A stretch of DNA of 64,000 bases, taken from positions 10,258,286-10,322,285 of the forward strand of contig OZ316898.1 in NCBI GenBank assembly GCA_973895155.1. Reading direction: 5' to 3'. A program made the translations under genes and the position numbers. The notes under the pieces are model-generated. The model was not told where the DNA came from. It made no database searches and saw only the letters and a list, made by a program, of their open reading frames with translations. The stretch is from Marsupella aquatica (Eukaryota; Plantae; Marchantiophyta). Below are positions 1 through 64,000 of the stretch, one piece after another; positions within the stretch are counted from its first letter, which is position 1; the number at the start of each line of letters is the position of its first letter.

Positions 1-2480
1 CATACTAGAAACTGCTACGTGCTGCCTGTAGTTTCTGGGGAAACGTATCTCTTACGAGCAACTTTCTTCGCTGGGAACGTGACAGACCATAGCCAGACCG
101 TCGCTTTCGTCATGTGGATGGACAACAACTGGGCAAATCAATACGTATGGTACCCTGCAGGTGACTTGCTGACTTTCAAGTAATTAGAGACTACGCTCTT
201 GGGAATGCTCTGTAAACACTAACACCTTATGCAGGTACGATAAGGCTTGGATTTCAAGCATGTCCGATAATTTCTATCGTTGTCTAGCTCAAATTAAACG
301 GTCCAGCTCAAAATGCCAAATCTGATATATGACAAATTCAGTCTAGTCGATTCAGCTCTAGGAGACGAGCTAGCATAAGTGAGACAGTTTGATGGTAGGG
401 AGGGGATGGTAGGGAGGGGATCGAAGTCATAAAAAGTTGGCATAATTTGTATCGCAAAGTTCTGGATTTCAGCTGCTTGGATTCTCCACTTCATTCATGT
501 AGAAACCCATTGATTAAGTTAATAAGGGGTTCGAACAACGCCAAAAGTCTGGATTACTTACCGATGTGACTAAAACCGCAAGTTAATACTCGTGTGCTGG
601 AGATGTGGCTTGGAAGTTTGGATTGACAGCAGTGCTGTGCAGGTTCAAGTTTTTACAAATCATCTTATGATGAGTTTATCTATTCCCCTTCGAGAAGCAA
701 CTTAAACTTGTGCATCGTTTTGGACCCTGCTGGATTGATTACTTTCATATCTGCGTTGGAGCTTAGGCAGCTGGCAAGGGGTATGTACGCTTCTATTTTA
801 GCGCCAACAGCCGTTCTACAACTGGCGAACAGATCTAATTTCGGACCAAACGAAACTAGCACCGTCAAAATTTGGAGGTATGTAAACCTGAAATGCCTTT
901 ATTGATGATATTCTGTCACCTTGTTCGAGAAGTTGTGGAGTCAAGAGTAGTATCCATTGACGTACTCATGTCACGCAATATGACCACTAACGGGACTGGC
1001 ATATATCCATATAAGGTGACAAATCACACAAATCACTGGGCAACACCTTTCGATTCTCACATAACGTTTGCCCATCACTGGGTGATTGATCTACTTACAT
1101 ACTCAACCATAATACGAACCTACAGGCTTCTTGTTGAGTTCAAGCGAGCCGTTTAGTTCGTTCGAGACCTTCATCTCTTCTGTTTTCATTTCCCTTTGAT
1201 CTTCATGTATGGCATGCCAAACAACATCCTGCAAGACTGCAATTATCTTGCAGAGACCTTATTTAAAAGGCCGGTACACACCTCAAATGAGATAAAAATG
1301 CCATTTACATGCCACAAGAGGCGAGCCTTCGCTGCTACTGTGGGCGGATGATTACGTGCAGGCCCTTTTCCACATACAAGTGTTACGATGTAATAAAATA
1401 TTTCGCCTACAATGCCTCCAGACACCTATCCTTAACTTTTGCAGATTCCGCATCTAGGAGCAGGTCTATCGTCATTTGGTCTAAGATATTACCAATAGCT
1501 GGATTTGCAGTAATTGTTAAGAAGGTTTTCAGTACGTCTGTTGAATGTTACTCCTCGCTCTACAGTTGCTTACGTCTTTACATCAGATGATTCTTATCAC
1601 AGGTACCCTGATGATGCTTACGACAGGATCTGGACATTGCCGAGTTTACCCAGCAATACCTTCACATCACTACGTAACAGCAGTATTTCCCTCTCATCCA
1701 ATTCTATCGCTCATGACCCAGATCAGGCGCCATTATCGGTGATGGAGGATGCTTGGGTTGTAGACGGGTCCAGCCCTATTGTATATACGTTTGATTCTTT
1801 CGGCCAGTCACCTGTTGGTATTTACACTGCGGCGTATTTCGAGGAGCTCGACGGCAATGCTTTTGGCAACAATGTCCGCGGAATGAATTACTATTTGAAT
1901 GATAGTCTCGTTCAGTCGTTCAATGTCACCAATGAACCGTTGGAGATTCATCTCCATTCTCATAGCTTGGCCAATTCGCTGAACATCTCTTTTACAAAAG
2001 CTGCGTGGTCGAGCTTCTCACCCATCTTGAATGCCTTCGAGCTGTATACAACGTGGACCTTCAACACATCGACGACTGCTGCCGAAGACGGTGAGAGTAT
2101 CTGGACATTATTAGTCTCTATTAGTTCACCCGCATCAGTGTTGTTGTTTGTGACTGCACAGAAGGCTGCATCTCGTTTTCTTAGATAGACATCAATTGTT
2201 AAAGCAACGGTACGTAGCTTCGTCAGGGACCTCAAATGGCTGCGGATCTCACTTGTATGTTTTTTATACTGGCAGTGAGCGCTATCGAAGCTCTGAAAGA
2301 CCACTTCAACTTGACGGACTGGACTGGCGATCCATGTCTCCCCGCATCAACATTTGATTGGTTGGATTGCAATGATGATTCTTCTTCAACCAAGCGCGTA
2401 ACCAAGCTGTGAGTTTCTCGTTTCATTATACAACACTAGGAAATGTAGGCGAGCGACGACTTACTCTCAACCACTCGATA

Positions 2481-4107
2481 TCTATCTATCTACAATTATA
2501 ATATGTGATACCACCATTTTTTGGTCCTTAGTCCTGTTAGGAAATGTGCTCTGGGCGGGACCCTTTTTGGTCCTTAGCCGTGTTAGGAAATGTGCTCTGA
2601 GCGAGGGGAATGATCGATAGTCATTAGATCTGTTCAATGTTTTTCCTTATATTCCGTGCCCCTACCTCTCTCCCTCGCACGCACACACGTCCTGTTAGGA
2701 AATGTGCTGTGGGCGGGAATGATCCACAACCATTAGATGTTTTCAATGTTTTTCCTTACCGTTCGATCTAAAAAAGGATGCCCCTGTCTCCCTCCCCGCA
2801 CACACCGCCTCTGTCGGTCGTCAGGAGGCTCTCCTGCCTTCCTGACGAGCGCCTCCTGCCATCCCAGGGCCAAAGTCCTCCCATGGCACCATACAAAGTA
2901 TGTTGCAGGTTTATCTGCATTTCTCATAAAGGTAAGAATAAGTTCATGGAATGCAAAGTACAAGAAAGTGCAATATATTAAAGTATATCGGTACTAGCGG
3001 TACACTGTACAAACTGTATAAGGTACACCTTATGCTATACAATAATAATTACCTTACTGCAATCCGACTTCTTTCTATTAAAAAACAGTTGCCATAAAAA
3101 TGAATCTGATTTCTAATATTCTTGGGGTGAGCCAAACTAAGCCAGAAAAAATTGAATAGAGTTAGAGTGAAAAGACTCAAACGTCAACGTTTTTAGCTAT
3201 CTTTATTCTTTCTTGATTTAGATAGGATATGTTTTTGCACAGAAAACTAAATATTTGTTTTTACGTAATCTAGGAGGGAGTGCCGTAGTCTCCTCTTTTT
3301 GTCATATGTGCTCTCTTTTATCATATGTGTTAATTGAATGTAAAGTCAAGAATTCCTTTGATTATTCTTTTTTCTTTTGTCATTTAACGCAGTCATTAGG
3401 CTTTCATTCCTTCACTATTCACTTTTTAAAGATTCCTTCCTCGTCAGCTTAAAAAGTAGTCACGATTTCCCTCATTGCCCTCTTGTTTGCTTAGTGCTCA
3501 CTCTTTTATGAATCACATTTCTCTACATTTCAACCGTTTCATTTTGCAAACAGGTATGCTATCAAAATTTAGTATTCAATTTGTCATTCAACATGTAATG
3601 AAGCTACACTTGTGCACTAGTGCAAGTGATTCGGGTACTTTATTGCTGTCATATTGAATTCCCGATTGAATTGATGAAACAGCCGAGAGAGTTCATTCAT
3701 GGAGTGAAAGTCAGGTCTAGAAATGCAAGTCAACTCAGATATTTTACAGCTGTCACAAAAACACTGTGAAACAGCCGAGAGAAAAATTATAGATATAAGT
3801 GATAGATGTCCAAAATCTGCTAAACTCCAAAATATGCTACGGAAAAAACCTCCACACAACACAAAGAGTGTTATGTATTGAGAAAGCGCACAAACCAGAG
3901 AAGCCACCAAAATATATTGCTCCTAGAAAATAAATAATCGTCAGTTACGTGCATTGAGGAGATGCACAAAACCAAAATACAATTGCAACCATTATAATTA
4001 TATGAAAAACTGTCACCATATGTCTAAAAGGATGCCACTCTTCAAATCTACCCCACCTAAATAATATACATTCTATCAAGCCTAGATTGAGCAAGCCTTC
4101 CTGCTAG
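2481..4107 (+). mobile_element. Non-autonomous Helitron-like element
   Basis: Starts A|TCTATCTATCTACAATTATAAT and ends CTGCTAG|T (AT target, TC...CTAG termini). Three internal copies of tgttaggaaatgtgct.tg.gcg between ~2533 and 2717. The 3' GC hairpin is not clearly preserved. Confidence 0.45.
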
Positions 4108-4125
4108 TGGGTAGTATATGGAAAC

Positions 4126-4521
4126 TGTTAGGTTATGCCTCTAGTGTAACTTTAATTACTTCCATAGTACTAGTTAGGTTTTAGCACACTAGGATAACAC
4201 TTGTTTGAATTCCAGGTTCCATAGACTATGGGAGTGGATATAAGTTGTACCCGAGGGGAACACAAGCTTGACATACTCACACTTACAGGTTGGAGAAAGA
4301 ATGAGGAGGTGAGAGGGTTAGCTATGACACGTTTAATATATGGTTTCTCATTATTGGATTTCTCTCAGAGAGGAGTGGATGTAACCCAAAGTGGATGTAA
4401 CCCAAAGTGGATGTAACCCGAACAGAGTGAATCACAGTGAATCACGTACTTTCAGTGTAATTTATGGATGCTTGTTCCGATGTGTTGACACTGAACTCTT
4501 TTTGTCTAGATTTATCACACA
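4126..4521 (+). mobile_element. Solo LTR (copia-like), 396 bp
   Basis: TG...CA termini flanked by a 5-bp TSD GAAAC (4121-4125 and 4522-4526). The internal gtggatgtaacc...gtgaatcacgta motif resembles gtggacgtagcc...gcgaaccacgta in the copia LTRs at 29043 and 34769. It contains a 16-bp unit present three times. Confidence 0.85.
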
Positions 4522-4715
4522 GAAACCCTGATACGTAAACCTCTTTAAACCTTAGATGTCATATTTTATGCGCAAAGGGACTCCTCAACTAAAACTTGAG
4601 TGCATTAATGGGTTCTTCATTTGATAAACCAACATTCCATGAGATATCTTGGGCTAGGGGTTTACACAAAACATGTACTGATATTTACATCGAAGAGTAG
4701 CTCCCTACGTCCAAA

Positions 4716-5114
4716 TTAAGCTGAAAATGCACGAACCACTTTCTCAATAGCTTCTCGGATGTCCAAGTATGTGTCTCCCGTGTAATCAGGGTGAAAACCT
4801 CCCTGCAGAACACATGGAAGAAGATTGGCATTGTTGACGCTACACAGACCTTCCTTGTCAGGACGATGAGAACTTTCCAGCTCCACGGAGTGCTGAGAAA
4901 GATGATGGTATGGAAAGATCCTTCGAGTAACTTTACCGCACAAATTAAACTGACCTTCAATCCAGTGATGATTACTGAATATAAAAAAGAGTTGGAGTGA
5001 ATGTTAGACATCATGAGCATGAATCAATGAGGTCACACCTGCATGTAGACCTCTATAGCTCCACTTTCCCATGCCTTAATCGCTCTGCGATCGAGAAATC
5101 TCCTCTAAAGATAG
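4716..5114 (-). pseudogene. fbiC: Two-exon remnant of FO synthase (CofH-like radical-SAM domain of FbiC)
   Basis: Exon 5114-5039 (LSLEEISR/RRAIKAWESGAIEVYMQ, one frameshift) joins through a phase-0 GT-AG intron (5038-4803) to exon 4802-4716 (GGFHPDYTGDTYLDIREAIEKVVRAFSA*). This matches the recalled CofH/FbiC consensus LSLEEI.RRA.EAWE.GATEVCMQGGIHPD.TG..YL.I......HAFS. Confidence 0.75.
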
Positions 5115-8100
5115 CCTGGGTGGTAGGGGTTACCGAGAACCACGACCAGTGGTAGGCAACAAAAGATTCATGATCTCCGACTTTGTTCAAGTAGGCTAGT
5201 ACGATCTTTTAGCATATTTGATATGGTATCTTTCGTGCCTCGGACCATCATACTGCAAAGCGCATTGGTCGTTCCATTCAAGTTCCCATCTCTAGTATAT
5301 TAATTATATATATATTTAGTATATATATTATTTGTGCACCATGAAGTTCATTGGAGTTCTGAGAGCAAGAAACTGTCTTCTTACCGAAGAGAGTACATGA
5401 CTGCCTGCAGGAATCTGGCAAATCGAGGGTTCGCGGGAACATTCCATTGGAAACCTCAAATCTGACAGCAATGACTGACTTGTAAGTTTTGCTCCATATA
5501 TGCTAATATTTCAAGCAGATTTTGCTCGTGCTAAGGTATCTGATCGACTGGTCGAGTGACCAGATTGGAATTTTGTCTACGCGAAAGGAAAGGTGGACGG
5601 GAGTACGTCCTCTACTTAGCTCATCCATCCAGAAAAAGAAATCTCAACGCCTTGAAATTTCTCTCGATAGTTAGAATTCTCCAACCTAGGGACCGAAGTA
5701 CGTACGTTAGACGGATCTACATGCATACAAAGTCTTCAAGCACACAAAGCGAAGAATTCAAATTATTTCGCAAATCAATAACCCTGGAGGTAATGTGTAG
5801 GAGTAAATTGAGAAATGGCATTTTCATTCATATACAGAGCTCAAATACATATCTATCTAGCTGACTATATATTTACTAGTTAACCCTTCAATGTTTTTTT
5901 CTTCTCTGTCAGACAGTTCATATAATTTATGGAACTAGAATTGTCGGTTGCTAAGGTAACTCGTTAAACGCCAGTCATTCGAGCTCGAGATTGTATTGAA
6001 TTCTGACTCTTGCCTCTTAGCTACGTTTTGATACTACATGGTAGTCCACAAGCTATCCGACGAGATCCTGGCCTAATGATGGGCTCCTTTAGTTATGGCT
6101 CTTAGTTGGTATTTTCCTCAGGTTACTCAACAACAACAGCTTCAATGGCTCGATTCCAGACTTTAGTGCTCTTGCTCATCTTCAAAATTTGTAAGTATTT
6201 GGCAGTGTTTTCCACTGCACCTGTTTAATTTGCTCTCTGACTGTCGGAAACCTGGTAGAATCTGACGGTTCGTGGTCCAATTTTAATTCAGCCTAAAAGC
6301 AGGTACTTAAGTAATTAAGCATATGGTTGAGCATATAAGCAATCGAGCCTTCGTCGGTCGAACACCCGGCATGAGCCAGTTAAAATATGTATTTTGTTGG
6401 AGTTTACGGCTTCGGATTTCCAAATTTCCCAATTTCCCTTCGTAGCCGTTGTCCTTATCTAAAGCAATTGTATGTCAGTGAGGCCCGATCCAAGAGGTCT
6501 TCTTACTAGAACCTTGCATGATGCAATTAAGGTACGTGTGTAAAGTTCGAGCTAATCATGAGCTGCCAGGAAAATGACTCTATGTCGAGCTTTGTTGTAT
6601 GAAGTTTATCTGTCCAATGAGCTTTACTTCAGCTCAATTTATTGACACCAGATCGTGAAACTGTGCTGAAATGATGAGATCAAACTAACTAGGTGTTCTT
6701 CTGGTTCAACGCCTCCGACAAAGCTACATCACGTGGTTCTCTGACGTGGTTTTGGATTTAATCCTCTGACTGCGCTGTTATTTATTTTGGTTTGTATATA
6801 GACGCTTGGAGAACAACAATCTCAGTGGACCGGTGCCCTCGTATTTATTAACCAAGCCGGGATTGGACTTCTCGTAAGTACATACTTCTAGTATATGATT
6901 CATGTAGTTACGCAAAATTTAAGCTTGATATTTTGAACGTAGCATCCTAATAGAACTAGGGTCATGTCAATGTGTTCGTAGCATGCTCTCGTATCCTAGT
7001 TTCAGGCCTAATTTAAATAAGAATGTAATATTCCAAGCGGTTTGCAACTATCTATTAATGTTTTGACTAGTGCAGAGTCCATCCAGTGCCGAATAGCGTT
7101 TTAATTAAGTAGTTGTCCGATAACATACTCAAGCTCGTGCTTGTTAACTTAGCTTACAATTACTAGCTTCCTGAATCGTTGAGTTCATACAGATATGCGG
7201 GCAATCCTGGACTGTTTATCCCGAGGAATATCTCGGCGGCCTCGAGTAAAACCAAAGCTAGCGTTGGAGCTGTTGTGGGAGGTATCCTTGGCGGCCTAGC
7301 TGCAGTAGCAATAGTCTCAACGATCATATTATATATGTTCTTCACAAGGAAGAGACGTGCTGATGCTAAGATTTTGAAAGTCATAGAACAAGCAGGTCAG
7401 TTCCCGAGACTTGCTATAAGTAATGATGTTACATTGTTCATGAGATCTGGAAATGGAGCGCATAGTTACCTGCCAGTAACGTTGAATTGATAATTGGCAC
7501 ATCTGCATGCTCTGCTCCTACATCCACTTGTTTTCAGCTCCAGTGGTTTCAGGTGATCTCTACAGATGCTAGCACTGAGTATTGTCCAGCTACCTATATA
7601 TCGTTGCTCCATTTGTCAAGTGTTTTCAGCATCGCATTACCTTAATTTCATATTAGTGTTCCGAATGTTGGATTCGGAAAATTACCTGACTTAGTAGAAG
7701 TACAATGCCGTCACGGATCCGAGAATGCGTGTATGATGGTGCATATGATAAACAGTTCAAGCTCCTGCTCTGAATATTAAAGTTTTTTTTGGCACTGGCA
7801 TATATACTGTGCAGAAAATCCGTATCAACTCGAATTCACCAAACTTAGAAAGACTTTAGCAGGATCCTTAACCTCGCTAACCTTGCAAGAGGTAAGCAAT
7901 GTGACAAAGAAGTTTTCTAAGAAACTTGGCGAGGGATCATTCGGGCCGGTATATTACGGAAGGCTTCCAGATGGAACCGAAGTGGCTGTGAAAGTAAAGT
8001 CTGCGGATTCTCGCCAGGGAGAGACCGAGTTCTTTAACGAGGTATGTTTGTAAGACAATTTGTTTTCGGTCATGCTTGAGATTCCCAGATGCATGTCCTT

Positions 8101-10193
8101 GAAGTTTACTTGAATTTTCAAAGGGTCAGGAAAGCTTTGGCTGACCATACATCTTGTGTACAATGTTGGAATTTGACCAATTAACTGAGCTCAGGTATAT
8201 ACCAGATCAATATGAGCTCTTGTTGCATGGTACTCAGCTCACATTGACTGATGTATGTACGTACCCAGGTTGAGGTCCTCTCACGAATACATCATAGGAA
8301 CCTGGTGTCACTGGTTGGGTTTTGTGAAGATGCGAACCAGCAAATATTAATCTACGTTTATGTATCAAACGGGGCTCTTCGGGACCACCTTTACGGTAAA
8401 TTCAGATTTTCCACTACATCATCTACCATCTATCATCTACTCAAATTAATAAGGTTCATAGATCATGGACATTTAAACGTGGAATACTGGTTTCGATGCT
8501 ACAGGGGACAAGTCAAGCAACCGTCTGGATTGGATCACGAGGCTCGACATTGCTCTGAATGCAGCAAGAGGTATGGTCCAGCACATGCCCGGCTTGCTAT
8601 GGGTTTCAAATATAGGCTGTCAGTTAATAAACTGAGTACGTTTTCTTCAGTTTCGAAAACTCGAAGATATCTACTAGCCCATAAAAAAGAAGAGGCCGGG
8701 GTTAAGCTGTGCTTCTTGGAATCTGACTAATAAACAATGAGAAACGGTTTCAATAATTCATATTTGCTGTGTTGTATGATATAATCATTATCTCTTGTTG
8801 TTTATAAATGTTTGAAGGGCTACAGTATCTCCATACAGACTGTGAGCCACGAATAATTCATCGTGACGTCAAATCGACCAATATTTTACTTGACCATAAC
8901 ATGATGGCCAAAGTAGCCGACTTCGGGATCTCAAAGCAAGCCCCCGAAGGAATGGTCACCGGTGTCGATACTCTACTGAAGGGCACGTTTGGCTACATGG
9001 ATCCAGAGTATGCAAAACTGCTATCCGAGCTCTTTCATCCCCGCTTTCATCGTGCAAACACTGTGCTCGGATCTTAGCCCAAGATCCAGTGACTTTCAAT
9101 GCCCAATCTACACCGTCCTTCAATAGTTTGTTTCCAGCTTGCAGGTGAGAGCATAATGTTTTTCTACATGTTGAGTGACAAATCTTGCTAATACTGATCC
9201 TCTGAAAATCCATGCAGATACTTCGACACGCAGAGGTTGACTCAAAAGAGCAACGTGTACAGTTTTGGAGTCGTTCTCTTAGAGATAATTTCAGGTCGAT
9301 CTCCTTATTTTGCGGTACTTCCAGATGGTACCAGTGGAACTCTCATCCAATGGGTATGTTATCATGACAAACCTGCGTTCAACGTAAATCTCGCGAAATC
9401 TAGGTCGATTAGAGATGAAGTTTAACTTACTTTTGCGAAATGTATGTCAACATATACATGCAGGTGCGCAGTGCAGTGAAATACGGGAGCCCAATGGATA
9501 TTGTTGACCCATTGTTGAAAGGAGAATTTGACAAGGACTCTATGACGAAGGCTGTCTCCCTGGCAATCAGCTGCATCGATCCGCAAACAGCGACAAGGCC
9601 TGAAATGGATCACGTTGTGCGAACACTTACAGACGCAATTCAATTGGAACCCTTTTCTAAGGGTATCATGAGCACTCGTTGTGACAGTGATGGGTCTATT
9701 GCCGATGGCGACGTCAAGGCACGAGAACATTTTCAAGATTCTGAGATATATTTCGAAAGTCCCCCTGGGTCCAACGATTCAACTATTATTTCACCCAGAT
9801 AGGTTATAGTTCTTTACTGAAGGGACGCTTTAAAGCTAGCTGGCGGTTCAGTTATCGGAGGTGCACGAGGGGTTCGCAAATGTTCGTTAGGACAAAACTT
9901 TGGGCGGAGTACTCAATTTCCCTTTGCGCGAGGGTTAGATAGGGGAGCGTTTTTCATACAATGTGGCCCAGGGCTGCTCTTTGAACGTCTTTTCTTTTTG
10001 TGAGCTCTTTCAGGTCTCCAAGCTGAAGAGGCAACTCAAACTGTGAATTAGAAGTGTGCAGATTCCAACAGTGCTCAACAATTCCATTTGGATTTGTGAG
10101 TTCTTTCAATTCTCCAAGCCAAAGACGCAACTCAAACTGTAAATTATAAGGTGTGCTTACTCCAGCAATGCTGTTCAATGCTTTGGATACTAA

Positions 10194-10217
10194 GAGCCAT
10201 CTTGCATGTGAGAGTCC
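10194..10217 (+). repeat. Left TIR of the Harbinger element
   Basis: 24 bp; 21/24 match to the reverse complement of 16806-16829; preceded by TAA. Confidence 0.93.
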
Positions 10218-10561
10218 CCAAATTATCGACCCTTTAAGTGATCAGGTGGCACATTCCTACTCTTCGAGCCTTTCCTGCCTCACCCTCCTCTTGTGCCAGT
10301 CGTCACGGCAGCAATTCAGTTTTTCCAAGGACAAGGGCCGGAAATGTTCCGGCCCTTCACCGTCCTGACCTTTCAGATTCACAAAGGACAAAAATACAGT
10401 GCTTACACCTGTCGTTCAAGTGTGCATCGATTATTTTGCCGTGCGGCTTCTCCGCTACTGGTAGTCATAACCGGGGTCGTAACTCACCTGCTACTCCTCT
10501 AGGCACCCTGCAAACTGGCCTGCCCTGCATATGACTTCCGTGAGTGCTCAAGAGGGCCCCT

Positions 10562-10670
10562 ACACTCATCAGGTGCACCGCTTGTCAATCACATTGCGGC
10601 TGTTCTGTCAAAAGTGACACTCATCAGGTGCACCGCTTGTCAATCACATTGCGGCTGTTCTGTCAAAAGT
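10562..10670 (+). repeat. Perfect 54-bp tandem duplication in the left arm of the Harbinger element
   Basis: acactcatcaggtgcaccgcttgtcaatcacattgcggctgttctgtcaaaagt at 10562-10615 and 10617-10670. Confidence 0.95.
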
Positions 10671-12653
10671 ATTTCAGCTTTGATTTCAGCTTCACGAAGA
10701 ATTGTGTATACTCGCTAAGTAAACATTCTACGTCACTTGACTGTGTATTCGTTTCACGTACATTGACAGCTTTGTCATCTGCAAATTGGGAATCGGGCAA
10801 TTGGCAATCAGACCACGTTGGAGCATCTCACCTTGCTGCACCGATTATACTCAGGTTCGTTCATACCCTCATGTTTGGCCCCTGATTGAACAGTCAGCTG
10901 ATCAGTCTATTGATTTCTATCTCGTCCTGTAGTTCAGTACTCATGATAGGGGAAAATGACGATTGACCGGCAATAACGGTCCCTTGACTCGAAGGTTGCC
11001 TAGCTCTCTCACCGGACAGGAGAATGATTGATTGTGTTACAGTGAGGAGTTCACCTCCTTCAATAGTTCACTTCCATGATTTCTACGCTGTCGAACCTTG
11101 CATACGTTCATATGCTTATCACTGACGCATCAATTTTGTTTGAGGGGTTGAATAAATAATGAAGATCATGGCGCAGTTTTGTCATCACCCATGAAAGCGT
11201 CTCCATAGTTTCTGCTTAGCTCAGGGGAAATTCTCCTTATACCTCGTCATAGATCCACCAGAAATCAATCTATAGCATCGCTGAGCTTTGTTGTAGGCTA
11301 AGCTGCATGATCTAATTTGAATTTCGTCTTGTATTTTAGATTCTCTGTAACCATCGACTCCTGTTCTAGTAAACGCAGCTAAGGATAGCCTGCTTTTGTA
11401 CAGTGTTGAACATTTTTTCTCGTGTTTGAAGCCATTGAAGACTCCAGTCTCCATAGGTAGTGGACCTGCTATTTAGAGACGGTTTAATTTTATTCAATGA
11501 AGTTTTATAATTCCACTATCTCCTCTATTGTTGTCGACTACTGAAGCCTACTATAGATGTTAGCACATGATTGTAAAGTGATATATGAACAAGACATCAC
11601 GTATCCCAGTAGAATAAATAAAGAGATATTGACTTGATCTCTTTATATTGTAATCGATTGCATGTGATACAGTAGGTCCACCTCCTTCAATATTTGTTGC
11701 ATGTGGGCTTTCTGGCTTTGCCTTGAAACGGAAAGCTTTCTAAACTGCTCACGATCTTGTAGCAGCTACATAAGATCCAAAAAAGTACACAAAAATAGTC
11801 TCCCATGAGTACATAGAGACTAACTTTTGAGTGGATCGAGTACACAAGGATCTATTCCCTTTTCAGGTATCGTCACTCTGCAACTTTATTCCATTTTCAG
11901 GTCTCATCATTCTCCAACTTCATCACAGATTCTGGTTTTGTGCTCATGGTAAAAGCATGGTCCACCTCCGTCAACTAACTCGTTGCTAGCTTGCTTCATG
12001 GACAGGTGCTTCATTGAAAGGTGACATTTTTCATCAACAGTGAGCCCCCGAAACGTACAGTGGTTGCAAAGCATACAAGGTATGAGAGGCATATCGTTGT
12101 TGAATGTGAAGAATTTACTTTAAATGGAGTCGGATAGAATTGTTTGTTACATTTCTTGAGTCACGGTTTGCAACAGTTCATTTCTGGCTTCACCCGAACA
12201 ACAACTTGACAAAGAAAATTGTCATACTTAAAGTGCAGGTTTGAAACAAGCTTCTTCTTCTTTGCAGCGAGAACTAAGGTATACTTTCGTACCCATTATT
12301 ACCTAAATGTACATTTCTTGTACGTACATACTTACTACCATCATATACACTACTTAATATTCAATACAACTCAGAACTTTAGGGTCTACAAAGCTGTAAC
12401 CTTTCTTTGCGTATTTACAAAGCCTAATCCTTCTTTTCCCTCAACTTACTCCATTCATAGCATTTATTGCTTACACTTCGCTTGGTCTACATGAAAGGAG
12501 TGAGTTTATTTTTCAACTCTTGGAACATGCCGGAAAGTGTACCATATATCCCTACCTTGTTAAATTTTTATATTTTTGTCTAGTGCCTATAAAGTAGACC
12601 TCCAAAGGGTGATTATTATTATTACAATTCCTTTCAGGGGCAGGGACTATTCC

Positions 12654-13232
12654 ATGGAGCCTGGCAGAGATGATTTGAAGAACCTTGCAGAGAAATATAT
12701 GGGGAGGATGAAAAAGGCAAAGGAGTACTTGACTCACGCGGAGTCAGTGTTTTGTGAAGAGCTTTGGCCTGCTTTTCAGATAGAGATGTCTATTGCCAAA
12801 AACCTGGGTAGAGAGACCCAGATATTGAAGCATGAAATTGATAGGTTGAAAGTTGAAAACCAGCAGGTTCACAGTGACAACAAGGCATTGGAAGACCTGC
12901 AATCTGAGGTTGTTCAGATACTGCAGAGGACAGGCCAGAAGCCCAGAGCAATCTCTATGGAGAATGCAGCCCCCGCAAAACTTGTGATAGGAGCACGGGA
13001 ACCCCTGGTCCCAATTTCCCCCAATCTATCAAAGATGATTTCACAGAGAATAGATCCAGGAAAGACACATGCGTTGAAGGGCAAAAGTCCTCTTCCACTA
13101 GTAGATTCTTTGGTGTGTAATGCTTATGTGTCAAATAGCACAGGACCATCAATTCATGAGCGTGATGCTCATCCTGCAAAACCTAGGAAAAAACTTTGCT
13201 TGGATAGTGATTCTCTTGGCCTGGGGCCTTGA
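12654..13232 (+). CDS. Harbinger accessory ORF3: uncharacterised coiled-coil protein (192 aa from the first ATG; possible upstream exons)
   Basis: Open frame 12576-13232 inside the TIRs; splice acceptor ttcctttcag before 12638. Heptad-like segment ETQILKHEIDRLKVENQQVHSDNKALEDLQSEVVQIL and basic C-terminal KPRKKL. Phase-compatible upstream exons at 11901-11948, 12041-12079 and 12177-12278; the last has an in-frame TAA at 12229-12231. Confidence 0.7.
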   Translation: MEPGRDDLKNLAEKYMGRMKKAKEYLTHAESVFCEELWPAFQIEMSIAKNLGRETQILKHEIDRLKVENQQVHSDNKALEDLQSEVVQILQRTGQKPRAISMENAAPAKLVIGAREPLVPISPNLSKMISQRIDPGKTHALKGKSPLPLVDSLVCNAYVSNSTGPSIHERDAHPAKPRKKLCLDSDSLGLGP

Positions 13233-13428
13233 TTGTAGGACCAGATCCTTGTGAAAGGAACCTTAGAGGTAGATAGAAGGTCAAACTTATCAAACCTAGC
13301 TAGTTTTGGCAGTGTACTTTCTATACCATTATGATTCATTGTGAAAATAAATAAATGAATTTTTGCTTGATCATTTTGTGAACTTCTTGACAATGATATA
13401 TATTTGCATTTTATCATGTCCTTTTCAG

Positions 13429-14603
13429 ATGATGAGCCAGAACCTGAGTGGCGTTGCAGGCCATAGTGCATCCTCACGACAATGTGAGCCGTTGCGTGAC
13501 TTGGATCTCAACAATGTAGCTACAGCCTGTCCCACTGATGCACCACGGCCTCAAGGAAAGAGTAAGTTGCCAGATTGGACCAACAAGGAGATGAAGGTTC
13601 TCATTGCAGCAAAGCGGAATGAATATCACAATGTTGTTATGGAAGGCTCAACACAGAAGAAGATGACCAGCAGCAAGTTGAAATGGAAAGCTGTGGCAAA
13701 GTTTATGGTGGATGAGGGATTTACTAATCCTATTCGAGATCCAAACTCTTGTAAGAAGAAGTGGCAGATCATTGAGAGCAAGTTCAAATTGATTTATGAT
13801 TATGAGAAGAAGGAGAAAACCGGGCAGATTTCTTACTTTGACATGGATGACAAACAGCGACGCAATGATCAATTCCCCACTAATTTCTCTGTTGACCTGT
13901 ATGAGGAATTGCTAGAGTGGTATGCACGTATTCCTCGTGTTACTCCACCTACAAGGTTTTTATCTGACATTTCTACTATGGACCGGAACCCAAGGCCAGA
14001 TCCGTTCATCTTGTCATCAGAAAGTAAGAAGTTACTTACAAGTTCTTATCTCAATATTGTACTATCAAGTGCAAGTGGGTTTTTGTTTTTTAATTGATTT
14101 CTATTGTGCAAGTAGTTTGTTTGTATGCATCACACATTTTCATGCCCACTAATATTTTTTGTCTCATTTTCTTTACTTTTCTATTTCTTTTATTTGCAGG
14201 TGATGATGTTGAGGTTGATGAACATAGGTCTGTACCTATGAGCCAAAATCACTGCTCACAACCAACACAAGAGAGTGCGGAACAGAACACTGAGCATATT
14301 GGTGGAGTGAGAGAACCATCATCTCCTCAGGAGTTTTCTGGCCCGAGTAAGAGAGGTGTGAAGCGAAAGGCCTTCAAGTCTAGTAGTGACAAACAAGGCC
14401 ATTTGAAAACCATGGCCAACAGTTGTGCGAAGATGGCATCTACGGCCAAGCGTGATAGTGAAATTCGAGAACGTGAGTGTGAAGTTCGAGAACGACAAGA
14501 GAGGGTTTTAACTGCAGCAATCACGACAACAGCCGAGCAGATGACACGTTTGACTGACGTCCTTATGGAGAAGCTTGCTAGTTCTTCACAACCTTCACAA
14601 TAG
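13429..14603 (+). CDS. Myb/SANT-like (trihelix-type) DNA-binding protein of the Harbinger element, ~332 aa
   Basis: Exons 13429-14023 and 14200-14603 join in frame across a phase-1 GT-AG intron. Three-tryptophan Myb/SANT pattern WTNKEMKVLI...KWKAVAKFM...RDPNSCKKKWQII; KRGVKRK NLS-like motif; C-terminal charged helix. Confidence 0.9.
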
Positions 14604-14789
14604 AGACTTAGCATTTGTTTAGTTTGTCTATAGAAGCAAGTACCTACATTTTCATCAAGTGTAGTACAATGGGCCTCACAACTACATAAGACTACATGAT
14701 GACACTTTCATGCACATTTCAATTGAAGTTTTTATTTCAAATTTGCCTTTTGCAATTGGAAAAACATAACTGATCACAGTCTATTATCT

Positions 14790-16130
14790 CTAGTAAGGGG
14801 CAGCACGACGTCTTTGTTGTTCCTGTTCCCACTCTCTCTGAGGGAGCAAATGGTTCATCATTGCAATACGATATCTACGTCCATTATTGTAAGTTTGATG
14901 TGCAGCAGGGGGACCTCCGGGTTCATAAGGGGGGTCTGGGTCTATCCCCCAAGCTGGGTCATAAGCATCTCCACGGTCAATACGGATGTTGTGAAGAATG
15001 CACGCACAAGTAATGTAATGCGGTAGTCGATAAGGAGCTGGCCGATATATTTTGCGTGAAATAAATCTCCAACTATTCTTTAACTGACCAAAAGCACGCT
15101 CCACGCACATCCTGGTTGAGCTCAACATGTAGTTAAATTCCTTCTCCCGGCTATGCTCCATTGCAGAAGGAAAAGGATTTATCAACCACGGATAAGCAGG
15201 GTAGCCAGCATCGCCAATAACATACTCCCCTGTACGAAATCCTGTTGGTGATGTAAATGTTGGACCTGAGAGTTTTGTATGGTGTACCAAAACATCGTTG
15301 CAAAATCCAGATACTTTTAGAAGTCGTGAGTCTTGAATGCTGCCAGGCCATCCTGCAAAGACATCCAAAAAACGAAGGCGACTATCACAAATACCTTGCA
15401 TGGAAATGCTCTGACCATGCTTGTAGTCACGATAATCAATGGAATTCGTTCCAGGAGGTAACTCCACTTGAAAATGAGTCCCATCAATTGCACCACAACA
15501 ATTTGGGAATCCTTGCAGTTGGCGGAATTCTTCTTTCACCATTGCCATGGCCTCTCCTTGTGGCCAACTCAAATGTCTCCCCCTTGCTCGCACAATTATA
15601 GCCTTCACAAATCGCCAAATGACTTCCGATATGCATGGGACAGAAACTCCAAACATCTCTGAAAGTGTCAACAACAAGCAACCACTGGAAAACCGACGAA
15701 GGGCTATGGCAACCTGGCGCTCAACAGACAATGTCCTGTTTGTCAAATTGCGGAGGCCAGGCGGGGGATTTGTTGTCATGTCTTCTCTAACCAGGTCACA
15801 AATGTACATGAACGTTGCCGGTGACACCCGAAACAAATACTTGAAGCGAACAGGATCCTGCTCAATGACATGCGTGAGATACCAGCCACTCCACTCTCTT
15901 GACCTTGGCTCAATGTAATTCCCCGAAATATGATGATAATCTCTGCAAAATGCATGCTGAATAATCTGAAAGAGTCGAAGCAAGTTAGCAAAATGTGAAC
16001 CATTGTCACATCTTTGTGGTATCGAATTATTGGCAAGAAGAGTGTACAATTGTAGTTGCAACAAGAACAATTGCTGCAAAACAAGAATTGTGGACAATAT
16101 TATTTCCAATTCCTCGTTGGAAAGCACCAT
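14790..16130 (-). CDS. PIF/Harbinger (HARBI1-like) DDE transposase, ~446 aa, intact
   Basis: Single open frame with an HTH region (LSVERQVAIALRRF...MFGVSVPCISEVI), catalytic motifs GAIDGTH, GDAGYP and VERAFG, plus GWPGSIQDSR and ACILHN. Likely 5'-UTR intron at 16175-16297. Confidence 0.95.
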   Translation of the reverse strand: MVLSNEELEIILSTILVLQQLFLLQLQLYTLLANNSIPQRCDNGSHFANLLRLFQIIQHAFCRDYHHISGNYIEPRSREWSGWYLTHVIEQDPVRFKYLFRVSPATFMYICDLVREDMTTNPPPGLRNLTNRTLSVERQVAIALRRFSSGCLLLTLSEMFGVSVPCISEVIWRFVKAIIVRARGRHLSWPQGEAMAMVKEEFRQLQGFPNCCGAIDGTHFQVELPPGTNSIDYRDYKHGQSISMQGICDSRLRFLDVFAGWPGSIQDSRLLKVSGFCNDVLVHHTKLSGPTFTSPTGFRTGEYVIGDAGYPAYPWLINPFPSAMEHSREKEFNYMLSSTRMCVERAFGQLKNSWRFISRKIYRPAPYRLPHYITCACILHNIRIDRGDAYDPAWGIDPDPPYEPGGPPAAHQTYNNGRRYRIAMMNHLLPQREWEQEQQRRRAAPY

Positions 16131-16805
16131 TGCCCAATCTCGGGCACCAGCTGAATAGTTTGACCGGAAAAGACCTGCACAAAGAATGAAAGTAAAAATT
16201 AATCTATCAGGCACATTGTGGGTTCGATATTCTTTACACATTGGGGCTTCGGTTTCTTCGCACATTGAAAAGCAGTGAATGAGTTCGTCATACGTACCAA
16301 GAATTCTAATAAATGAAGATCACAATTGCAATGTCGTGCCAAGAGCGAGCAATGTGGATGAAATCGTAAGCACAGTCCCAGCACTGGCGGAGACAACAAA
16401 CGTAGTGGCAAGCCGTCACTCTGCTGGAGTCCTTGAGCACTATGTGTGTTAAATGAGCTGGAGTTCGGAGGTTGCAGAAGTTTGCTGCAGGCCGGGAACA
16501 AGAGAAGTGAGCACTGTGCATGGTAATACGGGAGTTTGAAGAAAGTAGAAATGAGAAGCGAGCATTGTCGCATGTAATCCGGGTTATAGAGGGACATGTG
16601 ACATTTTACAGGGACATCGTTTTTGCTGCAGGAGCTCCCGCATACCGGCCTGTATTCTCAGGGTGGAAACGACAGAGTGGAAACGACAGAGAAGGACATG
16701 CTACCGAGTGGGAGCATTGCACGTATTGATTTGGAAGATTCTGGTTTGATTTGGTCACCTACTTTTTCCCTACATTCGTGGGCAGGTAAGGGCCGGTTTT
16801 TTATA

Positions 16806-16829
16806 GGACTTGCACATGCAAGATGACTC
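16806..16829 (-). repeat. Right TIR of the Harbinger element
   Basis: Reverse complement matches the left TIR; followed by TAA. Confidence 0.93.
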
Positions 16830-17399
16830 TAAGTCGCAAAGTTGTGCTTTGCACTTCTCTTGCAGTTCTGGAACATTGTACTCGTCAGCAGCCACAAAAG
16901 GAGTTCTGCTTGTACTCGTTGCAGCCACAAGGACAAAATTTGTTCGTGCCCTTGGCCAGGTCGGTTATCATTAAAGCACTAACCCGATGCACTATTGCAA
17001 CAAAGTGTATAGAGGTGAGAAAACATGTCCATGTGATGAAAGATGTCGAGGAATTGTAATGTGTAAAAATTCATTACAATGACTTGATATTCAATTGGCC
17101 ACATGGGATTTGATTCAACCAAATTACATGACTTTTTTTTAATACATGGGTCTACAGCCAAACTAGCTAGCTCTTAGGGATTTTATCAAAACTCTTAAAA
17201 ACTTTTAATAATTACAACAAGTTTAGGAATATTTTGTAATTTTATGTGGAAAAATAGGAAAAACCAAACCTTTCATATGACTTCAAACTTTTTAAAAGTG
17301 GAAAACCCAAGTTTTTTCAAATTTTAATTTTGTTTATAGTCAAGTTTTTAGTCCATATAGAAATGTAGACCCCTAACTATTATACAACAGTTGCGTACC

Positions 17400-17760
17400 A
17401 AGGATGTCAATGAGAGAAAGAGATGTCGAGGCCCGTGTCGAGGTAGTAAAAGAAGTTGAGCTGAAAAAAAGAGGTCAATGAAAGAAAGAGATGTTGAAGT
17501 GAAGGAAAGATGAGAACAAGATGTTGAGGGTGAGTGAAATATATTGTGGTGAGATACAAATGTCTAGGTGAAAAAAAATAAGATGTCATGCAAGGTGAAA
17601 ATAATGTTGAAGTGAGTAAAAAATGTAAGCCTGGTGAAAAAAAATGTTGATGAGAAAAAAGATGTCAAGGGTGAGAACAAATGATAGTGGTGAAATAAAG
17701 ATGTCAGTGTGAGAAAAACATTTATACCCGCATGTATGGTGAAATGAGAAAAATATGTTC
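17400..17760. repeat. Degenerate purine-rich minisatellite (aaagatgtc/ggtga units), similar to the array at 22515-22925
   Basis: Recurrent aaaaaagatgt(c/t)...ggtga motifs; absent from the paralogous flank of RLK copy 2. Weaker similar motifs at 18240-18480. Confidence 0.55.
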
Positions 17761-19439
17761 AAGAACTCATACTTTGTACATAGAATTTGGAGACGCCAGA
17801 TAACGGCCACTGCATCATAGAGTCCAAAGCACAAACGAGTGATAGGGAAAAATATTTATTTTCTTTAATGTTTAGAGATAAAAATATTTTATATGTTTTC
17901 TTTATACTCAATTTTTTTTCAAAAATGTAAAGCTAATATCCAATTCTTTACATTTTGATTTTAATAATTTAAATTACAATTAAATTTAATTAAATTCCAA
18001 TCACTCCTTACCCTCATGCATTAACATGCACTCCTTATTACTTTGTCGTGTTGGATCCCTTCTTGCTTGGTAATTGTGCACTCTATTTTCATTCACACTA
18101 AATTAAACTATTATTTTTGGTTTTATTCATTCTCTTTGGTTAGATTCTTTCATGTTTGTCATTTTGGGGGCTGTGCAAATTTGAGTGACCATGCTAAAAA
18201 AAGGCTCAATCGTGTATTATAACTTTTGATGTTGTGATGTCAAAGATGTCATCAAGTACAAAGATATCCTGGACGCAAAGATGTATTTAAATAAAAATAT
18301 GTTATTCAATAAAAATATGTTCATAAGTAAAGGGATATCGTTGGTAACAGATGTTAGATATAAAAGGTTGTTAGTAGAAGATGTTGTTTATGTAACATTT
18401 GTCGTCAACCAAAATGCTGCCAAGTAAAAGATGCCATTCAGTAAAAGATGTTGTTGAGGTGAAAGAAGTTGTTAAGTAAACTATGTTGCTGTGTAAATGG
18501 TGACATTGTTGCACACCCCCAACCCATGCATCCTTAAGTGCAAAACCAAGTGGCAAGACCTAAGGGTAACCAAGGGCTCGGCAAGGAGCAAGAACCAAGG
18601 CAACTTGCCTTGTGTGCAACAATGTGAGTTGTGCCTAGATGTGTTTCCACACAACAAGGACAACCAAGGGCAAAGGCGGGAAAACTACCCTAGAGTTCCT
18701 GACCTATGAAATCTGAATAATAAAGGCGAAATGAGGCAGTGCCACTAAAGCTAAGTCCAATTTTCAGGGAGAACTAAGGGTCTCAAAAGTAATGGCGGGT
18801 TACATGCAACTTAATTGGTTTCAAATACTTTTTTGCGTCATGTTTTCATAAAACTCAATTTCTGGACTCCGTCTCTCTTGGCTTGCTAACTTGCTAGCCA
18901 TATGGAGTTCTAGGAATCTAAGTCATCCAAAACCAAAAAAGCATAAAGAGCCATGGCTGTGCAGAAGATAGTCTGGGGAAGGGATGGTTCCATGGTTCTT
19001 TATGTTGCCTTGTGTGAAGGAAAAGATGCCAAGAATGCTTCTTGTCTAATTTTCTTCAATTAATATTTACTTTGTAACGTTAGACATCCATTTAAGGCCT
19101 GGTTTGACATTGCCCGTCAAATTGGGCAATTTGGGGCGTCAAGCCGTCAACCGGTCGCCCAGTCTCCGAGAGTAGGGGTGGGTTCGGGTGTGAGGGGCTG
19201 CCCGGGCTGGCCCGGGCCAGGTTCGGGCCAGGTGTTTAGGGGTTCGGGAGGCCAGGTCCGGGCCGGGTTTGGGTGGGCTGGGGCGGGGTCCAGGCAGGTC
19301 GGGAGTCCAGGGGAATATTGGGGAATATTTGTCAAACTGGCCATTTTGGGGACGTCATTTGACGGTTTTACGTGCCTGGCAAGCCGACAACTTGCCCGTC
19401 AGGTTAAACCTGGATTTAAGGATAAGAGTCAGGTTCTGG

Positions 19440-19895
19440 TCAAACCACAACTCCCGGTATTTAAGGAGTTGTGGTACTGTAGTGCCATAAAGGGTCATCA
19501 ACAAAACAAAAAGTTTGGCAGGAGGAAGAGGAGAAACAACAAACTTCACTTATTTTTATTTTGACTAATATTTACTTATTTTTGAAACAGAATACACTAG
19601 GCTGTAGATCTCCTCGAGATGTTTAATTTGCACCATACATCGCCTTCTAATATGGAGGACAAGACATTTATTAGCAAAAAACAACGGAAGACGTAGATTT
19701 CAGAAAGGATCAAATCCACGGCCAGGACAGCTTGGATTTGTTTTATTTTCATTTAAAAAATATATAACCATTTTCAGAACAGAAAAAACCCATCCGTAGA
19801 TCTTATTGAGATCTTTCATTTGAACCATAAATCGACTACTAAGGTGGTTGGATGCGATTTACCGAGACACTAAGGCCAGACGGCTCAGATCTTCC
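19440..19895 (-). repeat. Diverged inverted relative of the ~850-bp MITE family at 25053 and 45984
   Basis: The reverse complement shares ordered blocks: gatctgagccgtct, aaagatctcaa, aaacaaatccaagc, ttagaaggcgat, tcctta.ataccgggagttg. Confidence 0.7.
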
Positions 19896-20025
19896 CTTCG
19901 GGCTCCCCTTCCCCCAAACAATTCAAATTTTGAATTCGGCCTTTCATATTGCACCATAATTTGTTTTGTCATGTTTTCTCACAAAATATTAACTAAGTCT
20001 ACCTGTCTGCTTTCTTTGTGAGACT

Positions 20026-20298
20026 GATTGACATCAGTCTACGTTTGAGCCGTAGATTGACATCAGTCTACGTTTGAGCCGTAGATCGGATGGGACGGCA
20101 GAGGCTAGGCATAGCTATGAACACAAACTGAATGGCGCAGGGGCCGGAGGCGCAGGTGCGCTTCCCGATGTTTGCTTCACATGATGGAGGAGCTTGTGGG
20201 GGTTTGTAGTAACCCGGAGTTCCTTGTAGTCGTAGACTCGTAGTTGTGTGGAGGAGCTTGTGGGGGTTTGTAGTAACCCGGAGTTCCTTGTAGTCGTA
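20026..20298 (+). repeat. Two local tandem duplications (29-bp period; 49-bp unit at 65-bp spacing)
   Basis: gattgacatcagtctacgtttgagccgta twice (20026-20086); ggaggagcttgtgggggtttgtagtaacccggagttccttgtagtcgta twice (~20185 and ~20250). Confidence 0.85.
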
Positions 20299-22031
20299 AT
20301 TGTGGTTTAATGGGACCCCCGATCGGATCAGCGGTTGGGTGAGAAAACGGAAGATAGGAAAAGTAGAAAATTTTTCACCAAAGTGACCAAGACGTTTCAC
20401 TAAAATAAAGATATCGCAAAGTCAAAAAATCTTGGGTGAGTAGGACGGTGGTTAGCATAAACCCAGGATGAAACCCTGAAACCTAACTTGCGCGGGCAAA
20501 TGAACCCTTAAAATCTAGTTTTGGCTCTCACTTTACGCAAGGTGTTTCGTTGTCACTACTTTTGGCACTCCAGGGCATTTCAAGAACATATATGGCTTGT
20601 GAATTTCTTATAGATGTGAAGTTTCTGTAAAGAGTGTGACCAGCAATGGAATACCTTTGGATGAGGTCTGATGACGCCACGGGCGTGACACTTTCCCTCC
20701 CTAACATCAGTGGACAAATTTGGTAGTGCAGAGGAACGTGATGACCCAGGGCTTTGCTAATTTGTTGTGTTCCCTGGGTCTGATGCCGCCGATTAGGGAG
20801 CATCTTTGAGTTGCTCTACAACACAGCTACAAGGGATTGAGAAAGCAAGCACGCGGGAACAATTTACCTACCCTTATACCGTCAAGAAATGTCTTCACAG
20901 CAAGTGGCCGGTATGTGGAGATGAATTAATAATACAATCCCTCCTTGTATATGTTGGAACTGTTTGGTCTGCAGATTTCTCAAGGTATGTCGTTCCAAGC
21001 ACAGGAAATGCAGAGTTTAAATCCATCAAATTAAATGGAGTCATTCTGTGTATCAGTGGTTTAAGGATGGAACATTCCTGATGAGACCCTATTCACTTTT
21101 CTGATGAGTGCAATTTTTGATCAGGGACCTTGGGCTGTGAAGTGCACGGATGACGCCAGAGTATCAGAGCTGCTGAAGTTTTGGGACCTGGAACTGAAAT
21201 GATGACACGAATATTGTTTGCAACCCCAAGATCATCCTTCTGTCCTGAAATGCGTAGGAGTGTCATTTCTACAATCGCCCGATTACTTGTAGGAAGAGAG
21301 GAATTTGTTCTGGAGAAAGATATATTGAGCTCTAATAAGCTCCTTGTAATACGTAATCAAATGTGCATTTCCTAGAGGCAGATTTAGCATTCATTCCTCG
21401 AGATGGGGCGTCGTTGTCCTCCAGCTTGTCATGTGTTTTGGTAGATGGGGCGTCGTTGTCCTCCACCTTGTCATTTTTCTTGGCAGATTTCATACGAAAG
21501 CTCTGGACAGTGCCACCAATTCTAATGAATATTGTTGGCCTTCCTTTCCCCTACGTTCTCGAGCATGATCTTTGCCATGAGCCTGTTGTTGCTTTTCTTT
21601 GATCGCCGTCAACCTGCCTAGATGGGAAGTGAAAGTCACCAGCTCATTTTCGCTACTTGATTTATTCTGTAATAATTTCTGCCGGCAGTTTTACTGATGA
21701 TTTAGGATCTGAGGTTTTGGGTCAATTTGACGGGATGCATCTATTTTTCTGATCCTATAGACTTTTTGTATCCTATAGCCTGTTTGCCTCTTCAGTTTTG
21801 TCTCTGGAATCTCTCATTGTATGATTTGGTCAATCTCTTCACGCACGCGTGATGGAATGGTCATCGCATAGAGGGCGTTATGGTGGCAACTACCGTTCAA
21901 GCTACGTTGTTAAGATGATGTGACATGAACGTGCAGCTCTCCCTACCTATAATGGTTTTATAATTTTGCTATTCAGTCCAATTGCAGTCGGCCTGTTGGA
22001 ACCTTGAGTTCTGAAGATTCTTCTCACTCTG

Positions 22032-22084
22032 GGCAGTTGGGCAATTGATCTCTAGGAAGGTGGAGGATCAATTGCCCAACTGCC
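22032..22084. repeat. Perfect 19-bp inverted repeat with a 15-nt loop
   Basis: ggcagttgggcaattgatc (22032-22050) and gatcaattgcccaactgcc (22066-22084). Confidence 0.92.
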
Positions 22085-22089
22085 TATCT

Positions 22090-22325
22090 CTACTCACAAA
22101 TAGAGTTCAAAATTTTGAATAATTGTTACCAAAACAGGTACGCCTACGCTCCACTATGGAGACTAAGTCATATGAGTTACAGGGTCATGAACGTAGATTT
22201 AGATTGCTGACCATTATAGTGTTGCCATCTCTACAATACTCACAGGTAGAATTTAAAATTTAGAACAATTGTTACCAAAACATGTAAGCCTATGCTTTAC
22301 TCAATATACTAAATCATACGAGTTT
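22090..22325 (+). repeat. ~147-bp tandem-unit repeat family, with a second locus at ~28259-28485
   Basis: tactca..agtagaa...ttgttaccaaaacag...cctacgct.cact...actaagtcata units occur twice here and twice near 28.3-28.5 kb. Confidence 0.7.
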
Positions 22326-22490
22326 GACTGCGGCCCGATCTACTTCTATAATTGAACTTTCGTATGCTTACAAAATTGGAAATTGAGGGAACCAACCTGA
22401 TCAAGCCATAGATTTTAATTTAAGATTGTTGCATTTTATTGGATTGATTGACCAGAAGTATTAATTGATACACTTCTTTTTATAGTAGAA

Positions 22491-23060
22491 CTAGCTCAAT
22501 ACCCGTGCGATGCACAAAGAAGTTGTGTTGGCCAAGATGTCGTTGAGAAAAAATGATGCCGCGTCAGCCAAGAGGTCATGGAGAGAAAGGATATTGTGTC
22601 GCCCAAGAGGTTGTTGAGAAAAAAGATGTCGTGTCGCCCAAGAGATCGTTGAGAGTAAAGATGTCGTGTCACCCAAGAGGTCGTTGAGAGCAAAGAAGTT
22701 GTGTTTCTCAAGATATAGATGAGAAAAAAAGATGTTGTGTCGATCAGCCGGCCAAGAGGTTGTTGAAAGAAAATATGTCGTGTCGGCCAAGAAGTGTGTC
22801 ACCCAAAAGGTCATTGAGAGAAAAGAAGTCGTTCAGGAAAAAAGATGTTGTGTTGGCCAAGAAGTCATTAAGAAAAAAAATTGTCATGTCAGCCGAGATG
22901 TTGTTGAGAAAAAAGATGTCGTGTTGTGGCGATCACTCTATAAATTGGCGCAACGTTATATTATTGGTTTCAGGTTTAGTGTTTTAGGATTTAGGGTTTA
23001 GCAAAGATGACCATTATGTCGGTATCCTTTCAATCCCCGTGCGTTGCATAATAGATGTTA
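22491..23060 (-). mobile_element. Helitron 3' terminus with an adjacent ~34-bp minisatellite
   Basis: The minus strand reads tgtgcatcgcacgggtattgagCTAG|T, a gtgc..gcac hairpin about 10 nt before CTAG. It adjoins roughly a dozen degenerate gtgtcgcccaagaggtcgttgagaaaaaaagatgtc units (22515-22925). A second hairpin-like ccccgtgcgttgca is at ~23035. The 5' end was not located. Confidence 0.65.
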
Positions 23061-25052
23061 AGAAATAGATCGTGGTGCAAAAGATATTGTTGAATAAATA
23101 TTATGATTGTTAAAATACATTATTGCACAAAAACTTTTGTTGAGTGAAAGATATCATTGTGCAAAATAGTGGCTACGGCAGCCACAAAAGTTCCCTTTTA
23201 TTTTTTAATTTTTTCTCCTTGCACAAAAACATTATTGAATAAAAGATGTCATTGCACAAAAGACCGGCTATGACAACCACAAAAGTATAACAAAATGAGA
23301 GGTGTTTTTTTCTTTTTTTTCTCTTATGTTCCTTTTAAACTTACCTTAACCTCCCCCTTTTCCCCATTTTCCTATTTTTGGTCTCCTCTTTTTCACATTC
23401 ACCATCACTCCACCCATTTGCCGCCCCCCTCCCCACCCATGTGAGATCGAGGGGCTACACTACATTGCCAGTGTGCCCCTCGCCCAACACCTTGCAATCA
23501 ATGCCCATGCATCCCATGCGCTTCAGTGGTGGACATTGCCACCCAACGGTCTCACCAATCCCAACACCCACGCCTAAGTGCCCTTGGTGCCCAAGCGCCT
23601 CCACGGAATACCTCGAGCAAGCAACCTAGTGCCCCTTGCACCACCAGCGGCCCCTCCCATACAAAGTCGCACTTGCTCTCCAACATGACCGCTACTCAAC
23701 GGTCCTCACTATTTGTACAAGCAACCAAACATCTCGGTAAGTCACCCTTCATGATCTAGATCTCCCAAGTCTAGCATCCTAAGTCAAGCTCAACAGACAT
23801 TGGTAAGTAGGTCAGCGATGGGTCCTCCCAATGCCTTAAGCCAAAACTAGAACCGACACCCACTGTAGGTCTAGAACAACTCCTTCCTTGGGCGCAGCCC
23901 GGGATCCCCCTTGTACCTATCCATCACCAACTAACCGCCCTGCCCCCAGGACATGCTCATGGCCCAAATAGCATAGCTTGTCCCGAAGCTCCCAAGCTTG
24001 TTCCTACATGCCGGGACCAAAATGGCCCCGACATTAGCAACCAATTCCCAGTTCTCGCCCCACTGATGGTCTAGGAGCCAAGTGCCCTTGGAACTAAACC
24101 TCCACGCCTACTTGGCCCTACCTCCCCAACGCAAGCTCCCTTGAGAGACTGAATGCGGCTTGGCTGCTGTTTCAACAGGATTTGGCAAGCGGGCGAGATA
24201 GCACCCGCAAACCTCAAGAACCTATGGCACCCCAGGCCCAGCTGAGCTCAGGAGGATGTAGCCCTGATATCTTTCCAACGCACCCAAGAAGTCCACCAAC
24301 GGACTTCTCGTTGGAAAGTTATCATCGTTTCCGTTTGATATTTTCCCTTAGTGTCGCGACCGCTGTAGCTCACGACTTCGGCTCGCCCTTAGCCCCCAGG
24401 GAGACACCACTCCACTCATATATGTTTCTGGAGACCTGCCACCCCCAAACCAACTTTGGTTCTCAAACTTTTGGTCCCCAACCCGGACCCTATCCCGCAT
24501 GTCTGGGCGCCCCACCAACTGACAACGCCCATAACTTCTAGTTAGGTGTCCGCAAGCGGAGTGCCTTAGCCCATTGTGATCTGGCTGACCTAGTGCTCAT
24601 ACCTAGGCCCTCAGATCTCATGGCCGCCCAGGGCCCCTGATCGGCCAAACTTGGATCGGGCCATAACTCAAGAGGAGCTCTCACTCAAGCCCTCAGAACT
24701 CAAAGTTCGTTCGGAGGTCCGGACGGTTGACCTTGAGCCCAGCCCTTTTCCCCTTGACCTGACCAGCTCTCAACTAGTCTAAGTCCTTAGTGTGTGTCAC
24801 CAGCTTGGCGTCTTGCCTTCGCCCATGCCACGTCTCATTGCCCACAATTAGTCTCCCAATGCTAAGTCCTCCCCGGATGGCCTATCCGGGCCTGGATCAT
24901 AAGGGAGCTTGGTGTCAGAGTCAGCAACGCCGGAGCTAAGTGTTAACTAAGGTAGTCGAGTTCCACAACTGCTTCACTGTCTTTGGGCCTAGCTTATTAC
25001 TTTTGTTTTTTGGCTTTGAAAATGACACTACAAATGACTCTAAATATCACCA

Positions 25053-25923
25053 CAATTAGTTCGTTGACCCCTTGGCTAATAAAATCAGGGGGAAAGAGTC
25101 GATCTGAGCCGTCTCCATTTCTTATCTCCGGAAATCTTGTCCGTCCATCATAATGGCCAATCTATGGCTCAAAAGAAAGATCTCAAATAGATCTATGGAT
25201 GTGTTCTGCCCGTTTTGCAAATGGGTTAATATTTTTCAAATGAAAATTAAACAAATATTTTTCAAATGAAAATTAAACAAATCCAAGCCTTCCTAGCCAT
25301 CGATTTTGTTGATTTTACGATCTTTGCTGTCCATTTTGTAATGCCTCTAGAAATCTTATTCATCCATGTTAGAAGGCGATCTAGGGTGCAAAAGAAAGAT
25401 CTCAATGAGATATACGACTGGGTATTTTTTGTTTTGAGAATGAGTAAATAGTTTTGAGTATAAAATTTGATGAACTTTCAAGATTCCAGCCATTCCTCCT
25501 CCCTGATCATGGGTTTCTATGTGCTCTTCCTAGCATTAATGGCCGTACAATACGAGAGGTCCTTACATACCGGGAGTTGGGGTTTAACAAGGAGGTTATC
25601 AAGTTAGTTATTAGTCATTATTTATTATATGAAAAATACTTTTTATAGATCTTTGAATTTAAGTTTTAAAGTTGAAAATGTAACTAAAACGGTTACATAG
25701 TGACAGTTTTAACCGTCTTGCTCTTTGCATTTCCAATGTTTTTACTTTTCTTTTTATGGCACGGCGTCCCAAAATTTACACCCAAATTGACACAAACACG
25801 AATGAAAACTATAAGTTTGACTCACAAAACCGACGAGTCTTGTTTGTTACGGTTGTTGTTGACGTGGCACGCTGTGGTGCCAGGAATTTTGGAAAGAACC
25901 TCTAGTGGGATCCGTAAATATTG
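25053..25923 (+). mobile_element. MITE-like non-autonomous element, copy A
   Basis: Collinear and highly similar to 45984-46829 over its whole length, with unrelated flanks. Imperfect TIRs (CAATTAGTTCGTTGACCCC and CAATATTTACGGATCCC). Extra ~27-bp internal tandem duplication at ~25230-25282. Confidence 0.8.
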
Positions 25924-26192
25924 GGAGAATAGGTTTTTTAGTAATCTAGTGACTAAAATATTATTAGCAATTAAACTACTCTTACCATGATTACACAAAA
26001 TTATGATGCACACAATATTGAATATGTACAATGAATATTACAATACAAACTTGCATGTGAGTATGTACAATACTTACTTGCATGGATGTTAGTATCCTCC
26101 TTGATCCTTGTGCATTGATCCTTGTACATTGTCTTAAAGATTTTTTTTTTTGTTTGTCTTGTGTGATTATTCCTGCTTGTCTTGGGCACTCA

Positions 26193-26552
26193 GGGCCACT
26201 TTCCAAGATGGGTGCGACAATTTTAAGTGCTTTCTACCAGGGCTGTAATAGAGCCCGACTTTTGGTGTATGGTAGGACTCTAGACCAATCCAAGGCAAGA
26301 ACCGTAGGAGAAAGTGGCCTGCCCATTTTCGCGCCTCCAGAGGTCCGATAGTCTAGCGCCCGGATGAGAGTCCCGAGCCGGCTGGTCCGAGCTGATCCAT
26401 ATTAGAATGTAGGTTTGGTCGTTCCCGCAGCTCAACTTGCCGCGCCAGTCTTCTAAAGCAAGGAGCGCCCGGGCAGGATGAAACAATGGTCGTAATTGAT
26501 TTGATCCTGAAAATTAGGGACTAAATGCCGCACCCGTCTTGTAAAGTGGCCC
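26193..26552. mobile_element. Tourist-like MITE (PIF/Harbinger superfamily), 360 bp
   Basis: 27-bp TIRs GGGCCACTTTCCAAGATGGGTGCGACA and GGGCCACTTTACAAGACGGGTGCGGCA (24/27 match); 3-bp TSD TCA at 26190-26192 and 26553-26555. Confidence 0.88.
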
Positions 26553-29042
26553 TCACACTAAACTCAATTCACACTTTGGCTTTATTGCTTACATTTGACC
26601 AGATTTTTTAATTTTGGTGCCTTGCAAATTTGAATGACGATCACTCTAAAAAGTGGCGCAAGTGTGTAATATAGTTCTTGATTCAGAGTACATGAGATGA
26701 TTCTTATGTGACATCACCCAAAATTTGCCTTTTTTCTATTAAAGTACACACCTTGGAAGGAGAATCTTTTGGGGCATGACAAACTTTTGTATTTTGGTAT
26801 AGGGGCATTAGAGCACTGAGAGGACCTTTCCCTAGTATGAGAGGACCTGGAAGTACGCACCTCTGGTATGTACCAGTATTTGTGCCAACGCTGGGTAGCC
26901 AAGTGTGGAGCAGATACTTAACCGCTGAAAGCATCTAAGTAGGAAGCGAGTATGATTATAGAAGAAAAATGTGTTAATTTTGCATTTTCTTCTGTTTATT
27001 TAATGGTGCCAAAGGTAAGAAAAAGGGGAAGGACTGGAGTGGCAAGGGAGTGAAAAACTTGGAAAAACACGGATAGAAATATTAAAATGTTCCCCTCCCA
27101 ATAGCATTGTGCAACAGCAACTTGACCCCGTAAAGACCTGAGGGACCATCATCTCTCTTGCACTCCCTTGCACCCTCCCAATCCTTGCTCTCCTCATAGT
27201 TTTCACAACAATAACAACATCTTTGTCCAAAATAAAATATAAATGCAAAAGCGAAGGCAACTGTTTTTACATTTTTTGAAAAATGGTCCCAAATTTTGTT
27301 TTTCCATCTATAGCTCCAAAATTCAAAGAATGCTCCTTGAATTAATGAATGCCAATAACTAAGATCAACCTCCTAACATTTTATCTCCACAAAACCCGCC
27401 TTGCTTGACATGCCCATCATCTCTATAAGTCTTGCTTGTGCTCTAATTCTTTCCCCAATCAGGAGCCCAACTCTTTCTTCAGGGTCCTCACTTCTTTTCT
27501 TTCGACCCATCATGCCTGAAGAAGTTAGGGGTTTCTTAATTCAATTGGGCGGAAGACTTAAAAAAATTGTTGAAGAAATGTGACTTGGGTGTTGTAATCC
27601 AATTTTGAGAATTATAAGAACTATAGGGGTTTTTTAATACCAAATGTGAGAATACTCCTAGAATATTCCATAAAGTCAGGGGTTGAAATTTACTAAAAAT
27701 TTACTTTATTTTTTTAAGTTTGAGGGTGTTTTTTTCCACTTAGAAAGCTTTGCACTTGATATGGGAACAAGTGAGGCCCCCAAGCTCTTTGCCCCCATCT
27801 GCATCTTTTGTCCCTAATTTTGTTCCATCTTTTGTATCATATATCAACAATAAAGATTTCTTGCCCAACTCTTATCCATGTATTCTCACCACCCATTTGA
27901 GCCCTAGTGTTTAATAGAAACAATGATAAATATGATCATGCATGATTATCATTTGCATTACTCTACATACTACTGTAAGTCATACGAGCCTGCATGCCCA
28001 TTCAATGTTACTAGAAACGATGATAAATATGATCATGCATGATTATTATTCTTTCTATCCATCCCCTTAACTTTCGGTGGGGCCTTAGGGAGTCATAATC
28101 TCTATTATAAACAATAATTTCATTAAATTATAAATTTCTATAATATTATCAGCCCCGCCAAACTGCAGAGATTATCTTTAAAAATTATCGGCCCCACCGT
28201 CTTTTGTATCATCAACAATAAAATTTCGGTGGGGCCTTAGGGAGTCATGGTCCATCTTTACTCAAAAGTAGAAATCTAAAATTTAAGAAAACTATTACCA
28301 AAACAGTTGTGCCTACGCTTCACTATGCAGACCAAGTCATATCACGGACTGAGTCATGAAGGTAGACTTAGATCGCTGATTATAGTGTAGACCAGATGAC
28401 TGTCTCTACTCCCAAGAAGGCTTTAGAATTAACAAGAAAATTGTTACCAAAACAGTTACGCTATTTAAGCAGACTAAGTCAAAGTAGCCTAAATGCTCAT
28501 TCCTTGAGTATTAGTAGAAATGATGACATCATATCTCATCCTTATTTTCATCCACATAAATTTTGGTGGGGCCCTAGAATCATGGTCTGGAGACCCCAAG
28601 TTAAATCTATGACTCCATAGAGAAGAAGCATTTGGCAAAAAATCAACCAAGACTCTATCAATCATGACTTTTAAACACTTAGACTCTCTTACCAAGCAAA
28701 CATGACTCCCTTGGAAAGAAGTGTTGCCAAAACATAAATCAAGTACAACTCCATAAAGAATAAGTATTTGACATAACATAACCAAGACTCTATCAATCAT
28801 GACTCTTAACCAAAGTACTAGGCTCCCTTGAACACTTAGACTTTGTTACAAAGCAAGTATGACTATGTTAGAAAGTATTGTTGCCAGAACATAAACCACG
28901 ACTCCACAAGGAAGAAGTCAATGACACAAAGTAGATCGGGCCGGAGCGCGCGACAAAAAGTGAAGGGTGCTAAAACATAAACCCGAAGTCAATGACACAA
29001 AGTTGATCGGGCCAGAGTGCATGACAAAATCGGGGACAAAAT

Positions 29043-29365
29043 TGTAAAGGTTAACTCAGTCTTGGGTTGAACTATGGTTAGTATGTTAACTAGGGTTAGA
29101 GTAAACCCTAGTTGAAGAGTTGGTCCTTATCTCTTCAACTTCTATGTGGTGTGAGAACACACAAGAGAGTTCTCAAGAGAGAACACAATGACATAGCAAG
29201 AGATGAGAGCTTGAAGAGATGGGAGCTATGGTGATGCTTGAGTACACACATAATCGTTAATAAAGCTTTGTATTCCCGTGGACGTAGCCAACCTAGAGGC
29301 GAACCACGTAACTATTGAGCACGTGTATGTTTGGAGTGTATTTCCTGATCTGATTTCTCCCCACA
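29043..29365 (+). repeat. 5' LTR
   Basis: TGTAAAGG...CCCCACA; matches the 3' LTR except at position 5. Confidence 0.97.
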
Positions 29366-29367
29366 AT

Positions 29368-29379
29368 TGGTATCGGAGC
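29368..29379 (+). promoter_or_regulatory. Primer-binding site (tRNA-iMet type)
   Basis: TGGTATCGGAGC 2 nt after the 5' LTR; one mismatch to the canonical TGGTATCAGAGC. Confidence 0.9.
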
Positions 29380-30536
29380 TCAGGTTTTTTCAGTCGATTA
29401 GGAACTCCATAGAACTTGCTTCAAGCAAAGCGAACAGCGGATGATTTCCTCTTCGAAGCGGAGCTATTGAAAGAAGATCGGACTCAATCTTCTCACAAGT
29501 GTGGAGCACACAACCAGGGGTTCATTTTAGTGAAGCAATGAAGGCCTGAGGTCAGAAACGGAAACAATTGTAAGTGACGGTTTTCAATCTACGTTATCGG
29601 GCAAGAGATAAGGTCAATTTCTCAGATCAGTCTTTTTGATTGTTCTATCGGGACTTGAAACTGAGATACGCTTGAGCGTCTTGTCTTTCTAGACGTTTCG
29701 ATATCAACATCGTTGTATTCCGTCAAACAGTTGAGAAGCAATCTTAATTTCAATTCTCGTTTTTTGAGCTTGAAATTTTGGCTATGGCGAATAACTTAAT
29801 ATAAGTCACTTTCACCAAACTGTTTCTCCCTCATTACTCCACCGTTTTGCGAGTTCTTTATATCGATCTTGATGCCCTCGAAGTCTAGTTTCTGAATCTG
29901 AAATCAGAATTGGATTTTGTCAAAAACTGAGACGGGAATTTGAGTGAATCCGCCGAGGGGTATTTTCTGCCGCGAGTAGTCGCGACTTGCGCGGGCGCGC
30001 GAGGAGGTCGAAAAGTTCGAGGAGGCCTTTCTAGGGCTCGACAGGGCTCGGGCAGGGGGAAGTGCCCCCTGTGAAGTCCCCCACAGGGGCTGTACAAGGG
30101 CGGACGGAATTTTCCGAAAAGATTCTTTTCCAGAGGCTTAAATTTTTACCGAAGGTCAAAGATTCCGAGCGGCAAATAAAATCGGATCAACTTCAACTTT
30201 TGGAGAGACGTACTTGGGGAAGCTAGGCAAGTATTGGTGCGTTCAATTCTGAAAAAGTACACAAGTGGAATCTTTGGCATAAGAGATTCCCTCGAGGGGT
30301 AATTATTTCATCTTTTACCCCCCTCCGGTCGGAGTAAAAATTCTCGGCACTCGAGAGTCCATTTGACAAACCGTTTTCAGAATTCGGAGCGTTACCTTGT
30401 GGGCTACACATAGGAGTGATCAGTTTCAAAATTCATCAACTTTCATTTTTGGCCTTAATTTCACACCCCACATCTGAGCATTCGACGTTTATTTCTTGTA
30501 AGAAGGCGACTCCACACTATATTTGGCATTCCAGCG

Positions 30537-33500
30537 ATGGCGACTACTAGGATTGGAGGTCAAAGGTTTGAGGTGGAAAAATTTGATGGTCGGATGGACT
30601 ATACAATGTGGGAACGTAACGTGAGGGATGCACTTAGGGCGATGGGCCTAGGCAAGGTACTAAGATCTCAACCCAAGGAGATGGAAGATGATGATTGGCA
30701 TGATCTCCAGGATCAAGCGGTAAGTATTGTTGGCATGTACCTGAAAAACAATGTGAAGAAGCAGTTCGAGGAAAAAGCAACACAAACAGTGACGGACTTG
30801 TTTCAAGCATTGCGCAACAATTAAGTACTACAAGAAGGAGATGTCAAACCGAATGTATGCAAGCCTGAAGCTCATGCAATTCAAAATGGCTGATGGAGTC
30901 AAGATTCAAGATCATATCGATCAGTTCAATGATCTTGTGGTTGACCTAGAGAATTTGGGGGAGCATTTGAGCGAAGAAAAGAAAGCCTTACAACTCTTGA
31001 GCTCACTACCACCTTCGTACCAATCTTTGTCTCGAGTTTTTCTATTCCGTGATAAGACAACTATATTGTACAATGATGTGGTGAGTGCACTGTTGACCGA
31101 TGACATGCAGTCTAAGCTGGTTTCTTCAGCTCATCCTACCTCAACCTCATCATCAACAGCACTGTTGGTAGAAAGAGGCAAATCAAGGGAGCCATCTCTG
31201 AAAACAAAAGGTTTAACCCACTTCCCATGGAGCAAGGAAGGTTCCACGACCGATCTTTTGGTAGGAGGAGGTTTAGATCCAGATCTAGATCTCGATCCAA
31301 ATCACCATCCAAGTCTACTCGTGAGATAAAGTGTTGGAAGTGTGACAAAGTAGGCCACATGAAGAAGGATTGTCGCGTCAAAGATACATTCAAGGAAGTT
31401 GCCGGTTCTTCAGCCCAAGTAGTTGTTCGAGAAGAGGATAGTGAAGGATTTGCATTGTGTACCACTTCCCAAGTTGAGGATTGTCAATGGATCTTGGATT
31501 CCGCTTGCTCGTATCACATGTGCTATATGCGTGAACTTTTCTCATCCTACACTCCTATCAACGGATCTGTTTTGATGGGAAATAATCATTCTGGCAAAGT
31601 TTTAGGGATTGGATCCGTAAAGATTCAACTACCCGATGGAAAGTACTGTACTCTATCAAATGTCAGACACATTCCAGAAATGTGTAAGAATTTGATTTCT
31701 CTTGGCTACTTGGATGCGAAGGGTTATCAATGGAGTGCAACTGATGGGGTGTTAACAGTCACACATGGATCAACTGAAGTTCTTATTGGCAAGAGGAAAA
31801 GAAACATCTATGTCTTGGAAGGCACCACACTTCTTGCCGAAGTCAATTTGGTCACATCTCAGGAGGAGAAAATCAATTTATGGCATGCTCGGCTTGGTCA
31901 CATGAGTGGAAAAAGTTTGGACATCCTACACAAGCGACATCTCCTACCAGGATTGCAAGCATGCAAGTTGAGTTTTTGTGATCATTGCATTGTCGGCAAG
32001 AAAACAAGAACTCCATTTCCGACTGCCATTCATCATTCTAAAGTTGTACTTGAGTATATTCATTCCGATGTGTGGGGTCCTGCTCTGGTTTCCTCACATT
32101 CAGGCAAACAATACTATGTATCGTTTATCGATGATTACTCAAGGTTTGTTTGGATTTATTTCATTGCCCATAAGTTTGAAGTGCTTTCCATCTTCAAACA
32201 ATGGGTAGCTCAAGTTGAGACACAGACTGCAAAGAATGTGAGATATTTACGATCAGATAATGGTGGTGAATACACCTCTGGCGAGTTCAACACGTATTGT
32301 GCAAATAAGGAAATTACTCACCATCTCACAACTGTGTACACTCCTGAGAAAAATGGTGTTGCTGAGCGACTCAACCGCACATTGTTGGAGCGAGCAAGGA
32401 GCATGTTGAGCCACTCTAAATTGCCACAAATCTTTTGGGCGGAAGCTGTCAACATAGCTGCTTATCTCGTAAATCTCTCTCCTAGTCGGGCAATTACTTA
32501 CAAAACCCCCTTTGAGCTATGGCACAATCGACCTGCTGATTATTCAAAGCTTAAGGTTTTTGGCTGTGAAGCATATGCACATGTTCCTAGCAATAATAGG
32601 ACTAAGCTAGATCCTAGAGCCCAGAAATGCATTTTTCTTGGTTATCAGCGTGAAGTTAAAGGGTATCGGTTGTGGGATCCAGTTGATTGCAAGTTACTTG
32701 TTAGTCGGGATGTATCCTTCAATGAAGAAAAATCATTGAAGGAGGGGGAGATAGATCAATTCCCTACTACTAACAAAGAGCAATCTCCTCCTCTAGAGGA
32801 TTTAAGGGGAGAGGATGTGTCAAATGAAGAATATGTTGACACTACTGTAAGGCAAAGCGCACTACAATCAGATCAGCCAGAGTCTTCAGTGCGAAGAGGA
32901 ACTCGAAAACGTCAAGCCCGGGAAAGGTATGGAACTTGGCTTCCTTCTGATCAAGTGGATTTGAATGAAGAATCTATTGATGCATTGGTGACAGAAGATG
33001 GAGATCCATCCTCATTTCGAGAGGTCCTAGCTTCTATGGAGAAGCAACAGTGGCAGGCGGTGATGCGCATGGAAATGAAATCACTTCATGATAACAAGAC
33101 TTGGGAACTCACAAGTCTACCTAGTGACAAGCAGGCTGTTGACAGCAAGTGGGTGTATAGGAAGAATGATGGACCCACAGAGGATGCTGAGAAGATATTT
33201 AAGGCTCGGTTGGTAGCCAAGGGTTTTACTCAACAGAAAGGTATAGACTACAATGAGGTTTTTTCACCCGTAGCAAAGTATTCAACAATACGTTTGCTAT
33301 GTGCTCTTGTAGTTTTATTTGATCTGGTTTTAGATCAAATGGATGTTGTCACGACATTCTTATATGGATCGTTGGATGAGGTGATTTACATGAGGCAACC
33401 AGAGGGTTTTGTGCAAAAGGGCAAGGAAAATTTGGTATGCAGGTTGCTAAAATCCTTGTATGGATTAAAGCAGAGCCCAAGGCAGTGGAACAAGCGTTTT

Positions 33501-34574
33501 GATGAATTTTTGAAATCGCTTGGATTTGTGCGAAGCGTGTACGATCCATGTGTTTACATAAGGCGTGTGAACAACACAGGTTTTAAGCTTGTCATCCTTG
33601 TACTTTATGTGGATGACATGCTCATTGCAGCACAGGATAGGGCCGAAGTTGATAAGCTTAAGTCCCAACTCAGTTCTGAGTTTAAGATGAAGGATTTGGG
33701 CACAGCCAAGAGGATCCTAGGCATGGAGATTGTCAGGGATGTTAACAAAGCCAAACTTTGGCTGACGCAGAAAAGATATGCAGAGAAGGTACTCTCAAAA
33801 TTCAACATGGCAGATGCTAAGGCTGTGAGTATTCCTTTGGCAAGGCATTTCAATATTTCTGCAGCATTTTGTCCATCGGATGCTATAGAAAAAAGTTTGA
33901 TGTCCAAAGTTCCTTATGAAAGTGCTGTGGGTAGTTTAATGTATCTCATGGTATGCACCCGACCAGACATAGCTTATGCTGTTAGCAAGGTAAGCAGATA
34001 CATGGCAAATCCAGGAAAAGTTCATTGGGAAGCAGTGAAATGGATTTTGCGCTACATCAGAGGTTCCACTAAGAAGGGTTTATTGTTTGATGCAAATTCA
34101 AACAATATGAAAGTGCTTCAAGGTTATGTGGATGCAGACTACGCAGGTGATCTGGATAAGAGGAGATCGACAACTGGATATGTATTTACACTTGCTGGTG
34201 GATGCATTAGTTGGAAGTCTACTCTCCAAAAGTGTGTTGCAAAGTCTACTATGGATGCCGAGTATGTAGCAGCAGCAGAAGCAGCATCAGAGACCATTTG
34301 GTTGAAAAAGCTTGTCACGGAGATGAGTTTATCACAGGAGTGTGTATATCTTCATTGTGACAGTCAAAGTGCAATTTACACTGCCAAGAATCAGGTGATG
34401 GATGGCAGGGTAAAGCACATTGATGTCCGCTATCATTTCATCCGACAGGCATTATCGGATGATGAATTTGAGCTTGTCAAGATTGATGGAAAGCTTAATC
34501 CAGCGGATGCTTTTACCAAAGTATTAGACTCCAATAGTTTTTCAAGGCATTGTAATTATTTACAAATATTGTAA
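30537..34574 (+). CDS. Copia gag-pol polyprotein with two frameshifts in gag; zinc knuckle and pol intact (31227-34574)
   Basis: Gag KFDGRMDYTMW; CCHC knuckle CWKCDKVGHMKKDC; protease WILDSACSYH; integrase WHARLGH..CDHC, HSDVWGP, RSDNGGEY, NGVAER; RT KARLVAKG, SLYGLKQSPRQW, YVDD; RNase H DAD, AEY, CDSQSA, ADAFTK. Frame breaks near 30820 and near 31195. Confidence 0.95.
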
Positions 34575-34757
34575 ATATAGAGTTAACCAAGAAAATATCT
34601 CTATATGAGTACTCCATCCGATGGCTTATCGGCTACGGCTTAGTTCTAGTTAACCCTTGCATTAGGGGGAGGGTCTTTTGGCCCTACTGTCTTGAACTTC
34701 CCGCGGAGGAACTTGTAAGGAAAAGACAATGTTATGAACCCTCCCAAGACGTGAGTC

Positions 34758-34766
34758 AAGGGGGAG
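34758..34766 (+). promoter_or_regulatory. Polypurine tract
   Basis: AAGGGGGAG 2 nt upstream of the 3' LTR. Confidence 0.9.
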
Positions 34767-34768
34767 TT

Positions 34769-35091
34769 TGTAGAGGTTAACTCAGTCTTGGGTTGAACTA
34801 TGGTTAGTATGTTAACTAGGGTTAGAGTAAACCCTAGTTGAAGAGTTGGTCCTTATCTCTTCAACTTCTATGTGGTGTGAGAACACACAAGAGAGTTCTC
34901 AAGAGAGAACACAATGACATAGCAAGAGATGAGAGCTTGAAGAGATGGGAGCTATGGTGATGCTTGAGTACACACATAATCGTTAATAAAGCTTTGTATT
35001 CCCGTGGACGTAGCCAACCTAGAGGCGAACCACGTAACTATTGAGCACGTGTATGTTTGGAGTGTATTTCCTGATCTGATTTCTCCCCACA
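34769..35091 (+). repeat. 3' LTR
   Basis: TGTAGAGG...CCCCACA followed by the TSD AAAAT. Confidence 0.97.
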
Positions 35092-36785
35092 AAAATGATA
35101 TCTACCCGGGCCGGAGCGGGCAGCATGCAGCTTCGGGGCTGGGACGTGCAGTGTACAATGCCCCAGGAAAGTAAGGGCGCATTAACTTGACGTAAATTTA
35201 ATTGGCGGTGTCTGGAGGCTTACTCTAGAAGCCCATATAGACCCTAACTCTAGCTTCTTATTGGCATTGTTTAGTTATCTAGATGACGGATTAGGTTACA
35301 AAGAGACTAGATTGCTAATTAGTGCAGAGATGCTGTCCAACAGAGATAGGGTTGCAGAGTCCAAGGTGCATCCTTTGACATATTATTGGAGTTTAAAAAT
35401 GTATTTACCCCCTCTTAAACCACAACTACCCATATATAAGCATGAATTGTCCAAAAGACTTCTCCCCTTTCCACATCCCACTGACTTTTTGCCCCTAATG
35501 TGCTACCTTGCCCCACAATTTGAGGAAAAATGTGTTGTTTCTAGTGAAATTTGGATCCTATGGATAACCTGGCTCTTGATGGAAGAGGCAGGTGCGGTTT
35601 AATGATTTTGATTTTCTCTTTTAGACCCTCCTCTTAGGCCTGTATTTATTTGCAAATATTTTCCATCCTTTGCTAGAGTATATATAATTTTTATCCTTAT
35701 ATTCAAGTTATATTATACTAACATTTCTGTTTTCTAAGTTTTTGAGTGACTTACGAGTCACTAACAAACATCATTATATCATGAGGAACATGAAAGGTCC
35801 ACCACTTTTTTGAGGAGTCTTCATCTCTCATACGCTAAACACTGTCTTGCTTCCTACAAAAATGACATGTAGGATAAAACTGGAGTAAACACTTTGTACA
35901 GGAATAAGCAATCAGGAGGGCATAAGTACCAAGTCACCAAAAACTAATTTGTTCTTACTTTAAGGTGTTTAGTTTAAAAATCATCCTGACTCTAAAAAAG
36001 AATGATGAGTTATTGTTCTTAATTAACATCAAAATATTTTTGAACAGAAGACACTACAAGACAAATTACTTTCCCTTTTTTTGGTGGAATCTTCACACCT
36101 TTAGTTCTCTCAAAGAAAATTACTTTGCTGACTTATCTAGATAGGACTACTACTTTGCTGACTAATTTAATTCCATAGCATAGTCCTAAAAGCTTTTTTA
36201 TACCAATTGGGAAGGTTACATAAATTTGGAGCAACCTTATGGCCTGCTTTTGTTCCAAGTGGACAGCAACACTCGAGAGAAAAGTCAAGTAGGCATTGCT
36301 TTATCTAAAAATGGTTAGTGCTGTTCTCGGATGGTGGATCGAGTCAGCTATCCTTTGAGTTAACTTAATTCCAAAAATAAATAAAAGTAGTGATTCTTAA
36401 CAGTTGCTCATAGTCTTTTGCCTTGGACATTATAGGACTTTGCCTTCACAACACTTGCTCTGTCAAATGTCTCAGACTAGGATATGCTCGTGAACCCGAA
36501 GTTTTAATGTGCTTTTCTACTTTGCACAGCGGAGTGTCATTGAATTGACATACTAACGACGTCCTGTAGACGGGTTCCAGGGTCTTCCGCTAGCTTAATA
36601 ATTGTGCAGCGTGAGGGCTGGTCGTCGGGAGTCAAGTACAAAGGGGACTCGGAAGGAAGTCACTTGAGATTAAAATTGTAGAAGGCGATGAGGGGATGGA
36701 ATTCTAGAGCCTAATAAGGAGCTATGATGCACTGACAATGGTATACGCGTTGAGGAAAGACCGTTCAAGGAGTGTGTCCCGCGGA

Positions 36786-39700
36786 ATGAAGATCGTTTCA
36801 GGAGGAAGAAGCCTGGTTTCGCTTCGGGTCCTGTTCGTCACCTGCCTGGCGTGCGTTTCGACTGTCGGAGCTCAGCAGGGACCACAGGGTAAGTTTTCTA
36901 ATTTATAGTGCTGCTTCGCTTTAATTGACGGACGGTACGTTGAACGGAGGTCACAGGGTGAGGATGTTGATTAAATAGTACACCGCCATCCTCTGCTGCC
37001 TGGTTAACAATCTTCTTGCAGCTTACAGAGCTTCAAACCTAGAGAGTACGACCGGGCAGACATCGGTGGAATGTACAAGCATGCAACGATTTAGAAGTAA
37101 TATTCTGTAGCTAGGAGTAGACATTACCCAAGCGAGATTTATGACAGGTTAGACCAATCATGTATTAGGCCGCAAAACGGCAGAGTGAAAAAGTAAACAC
37201 TTCTATTGTAGTAATTATCGGACTAGAACATTGTTATCTAACGTACTGTATTTAGATCCCGAACCATGACGCAGGGCTAGCTTTGTGTTTCTCATCCCGT
37301 GCGAAACGCTATTCCCATGTTTTAAGAGAGGCTTGTTTCAAGAAATCCTACTGAACAGCCAATGACAATCGTCCAACACTGGGAAACATGCGTGATAGGA
37401 GCATGATCAAAAATTGCTCCGTAAACGTAGATTCTGATTGCAGGTCGAACTGGACAATGTGAGATTTCATCACCAGATTATTCACCATATGTTTGATTGC
37501 CCAGTTTTCGGATGAAGCAGTCAGAGATACAGCAGCGTGGAAAACGAACAATCATAATGATAGCTAAACCATGCTTACAAAATTCGAGTTGTATAGGAAT
37601 GTACAAATGCGAAGCCGCTTACAGGCAGTAGTTTGACTTCGGCTTCGATTTATTACAAGGTTGTACAATTTGGGGTGGTTCTAACTTATCCTAACGGTCA
37701 GATATTCATGTACTAGGCATTTAATTCCCTCTTTCGCAGGGTTTCTTAGCATTGACTGTGGGAGCGATGTAAGCTACTATGACAACAATACTGGAATCTA
37801 TTGGGAGGCGGATGCTAAATATATTTCGACAGGAAAAAACCAACAGATTGCCGTTGAAAGTACCGAGATCAACGAAAGGCAATCGCGGACCGCCAGAGTA
37901 TTTGACGGATCGTCAAAAACTAGAAACTGCTACGTGCTGCCTGTTATTTATGGGGAAACGTATCTTTTACGAGCAACTTTCTTCGCTGGAAACGTGACAG
38001 ACCGTACGCAAAACGTCTCTTTCCACATGTGGGTGGACAACGACTGGATAAATCAATACGTATGGCAACCTGCAGGTGACTTGCTCACTTTAACGTACCT
38101 AGAGTCTACGCTCTTGGGAATGCTCTGTAAACAGTAATACCTCATACAGCAATAAGGCTTGGACAAGTGTCCGCTAGTTTCTATCGTTATCATGGGTCTA
38201 GCTCGAAACGGTCTAGCTCAAAATGCCAGATCTGATATATGACGAGTTCAGTCTAGTCGATTCAGCTCTAGGCGACGAATTGAGTTGTTAGAGACAGTTT
38301 GGTGGTAGGGAGGTGATCGAAGTCATGAAAAGTGGCATAACTTCTGGAAGAAATAGGTTTCAATGATTGTATCCAATGATTAATGGTAGGTACTGGTTTC
38401 CAACTAATGTCATCAGCGTCTCGCAAAGTTTTCGATTTCGGCTGCTTGGGTTCTCCACTTCATGTACGAACCCGTTAAGTTGATAAGGGATGCGTAGAAC
38501 GGTAAAAGTTTGGGTTACTTACGGGACTAATACCGTAAGTTAAAACTGGTGTGCTGGAGATGTGGCTTGGAATTTTGGGTTAACAGCAGTGCTGTGCAGG
38601 TTCAAATTTTGACGAATCAACTTATGATGAGATTATCTATTCCCCTTCGAGAAGCCACTTAAACTTGTGCCTCGTTTTGGACCCTGCTGGATTGATTACT
38701 TTTATATCTGCGTTGGAGCTTAGACAGCTGGCAAGGGGTATGTATGCTTCTATTGTAGGGCCAACAATGTATCTACAACTGGCGAATAGATCTAATTTCG
38801 GACCAAACGACAGCAGCCCCGTCAAAATTTGGAGGTATGTCAACCTGAAATGCCTCTATTGATATTGATGATACAATCATCTTGTTCGAGAAGTCGTCGA
38901 GTCAAGAGTAGCACCCATTGACTCGTGTCACGCAATATGACCCTACCGGGACTGGAATATCCCATGAAGCTAACAAATCACTGGGAAGCACTTTTCGATT
39001 CTCACATAACGTTTGCCCGTCACTGGCTGATTGATCTACACTCTCAACCGTAACACCAACCCACAGGCCTTCTTGTTGAGTTCAAACGAGCCGTTTAGTT
39101 GGTTTGAGACGCCTTCGCTGCTACTGTGCACGGATGATTACGTGCAGGCGCGTTTCACATAATCACAAGTGTTACGATATATTAATTGGAATATTTCGCC
39201 TACAACGCCTCCAGACACCCATATATCGTTAAAAAAATTGGACATTCCGCAGGCCAGAACAAGTCTATCGTCGTGTGGTCGAAGATATACCAATGGCTAC
39301 ATAGTTGCAGTAATATATCGTTAAGAAGGCTTTTATCTAGTACGTCTGTTGAATCTTACTCCTTGCTCTACAGTTACTTACGTCTTGACATCCGATGATT
39401 CTTATCACAGGTACCCTGACGATGCTTACGACAGGATCTGGACAATGCCGAGTTTATACAGGAATACCTTCACATCAATACATAACAGCAGTATCTCCCT
39501 ATCGTCCAAATCTGTTGTTCATGACCCAGATCAGCCGCCATTATCGGTGATGGAGGATGCTTGGGTTGTACACGGGTCCAACTCTATTGTATATACGTTT
39601 GATTCTTTCGGCATGCTAAGTACTGCAATTTACGCTGCCGCATATTTCGAGGAGCTTGACGGCAAAGCTTCTGGCACCAATGTCCGCGGAATGAGTTACT

Positions 39701-42700
39701 ATGTTAATGGTAGTCTCATTCAGTCGTTCAACGTCACCAATGAACCGTTGGAGATTCAATTCGATTCAAGTTACGTCTTGGCCAATTCGCTGAACATCTC
39801 TTTTACAAAAGCCGCCTGGTCGAGCTTCGCACCGATCTTAAATGCCTTCGAGCTGTATACAAGTTGGGGTATCAACGCATCGACAATTGCTGTCGAAGAC
39901 GGTGAGTCTATCTGGACATCATTATTCTCTATTAGTTCACCCACATCAGATATTTTGTTTGTGACTGCATAGGAAGCTGCATGTCATTCTCTTAGATAGC
40001 TCAGCAATTGTCAAAGCAACGATACGTTCGTAGCGTCGTCAGGGATCTCAACTGGCTGCGGACCTCACTTGTGTAATTATACTGCATGGCAGTGAGCGCT
40101 ATCCATGCACTGCAAGACCACTTGAACTTGACGGACTGGACTGGGGATCCATGTGACCTCCCCGCACCAACATTTGATTGGTTGAGTTGTAGTGATGATT
40201 CTTTTTCAATCAAGCGCGTAACCAAGCTGTGAGTTTCTCTTCCAAGGTGTGAGATTCTCTTTTCATTTTACATAGACTTTAATACCTCGGACTATCATAC
40301 TGCAAAGTACAGTGGTCGTTCCATTCAAATTCCCATCTCTGGTATATTAATTATGTGTACACCATTAAGTTCATTTGACTTGTGAGACAAGAAACAGTCT
40401 AGCTTCTTACCTCAGAGAGTACGTAACTGTCTGCAGGAATCTGACAAATGGAGGGTTCGAGGGAAATATTCCATTGGAAATTTTAAATCTGACAGCAATG
40501 ACTGACTTGTATGTTTTTGCCCCATGATATTTCAAGCAGATTTCCTCGTGCTTGTCAAGTGAACAGATTGGAACCCTGCAGGAGTTAATGTGTAGGAGTA
40601 AATTGAGAAACTTAAGGACATTTTCATTCATGTATAGAGCTGAAATATGTATCTAGGTGACTAATTCCTAATTATCGGTTCATTGTTTTTTTCACCTCTG
40701 TCACAGTTTATGGAACTAGAATTGTCGATTGCTAATGTAACTCGACGAAGGCCAGTCATTCGAGCTCTTAATTGTGCTGAATTCTAACTCTTGCCTCTTA
40801 GCTACGTTTTGATAGTACATGGTAGCTAGTCAACGAGATCCCCGACCAGATGAGCTGGCCTAATGATGGGCTCCTTTAGTTATGGCTCTTAGTTGATATT
40901 TTCCTCAGGTTCCTCAACAACAACAGCTTCAGTGGCTCGATCCCAGACTTTAGTCCTCTTCCTCGTCTTCAAACTCTGTAAGTACTTGGCAGTCTTTTCC
41001 ACTTCGATCACTTGTTCACATGCGTTTTGATCTCTGTCGGACACCTGGTAGAATCTGTCGGTTCGTGGTCGAATTTTAATTCAGCTTAAAATCAGGTACC
41101 TAAACAAATAAGCGTACAGTTGACCGTTAAAGCAATCGAGGGTTATTTTATCGGTCGAACACCCGGAATAAGCCAATTAAATAATGTTGGAGTTTACGGC
41201 TCAGGATTTTCAAGTTTCCCTTAGTAGCTATTTTCCATGTCTAAAGCAATTAATGTATGTCACTGAGGCCCGATCCAAGAGGTCTTCCTACTAGAACTTG
41301 CATCATGTAACTAAGGTAACACTCTAAAGTTCGAGCTGATCATGAGCTGCCAGGAAAATGATTCTATGTCGAGCTATGTTGTATAAAGTTGATCTGTTCA
41401 ATGCGCTTTACTTCAGCTCAATTCATTAATACATGTGACACCGGATCGTGAAACTGTGCTGAAATGATGATATCAAACTCACTAGGTGTTCTTCTGATTC
41501 AATGCTTCGGACAAACCTACAGCACGTGGTCCACTGACCTTTTGGAATTAATCCTCTGCACTGTTATTGATTTGGTTTGTAGACGCTTGGAGAACAACAA
41601 TCTCAGTGGACCGGTGCCCTCGTATCTATTGACCAAGCCAGGACTTCAATTCTCGTCAGTACACACAAAATTTAAGCTTGAAAATTCTGAACATAGCATC
41701 CTAATTAATAGAACTATGGTCATGCCAATGTGTTCGTACCTTAGTACCTTGGCCAATGTGTTCCAGGCCTGATTTAAATATGAATATAATATTCCAAGCG
41801 GCAATATGCAACTATCTATTAATGTTGTGACTAACGCAGAGTCCATCCAGGGCCGAGCCGGACTTCTGCCGGGACTTCTACTGGATCACATTTAACTTTT
41901 TCTTAGTCTAGCTAAATAGTTACTGAGAATGAATAGCTTCTTAAGAAATTCTCCCGTGTAACACACACGTACTCGTGCTTGTTAACTTGGCTTACAGTTC
42001 CTTCCTGAATCGTTGAGTTGATACAGATTTTCGGGCAATCCTGGACTCTTCCTCCCGAGCAGTATCTCTGCAGCCTCCGGTAAAACCAAAGCTAGCGTTG
42101 GAGCTGTTGTGGGCGGCATTCTTGGCGGCCTAGCTGCAATAGCAATTGTCTCAACGGTCATGATATATATGTTCTTCACAAGGAAGAGACGTGCTGATGC
42201 TAAGATTTTGAGAGCCATAGCACAAGAAGGTCAGTACTCGAGACTTGCTATAAGCAATGATGTTACATCGTTCGTCAGATCTGGACATCGAACGAATACC
42301 TGTCAGTAACGTTAAATCGATAATTAGCACATGTGCTCTGCTCCTACATTCCACTTGTTTTCAGCTCCAGTGGTTTCAGGTGATGTTGGACCTACAGGTG
42401 CTACTTGAACTGAGATCCTGAGTATTTGTCCAGCTACCAATCGTTGTCTCCATTTGTCCAGAGTTTTCAGCATCGTAAAACCTTAATGTTGTTCATGACC
42501 CAGATCAGGCATGGAACCAAAATAATGTTGAATTCAGCAAATTACCTGACTTGGAATTTAGTAGAAGTACAATGCCATGCACGGATGAGAGAATTCGTAT
42601 ATGATAGAGCATGTGGTAAACAGTCCGAGTTATTGCCAAGCTCCCGCTGTTCATATAAAGCCTTTTTTTCGCACTGGGATATTGTGCAGAAAATCCAAGT

Positions 42701-44672
42701 CGACTCGAGTTTACCAAACTTAGAAAGACTTTAATAGGATCCTTGACCTCCCTAACCTTGCAAGAGGTAAGCAATGCGACAAAGAAGTTCTCGAAGAAAC
42801 TTGGCGAGGGATCATTCGGGCCGGTATATTACGGAAGGCTTCCAGATGGAACGGAAGTGGCTGTGAAAGTAAAGTCTGCGGATTCTCGCCAGGGAGAGAC
42901 CGAGTTCTTTAACGAGGTATGTTCGTCAGAGGATTTGTTTTCGGTCATGCTTGAGATTCCCAGATGTCCGTGTTTACTTCAAGTTTCAAAGGGTCAGGAA
43001 AGCTTTGGCTGAACATACATCATCTGTGCAATGTTGAAATTTGACCAACTGAGCACACGTATATATATATATATACCAGATCAATGAAAGCTCTTGCTGC
43101 ATGCTACTCAGCTCACAATGACTGTCGTATGTACGTACCCAGGTTGAGGTCCTCTCAAGAATACATCATAGGAACCTGGTGTCACTGGTTGGGTTCTGTG
43201 ACGATGCGAACCAGCAAATATTAGTCTACGTTTATGTATCAAACGGGGCTCTAAGGGACCACCTTTACGGTAAATTCAAATTTCCACTACAGCATTCATT
43301 ATTGGAGCATGTTATTTAAATAAGGTTATAATTAAGATCATGGACATTAAACGTGGAATGCTGGTTTCGATGCTGCAGGGGACAAGTCAAGCAATTGTCT
43401 GGATTGGATCACGAGGCTCGACATAGCTCTGAATGCAGCAAGAGGTGTGATCACATGACCGGCTTGAGATGGGTTTCAGATAGGAGATATGTATCCGTCA
43501 ATTCATAAGCATAGTACGTTTTTATCAGTTTGGAAAACTAAGATATTTACAAGCGCATCAAAAAGAAGAGCAGGGGTGAAGTTGTGCTTTTCGGAAATAA
43601 ACTGCTTAGAAACGGCTCCTACTCACATTTTGATGTGTTCTATTATATAACATAATAATTATCTCTTGTTATTCATAAATGTTTGAAGGGCTACAGTATC
43701 TCCATACAGACTGTGAGCCTCGAATAATTCATCGTGACGTCAAATCGACCAATATTTTACTTGACCATAACATGATGGCCAAAGTAGCCGACTTCGGGAT
43801 CTCAAAGCAAGCCCCCGAAGGAATGGTCACCGGTGTCGATACTCTACTGAAGGGCACGTTTGGCTACATGGACCCAGAGTATGCAAAACTGCTATCCGAG
43901 CTCTTTCATCCCCGCTTTCATCGTGCAAACACTGTGCTCGGATCTTAGCCCAAGATCCGTGACTTTCAATGCCCAATCTACACCGTCCTTCAATAGTTTG
44001 TTTCCAGCTTGCAGGTGAGAGCATATTGTTTCTCTACATGTTGAGCGACAAATCATGCTAATACTGATCCTCTGAAAATCCATGCAGATACTTCGACACG
44101 CAGAGGTTGACTCAAAAGAGCGACGTGTACAGTTTTGGAGTCGTTCTCTTAGAGATAATTTCTGGTCGATCTCCTTATTTTGCAGTACTTCCAGATGGTA
44201 CCAGTGGAACTCTCATCCAATGGGTATGTTATCATGACAAACCTGCGTTCAACGAAAATCTCGCGAAATCTAGGTCGATTAGAGATGAAGTTTAACTTAC
44301 TGTTGCAAAATGTATGTCAACATATACATGCAGGTGCGCAGCGCAGTGAAGTACGGGAGCCCGATGGATATTGTTGACCCGTCGTTAAAAGGAGAATTTA
44401 ACCAGGGCTCTATGACGACGGCTGTGTCCCTGGCAATCAGCTGCATCGACCCGCAAACAGCGAGAAGGCCTGAGATGGGTCACGTTGTGCGAACACTTAC
44501 AGACGCAATTCAATTGGAACCCTTTTCTAAGGGTATCATGAGCACTCGTTGTGACACTGATGCGTCTATTGCCGATGGCGACGTCAGGGCACGAGAACAT
44601 TTTCAAGGTTCTGAAATGAATTTCGAAAGTCCCCCCGGGTCCAACGATTCAACTTTTCTTTCACCCCGATAG
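36786..44672 (+). CDS. Malectin-like/LRR receptor-like kinase (LRR-I type), copy 2, intact, ~933 aa
   Basis: Exons 36786-36888 (signal peptide), 37740-38075 (GFLSIDCG), 38600-38834, 39411-39901, 40093-40228, 40437-40508, 40909-40977, 41583-41654, 42027-42229 (TM), 42690-42916, 43143-43269, 43379-43444, 43689-43878, 44088-44223, 44334-44672. Total 2802 nt with consistent phases; RD kinase motifs intact. Confidence 0.93.
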
Positions 44673-45983
44673 GTTAATTGTAGTTCTTTACTTAAGGGAC
44701 GTTTTCAAGCTAGCTGGCGCTTCAGTTATCGGAGGTGCACGAGGTCTTCGCAAATGTTCGTTTGGACAAAACTTCGGGCGGAATACTCAATTTCCCTTTG
44801 CCCCAGAGTTAGATAGGCTAGCGGTTTTCATATTTCCAAGAGTGCCCAGGGCAGCTCTTTGAATGTCTTTTCTTTTTGTGAGCTCTTTCAGGTCCCCAAG
44901 CCAAAGAGGCAACTCAAACTGAAAATTAAAAATGTGCAGATTCCAGCAATGCTGAACAATTCTCGCTGGATTTGTGAGTTCTTTCAAGTATCCAAGCCAA
45001 AGACGCAACTCAAACTGTAAATTAATAAGTGTGCAAACTCCAGCAATGCTAAACAATTCTCTTTGATACTGAGTCGCAAAGTTGAGCTTTGCACTTCTAT
45101 TGCAGTTCTGGAACATTGTAATCATCAGCAGTCAGTCACGAGGAGTTCTGCTGTGCTGCAAATTTAGTCTGTGCGCGTGACCAGCTTGGGTATCATTATG
45201 CTTCCCCGTAACCGCCTAGGTAATCGCACAACATGTGACAAATATACAAAGCACTACTATGTAACTGAGTGTTATTCAGGGTACACCTTAGATTGTCACA
45301 TGGCTGTGCAGAAGAGCGCGGGGACGCATGGTTCCTTATGTCACCTTGTGTGAAAAAGAAGATGCTAATAAGTATGCTCCTTGTGTGATGTTCTTAGATT
45401 ACTTTGTAAACGTTAGCCCTTTATAAATTCTGGTGAACGAGGTCATTTTTGCCACAAGAAAAACAAGCGCTGCCTCTGGGTGCTATAGAGGACCCAGATC
45501 AATAGGGAGGGATTATCTTTTCCTATCTTTTATAGGGAGGGTGGGAGGAAACGGAAACCAAGCCTAGCAGAACGGCCGCAACACTGGCAGGACTGCTAGG
45601 GCGAGGGAAAATTCTAAAATTCATTCATAACACCATGACAAAAAAAACCAAAATGGTCCGAAAGGCCAAAACCAGAGAGGAAACAGGGTATTTTTAAGGT
45701 TTGGTCTTTTTGCTAGGGTGGCAAACGGGGTGGCAAATGTCACGTTGTGTATACTAGGGGAAGATGCTAAGAATATTATTCACCTGATTTTCCTAGATTA
45801 ATATCTGAGTGTTACATCTCCCTAAATTTAAGGATCCTATATATCAGATTTTGGCTAATGGGCTGGGGCTAGGTGAGCAACTGGCTAATTGAAGACTTAG
45901 TTTTGCCCTCCAAGATTTATCTCCTTGCAGTTTTCTGTTCTTTATAGAGGAGAATGCACAGTCTAGATACTCCTACACTTTTA

Positions 45984-46829
45984 CAATTAGTTCGTGGACC
46001 TCTTGGCTAATAAAATCAGGGGGAAGAGTTGATCTGAGCCGTCTCCATTTCTTATCTCCGGATATCTCGTCCGTCCATCATAATGGCCAATCTATGGCTC
46101 AAAAGAAAGATCTCAAATAGATCTATGGATGGGTTCTGTCCGTTTTGAAAATGGGTTAATATTTTTCAAATGAAAAATTAAACAAATCCAAGCCTTCCTA
46201 GCCGTCGATTTTGTTGATTTTACGATCTTTGCCGTCCATTTTGTAATGCCTCTAGAAATCTTATTCATCCATGTTAGAAGGCGATCTAGGGTGCAAAAGA
46301 AAGATCTCAATGAGATCTATGACTGGATATTTTTTGTTTTGAGAATGAGTAAATAGTTTTGAGGATAAAATTCGATGAACTTTCAAGATTCCAGCCATTC
46401 CTCCTCCCTGATCCTGGGTTTCTATGTGCTCTTCCCAGCATTAATGGCCGTACACTACGAGAGGTCCTTACATACCGGGAGTTGCGGTTTAACAAGGAAG
46501 TTATCAAGTTAGTTATTAGTCATTATTTATTATATGAAAAATACTTTTTATAAATCTTTGAAATTAAGTTTTAAAATTGGAAATGTAACTAAAACGGTTA
46601 CATAGTGACAGTTTTAACCGTCTTGCTCTTTGCATTTCCAATGTTTTTACTTTTCTTTTTACGGCAGGGTGTCCCAAAATTTACACCCAAATTGACACAA
46701 ACACGAATGAAAATTATAAGTTTGATTCAGAAAACCGACGAGTCTTGTTTGTTGCGGTTGTTGTTGACGTGGCACGCTGTGGTGCCAGGAATTTTGGAAG
46801 GGACCTCTAGTGGGGTCCGTAAAAAATAG
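45984..46829 (+). mobile_element. MITE-like non-autonomous element, copy B (TA-flanked, possibly Tc1/mariner-pogo type)
   Basis: Near-identical to 25053-25923; TA at 45982-45983 and 46830-46831; imperfect TIRs CAATTAGTTCGTGGACCTC and CTATTTTTTACGGACCCC. Confidence 0.8.
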
Positions 46830-48816
46830 TAAGAAAAACTGCAAGAAAATCAAATCTCTTTGGGCATTATGGGCAATAAAAACCCCTCAAAACTCAAGCT
46901 AGAGCCTTGAGTTCTTTTTTCAGGGGATTTTGGCCCACATTGCCCTGTTACCAGCTAGGAGCTTACCATACTCACAAAGCTCTTGCTAATTTAGCAACCA
47001 GGGCTGTTCAGTGAGGCCCAATTTGGACACAAAACCAGCCTGAATTTATTTAAATTTTTTTTATAGAATTTGGTGGTTTTTTTTTTTTGTTAAATTTGTG
47101 TTTTTTTAATCAATACCTTTATTCCAATAAAACAAAGGGAAACCCAGCCTGAATTTTGAAACTCCAATTGAAGATGAAGGCCCCTGACCAACCACCTATA
47201 ACAAACGGCACCTTCACAGATTGAAAGGTATAGGGATGGTGAACAACAACTTACAATAAACCTATACAGCACAACCCAAGGAATACAAAGAGGGTCAAGC
47301 TGCCCAAAGCAGACTGAAACCCTGGCAGTGTCTACCCCTAGACACCCTTAACAAAAGGTTGTTACAGGGGCTCACTATATGGAGGATCATATATCATTTG
47401 CAAGGGTTTGGGTTATTTATGACCCCCCTTCACTTTCAATAAAGTTGTTCAACACCAACCATATGATCACACATGCATTTTTTAATTCAAAAACCTTGTA
47501 ATTCCACTAACACCTTCATCGGTCTCTCTCAAAATGATTAAAATGACCCTTTATTTTGTTGTATCTGATGTGCCACTTCCGTGGAAATGACCCCCCCAAG
47601 AAACTTGCCGAAATAAGTAACAATTACTCACATAGCAACTTACTGCAAAAAGGTGCAGGGTGACCCATCCCAAGAGGGGGTAATGGGATGTAATCACCGA
47701 TGGTGGTGAGGGCCCCATTATCCCCAACTGTAGATAAGTTACTGAGCCTAAGCCCCAAGTGACATAATTTGAAACATTCATCTCAACTTTACATGCCAAA
47801 ACTGTCATCTGTCACTATTTGCCACTTGCACCATACCTGTATTCTTGTTTAAATCCCCAGGCCAAGCTGCCACATGGGTTTCGTGGCTCACCCCTGGGGT
47901 TATGCCTCATAACCATCTATAAAAATACCAAATACACAAGGGGTTTGCAAAGCTAGCAACCAGAATAAGCAGCTAGGTAAGCCAAGCAGTGCGGGTGCCA
48001 AATGCCTCCCCATTCCATACAACAGCTTTTTACTAACCTGTCCCCCAAATCATCCCAATTTACAGATGTGCCCCCGGACGTGCCCCCGAAACAAATTTAT
48101 TTATCACCTTGCCCCCCATTTTGTATCTGGGTTAACTTTTAACTCACAATCGGGTTTAGGGTGTAACATGGCGAGTCGCCATAGGCTGATCTTAACTCAC
48201 CGGGATCCTAGGTGCACATTCAAATGTTGAGTTATTTATGGTCATCCTATTCTATGCAAGGGGGGGCATACTACAAAATGGAAAACCTTAAAACTTCCCC
48301 TGATTACGCCTAGGGTAACCCATGGCCCCATGAGCGTTATGGCTTGTAATCCCCAAGGGCCATGAGTTACCTTACATGTAAACCCCTCCCACAGTTTTTT
48401 CTTTGTATTTCTATGGATGGTTATGAGCCCATCCATAGAAATTCCGAGAGAATATTACATTACAGGCGGGTTTTACCACTACGGTATCAGACTAGTCTAG
48501 TAGGGGGTTTCAACCATGGGCCGCAAAAAATTCCAAGAGATGCCAAAGTGTTCTAAAAACTGTTTTGGCTCTCCTCTAAGGAAGAAATAAAGGGGATGAA
48601 TCTATTTTAATTGAGCCATCCCTTAATTGTACTGTTAAGGGCTCTCACCAGTTTCCTTTACAACTCTTGTGGGACAAGGCTGGGGTGACCTGCAAGGTTT
48701 CACTCGCTTCCTGCCCAAACCTAGAATATGGTATAACTAGTGTGTAAACAATACAGAGTAAATGTTACCGGTAGGTAACTAGTTCTAGTCCAGGCTCCTA
48801 TTCTCATAATCCAGTG

Positions 48817-48981
48817 CCCACCAATGTACAGTCGGGTAATCTTTTTCCGGACAACATTTATGCAGGGTGACCAAGGTCTCAGCAGGGTTTTAAACTGTAA
48901 GCCTACCCACCAATGTACAGTCGGGAAATCTTTTTCCAGACAACATTTATGCAGGATAACCAAGGTCTCAGCAGGATTTTA
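48817..48981 (+). repeat. Tandem duplication with an 89-bp period
   Basis: cccaccaatgtacagtcggg.aatctttttcc.gacaacatttatgcagg...accaaggtctcagcagg.tttta at 48817 and 48906. Confidence 0.85.
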
Positions 48982-51861
48982 GACCCTCTTAGAAAAAGCT
49001 TCCCGCCTGTTGCCCCAATCAGCTTCTTCTCACATTCCAAAAATTCTGGATGCAGGTTTACAGCCTAGTAACTCGTGCCCAGACAGTGGTAAGCTTATAC
49101 AGTGAACCAAGTCTAAGTGCAGGCTCCGGGGAAGTCACCACCAGCCAACATTTATCCACAGAGTGCCTGTGCGATGAGTGCATGGGACATAGTTTATGCA
49201 CTTCTCCATACGTGCATGGTTTGCAATATCTGATAAGTGCATGGGAAATCACCTATGCACTTCCCTGTTGTTATTGGGTTACACACTGACTCCTGATACC
49301 CCAAACCCTCATATTGCATATTCCAATTGACTAAGCGCATGCATGAAACTACTTTATGTAAATGCTTCTTATGTATACATTGTAGTAAATAATAAATGCA
49401 TTCACACTTATAGACTACATTGCACTTATGTATATGTTGTTTAGTGCCCATTATTCTTTCAATTAGTGAGGGGTACTCAAACTTAAATGCATTTACAAAA
49501 AAAATCCTTGTAAGATTAGGTTTGACCCATGGAATGCACTTATACACGCTACACTTATGCACTATGGTTCCAGGCAGCTGATGTTTTATATACAACGAGC
49601 CCTATGCCAGTGCTTTGCACTGTGCAAGGAGGGCAGGCCCATAGGGATTGGCCGGGGCATTAGGGGCAGCGGGAAGCAAATATGTGATAGGGGTGTACAT
49701 TTCTCTCATCAATGGTCAACAAAAATAGCTAATCAAATCCAATGGCTGTGGATCTTTCCTGCCCAGAAGCTTTTTTGTAAGGGACTAAGGACGAAAAAAG
49801 GTGGAATCCCTTTTATTATAGTTGTAGATTTTTTGCCAGATTCCACCTCCCCAAAAAGTTTTCCCCGCTTTTGGTGAAAATTAGGTAGATTGTTTCTCTG
49901 TCATAAGCCAGTTTCCCACCTAGTCATAGACCCCATTTGCAAGAATCCAACGATCACCCTTAAATCTAGGGAGATATAACCGGCATGATAGAATACAGGA
50001 AAAATGGATAAAAACTATTCACAGCAAGTAGACTCAATTCAGAGGCTACATTCGCCCAGGGACACCCCAGTCCAGTTTGGTCTAGCCTAGTTTAGGGGAA
50101 ATGCTAGGCTCCAACCTATTGCCAGACTGGGAGTGAGAAGGCACTGTAATTGCTCGAGAGAAGACTGATTGATCGGCCCTCTGATTGGGTGGAGTGGCGA
50201 TTCCATGGTCGGCAGCAGAATCCTAAAAATCACTCATCTCAGATTCTCATGAGTCGTTTCGTCAGTCGCACACAACTCATCGCCCTGTCTGATTGATTGA
50301 TGAGTAAGTTGCTCACTCATTCAGCAATCAGTGCATATATATAATATATCTTTTCTGCTTTGCGAGCTGCTGATGAGCTGATCAGTGAGCGCATCGTCGT
50401 CCAGGAAAGGGAGAGCCATTATGGACTGTTCCGCAATTCCCGGGGAGGTGCCTTTCCGCCCCTTTCGGCTCAATTTCGGGGAGAGCAGGTACGCAGCAAT
50501 TATTATGGGCGTGACTGGGATTTCCACCATGACCGTCCGACGAATTGGCCGGCCAGGATCATCAGCATGTGACAAAGCAGATCTCAGCTCGGGCCTCGGG
50601 AGACTGATGGAGGCAGCAGGGAAGAAGCAGTCAAATTTGTCCTAATTTTATGAGAAGTGGACTGATCGGAGCAGAGAGCGAGCGAGCAACGGACGACAAG
50701 TAGCTATTATTCTCTTGAGATTTCATGACGTTAGGGTTTGCGTGGATTTCCCTTTTTTCCCTCACTCAGTCTCTCTCTCTTTTGCTACCCGCCCAGCATC
50801 AGCCCCAAGCCCAGCTCGAATAAAATAGATATTGCGATATTGCACAGCAGAGGATGGCGATGCAAAGCAGGACCAGGTAAGCGGATGCCAGCTTTAATAA
50901 TAATGCGCGCAGATGACGGATGCGTGTTTTCTTCCCGGTCTCGGAGGTGTGTCCAGCTCGTCGCTGTAGCAGCTGGGTGGGTTCTAGCCCCGGCCCCACA
51001 GATTCAATAAGTTGGGAATGAGTGAGTGGAGGGAGAAAAGCTACAGTCCTTAGACAGCTACAGAAGTAGCCAGCTCTGCTTTCGCTACCTCTCCTCATAG
51101 GCGATGGGATCTTTTGTGGCTACCTCTGGTCCATCCTTTTTTAAACTAGAGCTTTTCGAGGGGAGGAGGCACTAGCATCCAGTAGGTCCCCCCATCCTCT
51201 ATGCTTTTGTCTGCATCTGCTTTGCGATGGAGGACTTTCTTCAATTATGGGCGAACTATTTGCAAGCAGCATCTAATAATAACTCCGTTCCAAGCAAGGC
51301 GCCAAGAGCGGCCCACACTCGTCCAGCACTGCACTGTCGAAGAGGCTCATCGCCTCCTGGCAAACAGCGCAAAAGGTGGTGGTTGAGAACTCCAAATCAA
51401 CGTACACAGTACAGGGGTGGTGGATCTTCCACTCGGGTATCAGCAGAGTGGCCCTTCAGGAAACAGTCCCTCGCATGGTGTTGAGACACAATTCTGCACA
51501 GCTTCTCCCGAACATATTCAACTTATGAGTTGCTTCAGCGGTGGTTTCTTTGGGAGAGGGAGATTTGAGGCATCTGTCGAACATTCGGTGTTTTAAGTGG
51601 TTGTTCTTACTAGGTGGACCGTTCACAGGAGTAGACTTTCTGAAGATCACTTGGTGCACCGATTCCTGTGAGACAAGGTGCATGTGAAGCTTGCGGTTGT
51701 GGACCGCAGAAATTGGTCGATCCACTGTGGGTTAGTTCAAGGGCAAGGCTGTCGCTTGGAGGGATTTTCAAATGACAGTCTCCTATTGAAGCGACTGGCC
51801 TTAAGTGGCAGCAACACTGCCATTCTGCATTGACCTTTCGGGTTGAGAGCAGCATTACAAG

Positions 51862-54800
51862 ATGTATAACAAGTGGGGAGGAGCGTCCGCGCAGCATGAT
51901 GACCAATCAGACCTCGATGACAGCAGAAGTAATGTTGACGTTGACAGGGCCTCCGTAAGGAGCCTCGAGGAGACCCAACAAAGTTGGCTGCTCGGGGCCG
52001 GAGGGGAGAAGAAAAAGAAGGGAATCGATCTTGGATGTGTGATTATCAGCCGGCGAATGTGCTGCCTGCTACTCGTCTTTCTTATCTTCTGTGGCTTCGT
52101 TGCTGGCCTCACTGTTCTCATTATCTATACGCTTCCTCATAAACATCACTCAATGGAACCCGCTGACAACTACACCCAGGCATTGCACCTAGCTCTCAAG
52201 TTCTTCGATGCACAGTACTGTAAGTCACTGATGCTCTCACTCTATTTTGTATCCTGCTGTAGCCCGTAGCTTTGGTTCTAGATCACCTCTGGTAAGGGGA
52301 CTGGGTAGACTCACTGAACTGACCATTCATGACTGTAACGTTCAGTAGATGTAGTTCTTGGGACCGTCCTTCCACGTCAATCGTCAAGAGCCTGATCCGT
52401 TGGCCGGGAATGCAGTCAAACGATTTGGATGAAGGTTATTGGCATTCGTAGCAAGGATTCTATTAACAATATTCCGTGGTGAGAGTCGTCTTTGTTAGTC
52501 ATGTAGTGACCTGTAGAGATTCATGTTGTTGTCCAGCGGGAAGGCTGCCGAAGAAGTACAATATCTCATGGAGAGGAAACTCTGCGTTAAGGGATGGATT
52601 GGATGATGTGAGCGGTGGTGTGAAAAAGGATTTGACTGGGGGATTCTACGACGCGGGGGATAACATTAAGTTCACCTTCCCGGGAGCGTATGCAATGACG
52701 ATGCTGAGTTGGAGTCTTATAGAGTACAAGCAGAAGTACATTGCTCTCGGTGAGTATGACCACACCAGAAATCTTATCAAGTGGGGCACGGACTTTCTGT
52801 TCAAGACATTCAACTACACAGTGAATACAACAACCATAACGTACATCTTTGCACAGGTACCGTTCTTTTTTCTGGATTGTCCAGATAGTCGTTTCTAGTC
52901 CTTTTAGGCGTTGACAGTAGAGGATCCATGTCTCGGAAAGCAGTTTTGGGTTCGTCAGTAGTGTTGTTGACCAGCTACCACGGGGATGCAGTATGGAATG
53001 GAACGGGTTGATGTTGTGAAATTTTGAACTCCTGTCTTGCGAAACTGTGTTGAGAATGTGGGTTTCAATCTGTATCACCACCTGTTATTGTCGCTGTTAG
53101 TGTGTGGTATCTGTCAAGATTGTCCCCTAGTGATATTTTGACTCGGTAGCTGGAGAAGGTCATAGTTTAGGTGTTCTGATAGATTAGAGACCTTCGTCAC
53201 CAGACCTGAGTTTATGAATGTAACGAGGAACCAACCAGTGCGTGGCTGGAAAGCGACTTGAGCCATTCCCTCGAGAGATGTCGTTCTTCTCAGACTGTGC
53301 AAGCTGTCGGTGTAGGCGTAACGGTTTTGTCGTGAATTCGTAGATTACCAGGTTTTAATGACGTCGAGTCTGTAATTCGTTCTGGACAGGTTGGTTCCGG
53401 CACTTTCCCTTCAACTACTGTCAATGATCACTACTGCTGGGAGAGACCAGAGACAATGGATTATCGTCGTACCGCATATGCTGTGACTTCCGGGGCTGAA
53501 CTTGCTGGGGAAATGGCGGCTACGATGGCAGCGGCCTCAATTGTCTTCAAAGACGATCTAGCTTATTCAAATAAATGTCTAGTAGCTTCAAAGTCCTTGC
53601 TCAGATTCGCCGAACACCCCGGCAAACGCAGTCGCTACACTTCGTCAGATGCGGACGCTAAGACGTTCTACAACTCTACGGGATATTGGGATGAATACAT
53701 TTGGGCAAATGCATGGCTATACTTTGCAAGTGGCAACGTGTCATATCTTGCCAGGGCGACACTTCCTGGAATAGCTACGCACGCCAATGCTGCCAATATT
53801 GGGTGTAAGTACTGTGGGGTTATGAGCTGGGATAACAAACTCTTAGGTGCCCAGGTGAGATTCAGTAGCTATGCCGTAAAAGTAAACTCTGACTTGGAAA
53901 GGAGTAGATTCTCTTTTCGTTCCCTGACGCTGGGAGCTTCCCTCACCGAGCGGGTATACTAGATATAAATTTTCTTTGCACAGATGATGTCAAAATTATT
54001 TGAGTCAGATTCCTTTTCCAAACAATCTCATCGGACCACCAACTGGGAGGATGATCCCGTCTGGAATCCAAAATATGTGACGTTTCTTTGCCGTTGTCCT
54101 TTTCCCCTGGTTTTTTTAGTAGTCACCAGGCTCGGCAACGCACCTTGTGCTAACTGAATGTTTGTGTTGTGGCAGATACTCCTGACAAGACTGCGAATTA
54201 TGGAGAGTCCCCCGTATCCATATGAAGCCCAATTGTTTCAATTCCATAACGAGACCAATCTGATCATGTGCTCGTACTTGCCCCAATATAAGCAATGGAA
54301 CCAAACTAAAGGTCAGTTACTGTCCCTGAAGCAATGCCGCCCTAGCTGGTGGTTTATAATATGGATTATACGCCACATTCATATCGTACACATGCAATGT
54401 AGCTCAGGTGTTTCCCGGCTCAAATTCTCTTGGACTGAATTCTGTGTGGAGTCCTCGGTAGATTTTCTAATGGAAAGCTTTCTATCTTTGGCGCAGGTGG
54501 TTTGACGCTTTTTAACTACGGCAACCCACAGCCTCTTCAGTACGCTGCAACTGCAGCCTTTATGTCGTCTTTATATGCAGATTATCTGACCACCACAGAT
54601 ATACTTGTGTGGCAATGTGGTCCAAATTTCTTCCCTGCTAAGAAGTTGAAAGACTATGCTCGCTCACAGGTCCGTCTCTCATGTTTTAAGTATCTCAATA
54701 TAAGAATTTTGGGTCAGTTTGGATTAGAGCGTTCCTCAAAACCTAGGTCGAAAACTGTATCTTATTCGGTACGGATCTTATCAGTCGGAGTACGAGGATC

Positions 54801-55264
54801 TTCTTGTGTGCCAGCGAGACTTCCATTGTTAATTGTTTTAATTGGTTGCAATGTTTTGACAGATTGATTATATTCTCGGGAGCAACCCTCTCGGAATGAG
54901 TTATGTTGTGGGCTTTGGGAAGAAATATCCCAAACAAGTGCACCACAGAGCAGCATCCATTCCCTATGACAAGGTTAAATACACTTGCACTGGTGGATTT
55001 CAGTTCAGGGACTCAAATAAGCCGAACATCCATACTATAAATGGCGCAATGGTTGGTGGCCCGAACAAGTTTGACCATTTCTTGGACAAGCGCATCAACT
55101 TCACTTTCACAGAGCCTACACTTGCTGGCAATGCGGGTCTCGTAGGAGCGCTTATTTCTCTTTCAGACGCCAAGCCTAACGGAGTGGACCGCCAATCTCT
55201 GTTTGCCAATCTTAAAAGCATGTATATTGGTTCCCCTCCTCCTCCTGGCCCATGGAAACCCTGA
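51862..55264 (+). CDS. KOR: KORRIGAN-like membrane-anchored endo-1,4-beta-glucanase (GH9A), ~617 aa
   Basis: Exons 51862-52219, 52537-52856, 53390-53854, 54176-54311, 54497-54669, 54863-55264 (1854 nt, phases consistent). Cytosolic tail ETQQSWLL...DLGC, TM helix, GH9 motifs GGFYDAGD, DHYCWERPE, VHHR, TEPTLAGNA, and the C-terminal PPPPGPWKP typical of KOR proteins. Confidence 0.96.
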
Positions 55265-58200
55265 GCCCAAAATCTCATCCTCTTCATGTGTCCATGGGAT
55301 CTAAGACCAAGATAGTTGCTCATTCCCAGGCACTTAGGGATACTGCATCAGTGAAGACTGGTGAATTCGTGTTTTTCGAAACGGAATGGGGTCCCAGCCA
55401 TTCGTGTGCAGGTGCGGGCTTGGGTATTGGGAATTTTGGCGATGTTCTTGTTCTGTATCATAGATTTGAGATGCCCTTTACATCAAGGTTCGCATTGGAC
55501 ATCACTGCTCTTGTCACGAGATACTTTTGCTATCTCTTCCGGTGAGTTTGGAGTTACGAAAAAATTGCTCAGATCAATATATCAGAATTTTTATGGTGGA
55601 CGCATGGAGCTTAGACTATTGCTCTTGATTGGACTTGGCCGTGAACATTCCCACCCAGAGATTATCATAGTCCTTAAACTGTATTCAAGAGCCGGATTTA
55701 GGTCGTTGTATATACATGGGGCATAATCACAGGATTTTGTGAAAGCTATCCAGGACTCTTGGAAATGGGTTGGATTTGGAATCAAAATCTGTCATTTCAT
55801 GTTTCTAAAGGGCCATTCTAGAGTTTCAGTCCAGACTAGTGCTGCCGCACCGTCAAACCTAGATTATATTTCTGAAATTATGTTCAAGAAAGTTGCAATC
55901 CATGGGTCACTTTTTGCTGCGAAGGCCTTATGGGTTGTGGTGTTAAGCTGGTACTATATGAATAGTCATGGGTATCCGATTTTGAGGCGGACTGTATATC
56001 AGTTATCTTAATTCAGGGTTGCCTAATACTAGTCCTGATCTGAGCCCAGATGTGGGGGAATTTATAATACATTTGCGCTCCCTTTCTTCGTACTGCGAGT
56101 TTGTAACTCCCATCCAAATCGCTGTTTTCAAGTTTGTCCTGTATCATCGATCACACATTCTATAAGTAGCGAATGCAATAGTTTACTTGAATCTCCAAGC
56201 CTTGTGACATAGAACGACGGAGTTGAATGTGTTCTCCAAAATCCGTTCTGGGTGTTCTCTAACATCCGTTCTGGGTGCCTTTTGAGCACAGCATGCTACT
56301 ATGAGCACAAGTGTTTACACTCATTTAGACATCCTTACCTGTCTCAAGTTTCAGCGAGTCACTGAGATAATACCGACAAATCTACGTACAAGTGTGAACG
56401 AGGGTCGTTGTTGACATGGACATTGTTCATACCTAGCAATCAAAGCGGTCATTGGGACCTTCCACAGTGCACTTATTGGAACTCCAGCCAATATAAAGCT
56501 GCAGCTTCGGGCTTGGAACTTCTTTCCGATTTCATTTCGAATCCGGTAATTCTGCCAAACGGGGTATGGGCCAAACGGGGTATGGGCAAAATCCTTCAGT
56601 CTTGCCAGTTGAGCTGATCAAGGAATCCAGCAGAATTTTCCCTGCTGATCCCAACATAGTTATCTTTCAAGTGTGTAGATCAAGTCGCAGGTAAATTAAG
56701 GGATAGCTGTGGGCGGTGACCATCTGTTGGTTAGGATCCCGACGAGTTTCCCTTAAGAACCCTCTGGTCTTGACACTCCCTGATTGGTGTCCGTAGTTGT
56801 ACGCATGCCTCCGAGCTATTTTCGTGCGAGGCAGTGGGAAGTCCTCTTCAGACTTGATACCTTCAGTGCTTCTGGTTGGCATTATCCTTCCATGAAGATT
56901 CTTCGCTGCACGATTGACTTTGAGTACTGTAGCCTGAGTAGAAGACCAGAAATTTGTCACTGCTGTGTACTCTGTAGCTGTGATTGTTGATTGATGTTGG
57001 AATTGATACACGATGCGTGGTGTTGTGGTCAACCATAGATATTGGAATGATGTCCTTTGACTCTGTTGAGAGCTTCTGTAGGCATCAATTTTCGAAGGAC
57101 TGAGATTCTTTGCTTTACTCACTAGCAATTGATTTTGAGCAGCTGGAATAGAACTGCAAGAGCTTGCTAGAGCCATGGAGGACTTCTCCAAGGGGAACTA
57201 CTTGCACCTATAATTGTTGATTGGAGTGCATTTGGTCTGCGTGTCTTAGAGTGGGGGTCAGCTACAGACTTTGGAATCCAGTAGAACTTTTGTAGACATG
57301 CTGGTTGACTCTTCATTGGGGGGTCTCAATTACAGGCTGTGGGCTAACTTACAGGGCTGGGTTAGGCTCAGGCGGGCGTGGCTGAAACTTGTGTGGCACT
57401 CCCTGCACCTGGTCTGCACCCTGTGGTCGCGAGAAATTACCCATAGGGCGTGTCAAAGTTCTCCGGTAACACTTTGGTTATTGCTATATTTTTTTGGACA
57501 TACCACCCTGATACGTATTTTGGTAACCCATAACAATTCTGTCTGACCGTAAGTGCGTTTTATGTCCTGAGCCGTAAGTCAGGTACAACTGTGCTTTGAC
57601 AGGCCCTATTTCCCGTACTGTTTTGGCCCAAACAGCAAAATTAAATGATGAGGCACAGTTTGGACTCGTCTGTCGTGTCTTCATGTCTTGGTGCAATTCT
57701 GCCTTGTGTTTCAAAATTGAGGGCTGAAGTCCATGGACTGACGGCAGTTAGTTGTTGAGTTGAATCAATCTAACCACAAAACAAGGTTTATTATTTTCCG
57801 TAATAAGGCCCCGCGTGTTAAGCTTTGTCCTTCTAGTGCCCACTTCAAAATTAAGTGCTTACTTCAGGCATGGCTCCAACAACCACCTCCTACCACCGGG
57901 GCTGCCTTATGGGGCTAACAAAATAAGGGCACTTAAGAAGCTTTAACCCATGACTCTCGCCCACAGAATGAGTTACTAGCAGGGTACTAGCCCCGCGGCA
58001 AACTGTCCCCGCCTTACATTTCAAAGGAAAAGAGGATGAAAAAAATATTGTACCCATTTCTTCCACAGAGATAAGACCTAATTTAACTTACTCAATTGGC
58101 AGGCATGCAATATGGTTTTAGAAACTATTTAGTTTTTCATCCTGATCGGACTAGGTTGTCAAGAATAATGATTTCACTACTTTTATTATTAAAGAAAATG

Positions 58201-59017
58201 TATGAAGAATGACTGACAAATATAGGAAGGAGAAATGATGCTATTGCTGGGCCCTATCATTCTGGGTAGCGAGAAAAAGGGTTAGAGTTTAGGATTACAT
58301 CAAGGTTGGACAAACCAAATTTTTCATTAATTTTATAATTCCAGTAAAAGGAGCTCGCATGTGCTATACTGCCCCTACTTCTTAGCAGTGTTATGCATAG
58401 TTCAATGGGAACAGTGTGTCAAAGGACAGGTACACCTTACCTAGTTTGAACCCCTGTTCTCAAACTTTTGACTATCATCCCTTTTGAGGGTGGAGAATTG
58501 TGGCGCAGAACCGGGCTTTTTGGGTTCAAGATGACAGAGTACTTTGAGGTACAATAAGGAAGATCATAGGTAACTATTAGAAGCAATGGGCAAAGAAGAA
58601 AATGAGTGTGTTTCTTTAAGTTGCTGTTTGTTACCAAAAGAAAGTTAAAAATGATGTATGTTCTCTATTGTGCCATGAAAGGAGAGCGAAACTCAAAAGG
58701 TTAGGAAAATAACACATTAGACAGAAGTGAAGCTTGGGAGTTGGGCTATCCTCAGGTGGGAACCTCTTGCTCCATGGTAGGAGTACGAAGATTAAGGGAA
58801 AACTGGTAAACTTGAAGGGGACAGAAATAAGTACAACTGATTGTAATATACATTTATAAAGGGCAGAAAATAATCAGAAGAGCAAAAAAGATTAGTGACC
58901 TGAGTTGGGGAACCTCCAGTATTAAGCTCAATGGATGAGGGGTTTGCTCTGAAGCCCCCATGGATTTCTAAAGTTGGGATGGACTGACTGGAAATATCAA
59001 AATTTACTCCCAAACAC

Positions 59018-59501
59018 TAGTTTACAGGGAAAGTTGCTGCTCATGGACAAACTACTCAGGACGTCCTAGAGCTGCAAGTGTTCCTCAAGGGTAGCTATAG
59101 GGCCGAGCAAGCTATTTGCTATTTGCTACCTTCCATATTTGCTACCCTGCTATTTGCTACCCTCAATATATGCTATTTGCTACCGGTTTCCATTAGTTTA
59201 CAAGGAAAGTTGTTGCTCATGGACAAACTACCCAGGACGTCCTAGAGTTGCATCTGTTCCTCAAGGGTAGCAATAGGGCACAGCGAGCTATTTGCTTTTT
59301 GCTACCTTCCATATTTGCTAAGCTGAATATATGCTATTTGCTACCGGTTTCCATTAGTTTACAAGGAAAGTTGTTGCTCATGGACAAACTATTCAGGACA
59401 TCCTAGAGTTGCAACTGTTCCTCAAGGGTGGCAATAGGGCAGAGCGAGCTATTTGCTACCTTCCATATTTGCTAGCCTCCATATATGCTATTTGCTACCG
59501 G
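59018..59501 (+). repeat. Three-copy tandem repeat (units ~176, 161 and 147 bp) with internal gctatttgcta motifs
   Basis: Units start at 59018, 59194 and 59355 with tagtttaca.ggaaagttg.tgctcatggacaaacta. Confidence 0.92.
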
Positions 59502-60596
59502 CCGCCTTACAAGGCAGACCGGTGCAAATGCTCTACTAGCATACCATCTAGAGTGAACCCCATCGTCCATGATTCTGGGGCCGTTAAAAGCTACCATTGG
59601 GGCTGGAACTGGATGGGATAAAAGTACGCCCCATCATTTTAGGAGTCTAAATCCCCTGAATGTCCACGGCTAAATGGCATTCGTCCCCAAAATGGCATTT
59701 CAGAGAATTCTAATAATGTGCAGTCAATATAACAGTCATGGAGGGTGTTACGAAATGCACAACTGAAACAATGCGGCTGATGACCGTGGCTACAGATAGA
59801 AATGAATTTAGGTGCAACTGATAACAGTCAGTGCAGATACTAAACGAAATTTACCGTCAGGTGGCTTTACGACAGGAACAACATTTCTTGATTTACCAAA
59901 GCAATTTCAATAGAATGAAAGAGTTCCTTGACCAAAATTGGTTTTGGCAAGGAAGCTGATCGTTGTGAGATCCCCCACAAAGGATGTGCGTGCCCCACTT
60001 ACCACAAACTGTCCTTCAAGGTACGAATCCTTGACAATCAATCTCAATCTGTGCTCGAAGCATAAACGTCGTAGCCTTCAGTCTCAAATTTTTCAAGCTT
60101 CTCAATGTATTTACATGCCAGCTTCTGACAGTTCAACCAGCCAAATAAGGCATAAATTGTCCTTCTGTACAAAATATCCACTTTCCTATATACATTTTTT
60201 TGCCCTAGCCTAGGGATTCAAATGATCCACGGAACCCTGTTCCTGATTCAGCCAGATGAATGAGATTCCATAGATGTTGGTGAGCTGGGACACCGGCTCG
60301 CGACCAGTGTATCGCAACTCTGCTAGCCTGCTAGCTTGGCAAGGCTCCACAATAATACAACAATGTTCCTTTCCCCGAGGAAGTAACCTCCATGTACAAT
60401 ATATACGAATCCTACAATTTGGAGATCTACTGAGATGGAAAAATATTTCAGTCCTGGGTCCTCCAGCTCCGAGCATCAGACCAATAGCTTCGTCATCAAT
60501 CATAGCTGCACAAAAGTACCAGCGATAGTCAGTACCTGTGCACCATAGAGCATATCAGAACTTCTAACCGACTCGTTTTCTTCACATGAACTCCAC

Positions 60597-63230
60597 TTAC
60601 TGCCGAGGAAGGCAAACAGAGGAGCGATGAAGTAAGCCTGTCCTCCTAATTTAAAAACATTAGGGTATTGAACCATCGTATTCAATTGTGAGGATAACCA
60701 CGAGTTGCAAATGAAAGCGTCCTTAATAGAGAATTTATATACCTGCTTCTGCTGGCGACGCTTCTTAATTCGCAGCTGGCTAAGTTCATCCCGTAGACGT
60801 GCTGCAAGTTAACAACAGAGTCGATCATCCCCAGACACTTAATATACTTTAGAGGACATCCTAGTTCTTGTCAGCCTGATATCTCAATTTCTTGGCAGTG
60901 ACCATTTCAGATAACACCGTTCATTCAACTTGAGTGCAGACCAAATTCCTACCTGCATCGCTGTAGCGCTCCTCAATGGCAGCCATCATCATGCTACGTA
61001 CGAGGACAAACTCCTCAGCTGCTGCACATGAGTCCGACTGAGGCCTGTACGTACATCCACATCCATGAGCATTCTAACCGAGCGTAACTTCTAGCAATTC
61101 AGAGAGATCAATAGACGATGAAGTAATGAATAGGCAAGGTAAGGTCTAGTAGTAACCCATCAAAGCATAAGCTAAGGTTCTCTCACGTAAACGCCAAGTA
61201 GTAAATTCTCATCGATCGACAGCAAGTTCTAATTACGTCATACCTATCAAGTTCCGTGAGTACGACCCCCACTGTTGTTCGTGCAGATCGAATTGGCACT
61301 CTTTCTGCATCAGTGACAATGCGAACTCCATCACCGTAGGCGAGCTCCCTGTTCACTTGAATAGGGATCTGTGACAGTCCACTAGTAGATGAGCACAGAC
61401 CCAGCCTTCATAGAAAATTTCAATCAACGAAAAGTCCCCATCGTCATGTCCTTCGCGAGTCATTCGATCTTTTCAAAGTTAAGATCATCGTCGCATGCCC
61501 CCTCGTCAACATGTAAGATTTTTCATGGACAGAAAAGAAATCGAGGGGTTCGAACTATTTGCCCCAACAAGCGGTGCGAATCTGACACACATGACCATGG
61601 AGATGGATGAATATCCAGTCCCCTAAAGTATTTTTGCGGACCCCTTGCTAAATCCCAATGTCAAATCAGGGATAATCGATTTTTTTGCATGAGAACCAAT
61701 TATAATGGTCAACCAAAGACGCACAATCGTCTCCAATTGCCAAGGTTCCTGGAGGTTCTCCACCAGAGAGGGCACACTCCCTTGGAAATCGGGCCCATGT
61801 GGAGTCCCATCGAGCTACTCATAGAACTATCTAGTCAATCCCAACGTGGCAAATATAATCAAAACAACGGCACGATCATTTCATCATATTTACGAGTGAA
61901 GGCCAAGATAGACAAACTACAATTAGCACTAGATAGGCGACCCGAGTAGGACGCCAAATGTGAACAGAGTCCATACCTTGCAGCGCACAGCTAGATTAAT
62001 GGCATCAGATGGCCGAAGATCTAAGGACACCATCTTCTGAGACCCATCGTCAATCTGTAGCACAATGACAGTACTTAGAAGCGCAACACATTTAAGCACC
62101 AACACAAGAAGCGAGAAACCCGGCCCAATAATGAGAGAAAATGGATGTAACGACACAACTCTGGACGATCATATTCACCTTGCTTAGATATACTCGGGCA
62201 TAGTAAGCTTCATGTACTCTCCGGGTTACCCGCACAAGCTTCGCCTGGAGTAAAAGGATGGTCATTTGTTAGTCAGATAGAGTCGACAATCAGACCAGCC
62301 CACACATATGCCTCCATCGCGAAGGGACTGAAGAACGACAACAGATAAATCTCCGTCAACCCACAAGAAACAATGCGAACGAATTACCTGATACCCCATC
62401 AATTCGAGCATGTCCCGCATAACTTGATAGACGGTTGGACGGGCCTGTCATACACAACAGGGAAATGGCTCTCGTCAGCGACATCCAAATCCACTTCTCA
62501 CGACCACCCACAATCACTGTCTCTCTCCCCCGTGCCGGCAAATAAGTGTATTTACTTCAGAATCTATCAATCAATTTCTCTCAATTACATTGTTGAAGGG
62601 TGATGGTACGACAAACGCTGACGAGTCAGTACAGAAGTCTCTACAGAGATACATAACTACCTGTGAGTCTACATCATGAGGTCACACAAAAGATCAAAAA
62701 AGTACACTGAGAACTCTAGAACGACGAGAACCGTCCCATTCCTGATCCCTAGTCCACACCACAAACCGTCCTAACTCCGGTAGAAAGATGTGGGAACTTA
62801 CAACTTGGACCTGGCGGACAGCCTCCATGAGCATTGTGCTTGGTAGTTCCACTGCCAAGCGCAAGAATTCGACCGTCAGAACAAACCCTCTGTATCACTA
62901 CAATGACTTTCTGGGAAAATGAAAATAGCCTCACGAGTGAATCACAAAAGGCAAGAGTCTCGCAATTGCACACAGCGACAGAGCCTCGTTGCGATGGTCA
63001 AGCTTGAAAAGAAAGCAAACTTCAAATCATATGCCAACGGGGAAAAGATCGCTACTCACAAACAATGATGGGCAGCAATAAATCACTGCCGTCCTCCATC
63101 TTAAGTACAATGGCGGGCTGTGGGGCATAGTCTGGAAGGTGTCCTCCATCTGGGTTATTGTGGACACACTTCACAAACCTCCCATCCCGCATTTTTATGA
63201 GAAATCCATCTGAGCCGCTCTTAACTTCCA
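60597..63230 (-). CDS. BBD: Bifunctional nuclease (BBD/BFN; DUF151 DNase-RNase plus UVR domain); 5' exon(s) not identified in the window
   Basis: Exons 63230-63060 (EVKSGSDGFLIKMRDGR..CVHNNP.GGHLPDYAP.PAIVLKMEDG..LLLPIIV), 62851-62802, 62444-62388 (ARPTVYQV), 62244-62179 (VRVTRRVHEAYYA), 62054-61977 (DLRPSDAINLAVRCK), 61368-61244, 61044-60953 (EERYSDA), 60801-60743 (RLRDEL). The stop is either TAA at 60599-60597 after a final intron or TGA at 60502-60500. Confidence 0.93.
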
Positions 63231-64000
63231 CTGCACACGGCCAACAGTCAACCGTCTAAGAAATCAGCACGTACCCACTTTTCCCGAACACATTCAGCTC
63301 ACTATCGACTCAGGCAGTAAGGAAGCAGCTGAACTATTCAATCGGAACAAGCACCTCCGCAGCTAGCCAATGAAAAGTCGACAAATTTGGACACCGCTTC
63401 TCCGGTGACCCGTTCTGTTCACCAACTCGCTCTAGCAAAGAAATCAAGGACCCTCCTTGACCAATCCTCAGGGCTAACTGCCAAACACCATTTACTTACG
63501 ACAAAACTCTGTGACTGAGCCAATTTCTGCATCAACTACAGTAGGTTGTAGCACCGAAGCGACAGATACGACACTGGACACGCGCAAGAATGAAAAGGAA
63601 AGGCAAAGCAACGACAGAAACCAATTGAGACATACAACAAAAATTCGATGAAGGGAAAATACAACAGAAGACAAGCAGGCTCAAGCCCTCCGGTTACCGC
63701 ATTGCGGTAATTCTGAGACCGACCAGAAACTCGGCTTGGAAACTGGACAGCAAGATCGACTGAGAGTAAGAAAGCCGCCGTGCTTATCAGCAGTGCTCCC
63801 AGAGTAACGAAGTAATGACATGAGTTAATGGTGACCAGCCCTTGAGTTATCGGCAAAAATTGTCAGGGAAAGCTACAAAATCGTTTCTATTTCAATAGAA
63901 ACAACGCTAATCATTCCAACTCAATTGCGCGTGATCTGGACTCGCTAATAGCCACGAGAGTTGGCACCCTGTGCTCTAGCCCGAGCGAATGCGGAACGCT

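Follow-up and report, generated by a model that had tools for sequence, protein, structure and literature searches.

PIF/Harbinger elements are textbook two-protein DNA transposons, and an element of this group in Marsupella aquatica (Marchantiophyta) that carries an additional open reading frame, ORF3, upstream of its Myb gene raises the question of whether such a transposon can acquire a third protein. The element occupies 6.6 kb (10194-16829, the position originally proposed for it) within the window, which is the whole stretch of 64,000 nucleotides of contig OZ316898.1 that was analysed. The element itself is unremarkable: a plant cut-and-paste transposon of the PIF/Harbinger group that looks intact. 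The extra ORF3 is a lead rather than a finding.

The sequence-only reading of this DNA had described an element exactly delimited by terminal inverted repeats (TIRs), flanked by a TAA target-site duplication (TSD) and matched by an empty site in a paralogous flank. All three were recovered (see the table), although the empty site holds a single triplet that reads TGA and not TAA. Searching the whole window for the 17-base core of the TIR returned the two element ends only (chance expectation 0.03), and nothing beyond the TIR was found among subterminal motifs common to both ends. The duplicated block around the empty site is ~87% identical to the flanks of the element, and these flanks, with the element removed and one TAA retained, align uninterrupted over the junction to 44900-45300. 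The window thus contains one filled/empty paralogous pair for the element; neither a second copy nor a related MITE was found within it. The only metagenome match to the TIR pattern was set aside as a chance match, on a GC-rich contig without similarity outside the 24 bases. A BTB-like host gene broken by the insertion was also considered and dropped: the gene lacks Pfam support and the paralogue has a stop at that place.

Features of the element and of its insertion site (positions within the window)
Feature	Position	Strand	Details
Left TSD, TAA	10191-10193		Read directly; identical to 16830-16832
Left TIR	10194-10217	+	24 bp; 21/24 complementary to right end
Long left arm without coding signal	10218-12587		Codon scores, Pfam
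Perfect tandem duplication	10562-10670		55 bp x2; inside left arm
Repeat	11853-11920		34 bp x2; inside left arm
TATAAA motif	12588-12593	+	61 nt 5' of ORF3 start; read directly
ORF3	12654-13232	+	192 codons + stop
AATAAATAAA	13346-13355	+	113 nt past ORF3 stop, 74 nt before Myb start; read directly
Myb gene exon A	13429-14023	+	Holds Myb/SANT-like domain
Myb gene intron	14024-14199	+	GT..AG, phase 1, 176 nt, T-rich; read directly
Myb gene exon B	14200-14603	+	Stop TAG; acidic then basic, helical C-terminus
Transposase	14790-16265	-	Single open frame, 491 codons + stop
Right TIR	16806-16829	-	24 bp; 3 mismatches vs left end
Right TSD, TAA	16830-16832		Read directly
Paralogous empty site, TGA	45070-45072		In second copy of duplicated receptor-kinase block

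The transposase frame is uninterrupted, as first described, and matches DDE_Tnp_4 in Pfam (PF13359, E=1e-31) over the full profile (1-158/158) as well as Plant_tran (PF04827, E=4e-11). Of the catalytic residues, D261 is conserved in all of 13 aligned sequences and D352 in nearly all, and E389 is present inside the conserved VERAFG motif. The alignments of the transposase homologues (n=62; best 49% identity) begin at residue 46, so translation probably starts at the ATG at 16130. On the contigs of the closest relative, at 49% identity, the transposase stands without companion genes; a Taxus locus is also among the closer relatives.

The Myb gene lies on the plus strand, with two exons and 332 codons, and its intron connects the ORF frames 13363-14097 and 14094-14603. 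It had been described as an uninterrupted frame; it is open once the intron is removed but not literally uninterrupted. Exon A begins with ATGATG immediately 3' of a polypyrimidine tract and CAG acceptor, and two upstream ATGs (13393 and 13416) fall within 40 nt before the Myb ATG at 13429. This exon matches Myb_DNA-bind_4 in Pfam (PF13837; 33.2 bits vs a cut-off of 27, E=7e-8), and tblastn aligns it with the Myb gene of a related metagenome element on JGI contig Ga0590115_0013069 (L002) at an E-value of about 1e-11, whereas exon B gives a weak NAM-associated match under the Pfam cut-off (E=0.012). A DDE_Tnp_4/Plant_tran transposase, a gene for a Myb/SANT/trihelix-like DNA-binding protein, a 3-bp TSD of the TWA type and short TIRs are the features by which PIF/Harbinger elements are recognised, and the proposal of an intact element of this group with transposase and Myb partner is backed by every feature tested.

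The likeness to plant PIF/Pong-type Harbingers such as maize PIFa, rice Ping/Pong and Medicago MtPH extends to the short TIRs, the TAA TSD in a CTAAG-type target, and the pairing of a DDE_Tnp_4 transposase with a separate Myb/SANT-like ORF1. Medicago autonomous elements reach 5,965 bp among those listed in the excerpted text of PMC2213677, a size just exceeded here, and the same excerpt describes tandem repeats in the subterminal arm of MtPH elements, which the present element shares. Unlike these Harbingers, it has an arm of 3.2 kb on the Myb side and carries, upstream of the Myb gene, an additional coiled-coil ORF of 192 codons. Among the published descriptions searched, PMC4482050 and PMC2836001 assign two ORFs to the superfamily, and the abstract of PMC2836001 states that two proteins are required; full-text literature searches returned nothing relevant on a third ORF in Harbingers. 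The one related element for which the DNA of both genes was read, L002, has a transposase 40% identical to the one described here, the same convergent arrangement of transposase and Myb gene on opposite strands, and TIRs of 25 bp. In contrast to the present element, L002 measures 4.2 kb and holds two genes only, with 0.69 kb from Myb start to element end vs 3.2 kb, and neither tblastn nor BLASTP detected an ORF3-like frame in it.

The left arm had been assigned a third, multi-exon gene covering ~3 kb. Throughout 10194-12653 every open stretch of at least 80 codons scores negative in the codon model, the few slightly positive open stretches are 41-54 codons long, and none of 12 ORFs tested in the arm has a Pfam match. 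No nested-insertion signature (internal TIR/TSD, LTR) was found in the arm, where short inverted repeats occur at chance level. Judged by these scores, the 2.4 kb of left arm that remain beside ORF3 are non-coding subterminal sequence. Of the proposed gene there survives one coding-like ORF, while its multi-exon structure and its ~3-kb extent fall away.

ORF3 looks like a genuine protein-coding frame, and the support is statistical, resting on its length, composition, codon score, predicted helix and heptad pattern. Its length was equalled or exceeded in 1 of 2000 Markov shuffles, and among the six window ORFs of at least 200 aa the five besides ORF3 are recognisable genes. First codon positions are rich in purines and in G and poor in T, the same as in the Myb exons; the frame has the best codon score among its six frames (+0.096 bit/codon, matching the Myb exons), and it alone has positive codon log-odds, which hold for each of its halves. 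Single-sequence structure prediction places a helix at residues 3-93 (pLDDT >90 over residues 1-90); beyond it, the C-terminal half is predicted to be a disordered tail, which contains the basic patch KPRKK. In the best heptad register 59% of the a/d positions are hydrophobic, vs 7% in the worst. A single long helix is easily predicted and proves little in itself. A cell-cycle role was considered for ORF3 and rejected: the protein has no KEN box, and its three generic RxxL sites and two SP sites are no more than chance would give. Upstream, the TATAAA motif is a candidate core promoter, and the interval between it and the ORF3 start is without ATG.

Searches for relatives of ORF3 were negative in Pfam, in a full phmmer scan of 1.84 billion protein representatives, in a word-indexed protein search, among PDB sequences, and in viral, prokaryotic-genome and metagenome contig collections. 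The ESM Atlas likewise held no relative, with a low recognition value (1536), and the window contains no second ORF3 copy. The protein resembles neither the C-terminus of the Myb protein nor the ORF that precedes the Myb gene in L002. One tblastn match (E=0.035) was discarded; its alignment crosses two stop codons. The protein sets searched apparently contain neither the host genome nor anything close to it: identity to the transposase does not exceed 49%, and the protein collection has no record identical to the transposase or to the copia polyprotein of the window. With host and close kin apparently absent from the databases, a lack of relatives does not discriminate between a gene specific to the element and a host gene restricted to the lineage. 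At the distance of the relatives that were reached (40-49% transposase identity), a fast-evolving coiled coil would escape recognition even if one were present. ORF3 is known from one element copy, the searches having reached no second copy of the element family.

The reading we favour, at a probability of roughly 0.55, is that of an autonomous-type Harbinger in which ORF3 is an additional, lineage-restricted, element-borne coding frame outside the conserved machinery. Its insertion, at a TAA with core CTAAG, would have followed the local segmental duplication. A two-protein cut-and-paste mechanism is established for Ping/Pong and other Harbingers, and by the mechanism known for the superfamily the Myb/SANT-like protein would here bind the element ends and recruit the DDE transposase, which would excise the element and reinsert it at a TWA site. 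ORF3 may be a lineage-restricted gene that was acquired by the element or born on it recently. Its predicted product, of ~190 residues, would dimerise through a long coiled-coil helix and end in a tail that is disordered and in part basic. The gene would probably be expressed from a promoter region or transcription unit common with the Myb gene, which is plausible because the Myb ATG lies immediately behind a textbook acceptor and is preceded by two other ATGs, and because no ATG intervenes between TATAAA and ORF3. Between the two genes, AATAAATAAA is a candidate poly(A) signal for ORF3 and/or a TATA-like box for the Myb gene. Our best guess at function is a nuclear coiled-coil adaptor beside the Myb/transposase complex. 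That ORF3 stands outside the conserved Harbinger machinery is likewise a best guess from sequence comparison, made because no relatives were found and because the Myb side of L002, 0.69 kb long, lacks such an ORF; we lean against ORF3 being needed for transposition.

A stronger version would make ORF3 a conserved, element-specific third protein, either a coiled-coil adaptor working with Myb protein and transposase or an anti-silencing factor, that defines a three-protein Harbinger lineage in one poorly sampled group of land plants. We regard this as unlikely on present comparisons. An element-borne extra protein has a precedent in VANC of the VANDAL Mutator-like elements, and domesticated pairs of Harbinger genes such as ALP1/ALP2 and HARBI1/NAIF1 are chromatin-acting; the likeness of ORF3 to VANC, as to TnpA/TnpD of En/Spm, is by analogy alone and without sequence similarity. 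Should a family prove to carry the third protein stably, the Harbinger system would be able to recruit further partners.

The En/Spm pair, two proteins from one transcript via alternative splicing, is the model for another reading, in which the element has two genes and the coding part of the Myb gene begins with ORF3 as its first exon, spliced constitutively or alternatively and contributing an N-terminal coiled-coil dimerisation domain. The arrangement invites it: ORF3 and the Myb gene lie on one strand, 196 bp apart with ORF3 upstream, and agree in codon-position composition; the Myb ATG at 13429 abuts the polypyrimidine tract and CAG; the ATGs at 13393 and 13416 would get in the way if splicing did not remove them; and a GT at 13113 would link ORF3 codon 153 in frame with ATG 13429. 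However, that GT is just a moderate match to the plant donor consensus, and for 39 codons beyond it, up to its own stop, ORF3 remains open with a coding-like composition, with AATAAATAAA downstream of that stop. The L002 Myb protein starts ~64 residues before its domain, vs ~51 counted from 13429, with no coiled-coil exon detected in L002, and no Myb-family protein among the 1.84 billion representatives has an ORF3-like N-terminus. We consider this reading doubtful, though not negligible.

A rather improbable origin for ORF3, and perhaps for some of the 2.4-kb arm too, is capture of host DNA, so that the frame would be a lineage-specific host gene without a role in the transposon. The ~2.5 kb by which the Myb-side arm exceeds that of L002 would be accommodated by such a capture, as would the absence of relatives among transposon proteins. 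Against it, no plant proteome in the databases searched holds a homologue, so ORF3 is not a conserved host gene; nor is it a fragment, being complete with start and stop and oriented and placed like an element gene. The single ORF3 copy in the window and the absence from the arm of internal TIR/TSD or LTR signatures of nested insertion also speak against capture.

That ORF3 is a non-functional frame, either a chance ORF or a decaying remnant in a two-gene Harbinger with a long arm, is very improbable: the missing relatives, the low ESM Atlas value and the predicted disorder of the C-terminal half would fit, but the length found once in 2000 shuffles, the frame-specific codon score with its coding-type composition, and the strong heptad periodicity across 90 residues argue otherwise.

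Finally, the target is C-TAA-G at the element and C-TGA-G at the empty site. The NuwaII subgroup is defined by C|TNA|G targets in PMC4482050, and the target here is compatible with TWA and C|TNA|G alike, therefore the target alone cannot settle assignment to PIF, Pong or NuwaII. Cleanly delimited and apparently intact, in a lineage without close relatives in public protein sets, the element is of use for repeat annotation and is a candidate active transposon.

Upstream of its Myb gene the PIF/Harbinger transposon probably carries a third, predicted gene, ORF3, the one standout frame in the 3.2 kb of the left (Myb-side) arm between element end and Myb start. Shuffling, composition, codon score, helix prediction and heptad pattern all point to a coding frame. 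Of 2000 first-order Markov shuffles of 10194-13400, one produced a stop-free run as long as that of ORF3. The window has six ORFs of at least 200 aa, and the five besides ORF3 correspond to receptor-kinase exons, the Myb exon, the transposase and a copia polyprotein. Codon position 1 of ORF3 is 62% purine, 31% G and 15% T, in agreement with the Myb exons; elsewhere in the left arm, ORFs lack this composition, with the partial exception of a minus-strand ORF (11221-11454) that has an equal purine share but almost twofold T. Scored by codon log-odds learned from the window's recognisable coding sequences, the ORF3 frame alone among the six is positive, and it is so in both halves. Single-sequence AlphaFold folds residues 3-93 into one helix (pLDDT >90) followed by disorder, with hydrophobic a/d heptad positions at 59% in the best register versus 7% in the worst, while a KPRKK patch in the tail could be a putative nuclear localisation signal.

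Features of the Harbinger element and of its two-gene relative in L002 (JGI metagenome contig Ga0590115_0013069)
Feature	Position	Strand	Details
Element	10194-16829		limits set from reading both ends
ORF3	12654-13232	+	192 codons from first ATG; 218 codons stop to stop
Myb gene exon A	13429-14023	+	sequence reading
Myb gene intron	between exons A and B	+	176 nt, GT..AG, phase 1
Myb gene exon B	14200-14600, stop at 14603	+	sequence reading
Transposase	16265 to 14793	-	single open frame, 491 codons
L002 Harbinger	L002:6256-10472		canonical two-gene, 4.2 kb, 25-bp TIRs (96% matched)

The sequence-only reading had placed a multi-exon third gene across the left ~3 kb. What stands is a single orphan ORF; the multi-exon gene is absent, since all open stretches of at least 80 codons in 10194-12653 score negative in the codon model and 12 translated ORFs from both arms gave no Pfam match of note. 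The left arm also contains a perfect 55-bp tandem duplication (two copies, 10562-10670) and a 34-bp two-copy repeat (85% identical, 11853-11920), resembling the subterminal tandem repeats described for Medicago Harbingers (PMC2213677).

A TATAAA stands at 12588, with no ATG before the ORF3 start, and AATAAATAAA is located 113 nt past the ORF3 stop. The Myb ATG at 13429 is directly preceded by a polypyrimidine tract and CAG, and two further ATGs, one in frame and one out, lie in the 40 nt ahead of it; this acceptor-like CAG and the upstream ATGs suggest that an exon further upstream is spliced into the Myb message. ORF3 could itself be a simple first exon of the Myb gene, as a GT at 13113 allows an in-frame join of its codon 153 to the Myb ATG, but beyond 13113 ORF3 remains open and coding-like, and the Myb protein of L002 has a start-to-domain distance comparable to that of the element's own. 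On these two grounds we favour ORF3 as a putative cistron in its own right; a promoter region, or alternative splicing, may be common to it and the Myb gene. Another GT, at 13269, is downstream of the ORF3 stop.

No relative of ORF3 was returned by a word-indexed protein search or by phmmer against 1.84 billion representatives, a scan run without length restriction that would have detected fusions containing ORF3. There was likewise no match in Pfam, PDB sequences, the ESM Atlas, or viral, prokaryotic-genome and metagenome contig scans. Neither the transposase nor the copia polyprotein of the window has a record by exact look-up, and the closest transposase relative is only 49% identical, so the host and its close kin are apparently missing from the collections, and the absence of ORF3 relatives therefore carries limited weight. 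That closest relative is a lone transposase. L002, whose transposase is 40% identical, is the only related element with DNA readable over both genes; it has the same convergent layout, its Myb start lies 0.69 kb from the element end compared with 3.2 kb here, and it contains no ORF3. Its Myb frame is broken by a single in-frame stop (9437-9439). In a Taxus relative the annotated Myb gene lies ~2 kb upstream of the transposase in tandem orientation, with no third annotated gene between them, and full-text literature searches turned up no Harbinger described as having an ORF3-like third frame. ORF3 is unlikely to be a conserved third component. A metagenome contig matching the TIR pattern was dismissed as chance.

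The proposed pairing of a PIF/Harbinger transposase with a Myb partner was borne out. The transposase frame is open and covers the whole DDE_Tnp_4 profile (E=1e-31), with Plant_tran also matched in Pfam; aligned with 12 homologues, D261 is invariant, D352 nearly invariant and E389 falls within a conserved VERAFG block. The homologues align from residue 46, making ATG 16130 the likelier start. The 332-codon Myb gene has a Myb_DNA-bind_4 match above the Pfam cut-off, its two exons and ORF3 having each been analysed singly. The Myb gene and transposase converge, with 186 bp from stop to stop. Harbinger mobility needs exactly two proteins, a transposase and a Myb-type protein, according to PMC2836001. 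Every testable defining PIF/Harbinger feature is present, and the element looks like an intact addition to a well-known kind of transposon.

Its delimitation was likewise confirmed. A single long inverted-repeat pair spans the region in an inverted-repeat scan, the 24-bp TIRs match at 21 of 24 positions, TAA flanks each of them, and their 17-base core occurs twice in the 64-kb window, both times at the element ends (expected 0.03). The window contains a segmental duplication (4-10191 versus 37919-45070, 80-87% identity) of a malectin-like/LRR receptor-kinase block, with the Harbinger at the first copy's right edge. With the element and one TAA removed, the flanks align continuously across the junction to 44900-45300, so that the suggested empty site at 45070-45072 stands, forming a true filled/empty pair with the element site, except that its triplet is TGA instead of TAA, one among many paralogue substitutions. 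The element postdates the local duplication. Maize PIF prefers a CTAAG/CTTAG core, and the element's target as restored, A-C-TAA-G-T, contains it. This target is also compatible with the C|TNA|G rule of NuwaII elements (PMC4482050). Minus-strand open frames (16833-16955 and 9954-10178) adjoin the insertion, one per side, and bear a slight resemblance to a BTB-type motif; an interrupted host gene is not supported, as Pfam was empty and there is a stop at the paralogous site.

Elsewhere in the window, a Ty1/copia-type retrotransposon (29042-35092) combines a polyprotein frame open for 1115 codons (31227-34574) with a gag-like ORF (30841-31329), and its insertion is probably young because its bounding 325-bp direct repeats (29042-29366 and 34768-35092) are 99.7% identical. 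A dispersed repeat pair (25052-25918 and 45983-46823) shares 95-96% identity, and a plus-strand open frame at 53456-53962 resembles, by eye, a glycosyl hydrolase family 9 endoglucanase exon. Finally, 142 nt on the plus strand (26817-26958) match bacterial-type large-subunit rRNA (Rfam RF02541, 66 bits, model 2663-2807) and are probably a small organelle-derived insert.
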